DNA of 64,000 nt from contig CM060732.1 in the NCBI GenBank assembly GCA_030704615.1, positions 43,958,001 to 44,022,000 of the forward strand. Direction: 5' to 3'. The notes beneath the pieces were generated by a model. It was given only the letters and a program-made list of their open reading frames with translations. It was not told where the DNA came from and did no database searches. The DNA comes from Takakia lepidozioides (Eukaryota; Plantae; Bryophyta). The position numbers and the translations under genes were made by a program. Shown piece by piece: positions 1-64,000 of this stretch. Position 1 is the stretch's first letter. Every line of letters begins with the position of its first letter.

Positions 1-1353
1 TAATCTAATATACTTTCACTTTTTTGCCTTGATTGCCCCATCATTGACTGGGGTGGGAACATTCCAAAGTTTCTTATTGTTTCTATTATTTGTTTTGGAT
101 ATTTCCACAATGGCAGCAACATGTCACCATAGGTCCGGTCCACCCAATGAGCTAGCTTGGAGAATGGAACGTGAAAAGTTAGGGAGGATTCTGGTAAGAT
201 GGATAAACATGTTGAAATGTGTTGACTTCATTAGAGTGTTTGTTTTTGTCAATTGTGACGCTGCCAAATTGCTGCTTCCAGTTGACCAACTACCTATGCA
301 GGACATTTCGTGGGCGAAACTTAATGATCTAAGATAATCATGGAAAAGACCCAGGAAGAGAGAAGAAAAAAAAAGAAAAAAGAAAAAAGAAAAACCAAGT
401 TTCGCTGGTGAAACTTCAATATTCCTAGCCCTAGTTGTGCCCAAAGAAGAACCAAAAAGTTTCGCTGACGAAACTTCAATGATTTTGGCTCACAAACAAA
501 CACCAAAAAAAACACCTCAGCATTCGCCGCGAAACTTCAAGAGTTTTGCCAGAATCTCAAAAATAGATAGCTTGTGCTCACAGCATACTTTTGCAACAGT
601 TTTGCAATCCGTTGGCGTAAGCACAATTCCTTTTGACGTAGAATCTTTAAAAATTATTCAAATAATATGCTGAATATTCGCTTTTGCTCGCGTGAGTGGC
701 GTGAGTGGCGTGAGCCGTGAGTGGCCAACTGATTGCATGAATGGTCCGCACACAAAGCAGAAACACTTGCACACATTCCTTATGGTGGTCAGTTGTGGTC
801 CTCGACCTCGGTGGTTCGCATGTTTCTGCTGGACTTGAGGTAAACTCGCTTTTGGCCAGACAATTGAGTCCTTCTTCTTGGGATCAGTTAGCATTTGTCC
901 AATTCAGCACATGGAGAAAAGAGCATGCCCCTCTGAATCACGACAGCTGAGACGAGGCTGCTGCTAATCAATGCAGGGTGACATTACAAGCCTTGACATT
1001 ACGAATCTCCATCTCAACCCCTCTCCCCGGGGAGGACTTGCTGCCCTTTGCCAGGTGAGTTCCTCCAGCAGAGTAGGGTGGGGATTGCTGGTGAATCTCT
1101 GGGTGGGCTTGGCCAGGTAGATACTACTGCAACGAAAGTGATTGGCATCATTTGGTCCTGTAGTGATTTGTGTGGAAGCTTTTACCAAAGGTGGGTCATA
1201 GTAAAGGACTTGGAAGATGATTTAAGGATGCAAGAGAAACAATGGTGGTGAGAAAGACAAGTATGTAATGTTGGCGGCTTTTACAGAATTGAGCATTCGG
1301 AGAACAATCGAGAGGTGCCCCGGTGTCTCCTTATAGTGGTCACCTTAGTAGAT

Positions 1354-4249
<2,896 letters not shown>

Positions 4250-4859
4250 TTCACTGAGCTCTGTGAGTCGCTTGCTTGATTCAGTGTCTGCACTCTCTTC
4301 TTCAGGCTATGCCTTGTCTCTCCTCCCAGTGCTTAATCCCGTGTCTTCTGTTCCTGGATGGGCTACTTCCACAACCAGGGGACGGTTTGTGGGCGGTTAT
4401 TATACTCCCTGCCCCGGGAACTAGACAAATCATTCACTCAATCTGAGATCGAGATTATATTAAGTATACCCAATCTGCAAAAAGGGAATACAAACAAGTG
4501 AGGTAGCCTAGTCATCGAAATTCTTTCACACATTTCCTGTTCAGAAGTCGGATGATGCCGCCAAACACATGTGCTCGGAGATGAAGAATGCTAACTCTGG
4601 CTTTTGGTAGAGATAGTACGGTATCCAAAATCTGAGAAAGATTTGAACTCAAGATCATTCTACCATCTACTTCATAGATGGTGATGGATTGCTGCCACTG
4701 CATTCATAGTTGCTCTCATCCTGCTGCAGGTCCAGCCTTGTGGCCCACAATCTACAATCTGTTTTTGATTTTTTTCCTCCCTCTCTGATCTCTTCTCTTG
4801 TCCCCAGGCCATCGGACCTCCAGGCGCATTTGGGCTTCTCCAGGAACTTAGCAACAGCC

Positions 4860-7800
4860 ATGATCTCCTGTGAGCCACTCATGCTGTGGCCATGCAAGAC
4901 ACCCTCTCATGGCGCACTTCAAAGCCTGAACACCCAAGTTCCCACATGGAGAAGGCACGTCATGGCTTCGGCTGATAAGAGTGATGGAGTTGGCTCCCGT
5001 GGAGCAGGGACGAGCAAATCCAGAGCCCAACTGCGGAGCTCTTGTAGTGATGACAATCATGTTTTTATTGGGCTTGAGCGGCGAGAATTTGTGAGAGTGG
5101 TGGTTGCAGGGGCAGCATTGCTGAGCATGGGAGTCGCACATGCGGCTGGCGCGGAATTGGAAGGTGCTGCGGCAGCTGCTAAAAACGAGTATATCCAGAG
5201 TATTGGCTTCTCTCCCTTTTTGTTTCTGCCTTAAACTGTCCTGTTGTCTGAGGAGGGGTAGATACTGGCAGTTACGCACCCAGGTGGAGGAGCTTGCATT
5301 TAGGTGCACTTGGCAAATCTTGCACGCAACAAGTGGAGATGGAACATTATTTCTTCTTTCCTGCCTATGCAGGAGACCCTACTGTTCTTTTTCCAGAGGC
5401 TGCTCATCCCTGGCCAAGGCATTTGCTTTTGAGAGACCAGCAATGCTTGGTAGCTTACCTTCACGATGTGCTGTGTCGTTGTGCAGCCTAGTATGGAGTG
5501 CACACGTGGCCTGTTATGTTCTTGTCCCACAGGCTATGGGGGCAATCTGAAGTTTTCCAGATATCCTCTAGAAATCCCTTCACACAAATCTGCTGTGTGT
5601 GATTTGCCCAATAACAGATTTTGAAACTGTCGTATTGTCCGACAAGAATTCTTCCGGTCAAATCGGGTTTCTTGATCAAATACTGAAGTGTCATTTGATC
5701 AACAACAAAAGCAAATGGTGTGTCTCGGATCTGCTTCAAGGTAAGTCATACTACAGGGGTCAGCCCCTGACAAAGGTACTTTCTGTCGCGCTGTGTCAAA
5801 CTGGGCGTGGCGCTACAGCAGCAAACGTCTTATGAGTACATTCTCTTTCCAAATCTGTAACGTGAAGACCGTCTACCTATGCCCGCTTTCTCTGGGAACT
5901 ACAGGGAGATTGGAAGTGAAGAACATTTTTTCTTTCACTGCCCTTCATACTATGAGATCCATGGGAGATTCAACTGTTATTCCTGGATACCCAATCTCTC
6001 ATGGAGGTCTTCCATTACGAGAATCAGAAATGCTGGCAGCCTACCTGCATGGAACATTGACTCTTAGACAATCCCTTGAGCTTTAGTTGCTTTTGGGCTG
6101 TATGTGCCTACCCCACAACCAAAAAGTGGCTATTTGACAGCGTTGTCAACCTGGCTGCCACTTATGGTTGTAAATTCTGGGCACCTGGTGTCTTAGTTTC
6201 CTGGTGGGAAAAGAATCTGGAACCATTGTTGTTTCACTATTATCAGTGAATCCAGAAGGGGGCGGACATCACATCCAAGCAAGACCGCAACAGACTCATT
6301 AGAAGGGAGCTTATGGAACTACATGTCAGGAGAACTTGGAACCAATCTCACGACAAAGCTCCATTTCTATCAAGAGACATTCTTGGTTCTCCGAGATGTT
6401 AGAATCTTGCGGACCAATTACCTTTGGACATCGTTATCTCCTTCTCTCCTGAGGGCATTGGGGCGGTTCAGGGTCGGCTCCCACAACCTACGGATAGAGA
6501 CTGGCAGATGGGAAAACCTGCAACAGGAGGACCGCCTATGTCCAGCCTGCACACGGCGCAACCGGGAAATTGAAACTGAAGAACACTTCTTCTTCTATTG
6601 CCCTCTATACTGTGAGATCCGTGGGAGATTCCACTGTCTATTCCACCAAACCCAATCTCTCACTGAAGTCTTCCACTCTGAGGATCAGAAATGCTGGGCA
6701 GCTTACGTGCACAAGGCCTTCACCCTTAGACAATCGCTTGAGCAATAATTTTTATTTTTGGCTCTGGTTTTGTTTCCTCTCTCATGTTTTCTTCCATTTT
6801 TTTCCCATAAGCTCTATTGGCTTTCCGTGGACGTTATAAAGCACCATTTCATTTCATTTCATTTCTTCCGCTTGTCCCTTAAGCTCTTTGAGCTTCCCAT
6901 AGACGTTATAAAGTACCAATGCATTTCATTTCTGTCTAGTCATTTCTTGGTTTATTCTACCTTGTCCCATGGGCTCACCGCCTCACCGCATATCAGACAG
7001 CATGCTCCTTTCTTCTTTCTTCTCTCACAACTGCTTATGGTCAGGATGGATTACGAGTATTTTTCGGAGGTCTAAGCATGTTGTATGGGATGGGTGCATG
7101 CAGGGTGTGGATAAGTTGAGAAAGTAATATGACTGTAGTGTGTGCATGATGGCGCACAAACAAGGGCTCTGCAGTGCCAATATAAGCTGTTTCTGTGTTG
7201 GCATATGTGGAGCAGAGCTGCTTGAGAGGTCCCGTGCTAACAAGGCCAAATATGATAAACAGGTAGGCCATCCCTCTTTTCACGTGTTTCATGCAATGCT
7301 TGTACCAGCACAGTTGCAGTAGGTTTGCTCTGTTTTTCTGTTTTTGTGTCTGTGTTTGTCTACATTTGGGGGTTTTCATTCTTCGTCTCTGTCCTCCTCC
7401 AAGCTCAAGTCTCAAAGAGGGACACCAGAAGCAAACATCAATGTAAGCCTCCATACTCTGGTCTTCTGCGCAGCTGTAAATGAAATTGCAGTGAGGTAAG
7501 GTTTGAGACAAATGAATAGCCTCCTCTCTCCTGTTTATGACTTACATGACGGAGATTTCAGCCTGGAGCACCCTCACACATTTACTCTTCATTTGTGGCT
7601 ATGGGCAGCGGCTGGATGACTATTACAAGCGCAATTACAGAGACTATTTCGAGTTTGTGGAGGTAATCTTATCCTATAATAGCCCACTCACACTTGCAGG
7701 TAACTTAACCTGTTGGCTGTAATTATCTATGAGCTCGGGCTTACTACATATACACACCACACTACCCCCTGCCAAGGCGCAGGTGAGATAATGAAATCAT

Positions 7801-8023
7801 ACACATGAGGTTTTCCGTTGTCATATGATGCTTTTTATGGTGGCAAGGCCTAAAGAAACATTCTCCTGCAACAATCCTGTGATGTTCTTCTTTGAACAAA
7901 AATGCTCACACTGATGATAGTTCTTTTCATGGGTTTTGAATGCAGGGTACCCTGAAAAACAAGGGTGAACTATCAGAGGCGGAGAAAGGTATAGTTGAGT
8001 GGCTTGCAAAGAACAAACGCTGA
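4860..8023 (+). CDS. Chloroplast thylakoid PsaN-like protein. Exons 4860-5199, 7216-7262, 7609-7662, 7946-8023
   Basis: Transit-peptide-like N-terminus with a twin-Arg signal (RREFV...AALL...AHA). The spliced mature part reads YIQKLLERSRANKAKYDKQRLDDYYKRNYRDYFEFVEGTLKNKGELSEAEKGIVEWLAKNKR*, which I recognise as the small plant family annotated 'photosystem I subunit N-like'. All junctions are GT-AG and in phase. Confidence 0.8.
5290..6086 (+). mobile_element. Two older, degenerate copies of the same LINE 3' end (approx. 5290-5480 and 5790-6086)
   Basis: REIGSEEHFFFHCPSYYEIHGRF and VEMEHYFFFPAY align with ETEEHFFFYCPLYCEIRGRF of the 6323 copy. The ending TLRQSLE is shared. Confidence 0.65.
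6250..6935 (+). mobile_element. 3' end of a non-LTR retrotransposon (C-terminal zinc-finger region and CATTT tail) in intron 1 of the PsaN-like gene
   Basis: ORF 6323-6748 reads ALGRFRVGSHNLRIETGRW..RLCPAC..ETEEHFFFYCPLY, the typical post-RT CCHC region. It is followed by (CATTT)n at ~6845-6865, and the tail block is repeated at ~6900-6932. Confidence 0.8.
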
Positions 8024-11000
8024 ATTGGCCATATTTTTCTGGTGGAATAGAGGAGTCCCCTGCAGTTTGGAGCAGTTATTCTGCATCAGAGCCTTTTCCT
8101 GCTCTAGAGCCTTTTCCTCCCTAATTCTACCTACTGGTCTGAGGTGAAGATAGCTTCAGGCTGTTATTCTCTTTGCAATCCATTTCTAAAATCTACAGCA
8201 GATGCTTCAGTAAAATTGCCGCACTTGTGAGTAGTGGCAGATCAGTATTATATAGTCATAGAGTTGCCTCACGTATCTACCTCTACAGGTTTTACAGATT
8301 CAGCAGCTTTTGAATATCATGCTCAATGGAGCAAATGGACTATTCTGTATATTCTAAAAAGATTTCCTTGGGCATTCGGTTGCAAGAACAAATTATTCTC
8401 TTGTCATTCTATACACAAGAAAGAGTATTGGTTATTATGCATTGGCTCAGAGAGAGATATACACCATTAGCCATCTCTTGAAAAAGAGCTCGTTATAATG
8501 GAGTTTCTTCCATTCCATTGGATATGGCCGCAAATTGGCATTATGCAGGTCCTTAGGAAGATTCACAAGATTTCCCTTGATGATGACATCCAGTTCGTTT
8601 TGTGCTTCCACAATAACCTGAAGTGGCAAAGCTTCTCAGTTCAACCTCAACAAAATCCGCTTCCTCACATAAAGAAGGATCACTTCTGACCTCCAGACCT
8701 GTTTGTTGAGCCATCGTAGCATCAAGATTCCAAATTTTCAACCACTCAACATTCTCTGCGGGCTCTGGAAACCGCACACGTCAAAGTGGAGAAGGGCCGT
8801 GTGGATTCTCAGCGAGCTCTCGTGCCAAGTGTTTGCGTGGATTGTTAGAATAATGACGATAACGAGATGGTGGCTTGCACATGCCCGGTACAAAGAAGAT
8901 TGAAACAGCGCCTTTCAACTTTCAGCCAAGCTTGCATGACCCTCCACCAAATTGGAGAGAATATCCAAAATGAAGCCGAGTCGGAGATGCAAGCAGGCAG
9001 AAAAGAACAAAGAGCTATCTACCATAGACGTCTTCTTATAATTTCTTGTATGATCATTTTTTCGTGTCCAGGGTTCAGGGTTTACCTAGGTGAATTTCAG
9101 TGGAAGTATGATGTGGTTTCTGTGGGCAAAGAAAGAGTAGTTTGGGGAAGCCTTTGAGAAAGCCTAGCGTAAGTCGCTGCGTGGCGCAACTTCCTCCCCT
9201 GCATCGTTCATGCTTACGGTTGACGGGGCTGCCAATGTCCAGAGTTTGGGTATGTCTGTTGCAACTCAAATGATCGAAACATTGGAATGTGGGTTTTGAC
9301 TATGATGCTGATGTTGTATAGTTTGAATCACATTCTTCTCCAGCAATTGCCCATTTGTCTCCCCCTTGGCTGCTTGGGAAGGCTTGATTGTTGCCTCTTT
9401 TACAGGAGCTTTTTTCGGTTGTTTGTCGGCTAGGATTTCTAGAGCATTGTCGTATCGAGGACATTTCTTTCCCCGGGGTTAGACCATCAGTATTCAATTC
9501 ATCACAGGGCAGGTATACTTTGGCTGGGGATGGGTTGACAGGCTACTATCTTTTACTGTGGCTCTCGATGGCGATGTCTCTGAGAAGCACCTACCGCACA
9601 CTTTCGACTCGTAAGCAATGTGGCATGTTATCATTATTTTTATTCTATGTCCAACGAGACTAGGAAAGAGCTGCAGTATCCTTGACGGAAGAAATTTTAA
9701 CCGTTTCTTATTGAGGGATCAGAGTACAACGTTGAACTCCATCACATGGTTTTTCAGTGAGATTGGTGGTGGTAAATAAGTCCCAGTGAGAGCATTGGCC
9801 AAGGTGAATAGCAAAGAGCAGTGATATTCTTAAAGAGAGCAGTTGTACCGTTTTCAATTTGAGAGATCAGCGTACAACAAAAACTTCATCATCTGGTTCT
9901 CATGGAGATTAATGGTGGTAGGTAAGGCTAGCAGTTGGGGTAACTTCACTAAAACTCGATGTGGAAGTTTGAACTTTGCCAGATGAGGGTGGGTGGATGC
10001 CCAGAAGCATGTCGGTGATTGTGGTCTGGAGATTGTGGTCTGGAAACATAACTGGTCCCGCAACCTTTCAATTTGTTAATGTTTGTTTTGAATTTGTGTC
10101 TGCATGTGTGCAGACCTCTAAACTTAGTAACTCGAGCAGTGTCTAAAGTTAGTCTAACTCCAGCAGGTTCGGGCAGGCATCCAAGTATTTGATGCAGTGG
10201 GGCAGATTCTGCGTAGTGAACCCTGGCAACTGGTAAATATGTCATTCCTTGTTGCAGAGTACTAACGGAAATTCTAGCTGCTCTCCTCCAATAATTGTAT
10301 CTCTTCAGCCCATGACATGTCTCTATCTTTATTTTGCATTGAGGTCTGCAGAATTTTATAGTGGAGCAGTGGCTGGTGTAAGGATGGTGCACACATGGAT
10401 CACGCATGCATGATCAAGTTTTGGGGCTGGCATCACAAAGAGCAGTTGCGGCAAGAACAAGCCAAGATACACCTCAGGATGACATAGGGAGGTCTGCATA
10501 GTGCTAAATGCAAAAGAAGTAACTTCAACTGCAAACAAGTTCATTGGAAGCAAGCTATATACCAGTGACATGCAGGGTATGTGGACGGACTGTCGAGTCT
10601 TCCATTATGGTGTGTGAAGGATTGTCGCGGGTGCTACATCTCAAAGCTACAGGACGCAAGTGCACTGACAGGTTGAAGTTTACACACCTTTTCTGCCGAA
10701 GCTGATTATTAGCTCTCTAGGGATTGCATTAATTAGGTCATGCTGTTTACAAAATGAGTAGATGTTTTGTCACTTGGATACATCTACACTTTAGAATGGT
10801 CAAGCAAATTTAGCTTTTGTCAGGCTAGGTCAAGGTCACTTTCATTTGTGGTTATAAGTGTCGGGATATGTTTTTGGGAATATCACATACGAAGTAGAAA
10901 ATTCATGGTTCTTGAAGATACCAAAAGGACTTCTCCTGTCTCCTCTCTTTTCATTCAATAAAGAAAGAAGAATGGAAGGAGACAATGCTTAGAGAATTGA

Positions 11001-11682
11001 GGAGTTGTTGTGGAGTTCTGTGAACTAAGGAAATCAGTGATACTGTAGACCTTCAAGATCTTAGCGATGTACACCCAAAGATTCAACAGGTGTAGGACCT
11101 CAGCAAAGATTCAAGAGGTGTGGGCATTGAAAGTGGAATGTTATAAAGCAGGAGGAACTGGCAAGGAAAAATGTATGAGCTTGACTCAGAAGTTTTGAAA
11201 AAAGAGGGTGGTAAGAAAACCATGTTTGTCATGGTTTTGTACTCAAAGAGATACTTAACATGCTATTCAACTAGATAGGAGATCTGACTTGACAATGTCT
11301 GTGTGAAATTACATGCACTTCCATTATCTTTTGTACTAGGATACCAGTCTCCACACTCTCCACATTTCATTTCTTTGGGTTTGGCTAACAAATCTTATCA
11401 TGGCCAATGTGTCTTACTTCACATAGTTGTGATGAGCTAGGAGGGCATGATCTTGAGGGCTGCTTGTTTTTATTGCAGGATTGAGTAAGAAATTTGAGCG
11501 TTTCTCCAGATTGCAACCCTTGCAAAAAGCACCTTTGGTTGTAGAAACGATGCTTCCCTGAAAAATATGTGTGATGTGACCACAAGAACAGTGCACTTAT
11601 ATCCCAGGCAAACTTTGCATGTGACTATAATAGCCTGTTAGCATTTCAGCCTGGTTGCAAGCTGTTAGTTAGCTTTGACAAG

Positions 11683-13299
11683 ATGTCTGATTGTGGGCTG
11701 GGATCAACACGTCTTTGTGAAAAGGAGCCGGTAGTCCAATTGAGCGAAGGTTCCAGGGTTGAAGATGAGGCCTCTTTGGTGGGGGTGAAGGCACGTTTTA
11801 GATACTTTTGCCAGCGGATTGTGAAGTTCAGACAAGACTGGATGTTCTCTATTGGGTTGTGTGTGCTTGTGTTGGTTTTGAGCGCATTCGTGGCTTATGC
11901 ATTGGATAGGAGATTTCCAATCATTATCAAGATTGGGATACACCGATTGCAGCACTCCCGCTATTTCCCAAGCCTTATTCAGAAGTGGGTGTTGCATCAA
12001 TACAACAGGGCTGACAAACAGGTGTTTAGTGATTTGACGGGGAAGGAACAAATGCTCACTTATCCACTGCTGTGGATGGCCCCCTTCTTATCAGGTGGTG
12101 GCTATTGTTCAGAGGCCATCTCATATGCATCTGCCCTGGAAGCCACTAAGTTGGTGCCCAACCTCAATATTCAGCAGCATGGAGACCTTGAAAGTTTGGT
12201 TTTCTGGCAGGGTTTGCCATATGACACCAAGAAGCTGTTGCTCTCACTTCTTATGAAGGAAGCTCAGGTGACGAACAGCATAGTCATTTGCCACAGTGAA
12301 CCGGGGGCCTGGTATCCAGCTCTCTTCCAGACAGTCCAGTGCCCTCCAACTGGTTATGACGAGCCAATGTACGTGATAGGCCGCACAATGTTTGAGACAG
12401 ACAGGGTCACTCCCCATCATGTGGAGAGGTGCAACAAGATGGATGAGGTATGGGTGCCCTCTCAATTCCATCTGGAGACTTTCACACAAAGTGGGGTAAT
12501 GCCAGAGAAATTGGTGAAGGTGGTGCAGGCTGTTGACACACAGTTCTTCAACCCGGCAAGAGTGAAACCGTTGCAATTGTCTGCAGACCGGCTCCTATTG
12601 GGCTCAAAGGTAGAGAACGTGGAGAAGACAAAAGAACCTTATGTTTATTTGAGCATCTTCAAGTGGGAGAGGCGCAAGGGCTGGGATATACTGATCACAG
12701 CGTATCTGCAAGAGTTCTCAGGTAAAGATAATGTGGCCCTGTACCTACTCACAAACCCCTACCATACAACAAATCGGGATTTTGCTGCCTTGGTGGAAGA
12801 ATTCGTGAGGAAGCTTGGGATTCCGGAGCCACATGCAGGCTGGCCAGCCATTTACTTGCTTGACCGACACATTCCTCAAGGTGATATGCCGCGATTGTAT
12901 AAATTTGCACATTGTTTTGTGCTTCCTTCTAGAGGAGAAGGGTGGGGTCGCCCACATGTGGAGGCCATGGCTATGGAGTTGCCTGTCATTGCAACCAATT
13001 GGTCTGGGATGACAGAGTACATGACCAACTACAATAGCTATCCTCTGCCCGTAGACAGAATGGTGAGGGTGCCTGAGGGTCCATTCCAGGGGCATCTTTG
13101 GGCAGAACCTTCAGTCCATAGTCTGCAGTTTTTGATGAGGCATGTGTTTACCAATCCAAAGGAGGCTGATGGGAGAGGGAAGGTAGCCCGGAAGGACATG
13201 GTGACGAAGTATGCTCCGGATGTTGTTGCCAAGGGCATCCTGGAGCAGCTCATGCGGATACAGTATATGCTTAATTTGAGGAAGGGGAGTGGTATTTGA
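11683..13299 (+). CDS. Membrane-anchored GT4-family (GT-B, Glycos_transf_1-like) glycosyltransferase, single exon, 538 aa
   Basis: Intact ORF with an N-terminal hydrophobic helix (WMFSIGLCVLVLVLSAFVAYAL), GRTMFETDR, FKWERRKGWD and the GT4 E-x7-E signature LPSRGEGWGRPHVEAMAMELPVIATNWSG. Confidence 0.9.
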   Translation: MSDCGLGSTRLCEKEPVVQLSEGSRVEDEASLVGVKARFRYFCQRIVKFRQDWMFSIGLCVLVLVLSAFVAYALDRRFPIIIKIGIHRLQHSRYFPSLIQKWVLHQYNRADKQVFSDLTGKEQMLTYPLLWMAPFLSGGGYCSEAISYASALEATKLVPNLNIQQHGDLESLVFWQGLPYDTKKLLLSLLMKEAQVTNSIVICHSEPGAWYPALFQTVQCPPTGYDEPMYVIGRTMFETDRVTPHHVERCNKMDEVWVPSQFHLETFTQSGVMPEKLVKVVQAVDTQFFNPARVKPLQLSADRLLLGSKVENVEKTKEPYVYLSIFKWERRKGWDILITAYLQEFSGKDNVALYLLTNPYHTTNRDFAALVEEFVRKLGIPEPHAGWPAIYLLDRHIPQGDMPRLYKFAHCFVLPSRGEGWGRPHVEAMAMELPVIATNWSGMTEYMTNYNSYPLPVDRMVRVPEGPFQGHLWAEPSVHSLQFLMRHVFTNPKEADGRGKVARKDMVTKYAPDVVAKGILEQLMRIQYMLNLRKGSGI

Positions 13300-14067
13300 G
13301 GACTGCTGTGGATCTCTGCCACTCATTTTGACCTGGCCAGAAGGTCGGTTTTTCCTTTCTTTGGCATACACAGGAAATCCCAGGGAAATCTTGGGGATTG
13401 TTTTATGTATGTAATGTCAGTCTATGGTCAAATTAATGTCTGGGTGTTGGGCTAACCCCTTACCAAATTGCAGGAAGGTATTTCTGAGAGGGACTAGGCT
13501 TTCCCATGGAGGCCCTCTTCAATTGTACACAGCTCCTCAACAAGAGAAAGTAGCAAGAAATGCTGACACAAGCATTCAAAGTGCTCCTTGTAATTCTTCT
13601 TGTGTAGGAAGCCACAAATGCTCAAATCCTTCCTTGCAGTTCAGCTGTCATTTTAACTGACCAGTATGTAATCATAAGTGGAAAAAAGGTTGAAGTTGAA
13701 GTTTGTTGGAGGAGGGATTGGGCCCACAAGTAAAAGATTAGCCGGGACCAGATTATAATCACCTGTTGAGATCCATTTTCACCTGTTTAAACAGCAATTA
13801 TCTAGTTTCTTGTTCAGGAGGAGAATCCACCTCTTGAGTCTATGATGAATGAAGTACATTGCCTTGGTGCAGTGCTCAGACCCTCCCTATTATAGTTATG
13901 AATTGGTCGTGCAATTATTGAATGATTGTGTATTGCTTTTCAATTATATTAAATACTATATTGGGCAACTTATGCGCAACAAGAACAACAAGCAGGTAGT
14001 TGTGTAATGGCTCCACCTTGATTACAAAACTTAAATGCTAGTGCTAAATATAATGGAAGTCAATGTA

Positions 14068-14160
14068 AAAGAGAGAGAGAGATGACTCCGGCCGAGGCCC
14101 GCGTAACTAAGAGCCACTTCGCCTTGCGACTACTGCCCCCTTTCGGGGGTCGGCCCTAAG
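14068..14160 (-). repeat. Second copy of the RLE-LINE 3' terminus with its (TC)n tail
   Basis: gactccggccgaggcccgcgtaactaagagccacttcgccttgcgactactgcccc is near-identical to 14457-14512. Confidence 0.8.
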
Positions 14161-14444
14161 TCAATAGAATATAATAAAACTGAAGGAATAAATCCCAAGG
14201 TAAAATGTTGCCAATATTGTCAAAGTAGTCATATATTGCAACGAAAAATCACAAACAATTTACAAAATTGGATACTAAAATCCAAACATGCTTCACGTAT
14301 GAAAGTGCCCACTCTCAATAGCGTGTCTATCATCATAAAGTAGTTGAAGAGGGGTACACGCAACAAATTGATCGCCCACAGAAAACATTACTATTTTATT
14401 TACTCGAGACCATAACCGAACTGGTCTTTGCAAATAATTTGTAA

Positions 14445-15682
14445 AGAGAGATAGAAGACTCCGGCCGAAGCCGGCGTAACTAAGAGCCACTTCGCCTTGC
14501 GGCTACTGCCCCTTTTCAAGGGTGGGCCCTATGTGAAATGCCGGTGCCCAGGGGGCACTAAATGACCGGTTGATGGAGAGAAGCCCGAGCCAAAGGTACC
14601 ACATAGTACCCAAGGGGACTCACGGGAACCCCATGGGTACCCACAGGTACCTAAAGGCGACTGGAATACCTAGGGGGCAAGAAGGGTATAGATTCAAGCT
14701 GACGTTTGTTGGTAATGATAGCGGTAAGAAAGCGGAGCGCTGTGAGGTGTATAGCTTTAAAGCATTTATGGATGGAAGTGAGATGAAGTTTAAAGTTGTT
14801 GGCATTATGTATGCCCCCTCTAGTGCCAGCAGAGATGACAGTAAGGGGGCCTGTGGCCCATCCTCGCCTGCGGATAGCAAGGATAAGTGGTGCATATTTT
14901 TGGCGTTTTTCGAGGATAGAGGAGTTGGGGAAACAGTCGTGGCAATATGTAAATTCTATGAAATGGATGGTGTAAGCAGGGGACGGTTCAGTGGGTGGAA
15001 GAGCATTAGTGGGAAGTCCCTGGACTAGAAAGATATCCGGGCAGAGTCGGACAGGGCATTTGCAGGGTGAGTGAGGACTGCATTTACAGGGAAGCAGCCA
15101 CGGTGGTACCGTATGGTCCGGGGGTCGGCCTTGATAGGTACCTGCATTGATGAGTGAGAACCATCGAGTGACATCACCTTTGAGGAGGAGTTTATGGATA
15201 TGTCATACTGCGTGGTTATGTCGAGCAATACGGAGTCCGTGGATGACGAGGTGGGGACAGCTATTGAGAAGATGGGGCCAGGTATCGCGGGTCGCGTGGA
15301 TGTGGGAACAAAGTGGGCAGTGCGGGGAAAGGAAGCGGGTGGGCCAGAAGGTGTGCTTGCGTTGATGATCCATGTATTGGGCGTATCTGAATTTGAGGGT
15401 CTGTCGTAGTTGAGCATCAGATACGGCTTTAGTGTACCAAAAGTGGTTTGATAGTTTGTGGTGGAGTACAGTGGATTGGATATGTAGTTTGGTATGGCTA
15501 AGAGAAGCCGAGGCTTGTTTGTTAGCTTCTTTAGTCATAGTAGAAAGAAGGTTCCGGATTGGCCAGGGTTCTGATGGGTTGGGTACCGGGTGAAGCAGCC
15601 AAAAGGGGTGTGCATGTGCGATGTGGATGGGGTCTGCCAAAGGTTCAACTGGGGGTTTGGAGGCCCCTAGTTGGCTAAACAA
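14445..15682 (-). mobile_element. 5'-truncated non-LTR retrotransposon with CCHC finger and restriction-like endonuclease (RLE); Dualen/RandI-like
   Basis: One minus frame, with a single stop at 15203-15205, reads HCPLC..RDTWPHLLNSC..RIARHNHAV*...RLCPDIFL...IHFIEFTYCHD...EKRQKYAPL...GTRGGIH. This is the RHN / PD / E / K-x-x-KY layout of RLE domains. The 3' UTR ends in a (TC)-rich tail near 14445. Confidence 0.7.
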
Positions 15683-16517
15683 AAAATGGCACGATTATCA
15701 CTTTCCAAACCTCCACAAACAACATTGTGTTGGACATTTTTTGAACAAATTCTTCGATTGTATAAACACCATGTAGCTCCGAGAGGGCTTCCGAAGAAAA
15801 GTGGATTTGAATCATTTCGGCCACTTCATCAGTAGGCGATTATAAAGTTTGTGGAAAATGTTTCATGCTTGACGACGTAGATCCCTGGATGATATTTCAT
15901 AATACAACAAATAAGCAACCGAATCAAAGAAACAGTCTCCGACAATATAATGGTAATTGTGTACACGTTGCAAATTCTGATACTATAATATTAAATCTAT
16001 ATCTATATCCATATTAATGGTAATAATAAACTATATGTTTGGATCAATGAAGTTTGTAAAATTGAAAGCTGAAGTCTGTAAAACTGAAAGAGAAAAAATT
16101 GTAGCTGAAAATTAACTGACATGTCTGAATGAATGATTGACTGAAAATCTTACTGAAAACTGAAAACTGAAAACTGAAATTTGTATAACTGAAAACTAAA
16201 GTCTGTAATAACTCATAGCAATGGCAGCTTCCATAATATTGCATATGTAACAGCTCCCTTACGAAACTGTTGCACTAATCGTTCATATTCTGCATAAAAT
16301 TCTGGTAGAAAACTGAAATCTTTGCAAGAAAGTGCTGATGGTGTCTTTGTAAATGAAGTTGAGTACCGAATAAATATGACCTAAATGAATGACATAAATG
16401 AAAGACCTAAAAAAGAAAGACCAAAAGACTTTTGTTTTCGACCATTAAGTTTTGCAAAATCGAATAAATATAACCTAAATGAAAGACCCAAAAATGAACT
16501 ACCAAAAAAAAAAAACC

Positions 16518-17157
16518 TCTCATTTTTGAATAATTGGGAGTTTAAGGCGTAGATATACGCCAGGCAGCGGGTCCCATGCACGGACGTCGGGCGCCCCCGC
16601 GACCACCCCCGAGAGTCCGGGTCTGCTCGCCGCAGCCGGGGACTTAGAATTTTTTGCGGGAAAACTCGTCCATCAAAAAGAGGGTCATTAATACACATGC
16701 AGCGCCAGCCGGAACCATCATTAATGCACATTTGGCGTAGCCAAAGGTGAACTCACAACCTCATAGGTACCACTCAATGCGCCCAACCACCACACTACCC
16801 GTTGTTTGCTACTATCCCAACATTTTTTTTATGTCTTAACCTAGAAAATAGCCGCAGTCAGCCCCGATGCCGACTAGGGTCATGGCCTACGGACCCTACT
16901 TTGCGGCAGACCATACCTGGTGGCAGACCCATCCTCACGGCAGACCCACCCGGGCCGAGTCTCGCCTAGGGTCAGGGCCTACGGGCCCTACCTCGCGGCA
17001 GACCATACCTGGCGGCAGACCCATCCTTGCGGCAGACCCACCTGGGCCGGATCATGGGTTGTCGTGGCAAGGCCACCCATGGCGCCCGACATCTGGGCAT
17101 GGGGCCCACTGCCTGCACACACGTGAGCCTTAAACTCCCAATTATTCAACAATGAGA
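16518..17157. mobile_element. MITE-like element with 31-bp terminal inverted repeats and GC-rich internal tandem repeats
   Basis: tctcatttttgaataattgggagtttaaggc (16518-16548) is the reverse complement of gccttaaactcccaattattcaacaatgaga (17127-17157) with one mismatch. A ~97-bp GC-rich unit is duplicated at ~16875-17050. No clear TSD. Confidence 0.6.
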
Positions 17158-17599
17158 AGCAGAAAAAAAACCTAAAAATGAAAAACCTAAAACTTTTGTT
17201 CCATTAATTTCAAATTGTGTTTTCCTATACAGTACTCGTGTTTTTTTTTCCTAATTTCTGTAAAACCGAACAAATTTTGGGACGTGCAAAGGTTTGATCC
17301 CATAATTTTTACCACCCAAGATCGATGCTCTATACCATGAAGTCAGCGCCAATCATCATTGAATAATAAACCATTCTAAAATTTGTATATTATAGGTTTT
17401 GTTCCACTATTTTTTTTTTCATGAAACAAATGCTTAAATTCAGCAAAAAGTTCAATCCTAGAATATCAAGTCCATGCTAATTATTAAGCATCATTGAATA
17501 TGAGTCTATATATCATAATTTTTGTTCCACTAATGGTTTTTATGAAACTACTGCTTATTTCTGCAAATGTAGCAGGATTTGACCCCAAAATCATTTGGA

Positions 17600-19920
17600 T
17601 GACACATATTGTGTTAGCTAGTGGAGGTTCTTAGCGTGGATATTATCTAGTGTAGGTATTATCTGGTGTAGGTACATCAGGATCCTCGCTCATTTCAGCA
17701 CTGATGTGTGGTCTCCTCTTAAAGGAGGAGCCAATAAACAAATAGTTCATCGCCCAATGGCTCCTCCTCTTATTGAAAAACTATTTTATTTCTTGGTAGT
17801 TGTGTGTTGGCAAGAGGTGGAGGTGAAGACATTGAGACTGATGGAAGGGAGTTTGACAGCAACCCTGAATGTCTAGTCACTTGGTTGTTTTCTGATTCAT
17901 GCTACAGCTGACTGACAGTATATCAATGTCACAAGTCATTGCCTTCACTACCCTAGGCCCTGCATTAGAAGGGTTTCCTTTTTATGGCAGCATTTGCTCT
18001 GGGATCTTTCTGTAGATAATTGTTGGATAGTCATGTCTCAGATAGACGAGTATGAGCATATCAGATAGTGGAGTGGCTAGTTGAACTTCTCTCATAAAAG
18101 AAGCAGTTTTCACTTAAGGTTGAGTGTATGTCATTGGGTGATAAGAATGTCAGTGGTCATTGAGTGCTGTTGTGTAGCCATCTTCCCAGGGTGTCATCCT
18201 TTTGGGTTCCACTGTGAGCATTGTTATTAGTTGGGTTTATGCTAGCATTAAGGTCATGATAATCATCCTCATTTCACGCAGTTAACTAAATAGACAAAGA
18301 CAGCTTTGTGCTTGGAATTAGGGCATATGAACACATTTCGTCTTATCTTCCTATTGATGATAGCTAGGGTATAATTTGATAATTAAAGTGTAGGTCGAAT
18401 GCAAGTGTCGAGGGAAACACGGAAGGCATGTAAAATAAGACAATGATGCTAGGGTTGTGGGGTGTTTGGTCACGAATAGGGCGATTTTTCATTCAGGCAG
18501 GATAAAATTACGTTTTTTTTCTTACAGGTGGATGACGACTGGAAGGATGTTGGGGAATGAAAAATGGGAATGAAATAATGATTTTTTTTAATTGCAGGTG
18601 GATGACGAGATGGAAAGATGTGGGAAGTGAACAAGGGATGAAATGATCATTTTTCATTAACAAGTGAGATGAAAGAGAAGAATTTGCATCAAACAGTTGG
18701 CATGGATAAGAGGGAACAGCAGTGAAGACAAAATACAACATGCTATTTATTAAGTGATAAATTACCAGTCGGTAATGAAGCGATAGGGTTGGGTCCACGT
18801 ATCTTAGTATATATTTTTGTACTATAAGTCAAAGGTAGTCACATGGCGCAGAGGGGGATAACACCCGGTGGCCATTGGAATTCTAGTAATATTTGTCTCT
18901 TATATTTTATATCATAGTTAGTCATACAGCCAGGTTCAGTGGAAGTGACGGCGAGCATTAAATAACTTAGAAGCTTGCTTTATCTTTATAAGCAAAGACA
19001 CAAGACATACTCGCTCTCTCTGTTTGGTATGCACTTGGGAAAGAAGGAAGCTCGAGTTATGTAAGTAAAGGTATCAAACAAGCTATGCTTTTATCAAAGG
19101 TTGATCAAGTGAATGGTGTGATGTTTGAAAAGTGTAGTGTTTGAGTTAAATGAGTTATTTTCATGCAGAAGTAGCCATGATAACAAACAATCAGTAGTCT
19201 GATCTTAGAGTAAACATAAACTTAAACAAAATGATGGAGTTTAGCATCTATTCACTACATCATAAGACAGAAGATCGTGGACAAGCGACTCGATAGAAAG
19301 AGGATGTAGTAAATATTATCTGGAAAGTAGTTGGACCAGAAGTCTTTGGATTCCAAAGGGCACATATCTACATGCAACTCTGACTAAGGGAAGCTTGGTG
19401 GTCAGAACTGTCAACAATGAAGGTGGACCATGGAGAAGTGGACTGGGAAAATGTCAGTTGAAGGCCAATGAATCCAACCGAGGATGATGTCTCTCTTGAA
19501 CAACGACACAGTAGATGTCTTGCAAGTAGTTGTCTTGTATACCCCTATCTTTTGGCTTTCTCTTCCGCTACAGTTATAAAAGTAGGTGGTGATCTAACGG
19601 ATGAAGTGACATGGGTATTAGGCTCCCTCTATTTTTTACTTACAAAAGACTCATGTGATGCATTTCATAACTGCATAAAGCTCAACAAATTTACATTGGA
19701 ATGGTAAAGGTCATGCCCCACAAACAAAGTGAGCAAAAGATAATGAGTGCATGATAAGATATGAGAGTGTCGGACGGGCATTAGAAAGTGGAAGATACTT
19801 TGCATTATGAAATTGCCATGAGACTAGGTATTTATCACTGGAAACGGGAGCTTGAGGGTTAATGTATGCAGCGTAGGTTCACATACCTCTAATCATACTA
19901 TTAACCTAAGCGTATAACTT
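17600..19920 (-). mobile_element. Possible highly degenerate Ty1/copia pol remnant
   Basis: Only weak traces on the minus strand (LHVDMCP..YYILF..SR; TLRSDY) resemble copia integrase motifs. Many stops. Confidence 0.3.
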
Positions 19921-20269
19921 GTGGAGCCCATTTCTTTTCACACCACAACATGTTGAGTATATAGATGTTTATCGAGTTAAATTATTTTTAAGCACAAAAA
20001 AATAATAGCATTATTATTGAGCATGAATATTATTTTACATTAAAAAATTACTACCATTGCTAAGGTTGCACACTGACGTGACGTTCGGTCGTGGCATGTT
20101 ATGTCGGATCTGACCATGGTTGGACAAAGTGGCGTGAAAAATTGACTTTTGGTTGTGTAATGTTTTTTAAAATTGAACAATTACATTGCAGAGTTTTTCA
20201 TAATACCACATAAACTGCCATGTCATATTTGGTGCTCCGAAATTTTAAGAAATATCTTTAAAAAAAATT

Positions 20270-21040
20270 CAGATCGATGAATCTAGCGGTCCCAAAAAAT
20301 TTAAAAATAATTTAATAAATCGGGACCGCCAGCTCTGACGGTGTCAAATTTTCAAAACAATATAAAATAAATCGAGAGTGTCAGCACTAGCGGTCCCAAT
20401 TTTCAAGAAGACATTTAATAAATTCAGGACCGCCAGTTCTATTGGTCCTAATTTTAACCAAAAAATTCAATAAATATGGATCATCAGCTTAGACAATCCC
20501 AATTTTTGAAAAAACATCGAGACCAACAGATCTGACGGTCCCATACAGCTTTGGCGATTTTGATTTTTACATAATATATAATACAACATAACCGCCAGCT
20601 CTGGTAGTCCCAATTTTTTTGAATGAGATATTTAATCAAATGGAACTGTCGGCTCTGACACTCTTGAGTTTTTTTTTTTTTGCCAGATACATTGGGATTG
20701 GTTTTTCTTTTTTTTTGTCTTTTCTATGTTTAAAATCGGAACTGCTAGAACTGGCATTCCGCTCGATTTTTATATTCATTTTTTTTCTACATAAAATCGA
20801 GATTACTAGCTGCTGGTGGTCCCCGATTTTATTGAAAAAATAAACGTGATGATCCTGATTTATTGAAGAAACAAATGGACCACCAACTCTAACGATCTCA
20901 ATTTTTATTTATTTTTAACAATTTAGACCCGGATCTGGTAGTTCTGATTTTAATTTGTTTTTACAATAAATTTGAGAGTATGGTCTGGCAGTCCTCAGTT
21001 AATTTTCTTAAAAAAATAATTGGGACCGCCAATTAACATT
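20270..21040. repeat. Array of degenerate GGGACCGCCAG...CTGGCGGTCCC hairpin units in AT-rich linkers
   Basis: gggaccgccagctctgacgg, ctagcggtccc, ggaccgccagttctattggtcc and similar units recur about every 50-60 bp. Confidence 0.55.
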
Positions 21041-21609
21041 CTAGAAAGTCCAACTAATTGCTTTTTCATTGAAACCTACAACTTGGTCTATTATTTTAGC
21101 TTGTAACCTATACTAGAAAATTGAATAATGTCGGTTATCATGAACATGGACCCATTAATCATAATGATTAAAATCCTAATGAGGTCTGGATGAATGGTGG
21201 ACGAAAACATTCATCCGGACCTACATCTTCCACCACCTGCTCTCTATCCCACTACCTCTACAGGTGCAGCATCGACGTCTAAAGTCATGCAGCCCCGCAA
21301 CTCTAGTGACTCATAAGGTGAGTGTTTATGTATTTATTAAAAAATTATTATTTTGCTCCGTGTTTTGTTTTTTTTTCCTCCCCCTCTCTTTCTAAGAGGA
21401 GGAGATCTGCGCGTGAGTATCTCAATGTTTATAGGAAAATATTTCAGTTAATGAATTGGTGATGTTTTTTTCTACATTCATACTTTTTCACTGAGTTGGT
21501 AATTCTTTTTTATGCAAATATGGCGTGTAAAGTGCAAATATGCAGTCTTTCAATCAGTATTGGCAACACTAGACCCTAACTAATTGCAGCAACAACATCT
21601 TTCATAATC

Positions 21610-21878
21610 TGTCAAATAAAGTTTACTAGTAGTGTGAAATTGGCCAATAAACAACTAGTTTTTATATATGACTGATCCAAGTGTCAATCTAGAGGTCAAG
21701 ATATTTGTTGGCCCCTGGACAGGGTTTATCTTCACGGCGAACGCACGGTGAGGCTCATCTCTCGAGTTGAGCCTACCGTGTTGGCTATGGCGCGCGTAGT
21801 GCAGATTCCCCATAGCTTTTGGGGTGTGTTTGGCTTGACTCATAATGTATGAGTGACGGTGTCTAGTTTTTATTATCA
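21610..21878 (+). repeat. Partial copy of the LTR-like sequence at 47892-48256
   Basis: tgtcaaataaagtttactagtagt...ggtgtctagttttttattatca matches 47892-48171. Confidence 0.75.
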
Positions 21879-22019
21879 CTCGAGAGATATGACTATCTAG
21901 CTTTGTAGTGCTATGCTAGATAGATTCTTTGTTTTAACACTATGTCTTAAAATAAGGTTTGAAGCATGACTGACAGCCAGACCCGGTTATCAGCGTCACG
22001 TCCGCCAGTGAGCGTCAGA

Positions 22020-23095
22020 CAAAATTGACGGTCGCATTGGCGGTCGTCTAATTTAAAAAAGAAAAATAGCGACATCCGTATTGGCGATCACATAATTTTG
22101 AAGAAAAAAAAAAAAAAAAAAAAAAACCGCCAAAATTGGCGGTCACTTAATTTCAATAATATATAAAAAAAACAAACGACCGCCATAATATGGTGGTCGC
22201 TTTATTTTTCAAATATATTAAAAAAACCAGTGACCGCCATAATATGGCGGTCGCTTTATTTTTAAAATATTAAAAAAAAACCAACGACCGCCATAATATG
22301 GCGGTCGCTATATTTTAAATATATTTAAAAAAACCAGGAACTACCATAATATGGCGGTCGCTTTATTTTAAATATATATATATATATAACCAGCGACTGC
22401 CATAATATGGCGGTCGCTTTATTATTAAATATTAAAATATTTTAATTTCAGACAATACAGCGACCGCCTGTAATGGCGATCGCATTTATTTTTTATTTCT
22501 TTAAATAGAGCGACCACCATTATTGGCGGTCGCTTTTGTTTTTGTTTTTTAAAAATAGAGCTTGTATATTTTTAATTTTTGAAAATGCAGCGACCGCCAG
22601 TAATGGCGATCGCTTTTATTTTTTATTTTTTTAAATAAAGCGACCGCTAGTATTGGTGGTCATTTTTTTAATTTTTTTTAAAGACTGACCGCCATTACTG
22701 GCGGACGCTTGTATATTTTTAATTTCTGAAAATGCAACGACCGCAAGTATTGGCGGTCATTTTTTTTATTTTAAAAATTTACGATGGCCATTACTGGCGG
22801 TCGCTTGTATATTTTTAATTTCTGAAAGTGTTGTGATTGCCAGTAATGGCGGTTGCTCTTATTTTTTATATTTTAAACCGTTAATGGTGGTCGCTTGTAT
22901 ATTTTTAATTTCTGAAAATGCTGTGACTGCCAGTAATGGGAGTCTGTTTTTTTTTGTTTTTTTTTTAATAGAGCGACCACCGTTACTGGCGGTCGTTTTC
23001 ATTGTTTAATTTGTTAAATAGTGACCGCCATTACTAGCGGTCGTTTTTTTGTTGTTTTTTTAAAATGTTGTGACCGCCATGGTGGCGGTCGCTTC
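22020..23095. repeat. Array of GCGACCGCC-N(3-8)-GGCGGTCGC hairpins (left subterminal-type array)
   Basis: About 20 palindromic units separated by AT-rich linkers. Confidence 0.85.
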
Positions 23096-23130
23096 TAGAA
23101 GGTGTGCATTACGCGTCGACTGAGGAATGA

Positions 23131-23133
<3 letters not shown>

Positions 23134-23162
<29 letters not shown>
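23134..23162 (+). repeat. Poly-G tract
   Basis: Run of ~29 G. Confidence 0.9.
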
Positions 23163-23165
<3 letters not shown>

Positions 23166-23560
23166 ATAAGCCAAGGGAGGCTCATTCTCCCATCACTTCC
23201 TCTCTACACAACTTATGTGTGCGTGGCATGTAACTATTCCACGACACGTAGTCACGTGGAGAAGGAGGCCATTGGCTGGGGGGGATTTTTTTTCCGCGCG
23301 ATTTCTGTGAAGTCGTTGCAGAATGCTCCTATAGCCCCTCCTCTGGCTTCCGAGAACATTTCATTCTACAAAATTAGCTTTTAATAACTATTATGGCACT
23401 TATTCAAACCCGTTTCGTGTTAAGGGTTTAGGATCAATTATAATTTTCGATCGAGATCGCAATTCTTTAGTACTTAGTCATTTCCACGTTTGCTTCAGTA
23501 GTGTTTATTTTTCCGTTACTTATTAGTAAACGTCGTTTAGGGTTGCTCCGATTGTTACAA

Positions 23561-24420
23561 AATGGCAGAGGGCCAAGACGATGAGCGTCATGGAAGAGAT
23601 GACCCCTATGAACATGGACCGCCCCTTAAGAAAATCAAATGATCAAGGCATGACTTGAATTGGGAAGTACATGATGACCCTAGCATACTAGCAGAAGAGG
23701 GATATGAGGATTTTCCGGAATAGTTCAAGTGGCCGAGCACGAGAGGCAAAAAATTCGTGAAATGGTGTCACATCAATCAATTGTGGCCTAGACTTAGGCA
23801 TGTGGTGCAAACCAGAAACAATTGCGTGGACTCCAGGTCTTGCATGAACTTGCATTTCCAGCATATGGCGACTGAGGTGCATTGCACATTGTAAGGTGAA
23901 CCACTCTTAAAGGGCTAAATCCCGTACACATTGGCAACCATGTTGTACGTGGAGGTGATACTGTTGCGTCCAATGAATTGGCAAACTGCTAGTAGGAGGA
24001 ACGCAACGATGCAATATCATTTCGTCGACATCCCGAACACGTTTGGAACACCCCCGGCTACGATATTGGGCATGCAGCGAGGGGCACCGGATCCCAAGGC
24101 TATGATATGGCATGCCCGAGCACCGTTGTTTTTGTGTAACAAGTATCTGGAACGTTAGAGGATGAACTGGTGGAAACAAAACAGCGAGTCCGAACCCTAC
24201 AGGAACTTGTGGAATGGCAAAGACTGCGTATAGCCGAGTTGGAGGTTACATTGCAAAACACGCCTCGAAACAATGAAGACACTGTCCCCAATGACGTTTG
24301 AACGAATGACGTGGATATGTCCGCGGAGTTTACAATGTCAGATCACAGTATTGACCGCATCATTGCTGGAATTACGGACGTCCTTTGACCCTCACCACGT
24401 CGTGAGATTCTGCAAGAAAG
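23561..24420 (+). pseudogene. Degenerate coding-like region of unknown, probably transposon-associated, protein
   Basis: MAEGQDDERHGRDDPYEHGPPLKKIK*... continues through several stops into a coiled-coil-like stretch (LEDELVETKQRVRTLQELVEWQRLRIAELE). No family recognised. Confidence 0.3.
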
Positions 24421-25009
24421 TCAACTTTCACCGCAAAGTATGTGGATGCTGACCAGAATTGATCACATGTCATTGGGCCCCTCATTAACCATGAGATCAC
24501 GGTCCCAAGCTCTCCGTATTGGCAGTGCAAATCAGGCCACAACATCACATCTCTTGTCCCCGGATAGTGACGACGAGGATTCGAATGAGTAGCAACGTAG
24601 TACATAGACAATGTGGATTTTTGTTATACCTTGAATTTTTGGAACATACTGAAAGCACTCCGTCAATTTTGTATATGCACCAATTTTGTTAATACACATG
24701 TGCGGGACTTGCAATTTTCAATTGCATGAGCAGCGTAACGCGTTTTCTTCCGGTTTTGCACTCATGTGATGGGGAAGAAGTGGATCACCCTCAAATTTAC
24801 AATGGTATAATATTTGGTCATGACGTGTATGTGGGTATCTGCAATGAACTCCGAAAGATGGATAACAAGGAAAATAGATGTTAACCAATAAGTTATAATG
24901 AGTTACGAATGCTCGTCTTCTTGACAAATTTCGCCTACTCTCGTATTTCATAATCATGTCGAAAATTCGATCTACGTATGAAGAACATACCCACAAAGTT
25001 AACGAAGCA

Positions 25010-27995
25010 CAATATAATTTCGATTGATCTCATATTACTCTGGGACCTGTCAGATGGTATATTGGACATACTGGCCAAGTTTCGAAGTGAATAAAAATCA
25101 TTTAGATGGGCAATCATCCATTCGCCCATTGGACAAATTTCGTTTCATCTCATATTACTCTAGGTCCACTTAAAATCGTTTGGATGGGCAACCATCCGTT
25201 CAGCCATCGAATGAATTTTGATTGATCTCATATTAGTCTGGGACCTGAGAGAGAGTGTACCGAATGTACTCACAAAGTTTAAAAGCAAACAAAAATGATT
25301 TGGATGGACAACCATCCGTTCAACTGTTGCATGAATTCCGTTTGATGTGCTATTACTCTGGGACTTATTGGATGGTGTTTCGCGTGCACATGATTTTTCT
25401 TTCATTCTATTTTTTAACCATGTGTCTAATGATGGCATATGCAACGTGCGTGCCAAATTTCATAGTGAACAAAAGTCATTTGGACCCAAAACCACAGTTT
25501 CTTCCCTAATTTGCACTCCAAACTAGAACGTTTTTTTTTTTTTAAATCATTTTTGTTTGGTCCAAATTTTTGTAGGGATTTAGCGGTGGGAAAGTTGAAG
25601 CTAGAAAACAAGATTGAGCCAAAAATAAAATTGTTAGGTAGCAGAAAACCCCAATCAAAGACAATGTAGACTTGTTTATTTGCTTGAAATTCATTTAAAC
25701 TCAATTTAATTGTAAATTGATGGAAGGGCGAGGGCGTGGTTGGGGAGGTAAATGTTTGTTTCTTCTATTGGTTCTCCGCATATGTGTTGCACACATATTC
25801 AAGCACATGCGGACAAAAGATGGGCCTCAACCTCATCCGTTCAATGGGTACATTGACTGTTCACCCATGACATGATTTTTTTTTCGCAATGAACAAAATT
25901 GGATGACACATGAACGCCTCATTCGCCCATTGAATGAATTTCAATTGATCTCATATTACTCTGGGACCTGTAAGATGGTACATTGGACATACACGCCAAG
26001 TCTCGAAGAACGAAAATCATTTGGATAGGCAACCATCTGTTGGCCCATTTGATTAATTTCGTTTCATCTCACATTACTTTGAGACCTCTTAGATGGTACA
26101 TTGAGCACACTGACAAAGTCTGAAAGCGAACCAAAATCGTTCGGATGGGCAATCCCTAATTTGCACTCCAAACTTGATTTGTCTTTCTACTAAATGTACT
26201 CTTCACAAAAGAGTTCTGCAATAATGAACGAAGAGAACACTTTTAGAAATTTTTATTTTTGTTTGGTCCAAATTTTTGTAGCGGGTGAGAGGGTTGAAGC
26301 CAGAGAACAAGATTGAGCCAAAAATAAAACCGTTACGTCGTAGAAAACCCCAATGTAAACCTATTTATTTGCTTGAAATTCATTTAAACACAATTTAATT
26401 GCAAATTGGTGGAAGGGCGAGGGCGTGATTGGGGAGGCAAATGTTTGTTGTTTTTCTTGTTTCTCCGCACATGTATTGCGCACACATTTAAGCACATGCG
26501 GGCAAAAGATGGGCCTCAACCTCATCTGTTCAATGGGTGTATTGGCCGTTCACCCATGACAAGATTTTTTTTTTTTTGTAGTAAGCAAAATTGGATGACA
26601 CGTAAACGCCTCATTGGCCCATTGAACGAATTTCGATTGATCTCATATTACTCTTGGACTTGTCAGATGGTACATTGGACATACTGGCCAAATCTCGAAA
26701 CGAACGAAAATCATTTGGATAGGCAACCATCCGTTGGCCCATTGGACGAATTTCGTTTCATCTCTGGGATCTTGGATGGTACATTGAGCACACTAGCAAA
26801 CTCTGAAAGTGAACCAAAATCGTTCGGATGGGCAACCATCCGTTCAGCCATCAAATGAATTTCGATTGATCTCATATTAGTCCAGATTGAGCCAAAAATA
26901 AAATCGTTACGTAGCAGAAAACCCCAATCAAAGACAGTGTAAACGTATTTATTTGCTTGAAATTTATTTAAACACAATTTAATTGTAAACTGGTGGAAAG
27001 GCGAGACGTGGTTGGGGAGACAAATGTTTGTTGCTTCTCTTGTTTCTCCGCACATGCGTTGCACACATATTCAAGCACGTGCGGGCAAAAGATGGATCTC
27101 AACCTCATCCGTTCAACGGATGCAGTACCCGTTCACCAATGACATGATTTCTTTATCGCAATGAACAAACGTGGATGAGAAGCGAACGCCTCATTGGCCC
27201 ATTGAACGAATTTCGATTGATCTCATATTACTCTGGGACCTGTCAGATGGTACATTGGACATACTGACCAAGTCTCGAAACGAACGAAAATCATTTGGAT
27301 GGGCAACCCTCCGTTGGCCCATTAGACGAATTTCGTTTCATCTCATATTACTATGGGACCTCTTAGGTGGTACATTGAACACACTGACAAAGTCTGAAAG
27401 CGAACCAAAATCCTTTGGATGGGCAATCATCTGTTCAACCATCGAATGAATTTCGTTTCATCTCATATTAGTCCGGGACCTGATCATGATATATTGAACA
27501 TAGTGGCAAAGTTTGAAAGCAAACAAAAATCATTTGGATGGTCAACCATTCGACCGCCATTTTTTGTCGCAATGAGCAAAACTTCATGATAGGTGAACGC
27601 ACCGTTGGCCCATTGAACGAATTTCGTTTTATTTTATATTACTCTGGAACCTGTGAGACGGTATACTGAAGACGCTGCGGAAGTGTCGAATCAAACAAAA
27701 ATCATTTGGATGGGCATCCATCCGTTGGCCCATCAAACAAATTTCGTTTTATTTCATATTACACTGGGACCCGTCTTATGGTATGTTAAAATACTGGCAA
27801 AGTTTGAAAGCAAACCAAACTCATCTGGATGGGCAACCGTCCGTTGGGCCATTGAACGAATTTCGATTGACATCATACTCGTACGGGACTTGTGAGACGG
27901 CGTACTGAACATACTGGCAAAGTTTGAAAAGAAACAAAAATCATTATGATGGTCAACCATCCGTTGTCCTGTCAAATGAATTTCGTTTCATTTCG
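25010..27995. repeat. ~120-bp tandem satellite with higher-order ~650-720-bp blocks
   Basis: The unit atttcgattgatctcatattactctgggacctgtcagatggtacattggacatactg...aaaatcatttggatgggcaaccatccgttggcccatt recurs more than a dozen times. The longer block cagattgagccaaaaataaa...ggaagggcgagggcgtg...gatgggcctcaacctcatc occurs at ~25610, ~26310 and ~26885. Confidence 0.85.
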
Positions 27996-28169
27996 TATAG
28001 GGGGGTGTGCTTTAATTGCGGGAAAACTAGGCACATGGCCAAAAAGTGCCCGAAACCCCAACAGTTGAACATGATAACGGCGACTACGGAGCTTTCCGAA
28101 GACTCCATCAACCGCTTGGTGGAGGCAGTGGTCGCCAAGACTTTGCAAGGTAGGCGACTACACGTGTGA
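27996..28169 (+). mobile_element. Gag zinc-knuckle fragment
   Basis: GVCFNCGKTRHMAKKCPKP (CX2CX4HX4C). Confidence 0.55.
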
Positions 28170-28254
28170 GCTGTTCCAGAAGGCTGGAGCATCACGTAGC
28201 GGAAGCGGCTTCATGTTCATAAGTAAAATTTTTTTTGGAATTAACGTGTCGTTG

Positions 28255-29770
28255 TTGTATAGGCGGTCGGTTCATTTTTTTTAAAATACAAAAAAGAGCG
28301 ATCGTCATTGGGCGGTCGCATCATCTTTCATATATACCAAAAAGAGCGACCACCATATGGTGGTCGTTTTATTTAAAACAAATACCTAAAAGAGCGACCG
28401 ACGTATTGCCGATCGCTTCATTTTAAAAAAAAACAAAAAAGAACGACCGCCATAGGGCGGTTGCTTCACTTTTTAGAAAAACTTAACAGAGCGACCGCCG
28501 TAGTGGCAGTCGCTTCATTTTTATTTTTAAAGAAAAAAAGAGACAGCCATTGGGCGGTCGCTTCATTTTTAAAAAATATATAAATTAAAGAAATTCTTAA
28601 AAAAAACGAGCGTCCGCCGAATTGGCGGTCACGTCAGTTTCTTATAAAGCGAAGAACAGCGACCGCTGTATAGCGGTCGCTACAGTGTTTTATTTTTATT
28701 TATTTTAAATAATTATTTAAAATTAAAATTAAGTTTATTTTTAACAAAAACTTAAAAGAGCGACCGCCGTTATGGCGGTCGCTTCAATTTCTTAAAAATC
28801 GAAAAAGAGCGACTGCCATAGGGCGGTCATTCAGTGACTTCATTTTTTATTTGAAAAAAACTTCATTTTTTAAAATATTAAAATTTTATTTTGTTTTCTA
28901 AAAAAAACTTATAGGAGCGACCGCTGTATTGGCGGTCGCTTCACTTTCTTCAAAAAGCCAAGAAGAGCAAATGCCGTATGGCGGTCACTTCATTTGTTTA
29001 TAAAAAAACTTAATTTAAAATTTAACTATTTAGTTTTTTTTTTAAACAAAAAAAAAACAAAAAAAACCTAAAGGAGCGACCGCCGTATTGGCGGTCGCTT
29101 CAGTTTTTTAAAAAGTGAAAAAGAGCGGCCTCCATATGGCTGTCGCTTCAACGAAAATGAGCGACCACCGTAGTGGCGGTCGCTTCATTTTTTTAAATTT
29201 AAAAAAAAACGACTGCCATATTAGCGGTCGCTTAATTTTATTTATTTTTAAAAATAGAGCGACTGCCGTAGTTGCAATCGCTTCATTTAATTTTCTTAAA
29301 AAAAAGAGCCGTTGCCCCTAAATGGTGGCCGCTAAATTAAAAAAACAAAACGAGCGAACGCCACTTGGCGGTCGCTGCATTTTAAGAGATAACAAATAAA
29401 GAAACGACCGCCAAACGGCGGTCGCTTAATCTTAGAATTCAAAATAAAAATATGCGACGGCCGGCGAATGGCGGTCGCTGTATTTTCTTAAATATTTTTA
29501 AACTGCGATCGTGGCGGTCTCTTAATTTTTAAAATTAATAATTTTTAAGCGACCACCAATATAGGCCGTTGCTTAATTTAAAATATAAATTACAAGCGAC
29601 CGCCAATATGGGCGGTCACTTCATTTAAAACTTCATATAGTATCGGGAACCACCAATAAGTCAGTCATTTAATTTAACAAAATATTAAATTACAAGCGAC
29701 CGCCAATATGGGTGGTCACTTGATTTAAAAAATAATAACTTTTAAGGGACCGCTAATATGGGCTGACGTA
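28255..29770. repeat. Array of GCGACCGCC..GGCGGTCGC hairpins (right subterminal-type array)
   Basis: More than 20 units such as gagcgaccgccgtattggcggtcgcttc, with AT-rich linkers. Confidence 0.85.
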
Positions 29771-31366
29771 CTTTTTTAAATGAATTAATAAATTTTTAAT
29801 AATTGGCCACGTCCGTTTTACACTGTGGCTGCCATGTCATTACAAATGGTAGTAATAAATCGTAAAAGTCAAATAAAAGTAGTTACAGCCTACTGTTGAT
29901 TGAAAGTTGTAACGTACCCTGTGTTGAAGATCCGAGTTGCATTTAGTCTGTACAGATTCAGTGTGTCTGCATAAGTTGAAGTCAAGAGTATTGGGACAAG
30001 GCGGAGTAGTACCTTACAAGCAAGCGATTTGCAGCAAAGCCCACTCGACGACTCACATTTGCCGTAGCTGCACTTTGAGCTGTGTTGGTGGCGGTGGTGT
30101 TGAAAAGATTAGACACTCACCGGGTGGGCTATAGGGATACTTCCTTCGGATTTGTAGCAGGGGAATTGAAAGGTACGGGTCTGAGACTGATCTCTCAATT
30201 CGTGGACGTCAACCATGTGTAGGCCGCATGGCAGCTCCAAAACTAAGGGACGGAACCCTGACTCGAATTGAGTTCGGGCTGTCTGCCTGGATTGCATGCG
30301 GGCGAGTGACTATCTGCGTTTGCCACTAAAGTGATGCTGCAAGTCGAATATGCTAGAATATCCCGAACCATATATAAGAGCCTCAAGTACGAATTTAAAA
30401 TTTTGGGCACATGTACAAAAACAAGGAGCCTAGAAATGGTGTTTATTTGTTGGGGAACATGTAGCGTACACAAAAAATAAAATAAAATACTAGTATTTGT
30501 CCTTTTGAAAAATAAAATAAAATTACACCTTACAGCCCTGTTTTGATCTGATTTACATTATACATAGTCTATTTGGCTATAACTTTGGCATACCAGGGCC
30601 GTTTGACCCAAAATTTGGGCAGGGAGCTGCGGAAAGGGGAGATCTACCTACCTAGATTTTAGGACCCAACCAAAAGTCTATGGATTTTCTTGAAAAATAA
30701 AGTGGTGTCGGTTCTAAAGTTGACCAAATGCAATCCTAGTACACTGCTGGGGAGAATTGGCCTGTATGCATCTGCGAAGTTTTGTATGTCCGTGATGCAT
30801 GGCTGGAGGACATAATGAGACCATTGAAGGGCTCATTTCCTCGTTGAGTCTTCAAGTGTGTGGAGACAAAGTTTATGTTTCCCGATGCACATAGACTGAG
30901 CTAAGTGGAAGCCAGTTGGATGAGCTTGTGGCATATTGGGAATCAGGCAACGGACAGAGTGTTGTGGGAGAGAGCAATTCTATAGCTGTAAGTGAAACAC
31001 CAAAGTAGGTGGAAGCTAGGTTTGGAACACAGCCAAAGACAGCCCCCAGGACCAAGGTGTTCAGCCACAAGGCCATGGTGTACTTGAGCAAGAGAGCGGG
31101 AGCTGCACATGTGCGTGCAATCAGGTGTCAACGCCAGTCTCAATCTGCACGAGGCAATCACGAGCGGGGGTTCATTAGCAATGAACAGTTTGTTCTACTT
31201 GAAGGAGATGCAGTCCTTCGCAATGAGGACACCCGCAACCGTCTCAAAGCTTTCGAGTTGAGAGACCGTCAGACCATACCTTTATTTTCTTTAGTATTCA
31301 GTGAGCGGGAGATAGGGGAGTATTGCTTTGTCTCTACCTGGCAAAGAGAGGAGGAGGGCTGGTTAG

Positions 31367-31803
31367 TGTAACAAGGTAGAATCTAGAAGGTTCTAGATGG
31401 AGGAGGAAAGTTCCCTAGAAGTTTCCAGAATAACTAGGAAGGATCCTAAGAAGTTTGACTTAAGGAAGTTTGACTTGAGGCTCTCAAGTCAAACCTCTAA
31501 GATATTCATATTATGGAGAGTAGGTCAAATCTTTGATAAAGTCATATTGAAGAGAATATGTCAAACCTATGAAGGTTGACTTTAGCGAGTATATTTGATA
31601 AAGTCGTATTGTGAAGAATATGTAAAACCTAGGAAGGTTGACTTAAGGAAGCTTTGACTTGATGCTCTCAAGTCAAACCTTTAAAATAATCATATTGTGA
31701 AAGGTATATAAACCTGCAATGAAAGCCTAGAAGGCATCAAGTTGTTTTGGGAAAAAGTTGGGAAGTACTTCTATTCTAATTTGTGTAGATCCCGGGTGTT
31801 ACA
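31367..31803 (+). repeat. 5' LTR of a Ty3/gypsy element
   Basis: Begins TGTAAC and ends GTTACA, has a TATA-like gtatataaa at ~31705, and is followed directly by a PBS. Confidence 0.7.
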
Positions 31804-31804
31804 A

Positions 31805-31816
31805 TGGTATCAGAGC
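31805..31816 (+). promoter_or_regulatory. Primer-binding site for initiator tRNA-Met
   Basis: tggtatcagagc, 1 nt after the LTR end. Confidence 0.85.
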
Positions 31817-34800
31817 CTAGTCTTTCTTAAAGTTGGGAGTGAATACCTTCTTTAGGAGGATTCGATTAAGATGTTTTATTTTTAGAGATTTTTGTTGTTC
31901 ATATTTTTAAGTGTTAAATAGATAGTAGTGATGGTGCGCCATAACAATAGTATAAAAATTTTATGGACTTAAATCAACCTCCTTTCCGTGATTTTCTTTC
32001 GGAGTGTGAGTTCAAAATTATTTGTCATCGTAAAACAGAAATTAGAGAGATGATAGTACAGAGATTTGGAGAGGAACAATATCAAGAAGTGTTACAAAAC
32101 CCACGACCTGTCGTCTTTCCTATAATTAGAAATTAGAAGGTATACATATGTGTATATACATAGCTCATGGATTGAGGTAGACATTTTCCGCCTAATTTTC
32201 CACCGCCAAATGTATTTAGTATCAATGTGCGCGCCATCGACAAGCATCATCTTGTGAGATTTTTAGTTGCAGAATTTGGGGTAGAATTCATGAACCTTGT
32301 CATGAGTTCAAACGTCCCTTTTGTATTACCAATAGTCACGTACGGGATGGTTTGGGATTGCACTATTTACATATTATATTATGATAAGATAATAGAGATA
32401 GTATACATTAATTTTAGAAGACAAACACCACGAAGGAATGAGTAGTGGAGCAAGATGGCGGACAATGAAGAAATGGTGGACAACGCACACACTACTCATC
32501 AAGCCAATGATCAAACGGTGTGGATAATGGAGCGCTTACATGAATTGCAGAATACTCTTGTCACGACCCAACAACAAAACAACGTGTTGATAGAAGAGCT
32601 TAAACAAGTGAGACAATCAACCGCCCCGGGACTGGTTGCTGATGGGTCGGATACGTTGCTGCAAAAGATGACCAAGACATGCAAGGTTGAGCCGTATAAA
32701 GGAAGTCGCGCAATGGGAGTCCTATAAGGATGGATTTATCGAATGGAGGTACATCTGTCATATTTCCCTACATCAAGTGATTTGGACCACGGAATGTTTA
32801 TACGATCTTTTCTACTCGACAATGCTTCAACATGGTTACAGACATGGGAGAGAAGACAGATTGCAAAAGGAGAACTTTTATTATGGAACACCTTGAAAGC
32901 GGGACTGCTCCAACAATTCAAGACAGTAGATGTTGTTACAACTGCTCGAATGAAATTATGGAACTTGAAACAACGCGGGAGTGTGCAAAATTACATTGAA
33001 TATTTTTTGAATCTTCAGGTCCAAATCGAAGACATGAGTCATGCAGAAGCTTTAGACAACTTCAAAAGAGGATTGAAGAAGAAAATTCAAGGAGAGGTAA
33101 TTTTACGCAACCCGATTGATGTCCACGAAGCAATTTCATTGGCCCAAAAGATTGAAGGGACGCTACCAAAATACGACGAAGGTATACACGTTTCATTGAA
33201 CCAATACGGACCAACGCCTATGGAGCTTGGAAATCTTCGAAGACGAGATAACTTCCAATACTCTCAAAGAAATAGGCCGAGAATCAGATATGGGGAAGAT
33301 AACACACAGCGGCAAATGAAATTGAATGACAAGGATGTGACCTCCTCAACATTCTCACGAACAGAAGGACAAATGGAAACTCGACAATGTTACAACTGTG
33401 GAAAATACGGACATCTTGCAGCCAACTGCCGAAGTGGAAGGTACAATCGACAAATTTATCGAAAACCTCTTAACTGTTGGTGTATTTGGAGACACAAAAA
33501 GATCTATCGAAGAGACAGATTCGTTGGGCGGAGTGGTGACAACAATTTAATATGAAGATCGTCTATGTGGAGGGAAAACAGCAATTGGCAGATGCAATGA
33601 AGAGGCGTACGTTCGAAGTTGCATGAGATGTCAACAAAACAAGTCAACAAACCGCAAGCTAGCAGGTCTTTTACAACCACTACCAGTACCAAACAGACGT
33701 TGGGAACATATGAGCATGGATTTAGTTTGTGAGTTACCTCAAACCTCATCGGGATATGACACTATAGTGATCTTTGTAGACAAATTGAGTAAGATGATAC
33801 ACATCCGTCCCACTAGAAAATCCGTCACTGCACCTGAACTAGCTCGACTATATCTGGAAGCGGTCTATTCTCATCATGGGCTATCTAAAGTTCTCATTAC
33901 TGACAGGGGTACCCAATTTACTAGCTTGTTTTGGAAAAGCTTATTTGGTCTTTTCAAAACCAAATTAGCTATGTCAACAGCCTATCATCCGGAATCAGAT
34001 GGACAGACAGAGCGAGCAAATCGTACAATTGAAGACATGTTGCGGGCCTTTACGTTAGAAGAACAAGAAGAGTGAGATTGGTTATTACCATTGGTAGAAT
34101 TTTCATACAATAACTCGGTCAACGCGTCAACAAAAGAAACTCTTTTCTTTTTGATGTATGGTGAACACCCAAATGTGCCAACAACTCTTACGAAGTTCAA
34201 TTTACCAAAAGAGAAGTTGTCCAAGGTAGTCGCGACTAACGCATTTGTGCAACAAATTCGACGGGGAGTACGTCAAATGTTGAATAAGGAAATAATAAGG
34301 GTCAATTCACTACCTGCGAATGAAGAGGAGCCTGACTACGCTTTGCAGCCTGCATCTGAATATAATATTGCGAAACTCACAGGTATGTTCCTCACAAATT
34401 CCATCATATTCACCTGGTCGCGCTGCTCACACCATACAATACTCAGCGGGCTTCTCTATTTTGACTCCTTATATCCCCTCTTTACCCAATCAAATGCATG
34501 CATGAGAGGACAGTGATGTAAGTCATGAAATTTTCTCCAAGAATGGGGATACACAAGTGGGACAGAAAGGAACAGAAAGGCTGATGCAGAGGCTAGATCC
34601 CTTCCCATCTTTGGACATAGACACATGGTAAGCACCTAAAACATTGAAGCTACTTCCATCCCTTTACAACTTAACAGGGTAACTGAACAAAACATACCCC
34701 ACTGGAATGTTGGCAATACTGCGTCAGTCCAAACTGAATAACTGCCCATGTCCAGGCAATTCATAGGATGTTGTACACTTTGGCACCAAACTATTGAATT

Positions 34801-35145
34801 ACTTGTATAGGGTTGGGATTTGAGAACAAAACATTCAGAACCTTTATTGCTCGTTAACTGTAATTGTTCGTAAAGTTGAAAATACTGTCTGAAGTCCCAT
34901 CATGTGCTCAAGTGTTGCAGTACCTACTTTCCCCATAGAATCACTTTTCTTGATCTATGGCTCATATCCAGTACATCTTGGAAGGTTTTAAAAGGATTTC
35001 CAACTGGTCCCTTCTTTGTACACTAATCTGTTTATTATGAGTGCAGTGTGGTAGGTCATGATGCTGTACTTCGGGCCTGCCATTATTGGAAGTTGGTCAA
35101 CAGAGCTAAAGACCCAGATAGTTTTGTGGATTTTTTCGGTTCTCA

Positions 35146-35310
35146 GGTACATGATGATCTTGTGATGGTGGATACATCGGTTGCAGACCAAGTGACAGCA
35201 TGGCATCGCAGCCAAAGCATGACTGACGTATATGCTGGTGATCATTGGTGCTCTGGTAGAACCTGTACATACCATCAAATTGGTGACATTTTCTTGTGCG
35301 AGAAGACTGA
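35146..35310 (+). pseudogene. Exon fragment of a SKIP31-like F-box protein gene
   Basis: DTSVADQVTAWHRSQSMTDVYAGDHWCSGRTCTYHQIGDIFLCEKT resembles the Cys/His-rich C-terminal region of plant SKIP31-type F-box proteins (recognised from memory). It is truncated after EKT. Confidence 0.55.
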
Positions 35311-35399
35311 CCCACAATGTTGTTCCTACCTATACTCAGACTTTGCCAACCTCCAATACTCAACCTTTGTGCACGGTTTAGATTCTGAACACTGCCCCT

Positions 35400-35570
35400 G
35401 CCCTGGTGGACATGTATGCCAAATGTGGGTGCATCGAGGATGCCAAGGGAGTGTTCAACACTATGGCTGAACGAGATGTGGTGTCGTGGAGTGCGATGCT
35501 TGCAGGATAGGGGGTGCGGGATGGAGGCTTTGGAGACCTATGATCAAATGATGGGGGAAGGGGGCACCTT
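35400..35570 (+). pseudogene. PLS-class PPR gene fragment
   Basis: [36 protein letters not shown] is a canonical plant PPR motif junction, with an in-frame stop. Confidence 0.8.
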
Positions 35571-36769
35571 CCTCAATAGCACAGCGGCTACAAGTGGGTA
35601 GATGGTCAACTGGAAACAGCAGCAGCAGCAGCACAATTCATAGAATAAGGCGCTGCTAATGAAGGTACCTTCTTCAATGTATTTCACCTTGTTTTCCCCT
35701 GCTATCAGAGTCGTCCCTAAATTTTCATGTTGAATTCTGCAAGTTAGCTCGTTGGTGGATCTATGGTGGTTTTGGAGTGATTTTGACATGTTACTGTCAA
35801 TGTGGTTGACAGGAAAGTATCGAAAAATAGATAACATAGACTCGAGGAGAAGCTCTGGAATGAATACATTTCCGCCCTCAGTCAATGGTGGAACAATCGA
35901 GGCAAAATGTGAATGTCTTTTGGAAGCAGACGCAAGTCAGCATAGGAACTAGTGTGATAAGTAGGGTTGGGGTGTTTGCTCAAGCAATTCTAGGCTATCA
36001 TTCTTAGCTGCTAGCAGCAAGGCGAGGATGTATGCATGATTTGTGCAGGGGCATGGATAGCTGAAGGAGCAGGGATAAAGTGTGGGTCCAGATTCATCCA
36101 AGAGGGCCGGATTTCAAGCTCCAGATTACCTATGATTCCCTATGGAAGGATAGGTACAAGAAACCTGCATAGGTCGATGGTCAACTGGAAGCCACAGCAA
36201 CAGCGACACAATTGATCAAATCAAGCACTGTTAATGAAGGCAACTTCTTCAATACATTTCACCCTGTTTTTCTCTCTTATCAGAATCGGCCATATCAAGA
36301 AGTATTGCACTGTTTAACAGGGTCCTTGATTCTAGTAGCACTAGAACAAACTAGTATTACAACCCATGTGTGTGGGCTTACTTATCTTTTGCTTATTGGG
36401 CCTTTTCAGGCATGGATTTTTGGACCTTGTGGCATTTGAGGTGTCCATTGGGACAGTGGTCTCATTTGGATTTTTGTAATATAATTTACAGGACGTGTAT
36501 TCCCTTGTACTTGTCTATTTTGACTGTCCTTGTGGTTGTTAGTATGCAAGAGGGTCCATTCTGTTTTTATATCGGAATTTCACCATGTAAAGAAGAATTT
36601 AAATCATTTAATCTATTTTTATTTTATATAACATTATTAAATTAAACAATAATACCATTTAATAAAAATTTCCAAGCTGCTATCCCAATGTTTTTAAAAA
36701 TAAAATATAAATTTAAGAATTTATAATTATAAATATAAACTATTAAGTTATTTTCAAAAAACATTCTTG

Positions 36770-37238
36770 ATGACACGTGGCATAAACCCTGCTCGAACTA
36801 GAATATGTGGCATTATATGACACGACATTCTTTTATCCATATTTTCACCACGTATAAAGATAAGTAGTCATATATGCTAGTCATATATTCTGTTGAAGTG
36901 CCACATGTCACATCTGGAGTGCAATAGGTGTCGTGACGTGTCGCTTGTGCAGTGGTGCACGTGTTCCTCTAAAGCCTCTCCATGTAGGCAACGCTCAGCA
37001 GACAATGTAGTCATATAGTTAGTCATATGTAAGTCATAGAGTTGTGACTACATCACTCTCTTATGCATGACTCTAGGTGCCACGCACGCAGTCACGGCTA
37101 TGACTTGCAAAACGCAGTCCTAAAGACTAGTCGCTATGACAGGGTTTTTTTCACTACAAAGTGATGTAGTCATGAACGCATATATGACTGAAAAAATAGT
37201 CATACGTGCAGTCATAAAAACGCTCATCTGTTGTAGTG
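36770..37238. mobile_element. Right terminus of a CACTA (En/Spm) transposon with subterminal repeats
   Basis: Ends ...ctgttgtagtg (reverse complement CACTACAACAG) exactly where gypsy protease coding begins. Many tagtcata/atgact repeats lie in 36860-37215. Confidence 0.65.
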
Positions 37239-40200
37239 AGACATCTCTGGGGGGATCAGAGAGGGCTCGAAGCATGACACGCCATGAGCTGTTAATTAGA
37301 CTGCAGTGGGATCATCCTAAAGATGACTCAGTTATGTGAGCCAAGGCCATTGTGACGGATGCAGTTTCATATGATGTGTTGGTTGGTGGGGCAGTATTAT
37401 ATCCCATGGGCTTCACCCTGGATTTTTGGGAGGAGTCGGCCTCGTATAGGCCTGGATGGCAATCATGAGATGGTCGTCGTGTGCAACTCCCTGTGGCATT
37501 CATTGGGGGTGTTGCAGCTGCCCACCGGGGCAAGATGCCGACACTAGCAGCCTTCACAGGTGTAGTGAGTTGGCCTGGAGAGTTGCTAGAAGGCAATGCT
37601 CATGCAGAGGATGTGTCACCTCCAGCAGAGCAAGATGATATGCATGGTACGGCAGAGTTGTCTGCCATGGTTGTTCACACTCCATTGTGGGGCACGAGGA
37701 AAGATTTGTAGCAGACTACTAATAAACGGGTGCAACGAGTCTGGGTAGAGGCATTTGTACCGTCAGGAGAGGATGAGAGTACAGTGATTGCACTAGGACA
37801 ACCTCAGTTGTCGCCATTGGATACCACACCTATTATGTGGCAGTACCCGGATGAAGGCATATGCCTTCTAGACTTGTTTGGCGGGATCAGCACTGGATTA
37901 GCTGCAGTGCTGCAGGCAAGTGTATGAGTTCGGCGTTACCTGTATGTGGAGAGGGATGAGACTGCACGACGCGTTTCACTGCGCTATGTTGCTCAGTTGG
38001 TGCAGCAGTACCCTGATTTGTTGTCGGTTTCTGCAGTTCGTGGATACCAGCAAGCCTTGCCAGCAGATATTTCTTTGCTGGGGTTGGAGCGGGTTGGCCC
38101 TATTCACTTGGTAGTGGCAGGTTGGCCTTGCCAATGGCATTCATCAGCCGGGCATGGTAATGGGTTACAAGACTCGAGGTCACGCCTGTTTTGGGAGATG
38201 TTGAGAGTCATGCGCTATTTACAGCTTCAACAGGCAGACTCTCCAGTATATATCTTGGAGAACGTGCCATTGATGGGTGATTCTCGGGCCAAGGTGATGG
38301 CCAATGTGCATCAAGTGCAGTCGTGGCTTGGGTCAGCAGTGTTGTTGGATGCAGCTGCAGTGGGGTCACGGGCTCATCGTCCACGGCTATGGTGGACCAA
38401 CTTGATGTCACCCACACTGCGCTAGCGTGCATTTGATGGGGTGCAGCGGCCAGCGCACCTGATAGTGGATAGCATCTTGGACTCAGGGAGGCAGTCTCAG
38501 CGTGTGAGACATGTTGACCGCTCACCTTTGGTAGTGGTCAACAGGATGGATCAACCACGAGCAGCATTACCTACACTGCTCGGCTTCCCAGGATCTCATG
38601 CTTTCTGGGATAGTGGACCTGACCTCCTGTGGGATGCTTACTTGCAGCAGTTAGTGGAGACCAGTGCTGACGAGCGTGAGCGGGCAATGGGTTTTACCAC
38701 TGGTACCACGACGGTGCCGTCTTTTTCTGAGGCATCACGTCGTCAGGTGTTGGGGCAAACAATGGATCTCAATTGCTTTACCTGGATTATCAGTTTGGCT
38801 ATGGCTGAGCAGCGCAGAGTGCAGAGTACACTTCCCTCGACGGTCTCTCTGCCTACCGAGACGGTACAGGCAGTGAGTGGGGGCGAGCAGGTGAGGATCA
38901 CGAGGTGCAGGCATCCATGGCACACTAGGGAGGTGCTCGAGGTTCAGAGGGAGTTGGCAGCCAAGGCGGCGGTGATGGATGAGATAAGGGATTTTTCTCA
39001 GGTTGAGGAGGTCCTCAAGGATGAGACGATGGGGCAGGATGAGGCATTGTCATTGACAGAGCAGGTAGTGGTCACTGTTCAAGAGGTTGCAGCATAGCAA
39101 CCACGGGACGCGTCTTCTACCTCTAAGCCTGCTGGACTCAAGGTTGCAGTCACGGAGGACAACTGGGAGCCTGATGTTGGACCCATAGTCACCGGAGGAT
39201 AGAGACGACATATACGTCGGTTTTTGAGGGCTTATAGGAACTGCTTTGCCTTCAGTTTGAAGGACTTGGAAGCACTGAAGGGTCAAGAGATTCGCATTGA
39301 ATTGGCCACTGACACGCCAATCTTTCGGAGACCCTATAGATACAGTGACATGGAGAGGTCATTGATTCAGATGAGGACTTAGGACCTCTGGGAGGCTGGT
39401 TTGGTGGAGCTATCTGGTGGAGAGTATGATTCAGCCACAGTGATGCCAGCCAAGAAGGATGTATATGACAATTGGACGGAGAGATGTATGTGGGGTGATT
39501 ACCGGCCTGTAAATCGTCAGACCAAGTCCGATAGGTATGCCATGCCAACACCAGAGGAGATCTTTGATGCTATTGGGCATGCCAAGGTCTTTAGCACTTT
39601 GGATTTACGATCCGGATATCACCAGTTGCCGATCAAGGAGGCAGATAAGCAGAAGATGACATTCTGGGGGATCATTGAGCACGGGAAGGATTGCCTATAC
39701 CAGTGGCAATTCTTACCATTTGGGCTTAAGAACGCTCCTGCAGAGTTTCAGAGAGTCATGGACAGGATTCTAGCAGGGGTGGAGTTTGCTCAGTGTTATA
39801 TAAATGACATCATCATCTTTAGTGCTACGGTGGAGGAGCATGAGAAATACCTTCAGGTGGTATTTGAGCGCTTGAGGGCACACGGATTGAAGTTACATCC
39901 GTGGAAGTGCAAGATTTTCCACAACCAGATTGAGTATCTGGATCACATGATATATCCTGGAGGATTGGGGGTACAGCAGACTAAGGTAGAGGCCATTGCA
40001 CAGATTCCACGCCCCACGGATGTGAGCCAAGTTTGAGCTTTCATGGGGTTAGCAAACTATTATAGACGGTTTGTCAAGGGATTGAGTGCCATTGCAAAAG
40101 CTCTAACCAAACTGACCAAGGTGGACCAGCAGTGACAGTGGCAAGATGAGCAAGAACGAGCTTTTCAAGAACTCAATGCGAGGTTGACCTCGGCGATTCC

Positions 40201-42110
40201 AAGCCCCAACATACTCTAATCTGTATGTAGCTGAAAATGACACCCCTTGATGGGTCGTCTCAAGATGGTGCTCACACAAATGGATGATGAGGGAAAAGAG
40301 TTTGTAGTGGCTTATGCTAGCCGCTCGAACAACGCTGTAGAGGCTAAGTATAGCTCATATGAGGGAGAGTGCTTAGCTGCAGTGTGGGCCGTGACACACT
40401 TCAGGTGCTATCTATACGACAATCTCTTCACCCTTGTCACGGATCACCAGCCACTCAAAGTGGTTGATTGAGTCAGACAAGCTTACGAGGAAGCTTGCAC
40501 GGTGGGCACTCATACTTCAAGAGTATGACTTTCAGGTTGTGCATCGACTGGGTTTGGTCAATCGGGATGCGGATGGGTTGAGTCGCAATCTATGCACGAG
40601 CCAACAAAATGACACTGGATCTTAATGGCATGGTGAGAAATGGTGCCCAAATGACACGCATCTGCATTTCTGTGTATCTTGGCAGCGGAAGGGCAGGTTG
40701 GACCTACAACAAGGATGACTATAGACCGAGTGTCTGAGGACCCTGAGGCCAGCGATGGGCCAGGTGACACTAGAGATATACATGAGGATTCAACTGTGTT
40801 GGACTATCTCCGCACTAGAGACACGACAACAACTGCGATTGCCAAGGAGAGGGATCGGATCCTATAATGAGTCAAGAGGTTCAAGTGGGAGGGGACACAC
40901 CTACTGGACGAGTGTGGGAGGATGGTCAAGTGAGGATTGTGCCTCACCCAACACAGCGAGCACAATTAGTGCGGCATGCCCATGAAGAGTTGGGGCATTT
41001 TGGGGCACGACGCACTCACATTTACTGCAGGGGCAACATTGGTGGCGTGGTATACACACAGAGATGCAACAATTTGTGGCTAGGTGCATGGTGTGTGGTT
41101 CATTCAACGCCCCTACACCACAATTGCATCCTCTTCCGATCATGGGATTGGGCTACAGGTGGAGTCTAGACTTCGCAGGGCCGTTGCCACTGACCATGCG
41201 CCACAACAAGTACGTGTTGGTGATGGTGGAGCACTTCTCCAAGTGGATCGAGTTGGTTCTATTGCCTGATAAGACTAGTGAAGGGGCTGTGTATGCATTT
41301 TTGGATCATGTACTTAGCCGATTCGGTGCTCCAGCTGAGGTACTCACGGACCAAGAGAGAGAATTTTTGGGGGAGTTTCAAGTATTGTGTGACAAAGCCT
41401 TGATAGACCACCGCACTACTTCTCGGGATCATCCTGAGGCCGATGGCTTGGCAGAGAGAGTTGTGCAAACGGTTAAGAGAGGATTGCGCAAGTATGGTTT
41501 GCAGAAGGGGCACCTAGGAGATTAGGACCTTCAGCTACCTTGGTTGGCCATGGGCTATAGGTTTAGAAGCAAGCATCACTTGCCTCGTTCTCACCTTATT
41601 TCCTTCTCTTTGGCCGAGAGCCAGATTTGCCTGCATCCATTCGTAGAGAAGCTGCTATAGTTCTCAACCTTGACGATCCGGACGTGTGGGCACGTGGATA
41701 TAATCAGCAGAGTTGTTCAAGAAAGTCATACCCATGGCTTTCGAGAACCTTGCCATTGCACAACATCGTGATACGTTGAGGTATGCTACCATACGTGGTG
41801 GGGGCTATCGTCCTGGGGTTCGGAGATTTAACCCTGGTGACTATGTTTATCTGCAGCAGACTGCTCCCACGACCCTGGATGTGACTGCAGGACGTACTAT
41901 TTTGAGGGTTCGAGAGGTGTTGCCATCAGGAGTCCTGATCTTGGAGGGTCGGGATGGCATGACTTGAAAGGACCATGTGCGTAATTGCGCGCCATGTCAA
42001 CTTCCGAATATTGATGGAAGGATTGACCCAAACTTGGCGGCGGTACCTGCAGGTTTGCGGTGCATGTTGTGTGGATCTGTCAGAGGGGTGACAACCACTA
42101 TTGCACCACG
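37239..42110 (+). mobile_element. Ty3/gypsy retrotransposon pol, decayed: PR (C-terminal half) - C5 DNA methyltransferase - RT - RNase H - integrase - SH3-like tail - start of a possible PHD finger
   Basis: Protease tail SYDVLVGGAVLYPMGFTLDFW. RT: DYRPVN, FSTLDLRSGYHQL, PFGLKNAPAEFQRVMD, YINDIII. RNase H: VVAYASRSNN, YSSYEGECLAAVWAV, VTDHQPL. Integrase: WSLDFAGP, VLTDQ, HPEADGLAER. Tail: FNPGDYVYL..., LRCMLCG. Confidence 0.9.
37855..38800 (+). pseudogene. C5-cytosine DNA methyltransferase domain (DNMT3-like) within the gypsy pol
   Basis: Motifs in canonical order: I LLDLFGGISTG, II YVERD, III ADI, IV VVAGWPCQ, V GLQDSRSRLFWE, VI ILENVP, VIII DAAAVGSRAHRPRLWWTNL, IX ERERAMGF, X RRQVLGQTMD. 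Same frame as PR and RT, with stops at 37925 and 38423. Confidence 0.9.
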
Positions 42111-42592
42111 TTAGTGACTGTCTATTAGATTAGGGTTCACGTTAGACGAAGCTAAATTAGGTCCCGAAGGCGCCGCTTAGCCCTGAGGTGCTATTCTTAT
42201 TGAGTTTCCAATTTTTCGTCTTATATATTTTTTATAAATCTTGCATTTGTAAATTTCTATCCAACGGTTAGTACTAGCTCATTGACATGTTTACGAAAAC
42301 AATAGTCTAGAAATAAGTAATGCGAATGTATAATTACTCTTGGGATAAGAATTATTAGTTTATATATATATATGTATATATATAAAGAGACATATTCTAG
42401 TGTAAAAATTATTTATTAGGCAAATCACAAAATGGTTTATATCCCACCTAATTTTACTGTTTAGTATCTTTTGTGAATATTTGTATTTATTTATATATAA
42501 TTAAGTCTAAAAAATAGAGATGTATTTATTTAATTATTAATAATCTCAATTGATTTTGTAAGTAAAGAACGACCAACTAAACCCCAATGACG

Positions 42593-43150
42593 TTTTTTTT
42601 TTTTTTAAAAAAAATAAAAAAATTGCATTTATTCCAAAATTATGGGGAAAAAAATAAAACCCCTTTTTGCACCATGAGGGCTACATACTGTAGTCAGTGA
42701 AGGGTGATCAAATACCTGCTGCTAAAGTGCAGCAATGTGCTCATAGAGAGAGGACCTCTTGAAATAGCTTAGCCCTGTCCGAGAGACTTCCAAAAAAAAT
42801 GTCTAAGCCTGCAGCTGAGATTACCGAGGAGCTAATCTACAGCTACGCTTAACGGAAATTTAGCCTGGAAGTAGTGGCGGGGTGCTTGACGTGTTTCCAG
42901 TTCACGTCTCTCTCAAATTCCGGCGAGGCCGTGGAGTGGAGCTCTGAGGTCTCTCCAGCGCTGAGGGGGGAGATCGTTCCAAACATAGTGTTCCTGCTCG
43001 TCGCTTTGACAAATGATGCCATGGCAGGGCCACGTCGCTCTGAATGTTGCATGGATTGCTGACGTTCTTTAATATGAAAGATAAAAAAAATAAGCAAAAA
43101 AAGTGATGCAGCTGAGGGATATGAACTCCCGACATCTGGCATTCCAATAA
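42593..43150 (-). mobile_element. L1-like LINE 3' fragment in inverted orientation
   Basis: SPEFERDVNWKHVK matches SPDLDSRDINWKHIK of the + strand copy at ~45930-45975. The T-run at 42593-42606 would be its poly-A tail. Confidence 0.55.
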
Positions 43151-44589
43151 CCATCCTTAACCACCAAATCTGTGTTCATTCATTGAAACAAATTTAGTCA
43201 TGTACATATTTATAATATGTGTAGCGGGGTCTTAAAAACTAAATACAAGAAAACAAGCTACAGAGGATAATGTGGCCAAAGGGAATTGAACCCTCGACCT
43301 GCGATTTGGGAATATCTTCCCTAACCACTAAGCCCAAATTCATGTGTTGAAATATTGTTGCATTAATTATTTTAACTTTAACACAATAACATCTGAAGGG
43401 AGCACATTTATGGTGTCTCTTCAACCACGAAGGGTCAGTGCATTCCGCCAATTTCGAATGACATTTTATGGCCCCGTGGATTGTTGCGGCGGTTAGGACC
43501 TTGCCATGGCATCGGCGAAAATCAGAGGTTATCTTCAGGACAGGAGATGGCTGCTTGGCCGGGATCTTATGGGCAATAGATAGGGGAAATCACCTGAAGC
43601 TAGGGTCACAAGAGAACACCTTCATAAATATCAGGGACTGTGAATCATCGGATAAGCGGTTAGGTAATTTTCAGATTTGGCAGTACTTCACATTGACACA
43701 GGCAGGTAGCTTTATAAGCTCTGTGGATATGATTTGACATGTTGCCATAGGCTCGAGAGAACATCATTTCACTCCCCTGTCCTGGTTGTATATCAGGCCA
43801 TCTGATTCATACTTCTGGCCATTCAAGACTTCTCATCTTTGACAAAGGCATTTAAGTTCCAAGACAAGATTCCACTAGCCTTAAACATCCACCTTATGCT
43901 TCATTGACTATATTCAAGAGAAACATTAGGCATTGGTTAGAGCAAAATTCAAGGCTAACTTCCAAGCGGGCTTCCAAGCGCTCTTAACTGCTTGTCCCTA
44001 GCTGTGCCAAAACACCACATTCAGTTTCAGAGATAAGTACCCCTATTGATCATAATGAAGAACTAAGTATTGAAGATCAGAAGTCTTTTGACTTACGAAA
44101 ACTGCTTTCAAACAATCAAATTCATACGGCCCGTTCTGATAGACTATGCGCACGAACAAGTATCTCTAGACTTATCAATGACAGATGCAAAGCATCCAAG
44201 AGACATGTTGTGAACAGTTGTGTCTTTCATGTACGAATACTTGGTCACTTGATACTGCGGCACGTACTGCCACCCTCGCATGCCACTCTACGTTATGCAG
44301 AAGTTGCTGATCAAGACCCCTCTCTCGGCGATTCCTCTCCTCTTGAGCACTCTTCACACTGCGTTCTCCTATCACATCGCCCGAGCACACTAATAGTCTT
44401 CCTGCTATCACCCTATTTCGCCAAGAACGCTCTGCTGCCCTCTACATCTCTCTACCCCATGCTCGTCTACTCTCGATCTACTCTTCTGGGTACTCGATCG
44501 ATTGATACTGTTGATACTGGCCTTTCCCACTCCTCCAAGCCTCTTTTATGCTTCTTTTGGGCCAATAGGAAAATTAAAAATTAATCATT

Positions 44590-46340
44590 AAATTTAATGG
44601 AAATTTTGTTGGCCAAGCAACCCTGGAAACTTCTGTCTCAACAAGCCAGTCCCATCAGCTATGGAGAGGAGCCAAGCCACAAGGTGGGCAGGATGGGATG
44701 CAAGGGGGCTCTCACAGGTCAGCCATCTATGGTTCAGTACCCCTGTTTCTCTTTCCAGAACTCTTGGCACCCAAAGACTCTCCGCCGGCATTGCCTCAGT
44801 TCTGCAATCAGTTCCTAACTCGTGGAGAGACATGCTCAGGCAGGGCCCATCCTCTCCGTCTATGTATCAGTGGGTGACCACACCGGATCATCATTTTCAG
44901 GTCATGTTCATAACGGAAGCCTCACGTGTTAACCTAGTGGGTTTTGCATTCAGGGCCCATCCGTATACAAGTGCTCTCTCGCTGCAGTCATCCGACTCTA
45001 TCTCAATCCCAAATGCAAACACCCCACCAGCCAGAATCTGCCACTGGAACTCCGAGCTCAAAGATTTTAATCCATCCCTTCCATCCAACATGCGGGTTCT
45101 ACCCTAGTTACGATCAGGAACCTTCATTTGGATTGGAGGCCAGGCCATCCAGGACCTGCAAATCGATCCGGCAGAATGGCACTGGGAATTCGGGGACAAG
45201 ATTTGCTCCTTCTTCAATTACACGGCAAAGGGTGCCTACAGAGTGATGCTGAAGGCCAAGCTCTAACCAAAAAATGGGACGACAGATGGGGCTTATTCCA
45301 ATTTAGAGGGGAAAACTAGAAGTGCATTTGGGCTCTGATTTGGGAGAAATCCAAACCGGCAAAACTCAGTGCCTTTCTTTGGCAGAGGTTGGGCAATTTC
45401 TAAACTTCCAAGAGGCCCTACTCTGCAGATGCTGCCCCATTGGGGTTATTGAATCTTTGGAACACTACCTTCTTTTCTGTAAAGGGCCGTCAACTATCTG
45501 GCCCTTGGATTGGTCACTTTACAGGGTTTGGTCAAACACCGCTCAGGACCCCATAGCCCTCCTGCTAAATTACAACCAAACAACCAAGTCCAAGGTGTCC
45601 ACATGCCCAGTTTTTGAGGCCCTCCGCTCAGCAACACTGTGGCAAATCTGGAAGGCTCGGTGCAGATGGACATTAAAAAATGCTTCCTCCTCCTGTACAG
45701 AAGTCCTTGCATGTGTTTTCTATGATGTTACAATTGCAGCTAAGTTGGCCTGGCAAAAACTATGTACAGAAGCAGACAAGAAACCAGAACGAAAAGACTC
45801 CCTCCTCGCCTCCTTCAGAGCATCTTGGGGAAGAGGAGGAATCATTTGTTGCATCATTGATACAGACTCCTGTTCATGGGCAGACTCCTTACCTGAACTC
45901 TGGAAACACCGATGGGGCACCGTCTTCGGCCTCCCCTGATTTGGACTCGAGAGATATTAACTGGAAGCACATAAAGAGGGGATCTAAATCTAAGTTGATC
46001 TTCCTCACATAGACATCTTCAGAGTTTCGCTCCTTGGCCGTTCTGGCTTGTGTTCTTACTGTTCGTCGTTCCGTCCGGTTCCATCTACACAAGGCCACCT
46101 CTCTCTTGGAGTCTTTTCGAAGCTATGAACTAATCGCACATTAGCTCTCGACGTTATGGAAAATCTTGCAACCAATAATAGATGGCTCTACCAGGCCTGC
46201 ATGCGTAGCCAGGTCTATTTTCTACCCTGTTATCTGATCGTTGGAATCTCCAACACGGCCTCCGTGTGTTAAGCCTCATGGCACTTGTAAGGGTTTAATT
46301 TTTTCCCTTTTTAATAAATTTTCAGGGCCTCTCATCCCTT
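44590..46340 (+). mobile_element. L1-like LINE 3' portion (post-RT, zf-RVT region), degenerate
   Basis: CRCCPIGVIESLEHYLLFC..W..., TLWQIWKARCRW; frameshifts; A-rich end at ~46320-46338. Confidence 0.7.
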
Positions 46341-46599
46341 TAAAAATAAAAATAAAAACTTCTGATTTCATCCATCCTGCTAGAGTTTCATCCATCTTGC
46401 AATTTCATCCAGCTTGCGATCTCTCATCCATTCGCTGATTTCATCCATTCTCATCCTTCCTTGTACTTTTCATCCATCCAGGGACATGACCAATTTAAAG
46501 TTTGGTACATGACCAACTTAAGTTGGTACATGATCCGTTTTAAGTCCTTATGAATGTTGCTCCTCATCCATGTTATTCATGCGTTTGGGAAGTGGGATC

Positions 46600-47279
46600 G
46601 CTACCCTTGATCAGCCAATCATCCAATGGTCCATATTAACCCTTGTGCTCCAATTAAATTCCATGTGTGAGGTCGGGGAGAGGTTCCTATGCTTGAAGTA
46701 GCGAGTTGTAACGCTTGATTGCTTTGAGAGTCGTCTGTTGGTAAAAACTTCCAATAATATAGGCTTATTTTTTGCATTTGCTGCTAAAAGAAAACATCGA
46801 TCCTGAATCATTCTTTCTTGTTGAAGACTATTCGTTGATTTCTAGATCGTACCTCCATACCATGTAGCCTCTAGAGGACTTTCCACAAACCAAAAGCTGC
46901 ATTCCTGTAACTGCCGACTCATTGTCAGAAACTTCAAATGTATAATCCATAGGGTAGTCTGGCAGACATCGCCATTGCGTGCTAATGTGACCAAACGTCC
47001 ACCATTTCTGCATATCTATGGGAGGTTGGGCATTGTATGTAGGCCCATCCAGCATGTATATAACTATTCTTCCTTGATTTCCATCCGTTTTCGAGTCTCA
47101 AAGATGTCGTTACAGCCTTCGTCATCAACCACTGATAGTGCATTCTGCCATTTCTTACAACCACCTTTCAACGGTAAATAATAAAAGTGAGGCACCCGTG
47201 CAACGCATTCTAGTATCACATGGTTTGTCAATTCTAGAATCAAGGAGTTGTCCTTCAACTGGTCCTCCGGCTCTGCCAT
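46600..47279 (-). pseudogene. F-box (kelch-type) pseudogene
   Basis: SLILELTNHVILECVARVPHFYYLPLKGGCKKWQ fits the plant F-box consensus. Stop at 47064, then frameshifted remnants. Confidence 0.6.
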
Positions 47280-47569
47280 TGCTAGAATTCCATTTATTTA
47301 TGATGTCTTACTATGATTTCGTACTAACTTCATAAAATATATACTAATGTATATAAAATGTGATATCCTTCTATGGTTGTATCCACTCCCACTATCCAAT
47401 GCAACGTGGATATAACCAATCTCCATCAGGAACCATCTCAAGAGGTGGTGTCAAACATCCCATGTGCCAACCTCTTGAGCATCGATCACACACTAACATG
47501 GTGGCTGCCCCTTGTCGAACAATTTTTCGGATAGATTCTTAAGCACATTGCAGAGATGGGAAGCGTTGT

Positions 47570-48256
47570 GATGATGTTTGTCCATCAACCCAGCGGTCCA
47601 AGCTAGAGACCAATACATGATATCATGACTCAAGTTCACAGATTGCAAGACGACGAATAACGATGGGGCTACTCTTGTACCCGGCCTCTTGGTCTAGAGA
47701 GTTTGAGTACAATAGGGACAGTGATAGAGGATTTAGTGAGGCTGTGGCTATTACCTCTTGTAGCTATTTGGAGTTAGAGGGACCTAACCACCAGTTAGGG
47801 GGGCGATTGTCAAACTGATTTGTGTGTATGTATATGTTGTGTGGTTTGGACAACGATGTAGTTGTGTAGCGAGGTGTATGCGCACGACAGCTGTCAAGTA
47901 AAGTTTACTAGTAGTTTGAAACTGACCAATAAATAACTAGTTTTTATATATGATACTTGGGTTTGATCCAAGTGTCAACCCAGGGGTCAAGATATTTGTT
48001 GGCCCCTGGACGTGGCTTATTTTCACGGCGAACGCGCGGTGAGGCTCATCTATCTCGAGTTGAGCCTCCCACGTTGGCTATGGCGCACTTAGTGCAGATT
48101 CCCCATAGCTTTTGGGGTGTGCTTGGCTTGACTCGTAATATATGAATGATGGTGTCTAGTTTTTATTATCATTGTGGCAGACTGATTTGTGTATATGAAT
48201 ATGTTGTGTGGTTTGGACAGCGATGCAGTTGTGTAGCGAGGTGTATGCGCACGACA
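47570..48256 (+). mobile_element. 3' end of a Ty1/copia element: RNase H remnant, PPT, a deleted LTR (47808-47889) and a full LTR-like copy (47892-48256)
   Basis: TRPLG..FEYNR trace. The purine tract ttagggggggcga precedes TGTCA at 47808. Both LTR-like units start TGTCA and end CGCACGACA, and 47812-47889 repeats 48180-48256. Confidence 0.55.
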
Positions 48257-49337
48257 AATCTCATGTACAGTCAACTGACTCATGCATGCAATATATGCAA
48301 AAATGTAAACTATTTGTACCTCCTTTCAAACCGAACATGACCTTTATGGTCTTCATGTTAGCTGCCATATACCACTCCACTTTGTAATCACTAAAACTTG
48401 GAACGTCAAGAAGTTGTTCATCTTCCTAAGCTTGAATCAGTGAAAGAATCTTGATTTGTTGGAGCACCCAGTTTAAAACCTCTGTGTTTTCTTGTACCGC
48501 TTGAAATTAAGCTACAAGCTAAATCTCCATCTCACTTTGCACACTGAAATACTTTCCACTATCAGGAGTGATTGTCCACCGATGGGTCTAATGCACGGTT
48601 CATGAGTGTAATACTCATTTTTTCAGCTTCTATACAGAAATATCTGCAAAACCAACGTGATGTAAGTCGCGTCAGCGCTTGGTCTGATGCAACTCAAAGT
48701 GCGAACCGAGTCCTAATAAATGTATCAAAGAAGAGTCTTTGTTCAAATTCTATCAAAGACTGAGGTAAAATTTGATATTGAAGATGTCCACTTTTATAGA
48801 CGTTCGTGCAAGGATGACAAATCAGCATCTCAATAAAATTAGTAAACAGGTTGGACCCAATGAAGTTTTGAAGATCCGTGACAAGAATGGATCACCCAAG
48901 CATGTTATAATGCTATTTACAAAAAGTTTAAAGGTGGTGTAAAAATTGCGGCCAAAAGGATCAGGACAGGATGTCTACCCAATCCGCATCAAGTCTCAAA
49001 ATTGTGCGAGGAATTGAACTTAAAGCTATAGATTTTGTAGGTGAATACCACCACTTGAACAACATCCTTGTAGTTCCAAAAAATTCAAGAACGGTGAAAC
49101 AAAAAAGAGGTCACTCGTGTAACACTATCATAGCACAATTCTTTTTTCGCTGATATGGAGCAGGTGCAACATACCATGGTCGAATTGGAGACTCGCTGGT
49201 AAGTTTTATACAGCTTGCACCTATAAATTCTGTTTTTTTAATCTTCAATTTTGTATATTTTTAGTATTGATTGCTGAGATTTTGATTCTACAGAATTGAA
49301 AGGGAACCCACTACTATTTGTCTTGAAGCTTGATGAG

Positions 49338-49367
<30 letters not shown>
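49338..49367 (+). repeat. (AC)n microsatellite
   Basis: acacacac... run. Confidence 0.9.
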
Positions 49368-49373
<6 letters not shown>

Positions 49374-49379
49374 CATTTC

Positions 49380-49790
49380 AGCAACCACGTCGCTATTTTT
49401 ATTTTTATTTGTAAGTGCCTACGGCCACGAATATCGACGGTCACAACATTTGTTTTTTAAGCAAATAATTGCGACCACCAATATTGGCAGTCGTAATGTA
49501 ATGCATGCAATCGTCAATATTGGCGGTTGCATATTTTTCTTTAATGCATAATCGCCAATACTCGCGGCCGCATGTATTTAAAAAAAATGAAAAAACATGT
49601 CATCGCTAATATTGACGGTTGCAGGTAATTTTTAAAAATAAAAAAACTTATGACCATCAATAATGGCGATCGCATGCATTAACAGAAAAACAGATTTTTT
49701 TTAAATGCGTCCGACCGCCAATATTGACAGTTCCATGCATCTTAAAAATTGAACAAACATGTGTCCAGCAATATTGGCAGTTGCACACAT
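49380..49790. repeat. Degenerate array of GCGACCGCCAATATTGGCGGTCGC-type hairpins
   Basis: gcgaccaccaatattggcagtcg, cgaccgccaatattgacag and similar units; same family as the 22-23 kb and 28-29.8 kb arrays. Confidence 0.65.
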
Positions 49791-51419
49791 TGAGAAAAAA
49801 AAAAAAAAAACAATAAATTTTTTTTGTGCGTCCATCAATGTAATTTTTCTCCTTCCTAAGAATAACTGGATTTTAAGTAAATCTAGACTTTCCAGAGTCC
49901 AGGAATAACATATATATTGATTTAATGATTTATTTAAATTGAATAAAAATTCAATATGAAAACAGATTTAAATGATTTTATTAAGTTTATTGTAGTAGAT
50001 GTTTAGTAAATATTGTTGTTCACAGAGAATCCATACCCTGATCACATCCCTAATATGAGTTGAAATCCTAGTTTTTTACAGTTTCACGGGCAACACGGGA
50101 GACCTCCTGTCAATCACAGTTGCTTCATTTTTTTAATATTAGCCTACAAAAAAATACCAAACATTGTCACTCCAGAAGTACAAGAGAATTATGACTGCTG
50201 TCCCAAGTTCGATATCTCCACTGAGGCAAGGGAGATCTCCCGATCTATGATTAGAACATAGTAAGATAGAAAGACATCCCGTCGAGATACGTCCCAAAAT
50301 GTCCAGAGTAATTTATTAGAGCATCACCAAACCAAATTTGTACAGCCATCGAGGTCCCTAGCTATGGGCACTAATCAACCATCACCATCCCATAGGACCC
50401 AAATCATAGTCTTCGACGCAAACCAATACTGAACATAGTCTCTATAGAAGCCAATTCATTCGAACAGTTCGGCTCAAATGCATCAGCCATTCGACAGGAC
50501 TGTTTATCTCTGTCTATCATCGTCCTCGAGTCTCAGACCGGTTCCTCAAGAGCGTCATCCATAAAATAAGAACGACCTAGCGGATTCCAAGGTCACAGAT
50601 AAGGCCGTGAACCGATTATTCTTCATTCATTTAAGTCATAGCTCCACGCACAAAACACATGCGGACTAGGACAGACGCATGGATGCCTCGGCGTGAGCCT
50701 GGTCACGTGAGCGCGTGAGCGCAACTGCGCTCACCCCACGTCACCTTGCGCCAATGCAACAGCACGGGGCTCACTCCACGTCATCATACTTGAAGACCGC
50801 GTCACCACGCGCCCAGGAAGAAGTGGAGTGTATTCCCGCGGATTGGCACCCTTTACCGCGGAAACAAGCTACACGACATAATAAAAGGCAGTGGTCATTC
50901 CCACCTGAAAGGATGGATGAATGTACAGTTGGATGATAAACATATGGATGAGTGTGAAAATGAATGTAGATGGATGAATGAGGGATGGATAAGAGTCAAA
51001 TGGATGAATGTACAAAGGATGTTGAGCAATGAAAAACATTCATGACAGGAAGATGCATGACTAAAACTTTAGACGAATGTACAACGTATATGACATGAGT
51101 GTGGAAGGTTTGTGGGGTGGATTAAAGAGTACAGAGGATGAATGTACAATGGATGTTGAACAAAAGAAAACATTCATGAATGGAGCACACATGAATACAC
51201 TGTAGATGAAAGCACAATGGATATGACAAGAGTGAGGGAGGTTTGTGAGATGGATTCATACATATTGCAATTTAAATGGTAGTTGATTCTTTGATTCAAC
51301 TACGGTGGAGGAAGGGGATTCAACGTTTTCCAAAGAGGATGAAACAGAATATTAAAAGAACATAGTTCAGTCTGACTCAGAGTCAGTACAATGTATCCCC
51401 ACTTCCTCTGCATCTAAGT

Positions 51420-54400
51420 CTAAGTATTTAAGAACTCCGGATCTACGCTGGCTACACCTACGGCCGGGCAGTAAAAATTCAGGGATAGGGACTCGGCCGC
51501 GTGAAGTGCCATTGCTTCGGCATAATCAGGAAGCAGAAAATTGGAAAGGGGGCTGTCGAAAACAGACTCGCCACAAATGACTGTATCTCCTGAAGATCCA
51601 CCGCTGCCTTTCCTGAAAGATAGCCTGAAAAAGTTATTACTGTAACTTTGATGTTATTGAGAAATTGAGTATGACTCCCAAAGTGGGTTTAGCACTTACT
51701 CACATGAAAAGTCGTTGTCGACCTGCTTATCTTCGGGATCGTCATCATTTCGAATTTGAATCCGATCAGTCTATGTGCCTGAAGTGGAGCCAGACAAAAG
51801 GGGGATGAGCACTGTGTTGTAGAGGCCAGAATCACCCTCCATGCCAAAAAGGCTTCTTCCGCCTGCCTTGCATGCATGGTAAGTTGCTCCTACACCAGAC
51901 AAGAGGACATGAACAGTTCGGTGGGGGGGATTTAAGCAGATGGAACTGGTGAAAGAAAATCAATTCGGAAGGGAGAGAACGAACCTGTGGACACAGAAAT
52001 ATCGACCACCCGTGCAGAGTGGTGGCTGCATGACTCCAGCAGTATTTGCATGAACGCTGGGGATTTTTCCTTTGTACCTCTCCAGGGAGTGCCATCTGGT
52101 CTCTTCAGAGTCTGACTGGACTGCATGAAGTTGTACAAAATGTCATCGACATGCGGCTCATAGGGGGGGTTGACGAAACAACCCTGGTCAGAAATCTCAA
52201 AGCTGCGGATGGAGGATGGTGTCTTTGAGGTGCGAATCCTCCGCAGGCAGATCGCCTCGAACATCCTCGTCTGCCAAAGATAGCAGGTTAGTGTGATAAA
52301 CACAATCTATAGTGGAAGTGAGTACATCGGCTATTCAGAACTCAGGCACAAAACAATCATTTTTATCACAAATCGGTGATGATCGGTGTCGATCATGACA
52401 GATTCTTCTAGAGTGGAGCTGCAGAGAACATTGAAAATCATCATGAAAGCACAAGCAGAAGGGAGACGGCATACCAACTGACCAGGGAAACCCCCTTTCA
52501 CAAGGTAGAGGCTGTTCACACAATTCCATGTGCGCAAAACTTCAAACCCTGAAGACTTCAGGTATGATGCCAATGCCCGACGACTATCTTTGTCACATGA
52601 CTGAAAAAGCAGAAGTGTCCCTGCATCAGAGAGGAAATTATTACAGAACCCAAACACCCAACTCCAGTAGTTGTCCTCGAATTTGTTCCAGCCTGACGTC
52701 TTGCCCTTTGGAAGAACTTCTGGCACAGCCTGGCCATCCAGGATGTCGAGAATGACAATGTCAGCCGCATATGTTTTCTGCACACCGCACACGAAGGTGG
52801 GACCTGTGCTCACCTGCAACAGACATGTTTTTTTTAAGAACGATGGCAAGAATGTTTTCAAAGATTCAAAGAACCAGACTGAAATACTGCCAATGAAACT
52901 TTCAGAGAAAAATGAAAGAAACTGGAATTCTCACGAGATTGAGGAATGAGATTATGTTGTCCTAGGTAGGCGAAGGCACCCCAGTGTATCCTCTCTTTTG
53001 ACTCTGCATCATCGACAGCCAACCCTCATTGACAATTTTAATCTCTCCTGCCGAATCAGAACGGGAAGGGTGTGGCTTGGCATCGAACACGCACTGAACT
53101 GTGCGGGTATATCTTCCAGCAGTGAAGTCCTGCCCACTCTCCATCTCCTTTTCTTTCTCCTTCCCCTTGTCTTTTTCCTTCTCTTTGGACTTGTCTTTGT
53201 CCTTTGGCTTTGCTGGTGAGATGGCTATGACATCAAGAGCCTTGTCTTTTGGTTTGCGGCCCGCCTTCTTTCCTTTCTGCGGCGTTCCCTGAGCATCAGG
53301 CTCCTTGGCAACCAATGTTGCTATGTTTCTTTGGTACTCTTCGTCAGTCAGAGGCGCCAACATCTCAGCATTATTGTTCAAATATTTCATATGCTGTTCT
53401 TGAAAGGTCGTGTGCTCCGGTGGGCAGTCAAGGTACCAGCCACAGTCTCTGAAGTGAGAAGGACTCCAGTCCTTCAATATCCCTGCAGTATACATGGTTG
53501 GATCGTTTGCAGGGTCCGACCACATGTCAAGATAGTCTTGAATACCGCTTAGGTGATTTCCTTCCATAAGCACATATTTCGTGTACCTGTTAAACAGGAG
53601 ATAAATCCCAACCCACCAAAGCGCGAAGTGAGTAAGATGCAAGTAGCACAGAATGAAAAAAACATGGAATGAAATGGCTCTGAGAACTGCTCCAAGGACC
53701 TTTCAGGACCACGCGACAGCTCCGGATGTGAATGTTGTCAACGCCATTCAAAACATTCCATTCAATGATACTGTGAATACACCCTAATCCACGTGAATGC
53801 AAACTCTCGCTTTGGAATGACACAGACATAGAAGTGAATGTCGTCAACGACATTCACTTTGGATTTGTGAATACACTGCTAATCAAGCCTATTGATTTCT
53901 CAAAAGAGGCAAAATCATTGGATGGAAATTAGAAACTCTAGTAAGGAACCCTCCCCAAAAACTCAATGGACATTCATAACGAACATAACACCGAGGACCT
54001 CATAATAACACTGGATGTGAATGGCGTCAACGCCATTCACAAAATTCCGAACAAGGAACCAATTAATACACCCTTAGCTCCCAATCCATGTAAATTCAAA
54101 TTGTCGCTGGTGAATGACACAGACATAGAAGTGAATGTCGTCAACGACATTCACTTTGGATCGCTGATAACACAGCTAATCAAGCCTCAAGATTTCTCGC
54201 AAGAGGCAAAAGCAATGCAGAACAACTGAATGTATGCATTGACATTCAGCAAACTGAAGTGAGGAACCCTCACTGTAAACTCTATGGACATTACAAAAAA
54301 CTTACATAACTCTGAGGACCTCTCAACAACTCTGGATGTGAATGTCGTCAACGCCATTCAGGGACATTATCAATTCTAATCAGGGACACTATAATTACAC

Positions 54401-57400
54401 CCTAAGCTCCTAATCCAGGTGAATTCAAATTCTCGCTTAAGAATGACTCAGACAAAGAAGTGAATGTCGTCAACGCCATTCAATTTGGATCTATGATTAC
54501 AATCCTTATTAAGCCAAATTATTTCCCAAAAAGTGTAGTAGACTTTCCAGTATGATATTGCACCTGTACACAACTCGCATCATGGCCCATTCTCCTCCAA
54601 CCTGACTGTCAAAGTCGTTGGACCGTAAAATGTTACCATCTTTGGAGAACTCCCGGAAAAAACAGTATCTCTAGGTGAGACCTCTCCACTTCCTTATGTA
54701 TGCCTCCAATGACATTTGGGGAGGGGAAACAATCGAAATGTTCAAGTCCTTAAAAGTCTGATCCAGCACAATGACGGCGCACTTTTCGAGCTGCAAATTG
54801 TATATTTGTCAGTATTGCAAGTAAGATACTCATCACATAATTGAAGAAAAGAAAACGGCTTATTTGAATACACACCTGACTCCAAAATGTAGCCTTGTGG
54901 AGCCAGTTATCAAACACCAAATCACTGATTCCTTCCACCTTTGTGCCAGGCTGTATGGTGCTCTTTGGGAACTGATTCAAGTCCTTTACTGTCTGATCTG
55001 AGTTCCATATCTCCAACCACCTTATTTTTGTTTGTGGGTCGACCATGGATATGGCCAGCCGGTGCAATTTCTCCTGCTGCATCTCCGGATGCACATGCTT
55101 GTCACAGTGAGATTTGATCTGCTGAAGGAACTCAGAACCAAGTCCAGGATCTACTATTCTAAGCTGCTTTCCCGAAGGCGGACATCAATTTGGTTCTTCG
55201 CATTTCAAACTCTTTTTTTATTGCTGCTTCCACACCCTTTGATGTCCTTAGTTCCTCTGGTGTAGTGCGGTAATATTCGGATTTTCCCTTTTCAGTTGCA
55301 TCTTCCAGTTCTTGCTGCATTGATTCAAATAGTGATTAGCACCGAAGGGACTACAAACATACCGCATACATGTACTCCAGAAACGCCTCTCGAGTCAAAG
55401 AATACCAAGTGCCTGCAGCTCTTCCTGTTTCGCACTTCTTGATTATATTGGGGGGGAGTACTGTCCGAAAATCATCCAGCTTCATCAGACCAATCCTCTG
55501 AATTCGGAATAGTGTGTGGACCAAGCTTGTTGTCACATGCGATTTCTGCAAAAACATTGGAAACATTGCATTCCTTAACACTGTTTTTTTGGGATTAACA
55601 AGACACTACAGAGGGAATGAAATCTCTAGGATGACTTACTTGTTCACGTCGTGCATAGCTGTAAGAAGCCTAGCGATGTCGTTTCCTGGATCCAAAACCA
55701 TTGCCTCCACAACAACATGCTTGTCTTTGTCTTTCGCATGGTGTTTCTGGATGTATCCCATCCATGCCAGCAATCGGTGGTTGCCGTCCCAGAATTGCTG
55801 GGTGTTCTTTCCCATCATGAGGCCCAGCTTGAACTCCTCATTGACATCTTTCTAGCACTCATCCCAGGTATCACTGATCTCTGGAGACACTAATGTGTTT
55901 TTCCCATTTATATCCGTCAGTGACAGATAAAAAACTTGTGCACCAAGTCTGTATCCATGTACGAAATCACTCTCCAATTTTGTTATGTCATGGGAAAGAG
56001 GTGGACGCACAACATGCATAGATATCATCCGGCACAGAGGGATGTCCAGACGCCCTCCATATACAAGCATGTCCCTTATAACCTCCTGAGAGTTTACCTT
56101 CTGGAATGACATGAGTTCTTTCACCTTGTCAAGGTAGTGCACTTCAGATTCATCTGCTTCATCGTTATTCTCTGAGCTTTTTCCAGACTCGTCCCCATCT
56201 CCAGATCCTTTCCCCTCCGATCCTGTAGGCTTGGACCTCACAGTTTTCTGCACGATGTCATTCAAATCTGACTGAGTAATGTGCAAATAGTGAACGGCGG
56301 TAACGACCATCACTCTGTCTCGACGAAACTCACAATGAATGGTGTGAAACAAATTCAGAACCATCTACACAAGCAAAGCTGATCCTGCCGAATTCAAAAC
56401 AAAAGCAAGAGCGAGAGCGAACGGTGTTAACGACAATCACAAAAAACAAGGACCTGCCGGATCGGTGTTGTGTAATGACATATATGTGTAAGTGATTGGC
56501 GGCAACGATATTCAATATAGTTTAGGGAGGATAGTAAATGCAGATTATTCAGATTGACTCCATTGTGATTACCGTCGCAAGCATTCACGGTTTCTTGTCT
56601 ATGTCGAGAGTACTTTCCAATCGATACTCTACCTGAATCTACAGTATGGTCTTCAAATCTTTGATTGGCGGTACCGCCTTTCCACTTCTCTATCTGTTCA
56701 ACCTCATACAAAGAAAATGCATTGCAATACATTATGACTGAATATGCCGACCCTCACTCTCTCTTCAAACAAATAGATAAATAAATCTCACGAGGAGAAT
56801 CGAATGGCGTTAACGACGCTCGCAATTCAGTAGACTTCAATCACATGTTCTTGCTAAAGAAGGGAAGAGGAAGGACTGCTTGAAAGACAATTAGACAGAC
56901 CGTATGATCTGAACAACAGTGAATGACGGTACCGTCAGTCACCCACTCATTGTGCTGTAAACCCTTAACAGAGGAGTAGAAAGCAAATCACCGTTGTTTC
57001 ATGGTGATGGTCGGTAGCCACAATCCATTTCTGGGACATTCCACTCAATCTCTACGCAGATCTTCAACAATGAAATGTAAGTTAGAGAAAACTTACTGGC
57101 GTCTTCTTAGGTTTTGAAATTGGATCCCCTTCTACAGCTTTCCTCTTCCCTCTCACATCTGTTGGAATTTCTGTCTGCTCTAGGGTTTCTGGACCTTCTC
57201 CCAGTTCAACGTTCTTCGTACTTCCACCTCCTTCAGTTTCCCTGCGAGTCATCTCTGCATCCACAGGCTGGTTTCCAACGCGCACTGTTATCGCCGACTG
57301 TGTCACAGCCGCTGCCTCGGTCTCGGTTTGCTCTTGTGAATCAGTCTCCGCGTTCACCTGCTGCCTTGGCCCTGTGTTCTCCAACAAACGACGGCTCGTC

Positions 57401-57402
57401 AT
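51420..57402 (-). pseudogene. Multi-exon gene: ParB/Srx-like domain plus C-terminal beta-class N6-adenine/N4-cytosine methyltransferase fold; premature stops
   Basis: ParB-like region VVRPP..ITKL..F..GY..VFYLS..WD..FWDGNHRLLAW (55774-55791). MTase-like exons: ADIVILDILDG (DPPY position, ~52733-52765)..FCNNFLSDAGTLLLF; PWRGTKEKSPAFMQILLESCSHHSARVVDISVSTG (exon 52270-51985), spliced in phase to GATYHACKAGGRSLFGMEGD (from 51889). These parallel HPTQKP..LL..S..GD.VLDPFAGSGTT..A...GR...GIE.D of N6_N4_Mtase. Stops at 55852 and ~51770. Confidence 0.75.
53700..54520. repeat. Intronic ~300-330-bp tandem repeat, each unit with two 24-bp palindromes
   Basis: GTGAATG(T/G)CGTCAACG(A/C)CATTCAC or near-matches at 53728, 53834, 54017, 54131, 54338 and 54460. 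Confidence 0.85.
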
Positions 57403-58256
57403 TTGCTCTCTTGCTCTGCGTCTTTCTAAGGGAAGTAAAATAAAGAGACTTCTTCTCTTTCGTATTGTAGAAGGAACCCTCTCCAGCTTGACTACCACTC
57501 TCCCTCTAAGCACGAAAAGTAGAAAAACGAAGTGACTCCCGATTTCTTGCGGGATTGCGTGCGTTGTTGCTTGTCTCTAGAAGCATCGGATTCCCTCTCG
57601 CGTGACTGTTACACATAGTCGTTCCCTTATTAGTGCACATGCCAACAATTAGTGTACAGCTGTTCGTATTCAATTATCGATGTCTGACGTGTGTCGCCCA
57701 AAATAAACGACGTGTTCTTTATTAGAACGGTTTCAATATTTAAAAATTACAGCGAATCCCAGAAATCTTGGCGCACAGTCTTAGACAAATATATGTAAAT
57801 GAACGAGAGTTTGATGGCAAATTTTGGGATATCATACACCGTCATCCTTGTTAGCCAACCCCACGTTCGTTTCACATTTTGAACTTTCCAGGTACGCATG
57901 ATCATTGGTAGTAGTATAAAGATACATCTACTTAATCTGCAATCCCACCCTCAGATCCTGTGGCATGCTTCCAGGAAGTCGGCTTATTATTGTGTTTATT
58001 GATGAGGTTCTGATTAATGGTTTAACAGCTGCCGACATTGCTCCTAGGGATACTCTGACCACTGGGCCCACAAGAAAAGTAATTAAAATGGACGGCTGCA
58101 TATCTGGAAGGAATAACAGAATATGCACAGTCGTCGTCTGAGCTTCCTCCGCCATATCTCTCTGCTCATTCTTCAACTGTGTTCTGGAGACATCAGTAAA
58201 CCGATTTACACTGAAGGTCTGCGATAGCAAGGTATCAACGTACGCGAGGAAGGAAG

Positions 58257-61200
58257 ATGGCTTCCTCTGAAGCGGAGTTCTTCTCTGACGACAAACCAGT
58301 GCCATTCTCCCAGGAAGTCCTTGACAATGGATTTGCAATTGTTCTGGAACATGTCTTGGCTACCCGTTTTCAGCTTCAAAATGGCTCCATCTTTTTGGAG
58401 AAAGAGGTGTACGATTTGAAAGGGAAGTTGTTGAAATACTCTTTCCAAAACCGTGATGAGACGGCTCATGTCAGCTAGTGGAGAGTGCGCCCTGGTCGAT
58501 ACAGAGTACTTGGAGAGCCTCGGCGAAAGTCCCTTGGGTCATATGTGACGCCCGGGACTGCTGCTTTGGTCGTTGAAGACAAGAGGGAGGTGGTGGTGAA
58601 AAAAGAACAGACGTCCTCCACTCCAATCGTTGAGCTTTCGGATTCGTCCGATGATGACATAAGTGAAATTCCAAATCCAGTCCTTCCTACTGTGGTTGGA
58701 GAAGCTGATGAAGAAGAGATTTGTAGTGTCATTCCAAAATTACGGGCGATGGGAGGAATGGCTGGATTCAAAAATGAGTTGCGAGGAATTGATTGGGAAT
58801 CTTTGAAGCAGGTGCTGTGAAGTTCTTGCCAGAGACTTTTGATGGCGATATCCTATTCGAGCTGCCTTCTCCTCCGCGAGTTGGAGGTGTAACAATCATG
58901 ATGCATGGAATGGACAAAAAACACGACGGGCACCCGTGGTGCAGAACAAAAACATCCAATATTCAGAATGATGACAAGCTTGTTTTGAGGAGAACAGTTT
59001 GTAATGGACACCTTAGGTGTGATAATTTGAATTGCAGACACTTTCTTCAGTCTGGGGTTCATAATCAAAGCGAATGGGAGGGTCTGGCGGAAAATCCATT
59101 TCAGCCTGGGACTGCCACACCACCGGCAAACACTTTCGTCTGCAAATTCTGCAAACTCGTGCCATCCTGCTTGGCGCTCTGTGGAGCAAGAATGTACTAT
59201 GTTGTCCACCGTTTGAAAACAATGACAAGAGCTTGTGTGCATTTCGGATTCCATAACCATCCTGTCTCGAAGGGGGATTACAGGGAGAGTGTTGAGACAG
59301 TATCGAGGTTGATTAAACAGGAGTTCGGGAGAAACCCATCAGCAACAACATCTGCAATTGCTCTTGGCGCAAGCAAGTCCTTCTTGGAAAGCCATATTTT
59401 GAGTGAAGGGGATTCTGTGGGGACTAAACTTGACGGTGCAGCATTGGACCTGGTCATGGATCATTTTTCCACTTTGAGTTCACCTAACATTCAGCATCAG
59501 ATCAATGCATTAAGAATAGGCTCTGGTATCAGAGGCTACATAGACAACATTTTGGAGTTGAAACGAGTGAGCAAGTACGATTACATCCAGGACAATGTAT
59601 TCCCAGGTCAAGGTGCCATCAAAGTTTTTCTTTTCAAAATGTCGACTGTTGGGGAGGGCAGTGGGGTTAGCCTCGTGAAGCGGATGCAGAAGACTGGGGA
59701 CTTGCAGAACTGTTTTCTTATGTTTAATCATGTGAAACGAGTGAAGGATTGGACGACAATGGCTTCTCATGTCTACGATCCAGTGTACCAACGAGTTATG
59801 ACAATTGCAGTTTGTGACATGCAATCCGAGGATACGGAATCCCAGAAGCTCATGTGGAATTCCCTGATACGTGTCATGGGCTGCCATGGGTTGCCATCTC
59901 CAAATTTCGCAGGTTTCATGGCGGATAGTGCTCAGGCAAATTTCAATGTTGTTCGTATTGTCTTCGGATCGGGCGACCCAAAAGTGCCAATGCGAGGAAG
60001 AGAGCGTACATGTCTATTCCATTGGACACAATCTCTGGAAAAACATACAAAGTTGGACATCAAACCAGAGATGCAGACTCAGCACCGTAAATTGTGCAAA
60101 GAATACAAAGATGCTAGAACAATGAAGGAGGCGGACACTTTGTTCCAGACAATTCGTACCTGGTGGTTCTCTTCTGGAGCTGCATCACTTGAGAGTATGA
60201 GAGCATTGGAAGATTGGCTGGCGTTTTGGCACTTCCGGTATAGACAGTGGGGAGCAGCCATGCCAGTGGTACGAGGCTTATATTTCTTGCTTTATTCATA
60301 CATTTACTTTCCATTTTATTGTGTCATCGTTTTCTTTATGTTGTTTTCTGTTCACTGTTTTTGAAGTGTGGTTCTCCACTTTGCAGAACATGTCCATTGA
60401 GGAAATGGCGGACATGCCATCTTGCAATTTGGCAGAAACTGTGTACAACGCATGGTTGCAGCAGTCTGGGAAACGAGGTCGGGATTTGTATGTGGCAACA
60501 ACAGATGATTTGATACGTGCCTTGCAACAACAAACCCGATACCGTGATTTCTTGCGAGGTGGGGTTGGTGGCAAGGGTCCGGACAAATGGGAGTTGATGT
60601 TGCGTGCTGCAAACAGATCTGGGGATCCAATCAAGATAGCACGGGCGGTGAGCATGTATGCCCAGGGAACGCCACTTGTTTCTAGAGTTCCACATCTTGA
60701 AGGGGAGGAGAGATTCGGCTCCTGTAAGAGGAAATTGAACACTCCACCTGGTTCAGATTCCGATTCGCACAGGGCAGACCGTGATAACTTCTCGAAGCCT
60801 CGTGTTCCCCTGCATGACAGCTCCATGTCCGGAACCTCCATTGTGGAGGAACCTCCAACACGACGGCAAGCTTCAGCATCAAACAGTGCCACTGAAATGG
60901 TGCAAGAGAGAAACAACCCCCTTGATGTGCTTGAGTCCGCATGCCCCGACCACGTTTGGCACATAGAACGCACAAGTGTAGGGTCTCGTGTGAAATGTAC
61001 AGCGATCAGGGCAACTAATTTCGAGACGTGCACTTCATCTATTCCAAGAGGTGGTGCCCGAACTCCTGCTCCCACTTTCACGGTTTGATGCGCCCATACG
61101 GTCAACTAGAAGCCAAGAACCACATTCTGGTTCTGCGCAGATGATTGTGCCAGATGTGTGCATGGAACTGTGCGTCCTTCCGTAGTGATGAAGCCATCTC

Positions 61201-61765
61201 CTCCAACCGTTTGGCCCATGAAGGTGGGAACACATCTCAGATTTTAGGAGATTGAAATGCTGGAGGAGGCAGGCTTTTCCCGTGCGAGACAACCCCAACT
61301 CCATGCATGTGCTACTACTTCTGCGTCCTCCCGGGTCCCCCCGGCAAATCCCTGACTTGTGGCCACCAAACGAGATGAAAGCTCGTTCGGCGTTTCCCTC
61401 CAACCGCTGAACACTTTGGCAAAGTGGAGTCCGCAAGAATGCTCCAAGCTCGTGTTGGAAGCACCACGGAAGTACCCGATCCAGGATATGGTCGGGTATT
61501 CACAATCATCACTTCCACATCTGCTGTCATGACAGGACCTACGATATCACAGGTTTCCAATTTCCCCAATTGCACATGTCCTGATTTTGTGAATATGCTA
61601 TCAACCAGTTTGGGCAAGAGTAAATTCATACCCTGCAAACATTTGTATTTCATATTTTTTGAGATGATGGTTTGCGATCCCAAACGTGACAACTTCATTC
61701 ACCAGGCCACTATGAGTTTCAACGAGGTCGATACTCTATTGCAGCGGTATACAACATATGAGTAG
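58257..61765 (+). pseudogene. Mutator-like transposase: GCM-like (WRKY-GCM1 fold) DNA-binding domain, MULE DDE core and SWIM finger; intron 60269-60386; frameshifts and stops
   Basis: GCM-like DGHPW..RRTVCNGHLRCDNLNC..CKFC..CGARMYYV..CVHFGFHNHP. DDE core FNHVKR (probably D>N at 59726), FMADSAQAN, CLFHW (CxxH), CNLAET. SWIM NCTCPDF..PCKHLYF. Confidence 0.75.
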
Positions 61766-62402
61766 CATCAACTATGCAATGTGGTATGTGGACGACCATG
61801 ATTTGAAATGTGTAATTCACATCAATTCGTCGGCGGTGCAATGATATGGCCTCCAACTATAACGGAGTGAGCTCTGAGTGACAACTTTTAAACACATTTG
61901 TCATTGCACCGTTCGAAGTCTACATGTCTTGCTGTCGCTATGCACTACAATCATCTTTTGAAGATGATCCTAACTCTCATTGTTATTTGAGGAGGGAGGA
62001 AGGTCTTCCCGTGGCAGCCTCTATGGCGCACACTTTGTGAGGATATTTCCGTCCTCGTAATTGTAAAAGTGAAATAAACATTTGTAATTGCACAATGTTG
62101 GATGCTGCAATTGTAGGCCTCATGGCAACGACGCAATGGCGTGAGCGTTGCACGTGAGCGCGCGAGCGTACGCTCACGCAGAGTGACGTGGCGTGAGCGT
62201 ACGCTCACGCCAGCTGACGGGCGTGAGCGCTGACGTGGCGTGAGCGTCATGTCAGCATGCTGATGTGGCGGTAAATGATGACGTGGCACTGTCCGTCAAC
62301 TGCCACGTCAGCATTAACATGCGCCGCCTATAACCGTGGATGGTCCTATGACCGTGGAATTAATGCAGGGAATCTTTGCCTAAATAGAATCAAGACGAGC
62401 GT

Positions 62403-64000
62403 TGAGGCCTACAATTGCAGCATCCAACATTGTGCAATTACAAATGTTTTGTTTCACTTTTACAATTACGAAGACGACAAAATATCCTCACAAAGTGTGC
62501 GCCATAAGGCTGCCACGAGAAGACTTCCTCCCTCCTCAAATAACAATGAGAGTTAGATCATCTTCAAAAGATGATTGTAGTGCATAGCGACAGCAAGACA
62601 TGTAGACTTCGAACGGTGCAATGACAAATTGCACTACCTAAAAGTTGTCACTCAGACCTCACTCCGTATAGTTGGAGGCCATATCATTGCACAGCCGACG
62701 AATTGATGTGAATTACACATTTCAAATCATGGTCATCCACATACCACATTACATAGTTCATGCTACCCATGTGTTGTATCCCGCTGCAAAAGAGTATCGA
62801 CCTCGTTGAAACTCATAGTGGCCTGGTGAATGAAGTTGTCACGTTTGGGATCGCAAACCATCCTCCTCAAAATATGAAATACAAATGTTTGCAGGTATGA
62901 ATTTACCTCTCTTGCCCAAACTGGTTGATAGCATATTCACAAAATCAGGACATGTGCAATTGGGGAAATTGGAAACCGTGATGTCGTAGGTCCTGTCATG
63001 AACAGCAGATGTGGAAGTGATGATTGTGAATACCCGACCATATCCTGGATCGGGTACTTCCGTGGTGCTTCCAACACGAGCTTGGAGCATTCTTGCGGAC
63101 TCCACTTTGCCAAAGTGTTCAGCGGTTGGAGGGAACGCCGAACGAGCTTTCCATCTCGTTTGGTTGGCCACAAGTCAGGATTTGCCGGGGGGACCCGGAG
63201 GACGCAGGAGTAGTAGCACATGCATGGAGTTGGGGTTGTCTCGCAAGGGAAAAACCTGCCTCCTCCAGCATTTCAATCTCCTGAAAGCTGAGATGTGTTC
63301 CCACCTTCACGGGCCAAACGGTTGGAGGAGATGGCTTCATCACTACGGAAGGACGCACAGTTCCATGCACACATCTGGCACAATCATCTGCGCAGAACCA
63401 GAACTTGTGGTTCTTGGCTTCTGGTTGACCGTATGGACGCATCAAGCCCGTGAAAGTCGGAGCAGGAGTTCGGGCACCACCTCTGGATATAGATGAAGTG
63501 CACTTCTCGAAATTAGTTGCCCTGATCGCTGTACATTTCACACGAGACCCTACACTTGTGCGTTCTATGTGCCAAACGTGGTCGGGGCATGCGGACTCAA
63601 GCACATCAAGGGGGTTGTTCTCTCCTGCACCATTTCAGTGGCACGTTTGATGCTGGAGCTTGCCGTCGTGTTGGAGGTTCCTCCACAATGGAGGTTCCGG
63701 ACATGGAGCTGTCATGCAGGGGAACACGAGGCTTCGAGAAGTTATCACGGTCTGCCCTGTGGGAATCTGAATCCGAACCAGGTGGAGTGTTCAATTTCCT
63801 CTTACAGGAGCCGAATCTCTCTCCCCTTCAAGATGTGGAACTCTAGAAACAAGTGGCGTTCCCTGGGCATACATGCTCACCGCCCGTGCTATCTTGATTG
63901 GATCCCCAGATCTGTTTGCAGCACGCAACATCAACTCCGATTTGTCCGGACCCTTGCCACCAACCCCACCTCGTAAGAAATCACGGTATCGGGTTTGTTG
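62403..64000 (-). mobile_element. Inverted second copy of the transposase 3' half; runs off the window
   Basis: Reverse complement of 60528-62122 with scattered substitutions and indels (e.g. LESACPDHVWHIERTSVGSRVKC.., NCTCPDF). Confidence 0.9.

Follow-up and report, generated by a model that had tools for sequence, protein, structure and literature searches.

A decayed Ty3/gypsy retrotransposon with a DNMT3-like methyltransferase domain in Takakia lepidozioides and its land-plant relatives

The window analyzed here, a 64,000-nt stretch of Takakia lepidozioides contig CM060732.1, contains a decayed, dead copy of a Ty3/gypsy retrotransposon in which a DNMT3-like cytosine methyltransferase (DNMT) domain lies between the protease and the reverse transcriptase (RT). 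The element is a variant of the published KnitGypsy-Dnmt3 of Klebsormidium nitens, and relatives found in Marchantia, Calypogeia and Sphagnum support a land-plant family akin to the Klebsormidium element, as the original prediction had proposed. DNMT-carrying gypsy elements are thereby extended from one alga to land plants, including the genetic model Marchantia. No description of the land-plant family, its stop, its primer or its junction was found in the literature searched, outside which lay most subscription papers and the Repbase reports. As a whole, it is reasonably probable that this is an old family of seed-free plants, with an ORF1 encoding Gag, protease and DNMT, occasional readthrough, self-priming, integration through an internal junction and methylation of its cDNA.

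All six open reading frame pieces recognized earlier (starts at 37136, 37481, 37730, 37946, 38441 and 39401) do share one frame. The piece from 37136 is in frame but consists mostly of foreign DNA, the protease remnant of the element starting only at ∼37239; the DNA upstream of this point terminates with TTGTAGTG, and in a contig of run X7 it adjoins other sequence. Translation of 37235–40201 with X at stops yields 989 residues with 10 stops, which score above cut-off for DNA_methylase at E 6e-9 and match RVT_1 at E 1e-26; downstream pieces match RT_RNaseH and rve. The Pol order is that of Ty3/gypsy elements, PR-RT-RH-INT with a DDE integrase, and among solved structures the RT best matches Ty3 Gag-Pol and a related RT/RNase H.

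On the plus strand, the C-terminal half of an aspartic protease (37239..37474; 42% identical at E 7e-18 to P0017 in its Asp_protease_2 region, with no Pfam match of the remnant alone) is followed by the DNMT domain (37832..38839, with stops at 37925 and 38423 in this copy), the RT (39215..40036, in the frame of ORF1 and with YIND as its active-site motif), a frameshifted RNase H (40076..40532, a profile match) and a frameshifted DDE integrase (40921..42056) with zinc-binding part, core and C-terminal part and acidic motifs at 41163, 41343 and 41448. A PHD finger begins at 42057..42083, is interrupted by an insertion and continues in inverted orientation at 47398..47513 on the minus strand (PF00628, E 1.3e-8), where the match to locus L001 resumes at the point at which the plus-strand match ends. 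The frame had been thought to be broken by point stops only; the stop at 39095, however, is family-wide, and frameshifts and a 70-bp inversion (40198–40267) disrupt the sequence from RNase H onward. The window copy lacks the catalytic half of the protease and any gag, and a lenient gag search of 21879–37238 returned only the zinc knuckle of another nested element and two weak matches. Among the family proteins scanned there was no match to a Chromo domain, the PHD finger following the integrase instead.

The motifs of the methyltransferase (LDLFGG at 37868, GWPCQ at 38120, LENV at 38255, RAHRPRLWWTNL at 38369 and further motifs at 38672 and 38738) include the PCQ and ENV named in the original prediction, and motifs I, IV, VI, VIII, IX and X occur in unrearranged order, with DNMT3 as the nearest type. 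DNMT3A/3B/3C are the best PDB matches both by profile (E 4e-22, with the best DRM-type at 3e-9 and HhaI at 2e-8) and by fold (predicted structure pLDDT 85, Foldseek E 3e-18), and all 15 aligned domains carry GWPCQ, ENV and HR-R unchanged. Between families, dN/dS for the domain is 0.10–0.14 in three pairs among L024, L034 and L035, which indicates purifying selection.

That the methyltransferase is a functionless passenger or a host gene captured once is very improbable, even though this copy is dead, with stops within the domain, and dN/dS approaches 1 (0.88) for L001/L016, two copies of one family. Matches at E<=1e-30 form 202 clusters (50% identity), same-species contigs cover DNMT as well as RT, and grouping is the same in the RT tree as in the DNMT tree, the latter being a quick tree with long, partial outgroups and both lacking host DNMT3 and Klebsormidium-named sequences, neither of which the DNMT protein searches yielded. 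Together with the purifying selection between families, these observations argue against a passenger; a one-off insertion, which had been named in advance as the outcome that would overturn the proposal, is refuted by the cluster count, the concordant trees and the contig coverage. RT comparisons with L016 are unreliable because this locus has an internal rearrangement. The window element's family appears to be abundant, contig depth giving no copy number. In viral contigs, 16 loci gave matches, all weak and partial (25–50% identity over part of the domain).

KnitGypsy-Dnmt3, in which the DNMT lies in the ORF of the RT, has been described as an acquisition of the Klebsormidium lineage (de Mendoza et al. 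2018, PMC5890265). To judge from the available text of that paper, the two elements share an unrearranged Dnmt3-like domain in a Gypsy element, DIRS-like split repeats and purifying selection on the DNMT, whereas the window family occurs in land plants and has a conserved stop between DNMT and RT in an otherwise common frame; its PHD finger, 4-bp duplication and self-primer are not mentioned there for the Klebsormidium element (PMC5890265). A preprint on EpiLTRs treats a 'streptophyte Gypsy-DNMT3' as a distinct acquisition; EpiLTRs are LTR elements that, like the window family, combine a cytosine methyltransferase with a chromatin reader, but the portion of the preprint available places their DNMT as sister to DNMT4 and gives them a DAM and a chromodomain, unlike the window family (bioRxiv 10.64898/2026.05.21.726589).

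A single ancestral PR-DNMT-RT-RH-INT polyprotein, as first envisaged, is not what the family comparison indicates. In the window clade the likely layout is Gag-PR-DNMT, a leaky stop and RT-RH-INT-PHD, the DNMT ending ORF1 at a conserved stop in a readthrough-type context (TAG CAA CCA, 39095..39103, plus strand). Every one of the 31 related loci that include the junction has a stop at this position (26 belong to one Sphagnum-like family, and some are probably one site assembled twice); it is TAA in eight, and CAR-YY follows in 30 of the 31, the exception being L025. Exact CARYYA occurs in 5 of 7 family representatives compared with 10 of 4663 background positions, and changes in it are confined to degenerate positions except in L016 and L025; the Sphagnum-like family has CAACCC with an ATG directly after. 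Same-species contigs show the stops at 39200 and 39380 to be peculiar to the window copy (>99% of the X1 depth disagrees with it there) but keep the TAG at 39095, with no difference of at least 30% listed at 39079–39114. In the sister elements P0158, P0293 and P0193 no stop separates DNMT from RT, so that not all relatives require one; in this single open frame they, and not the window family, resemble KnitGypsy-Dnmt3.

Readthrough of the conserved stop is, from this pattern, highly probable as the source of Pol. A tight stop, with Pol made from a spliced or separately started RNA and the conserved TAG serving as a splice acceptor, would be consistent with the predicted introns that join DNMT to RT in four public gene models (P0007, P0008, P0014, P0039) and with the ATG found within 14 codons of the stop in 4 of 7 representatives. 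We regard it as unlikely: the four models use four different joins, the ATG is not fixed in position and neither the window nor L034 has an in-frame ATG from the stop to RT, splicing offers no rationale for the conservation of CAR-YYA, and a contig of X7, which is only guessed to be RNA, spans the site without a gap. A stop inside the polyprotein is also needed by Tj1 of Schizosaccharomyces japonicus, as far as described in the two sources at hand, but there it follows Gag rather than Gag-PR-DNMT (PMC4600332, PMC6317226).

The element proved to extend well beyond the previously proposed 37239..42110. Repeat comparison places it at 21610–48256, flanked by a 4-bp target duplication (AATC at 21606..21609 and 48257..48260) and bounded not by two identical direct LTRs but by split repeats in the order A...B-A-B. 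All the following lie on the plus strand. A1 (21610..21878), which starts with TGTCA and ends with CA, is identical to A2 (47892..48171) at 246 of 269 aligned bases; B1 (47807..47889), which ends with CACGACA, matches B2 (48172..48256, the 3′ end of the element) at 78 of 83. TG...CA ends with a duplication of 4–6 bp were found in two cases only, the window (AATC) and L023 (AAGG), and a 4-bp match is expected by chance in roughly one of 100–250 tries. These ends and the 4-bp duplication rule out Troyka, which is described, in the text available, as animal-specific with CG...CG ends and a 3-bp duplication (PMC12440569). The split repeats are a possible reason why LTR-finding software could overlook the family.

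A polypurine tract (47798..47806; similar in L023, L034 and L044) directly precedes B1 and a primer site directly follows A1, so B+A corresponds to the LTR. At the internal B|A junction (GACA-GC-TGTC, 47886..47895) both element ends meet across a 2-bp spacer; it is present too in L001, L023, L024 and L044, with a GT spacer in L034, and is clear in only 3 of 12 scanned 3′ ends. In the window and L023, neither integrated end has the spacer. Copies differ in their A|B joint, with 9–10 primer-binding-site (PBS) bases retained in L018/L019, a pattern expected from end-joining; in L009 and L010 the end lies after the first B.

On a slight balance of probability, these features point to an ordinary linear cDNA with B+A as its LTR, made by reverse transcription, on which the integrase would use the internal junction, losing the 2-bp spacer, while the original cDNA ends would be ligated together before or after insertion to give A...B-A-B. 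Were this true, a retroviral-type integrase that inserts its element via an internal junction would represent a novel integration pathway among LTR elements. Less probably, at perhaps a modest chance, template jumps of the DIRS/PAT kind restore the repeats from an RNA running through B-A-B, the integrase acting on ordinary free ends. DIRS elements share the A-coding-B-A-B layout (PMC5890265), and the mirrored A-B-A form, expected of a circle whose two junctions are equal, is shown by none of ten 5′ ends; the variable A|B joint with its PBS bases, the spacer lost at both ends and the adjacency of polypurine tract and primer site to B1 and A1 stand against template jumps. DIRS/PAT membership itself was rejected, as rve is present and Phage_integrase gave no match in the 55 proteins scanned. 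SymbioDIRS-Dnmt3 has the same repeat layout and a Dnmt3-type domain in a retrotransposon, but uses a tyrosine recombinase where the window element has a DDE integrase and a target duplication; its enzyme methylates CG in yeast, and a yeast assay of the Klebsormidium DNMT, which gave no methylation, is deemed inconclusive by its authors (both according to the available text of PMC5890265).

The RNA of the element would start inside A and prime itself. The putative primer-binding site (21879..21888, plus strand) does not start with TGG and is complementary to a putative self-primer within A1 (21757..21766, plus strand), with a mean pair probability of 0.94 and 4 of 20000 shuffles. In three lineages the helix is 10, 16 and 15 bp long, and 5–6 of 10 positions have changed on both sides in compensatory fashion; the partner is poor (5–6 mismatches of 16) in 3 of 11 5′ sites, and nothing usable was obtained from L005, L024, L036, L038, L041 and L042, whose 5′ ends are missing or gave low-complexity matches. 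Tf1-like self-priming is thus probable, judged by complementarity of the kind that also links primer site and LTR in Tf1/Sushi and Tcn1 (PMC4600332, PMC6317226). As described in these sources, Tf1/Sushi, Tcn1 and Tj1 have ordinary LTRs, a chromodomain rather than a PHD finger, and no DNMT, unlike the window family (PMC4600332, PMC6317226). The original prediction was silent on primer site, split repeats and PHD finger.

Lying ahead of a leaky stop, the methyltransferase would be produced in amounts like those of the capsid protein, with occasional readthrough supplying RT, RNase H, integrase and PHD finger. It may then methylate new cDNA within the particle, a role about which we are evenly balanced. 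That it is instead a nuclear enzyme, directed at host loci, the inserted copy or its insertion site, appears doubtful. The family's PHD finger is a chromatin reader, the DNMT lies downstream of RT in 46 of 52 two-domain proteins (adjoining the integrase in those mapped), and host DNMT3 carries out de novo methylation in mosses according to the text available (PMC10952607); yet the DNMT has no attached targeting domain and, in the window clade, is encoded with Gag and separately from integrase and PHD finger, which fits a role in the particle. The layout predicts methyltransferase in large excess over RT, transcripts that start at the primer and cDNA with joined ends. Marchantia gene models, for example Mp_4g09160 and several from chromosome V, represent ORF1 of the family, which makes the role of a retrotransposon's own methyltransferase testable.

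In the IS3 family, an rve-family DDE enzyme acts on two abutted ends, and a short spacer is lost upon insertion. These are bacterial DNA elements without reverse transcription, and the likeness is one of analogy only. Extending it, a DNMT3+PHD Ty3/gypsy clade might span the green lineage, from chlorophytes to mosses and liverworts, self-priming and integrating through an IS3-like internal circle-type junction rather than cDNA ends; its land-plant branch could have put the methyltransferase before a leaky stop for capsid-level packing; methylation there of the CpG retained by the right-hand att end (CGACA) could then decide which junction is cut. We consider this scheme improbable at present. 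The family does not stand out by CpG depletion, with observed/expected ratios of 0.27–0.98 across elements and 0.35 in a host gene. A host gene near the element groups with mosses.

The six ORF pieces from which the original prediction built its element do share one reading frame, and the translation of 37235–40201, with X at stops, runs to 989 residues with 10 stops. This translation matches the DNA_methylase (E 6e-9) and RVT_1 (E 1e-26) profiles, while pieces downstream match rve and RNase H. The catalytic C5-MTase motifs are present as claimed, and the proposed DNMT3 likeness is borne out by the solved proteins nearest in sequence, DNMT3A/B/C, which a 15-sequence DNMT profile matches at E 4e-22 (next classes: DRM-type, E 3e-9, and HhaI, 2e-8) and which are also nearest to the predicted fold of the domain (pLDDT 85; Foldseek E 3e-18). 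The piece from 37136, previously assigned to the element, is mostly foreign DNA: the protease remnant begins near 37239, and its upstream neighbour is a repeat ending in TTGTAGTG, which we take to be a CACTA-type end. This high-depth repeat (36900–37238) contains TAGTCATA units, CACTACAA at 37152 and TTGTAGTG up to 37238, where it adjoins the protease remnant. Gag is absent from the window copy of the element, which is dead.

The idea of a single ancestral PR-DNMT-RT-RH-INT pol broken only by point stops is not supported, as the stop at 39095 recurs in related loci that carry the junction between a leading DNMT and RT. Many relatives are proteins terminating ∼80–150 residues past DNMT motif X; the window stop falls 115 residues past it. 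The DNMT–RT junction is present in 31 of 39 DNMT-first loci, all 31 with a stop there (23 TAG, 8 TAA) and 30 with CARYY directly after it. The majority of these loci are one Sphagnum-like family; with one representative per family (n = 7), CARYYA occurs in five, CAACCC in one and TAGCCA in one, the CARYYA background being 10 of 4663 in-frame positions. The residues encoded after the stop differ among relatives (QP, QS, QL), and the constraint therefore acts on the bases. RT follows in frame, 34–41 codons past the stop, with no conserved ATG in between. In public gene models predicted introns span the stop, with four different joins. Within same-species contigs no position of 39079–39114 differs in 30% or more, and the neighbouring stops, at 39200 and 39380, are confined to the window copy. 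Sequence comparison thus indicates that the stop at 39095 belongs to the design of the element and not to its decay. An excerpt of PMC3441728 names CARYYA as a signal for readthrough.

In an RT tree (35 rows; of the 44 unnamed RT-first proteins, a random 30 were left out; no non-DNMT outgroup), the eight rows of the stop-bearing type, one a Marchantia intron-bridged gene model, form one clade (100/98) whose sister is single-ORF elements; a quick DNMT tree gives the same groups. The stop therefore probably arose later, within a single branch.

The DNMT is carried by a family and is not a one-off insertion: a protein search with the DNMT region gave 57 matches among 7992 scored candidates, 202 clusters at E≤1e-30 came from a full scan, and same-species-label contigs cover DNMT and RT alike, at a summed depth (which is not copy number) exceeding the flank's by a factor of thousands. 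Marchantia, Calypogeia and Sphagnum proteins show 47–72% identity to the window region; Chromochloris and Monoraphidium are also among the matches, and Closterium came from a further search. Relatives, including the best 51 of 74 metagenome loci, which were mapped, have the layout Gag-PR-DNMT-RT-RH-INT-PHD or RT-RH-DNMT-INT-PHD, with RT ahead of DNMT in 46 of 52 proteins containing both domains. DNMT dN/dS is 0.10–0.14 among loci L024, L034 and L035 and 0.88 between two copies of one family; synonymous sites between the window and other DNMTs are saturated. The P0004 protein cluster (P0070, P0071, P0077, P0078) comprises Marchantia gene models of ∼1280 aa, several on chromosome V; annotated as hypothetical genes, they are ORF1s of the DNMT3-gypsy family. 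In some RT-first relatives (P0053, P0247) DNMT and integrase are separated by a G-patch domain.

A break at 42083 interrupts the PHD finger, the remainder of which lies inverted at 47398–47513, a breakage best read as an LTR-like insertion followed by inversion. AGGGG is duplicated at the two break points (42079–42090, 47509–47530), followed by TG at one and preceded by CA at the other. Beyond the inverted part follow a polypurine tract, B1 (47807–47889), GC, A2 (47892–48171) and B2 (48172–48256). A1 (21610–21878) is identical to A2 at 246 of 269 positions, and B1 to B2 at 78 of 83; AATC stands at both flanks. The assignment of both ends, separated by 26.6 kb, to one insertion is based on orientation, matching repeat ages and the 4-bp duplication. 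L023 has the same A...B-A-B plan, flanked by AAGG. The junction GACA-NN-TGTC recurs in L001, L023, L024, L034 and L044 (other domain order), and was clear in 3 of 12 3′ ends in one scan; L009 and L010 terminate after the first B. A 3′ UTR motif (GATGGGGC...CCCGGCC-like; 47662–47690), 130–200 bases before the polypurine tract, is common to L001, L009, L015, L023, L024 and L034, lineages otherwise unalignable, with its first part only in L044. The right-end CpG (CGACA; 47882–47889, 48249–48256) is kept despite CpG depletion, also in L001, L010, L019, L023, L024, L034 and L044, and has decayed to TG in L009 and in one copy of L023.

No TGG start directly follows A1 in the window. Instead, the 10 bases after A1 are the reverse complement of 21757–21766 within A1 (4 of 20000 base shuffles as good), with complementarity of 16/16 in L023 and 15/15 in L034 (0 of 20000 each). 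Across lineages, 5–6 of 10 helix positions have changed with pairing retained, and folding gives pair probabilities of 0.88–0.97; the pairing may be a structural hairpin rather than a self-primer. Of the 11 Sphagnum-like 5′ sites, seven pair perfectly or with a single mismatch; there are three mismatches at one site and five or six at the other three. As a putative self-primer, the complementarity in the window, L023 and L034 resembles the pattern of self-priming Tf1-type elements, as described in excerpts of PMC4600332 and PMC6317226.

In the mechanism we infer, RNA begun inside A would be translated into Gag-PR-DNMT, with occasional readthrough adding RT-RH-INT-PHD. Made from the Gag ORF ahead of the stop, the methyltransferase would match capsid in abundance and encounter cDNA inside the particle. 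The positions of the polypurine tract (before B) and the primer site (after A) would make B+A the LTR; integrase would open the internal junction, the spacer would be lost, and joining of the cDNA's own ends would yield integrated A...B-A-B. The A|B joint varies among copies and primer-site bases are retained in L018/L019, which fits an end-joining step; no mirror form was found among 10 5′ ends, which does not fit that route.

The core idea of a DNMT-carrying Gypsy element is already published; the mechanics are surprising, and testable in Marchantia. The Klebsormidium nitens element KnitGypsy-Dnmt3, published with its DNMT and split repeats, shares both with the window element (PMC5890265, in part), and is called streptophyte Gypsy-DNMT3 in an excerpt of a 2026 preprint (bioRxiv 10.64898/2026.05.21.726589). 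Excerpts of PMC11244446, PMC8616336, PMC10952607, 10.1101/2022.06.16.496473 and 10.1101/2021.11.30.470311 make no mention of land-plant members, and our literature search turned up no description of the stop, the primer or the junction.

Other features of the window include an uninterrupted GT4 glycosyltransferase frame (11575–13299, +), a host gene whose best named matches, Sphagnum and Ceratodon, also group with it in a quick tree in which liverworts and hornworts are not represented by name; the host is therefore likely a moss. Nested directly after the element's primer site are two arrays, partly inverted relative to one another, whose short repeats contain GGCGGTCGC; they lie around a 120-bp-type array (22079–29760) and are likely subterminal repeats of a DNA transposon. 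A second Ty3/gypsy piece nested in the element (∼31800–34500, +) has a zinc-knuckle gag fused to integrase, without protease and RT, and the primer site TGGTATCAGAGC, presumably of tRNA-iMet type. A PPR repeat fragment in nested DNA (35400–35510, +; E 3e-4, below cut-off) is possibly a captured gene piece. A 523-aa transposase-like frame (58793–60364), for which no Pfam match was found, is overlapped by a 3.5-kb near-perfect inverted duplication (60528–64000).
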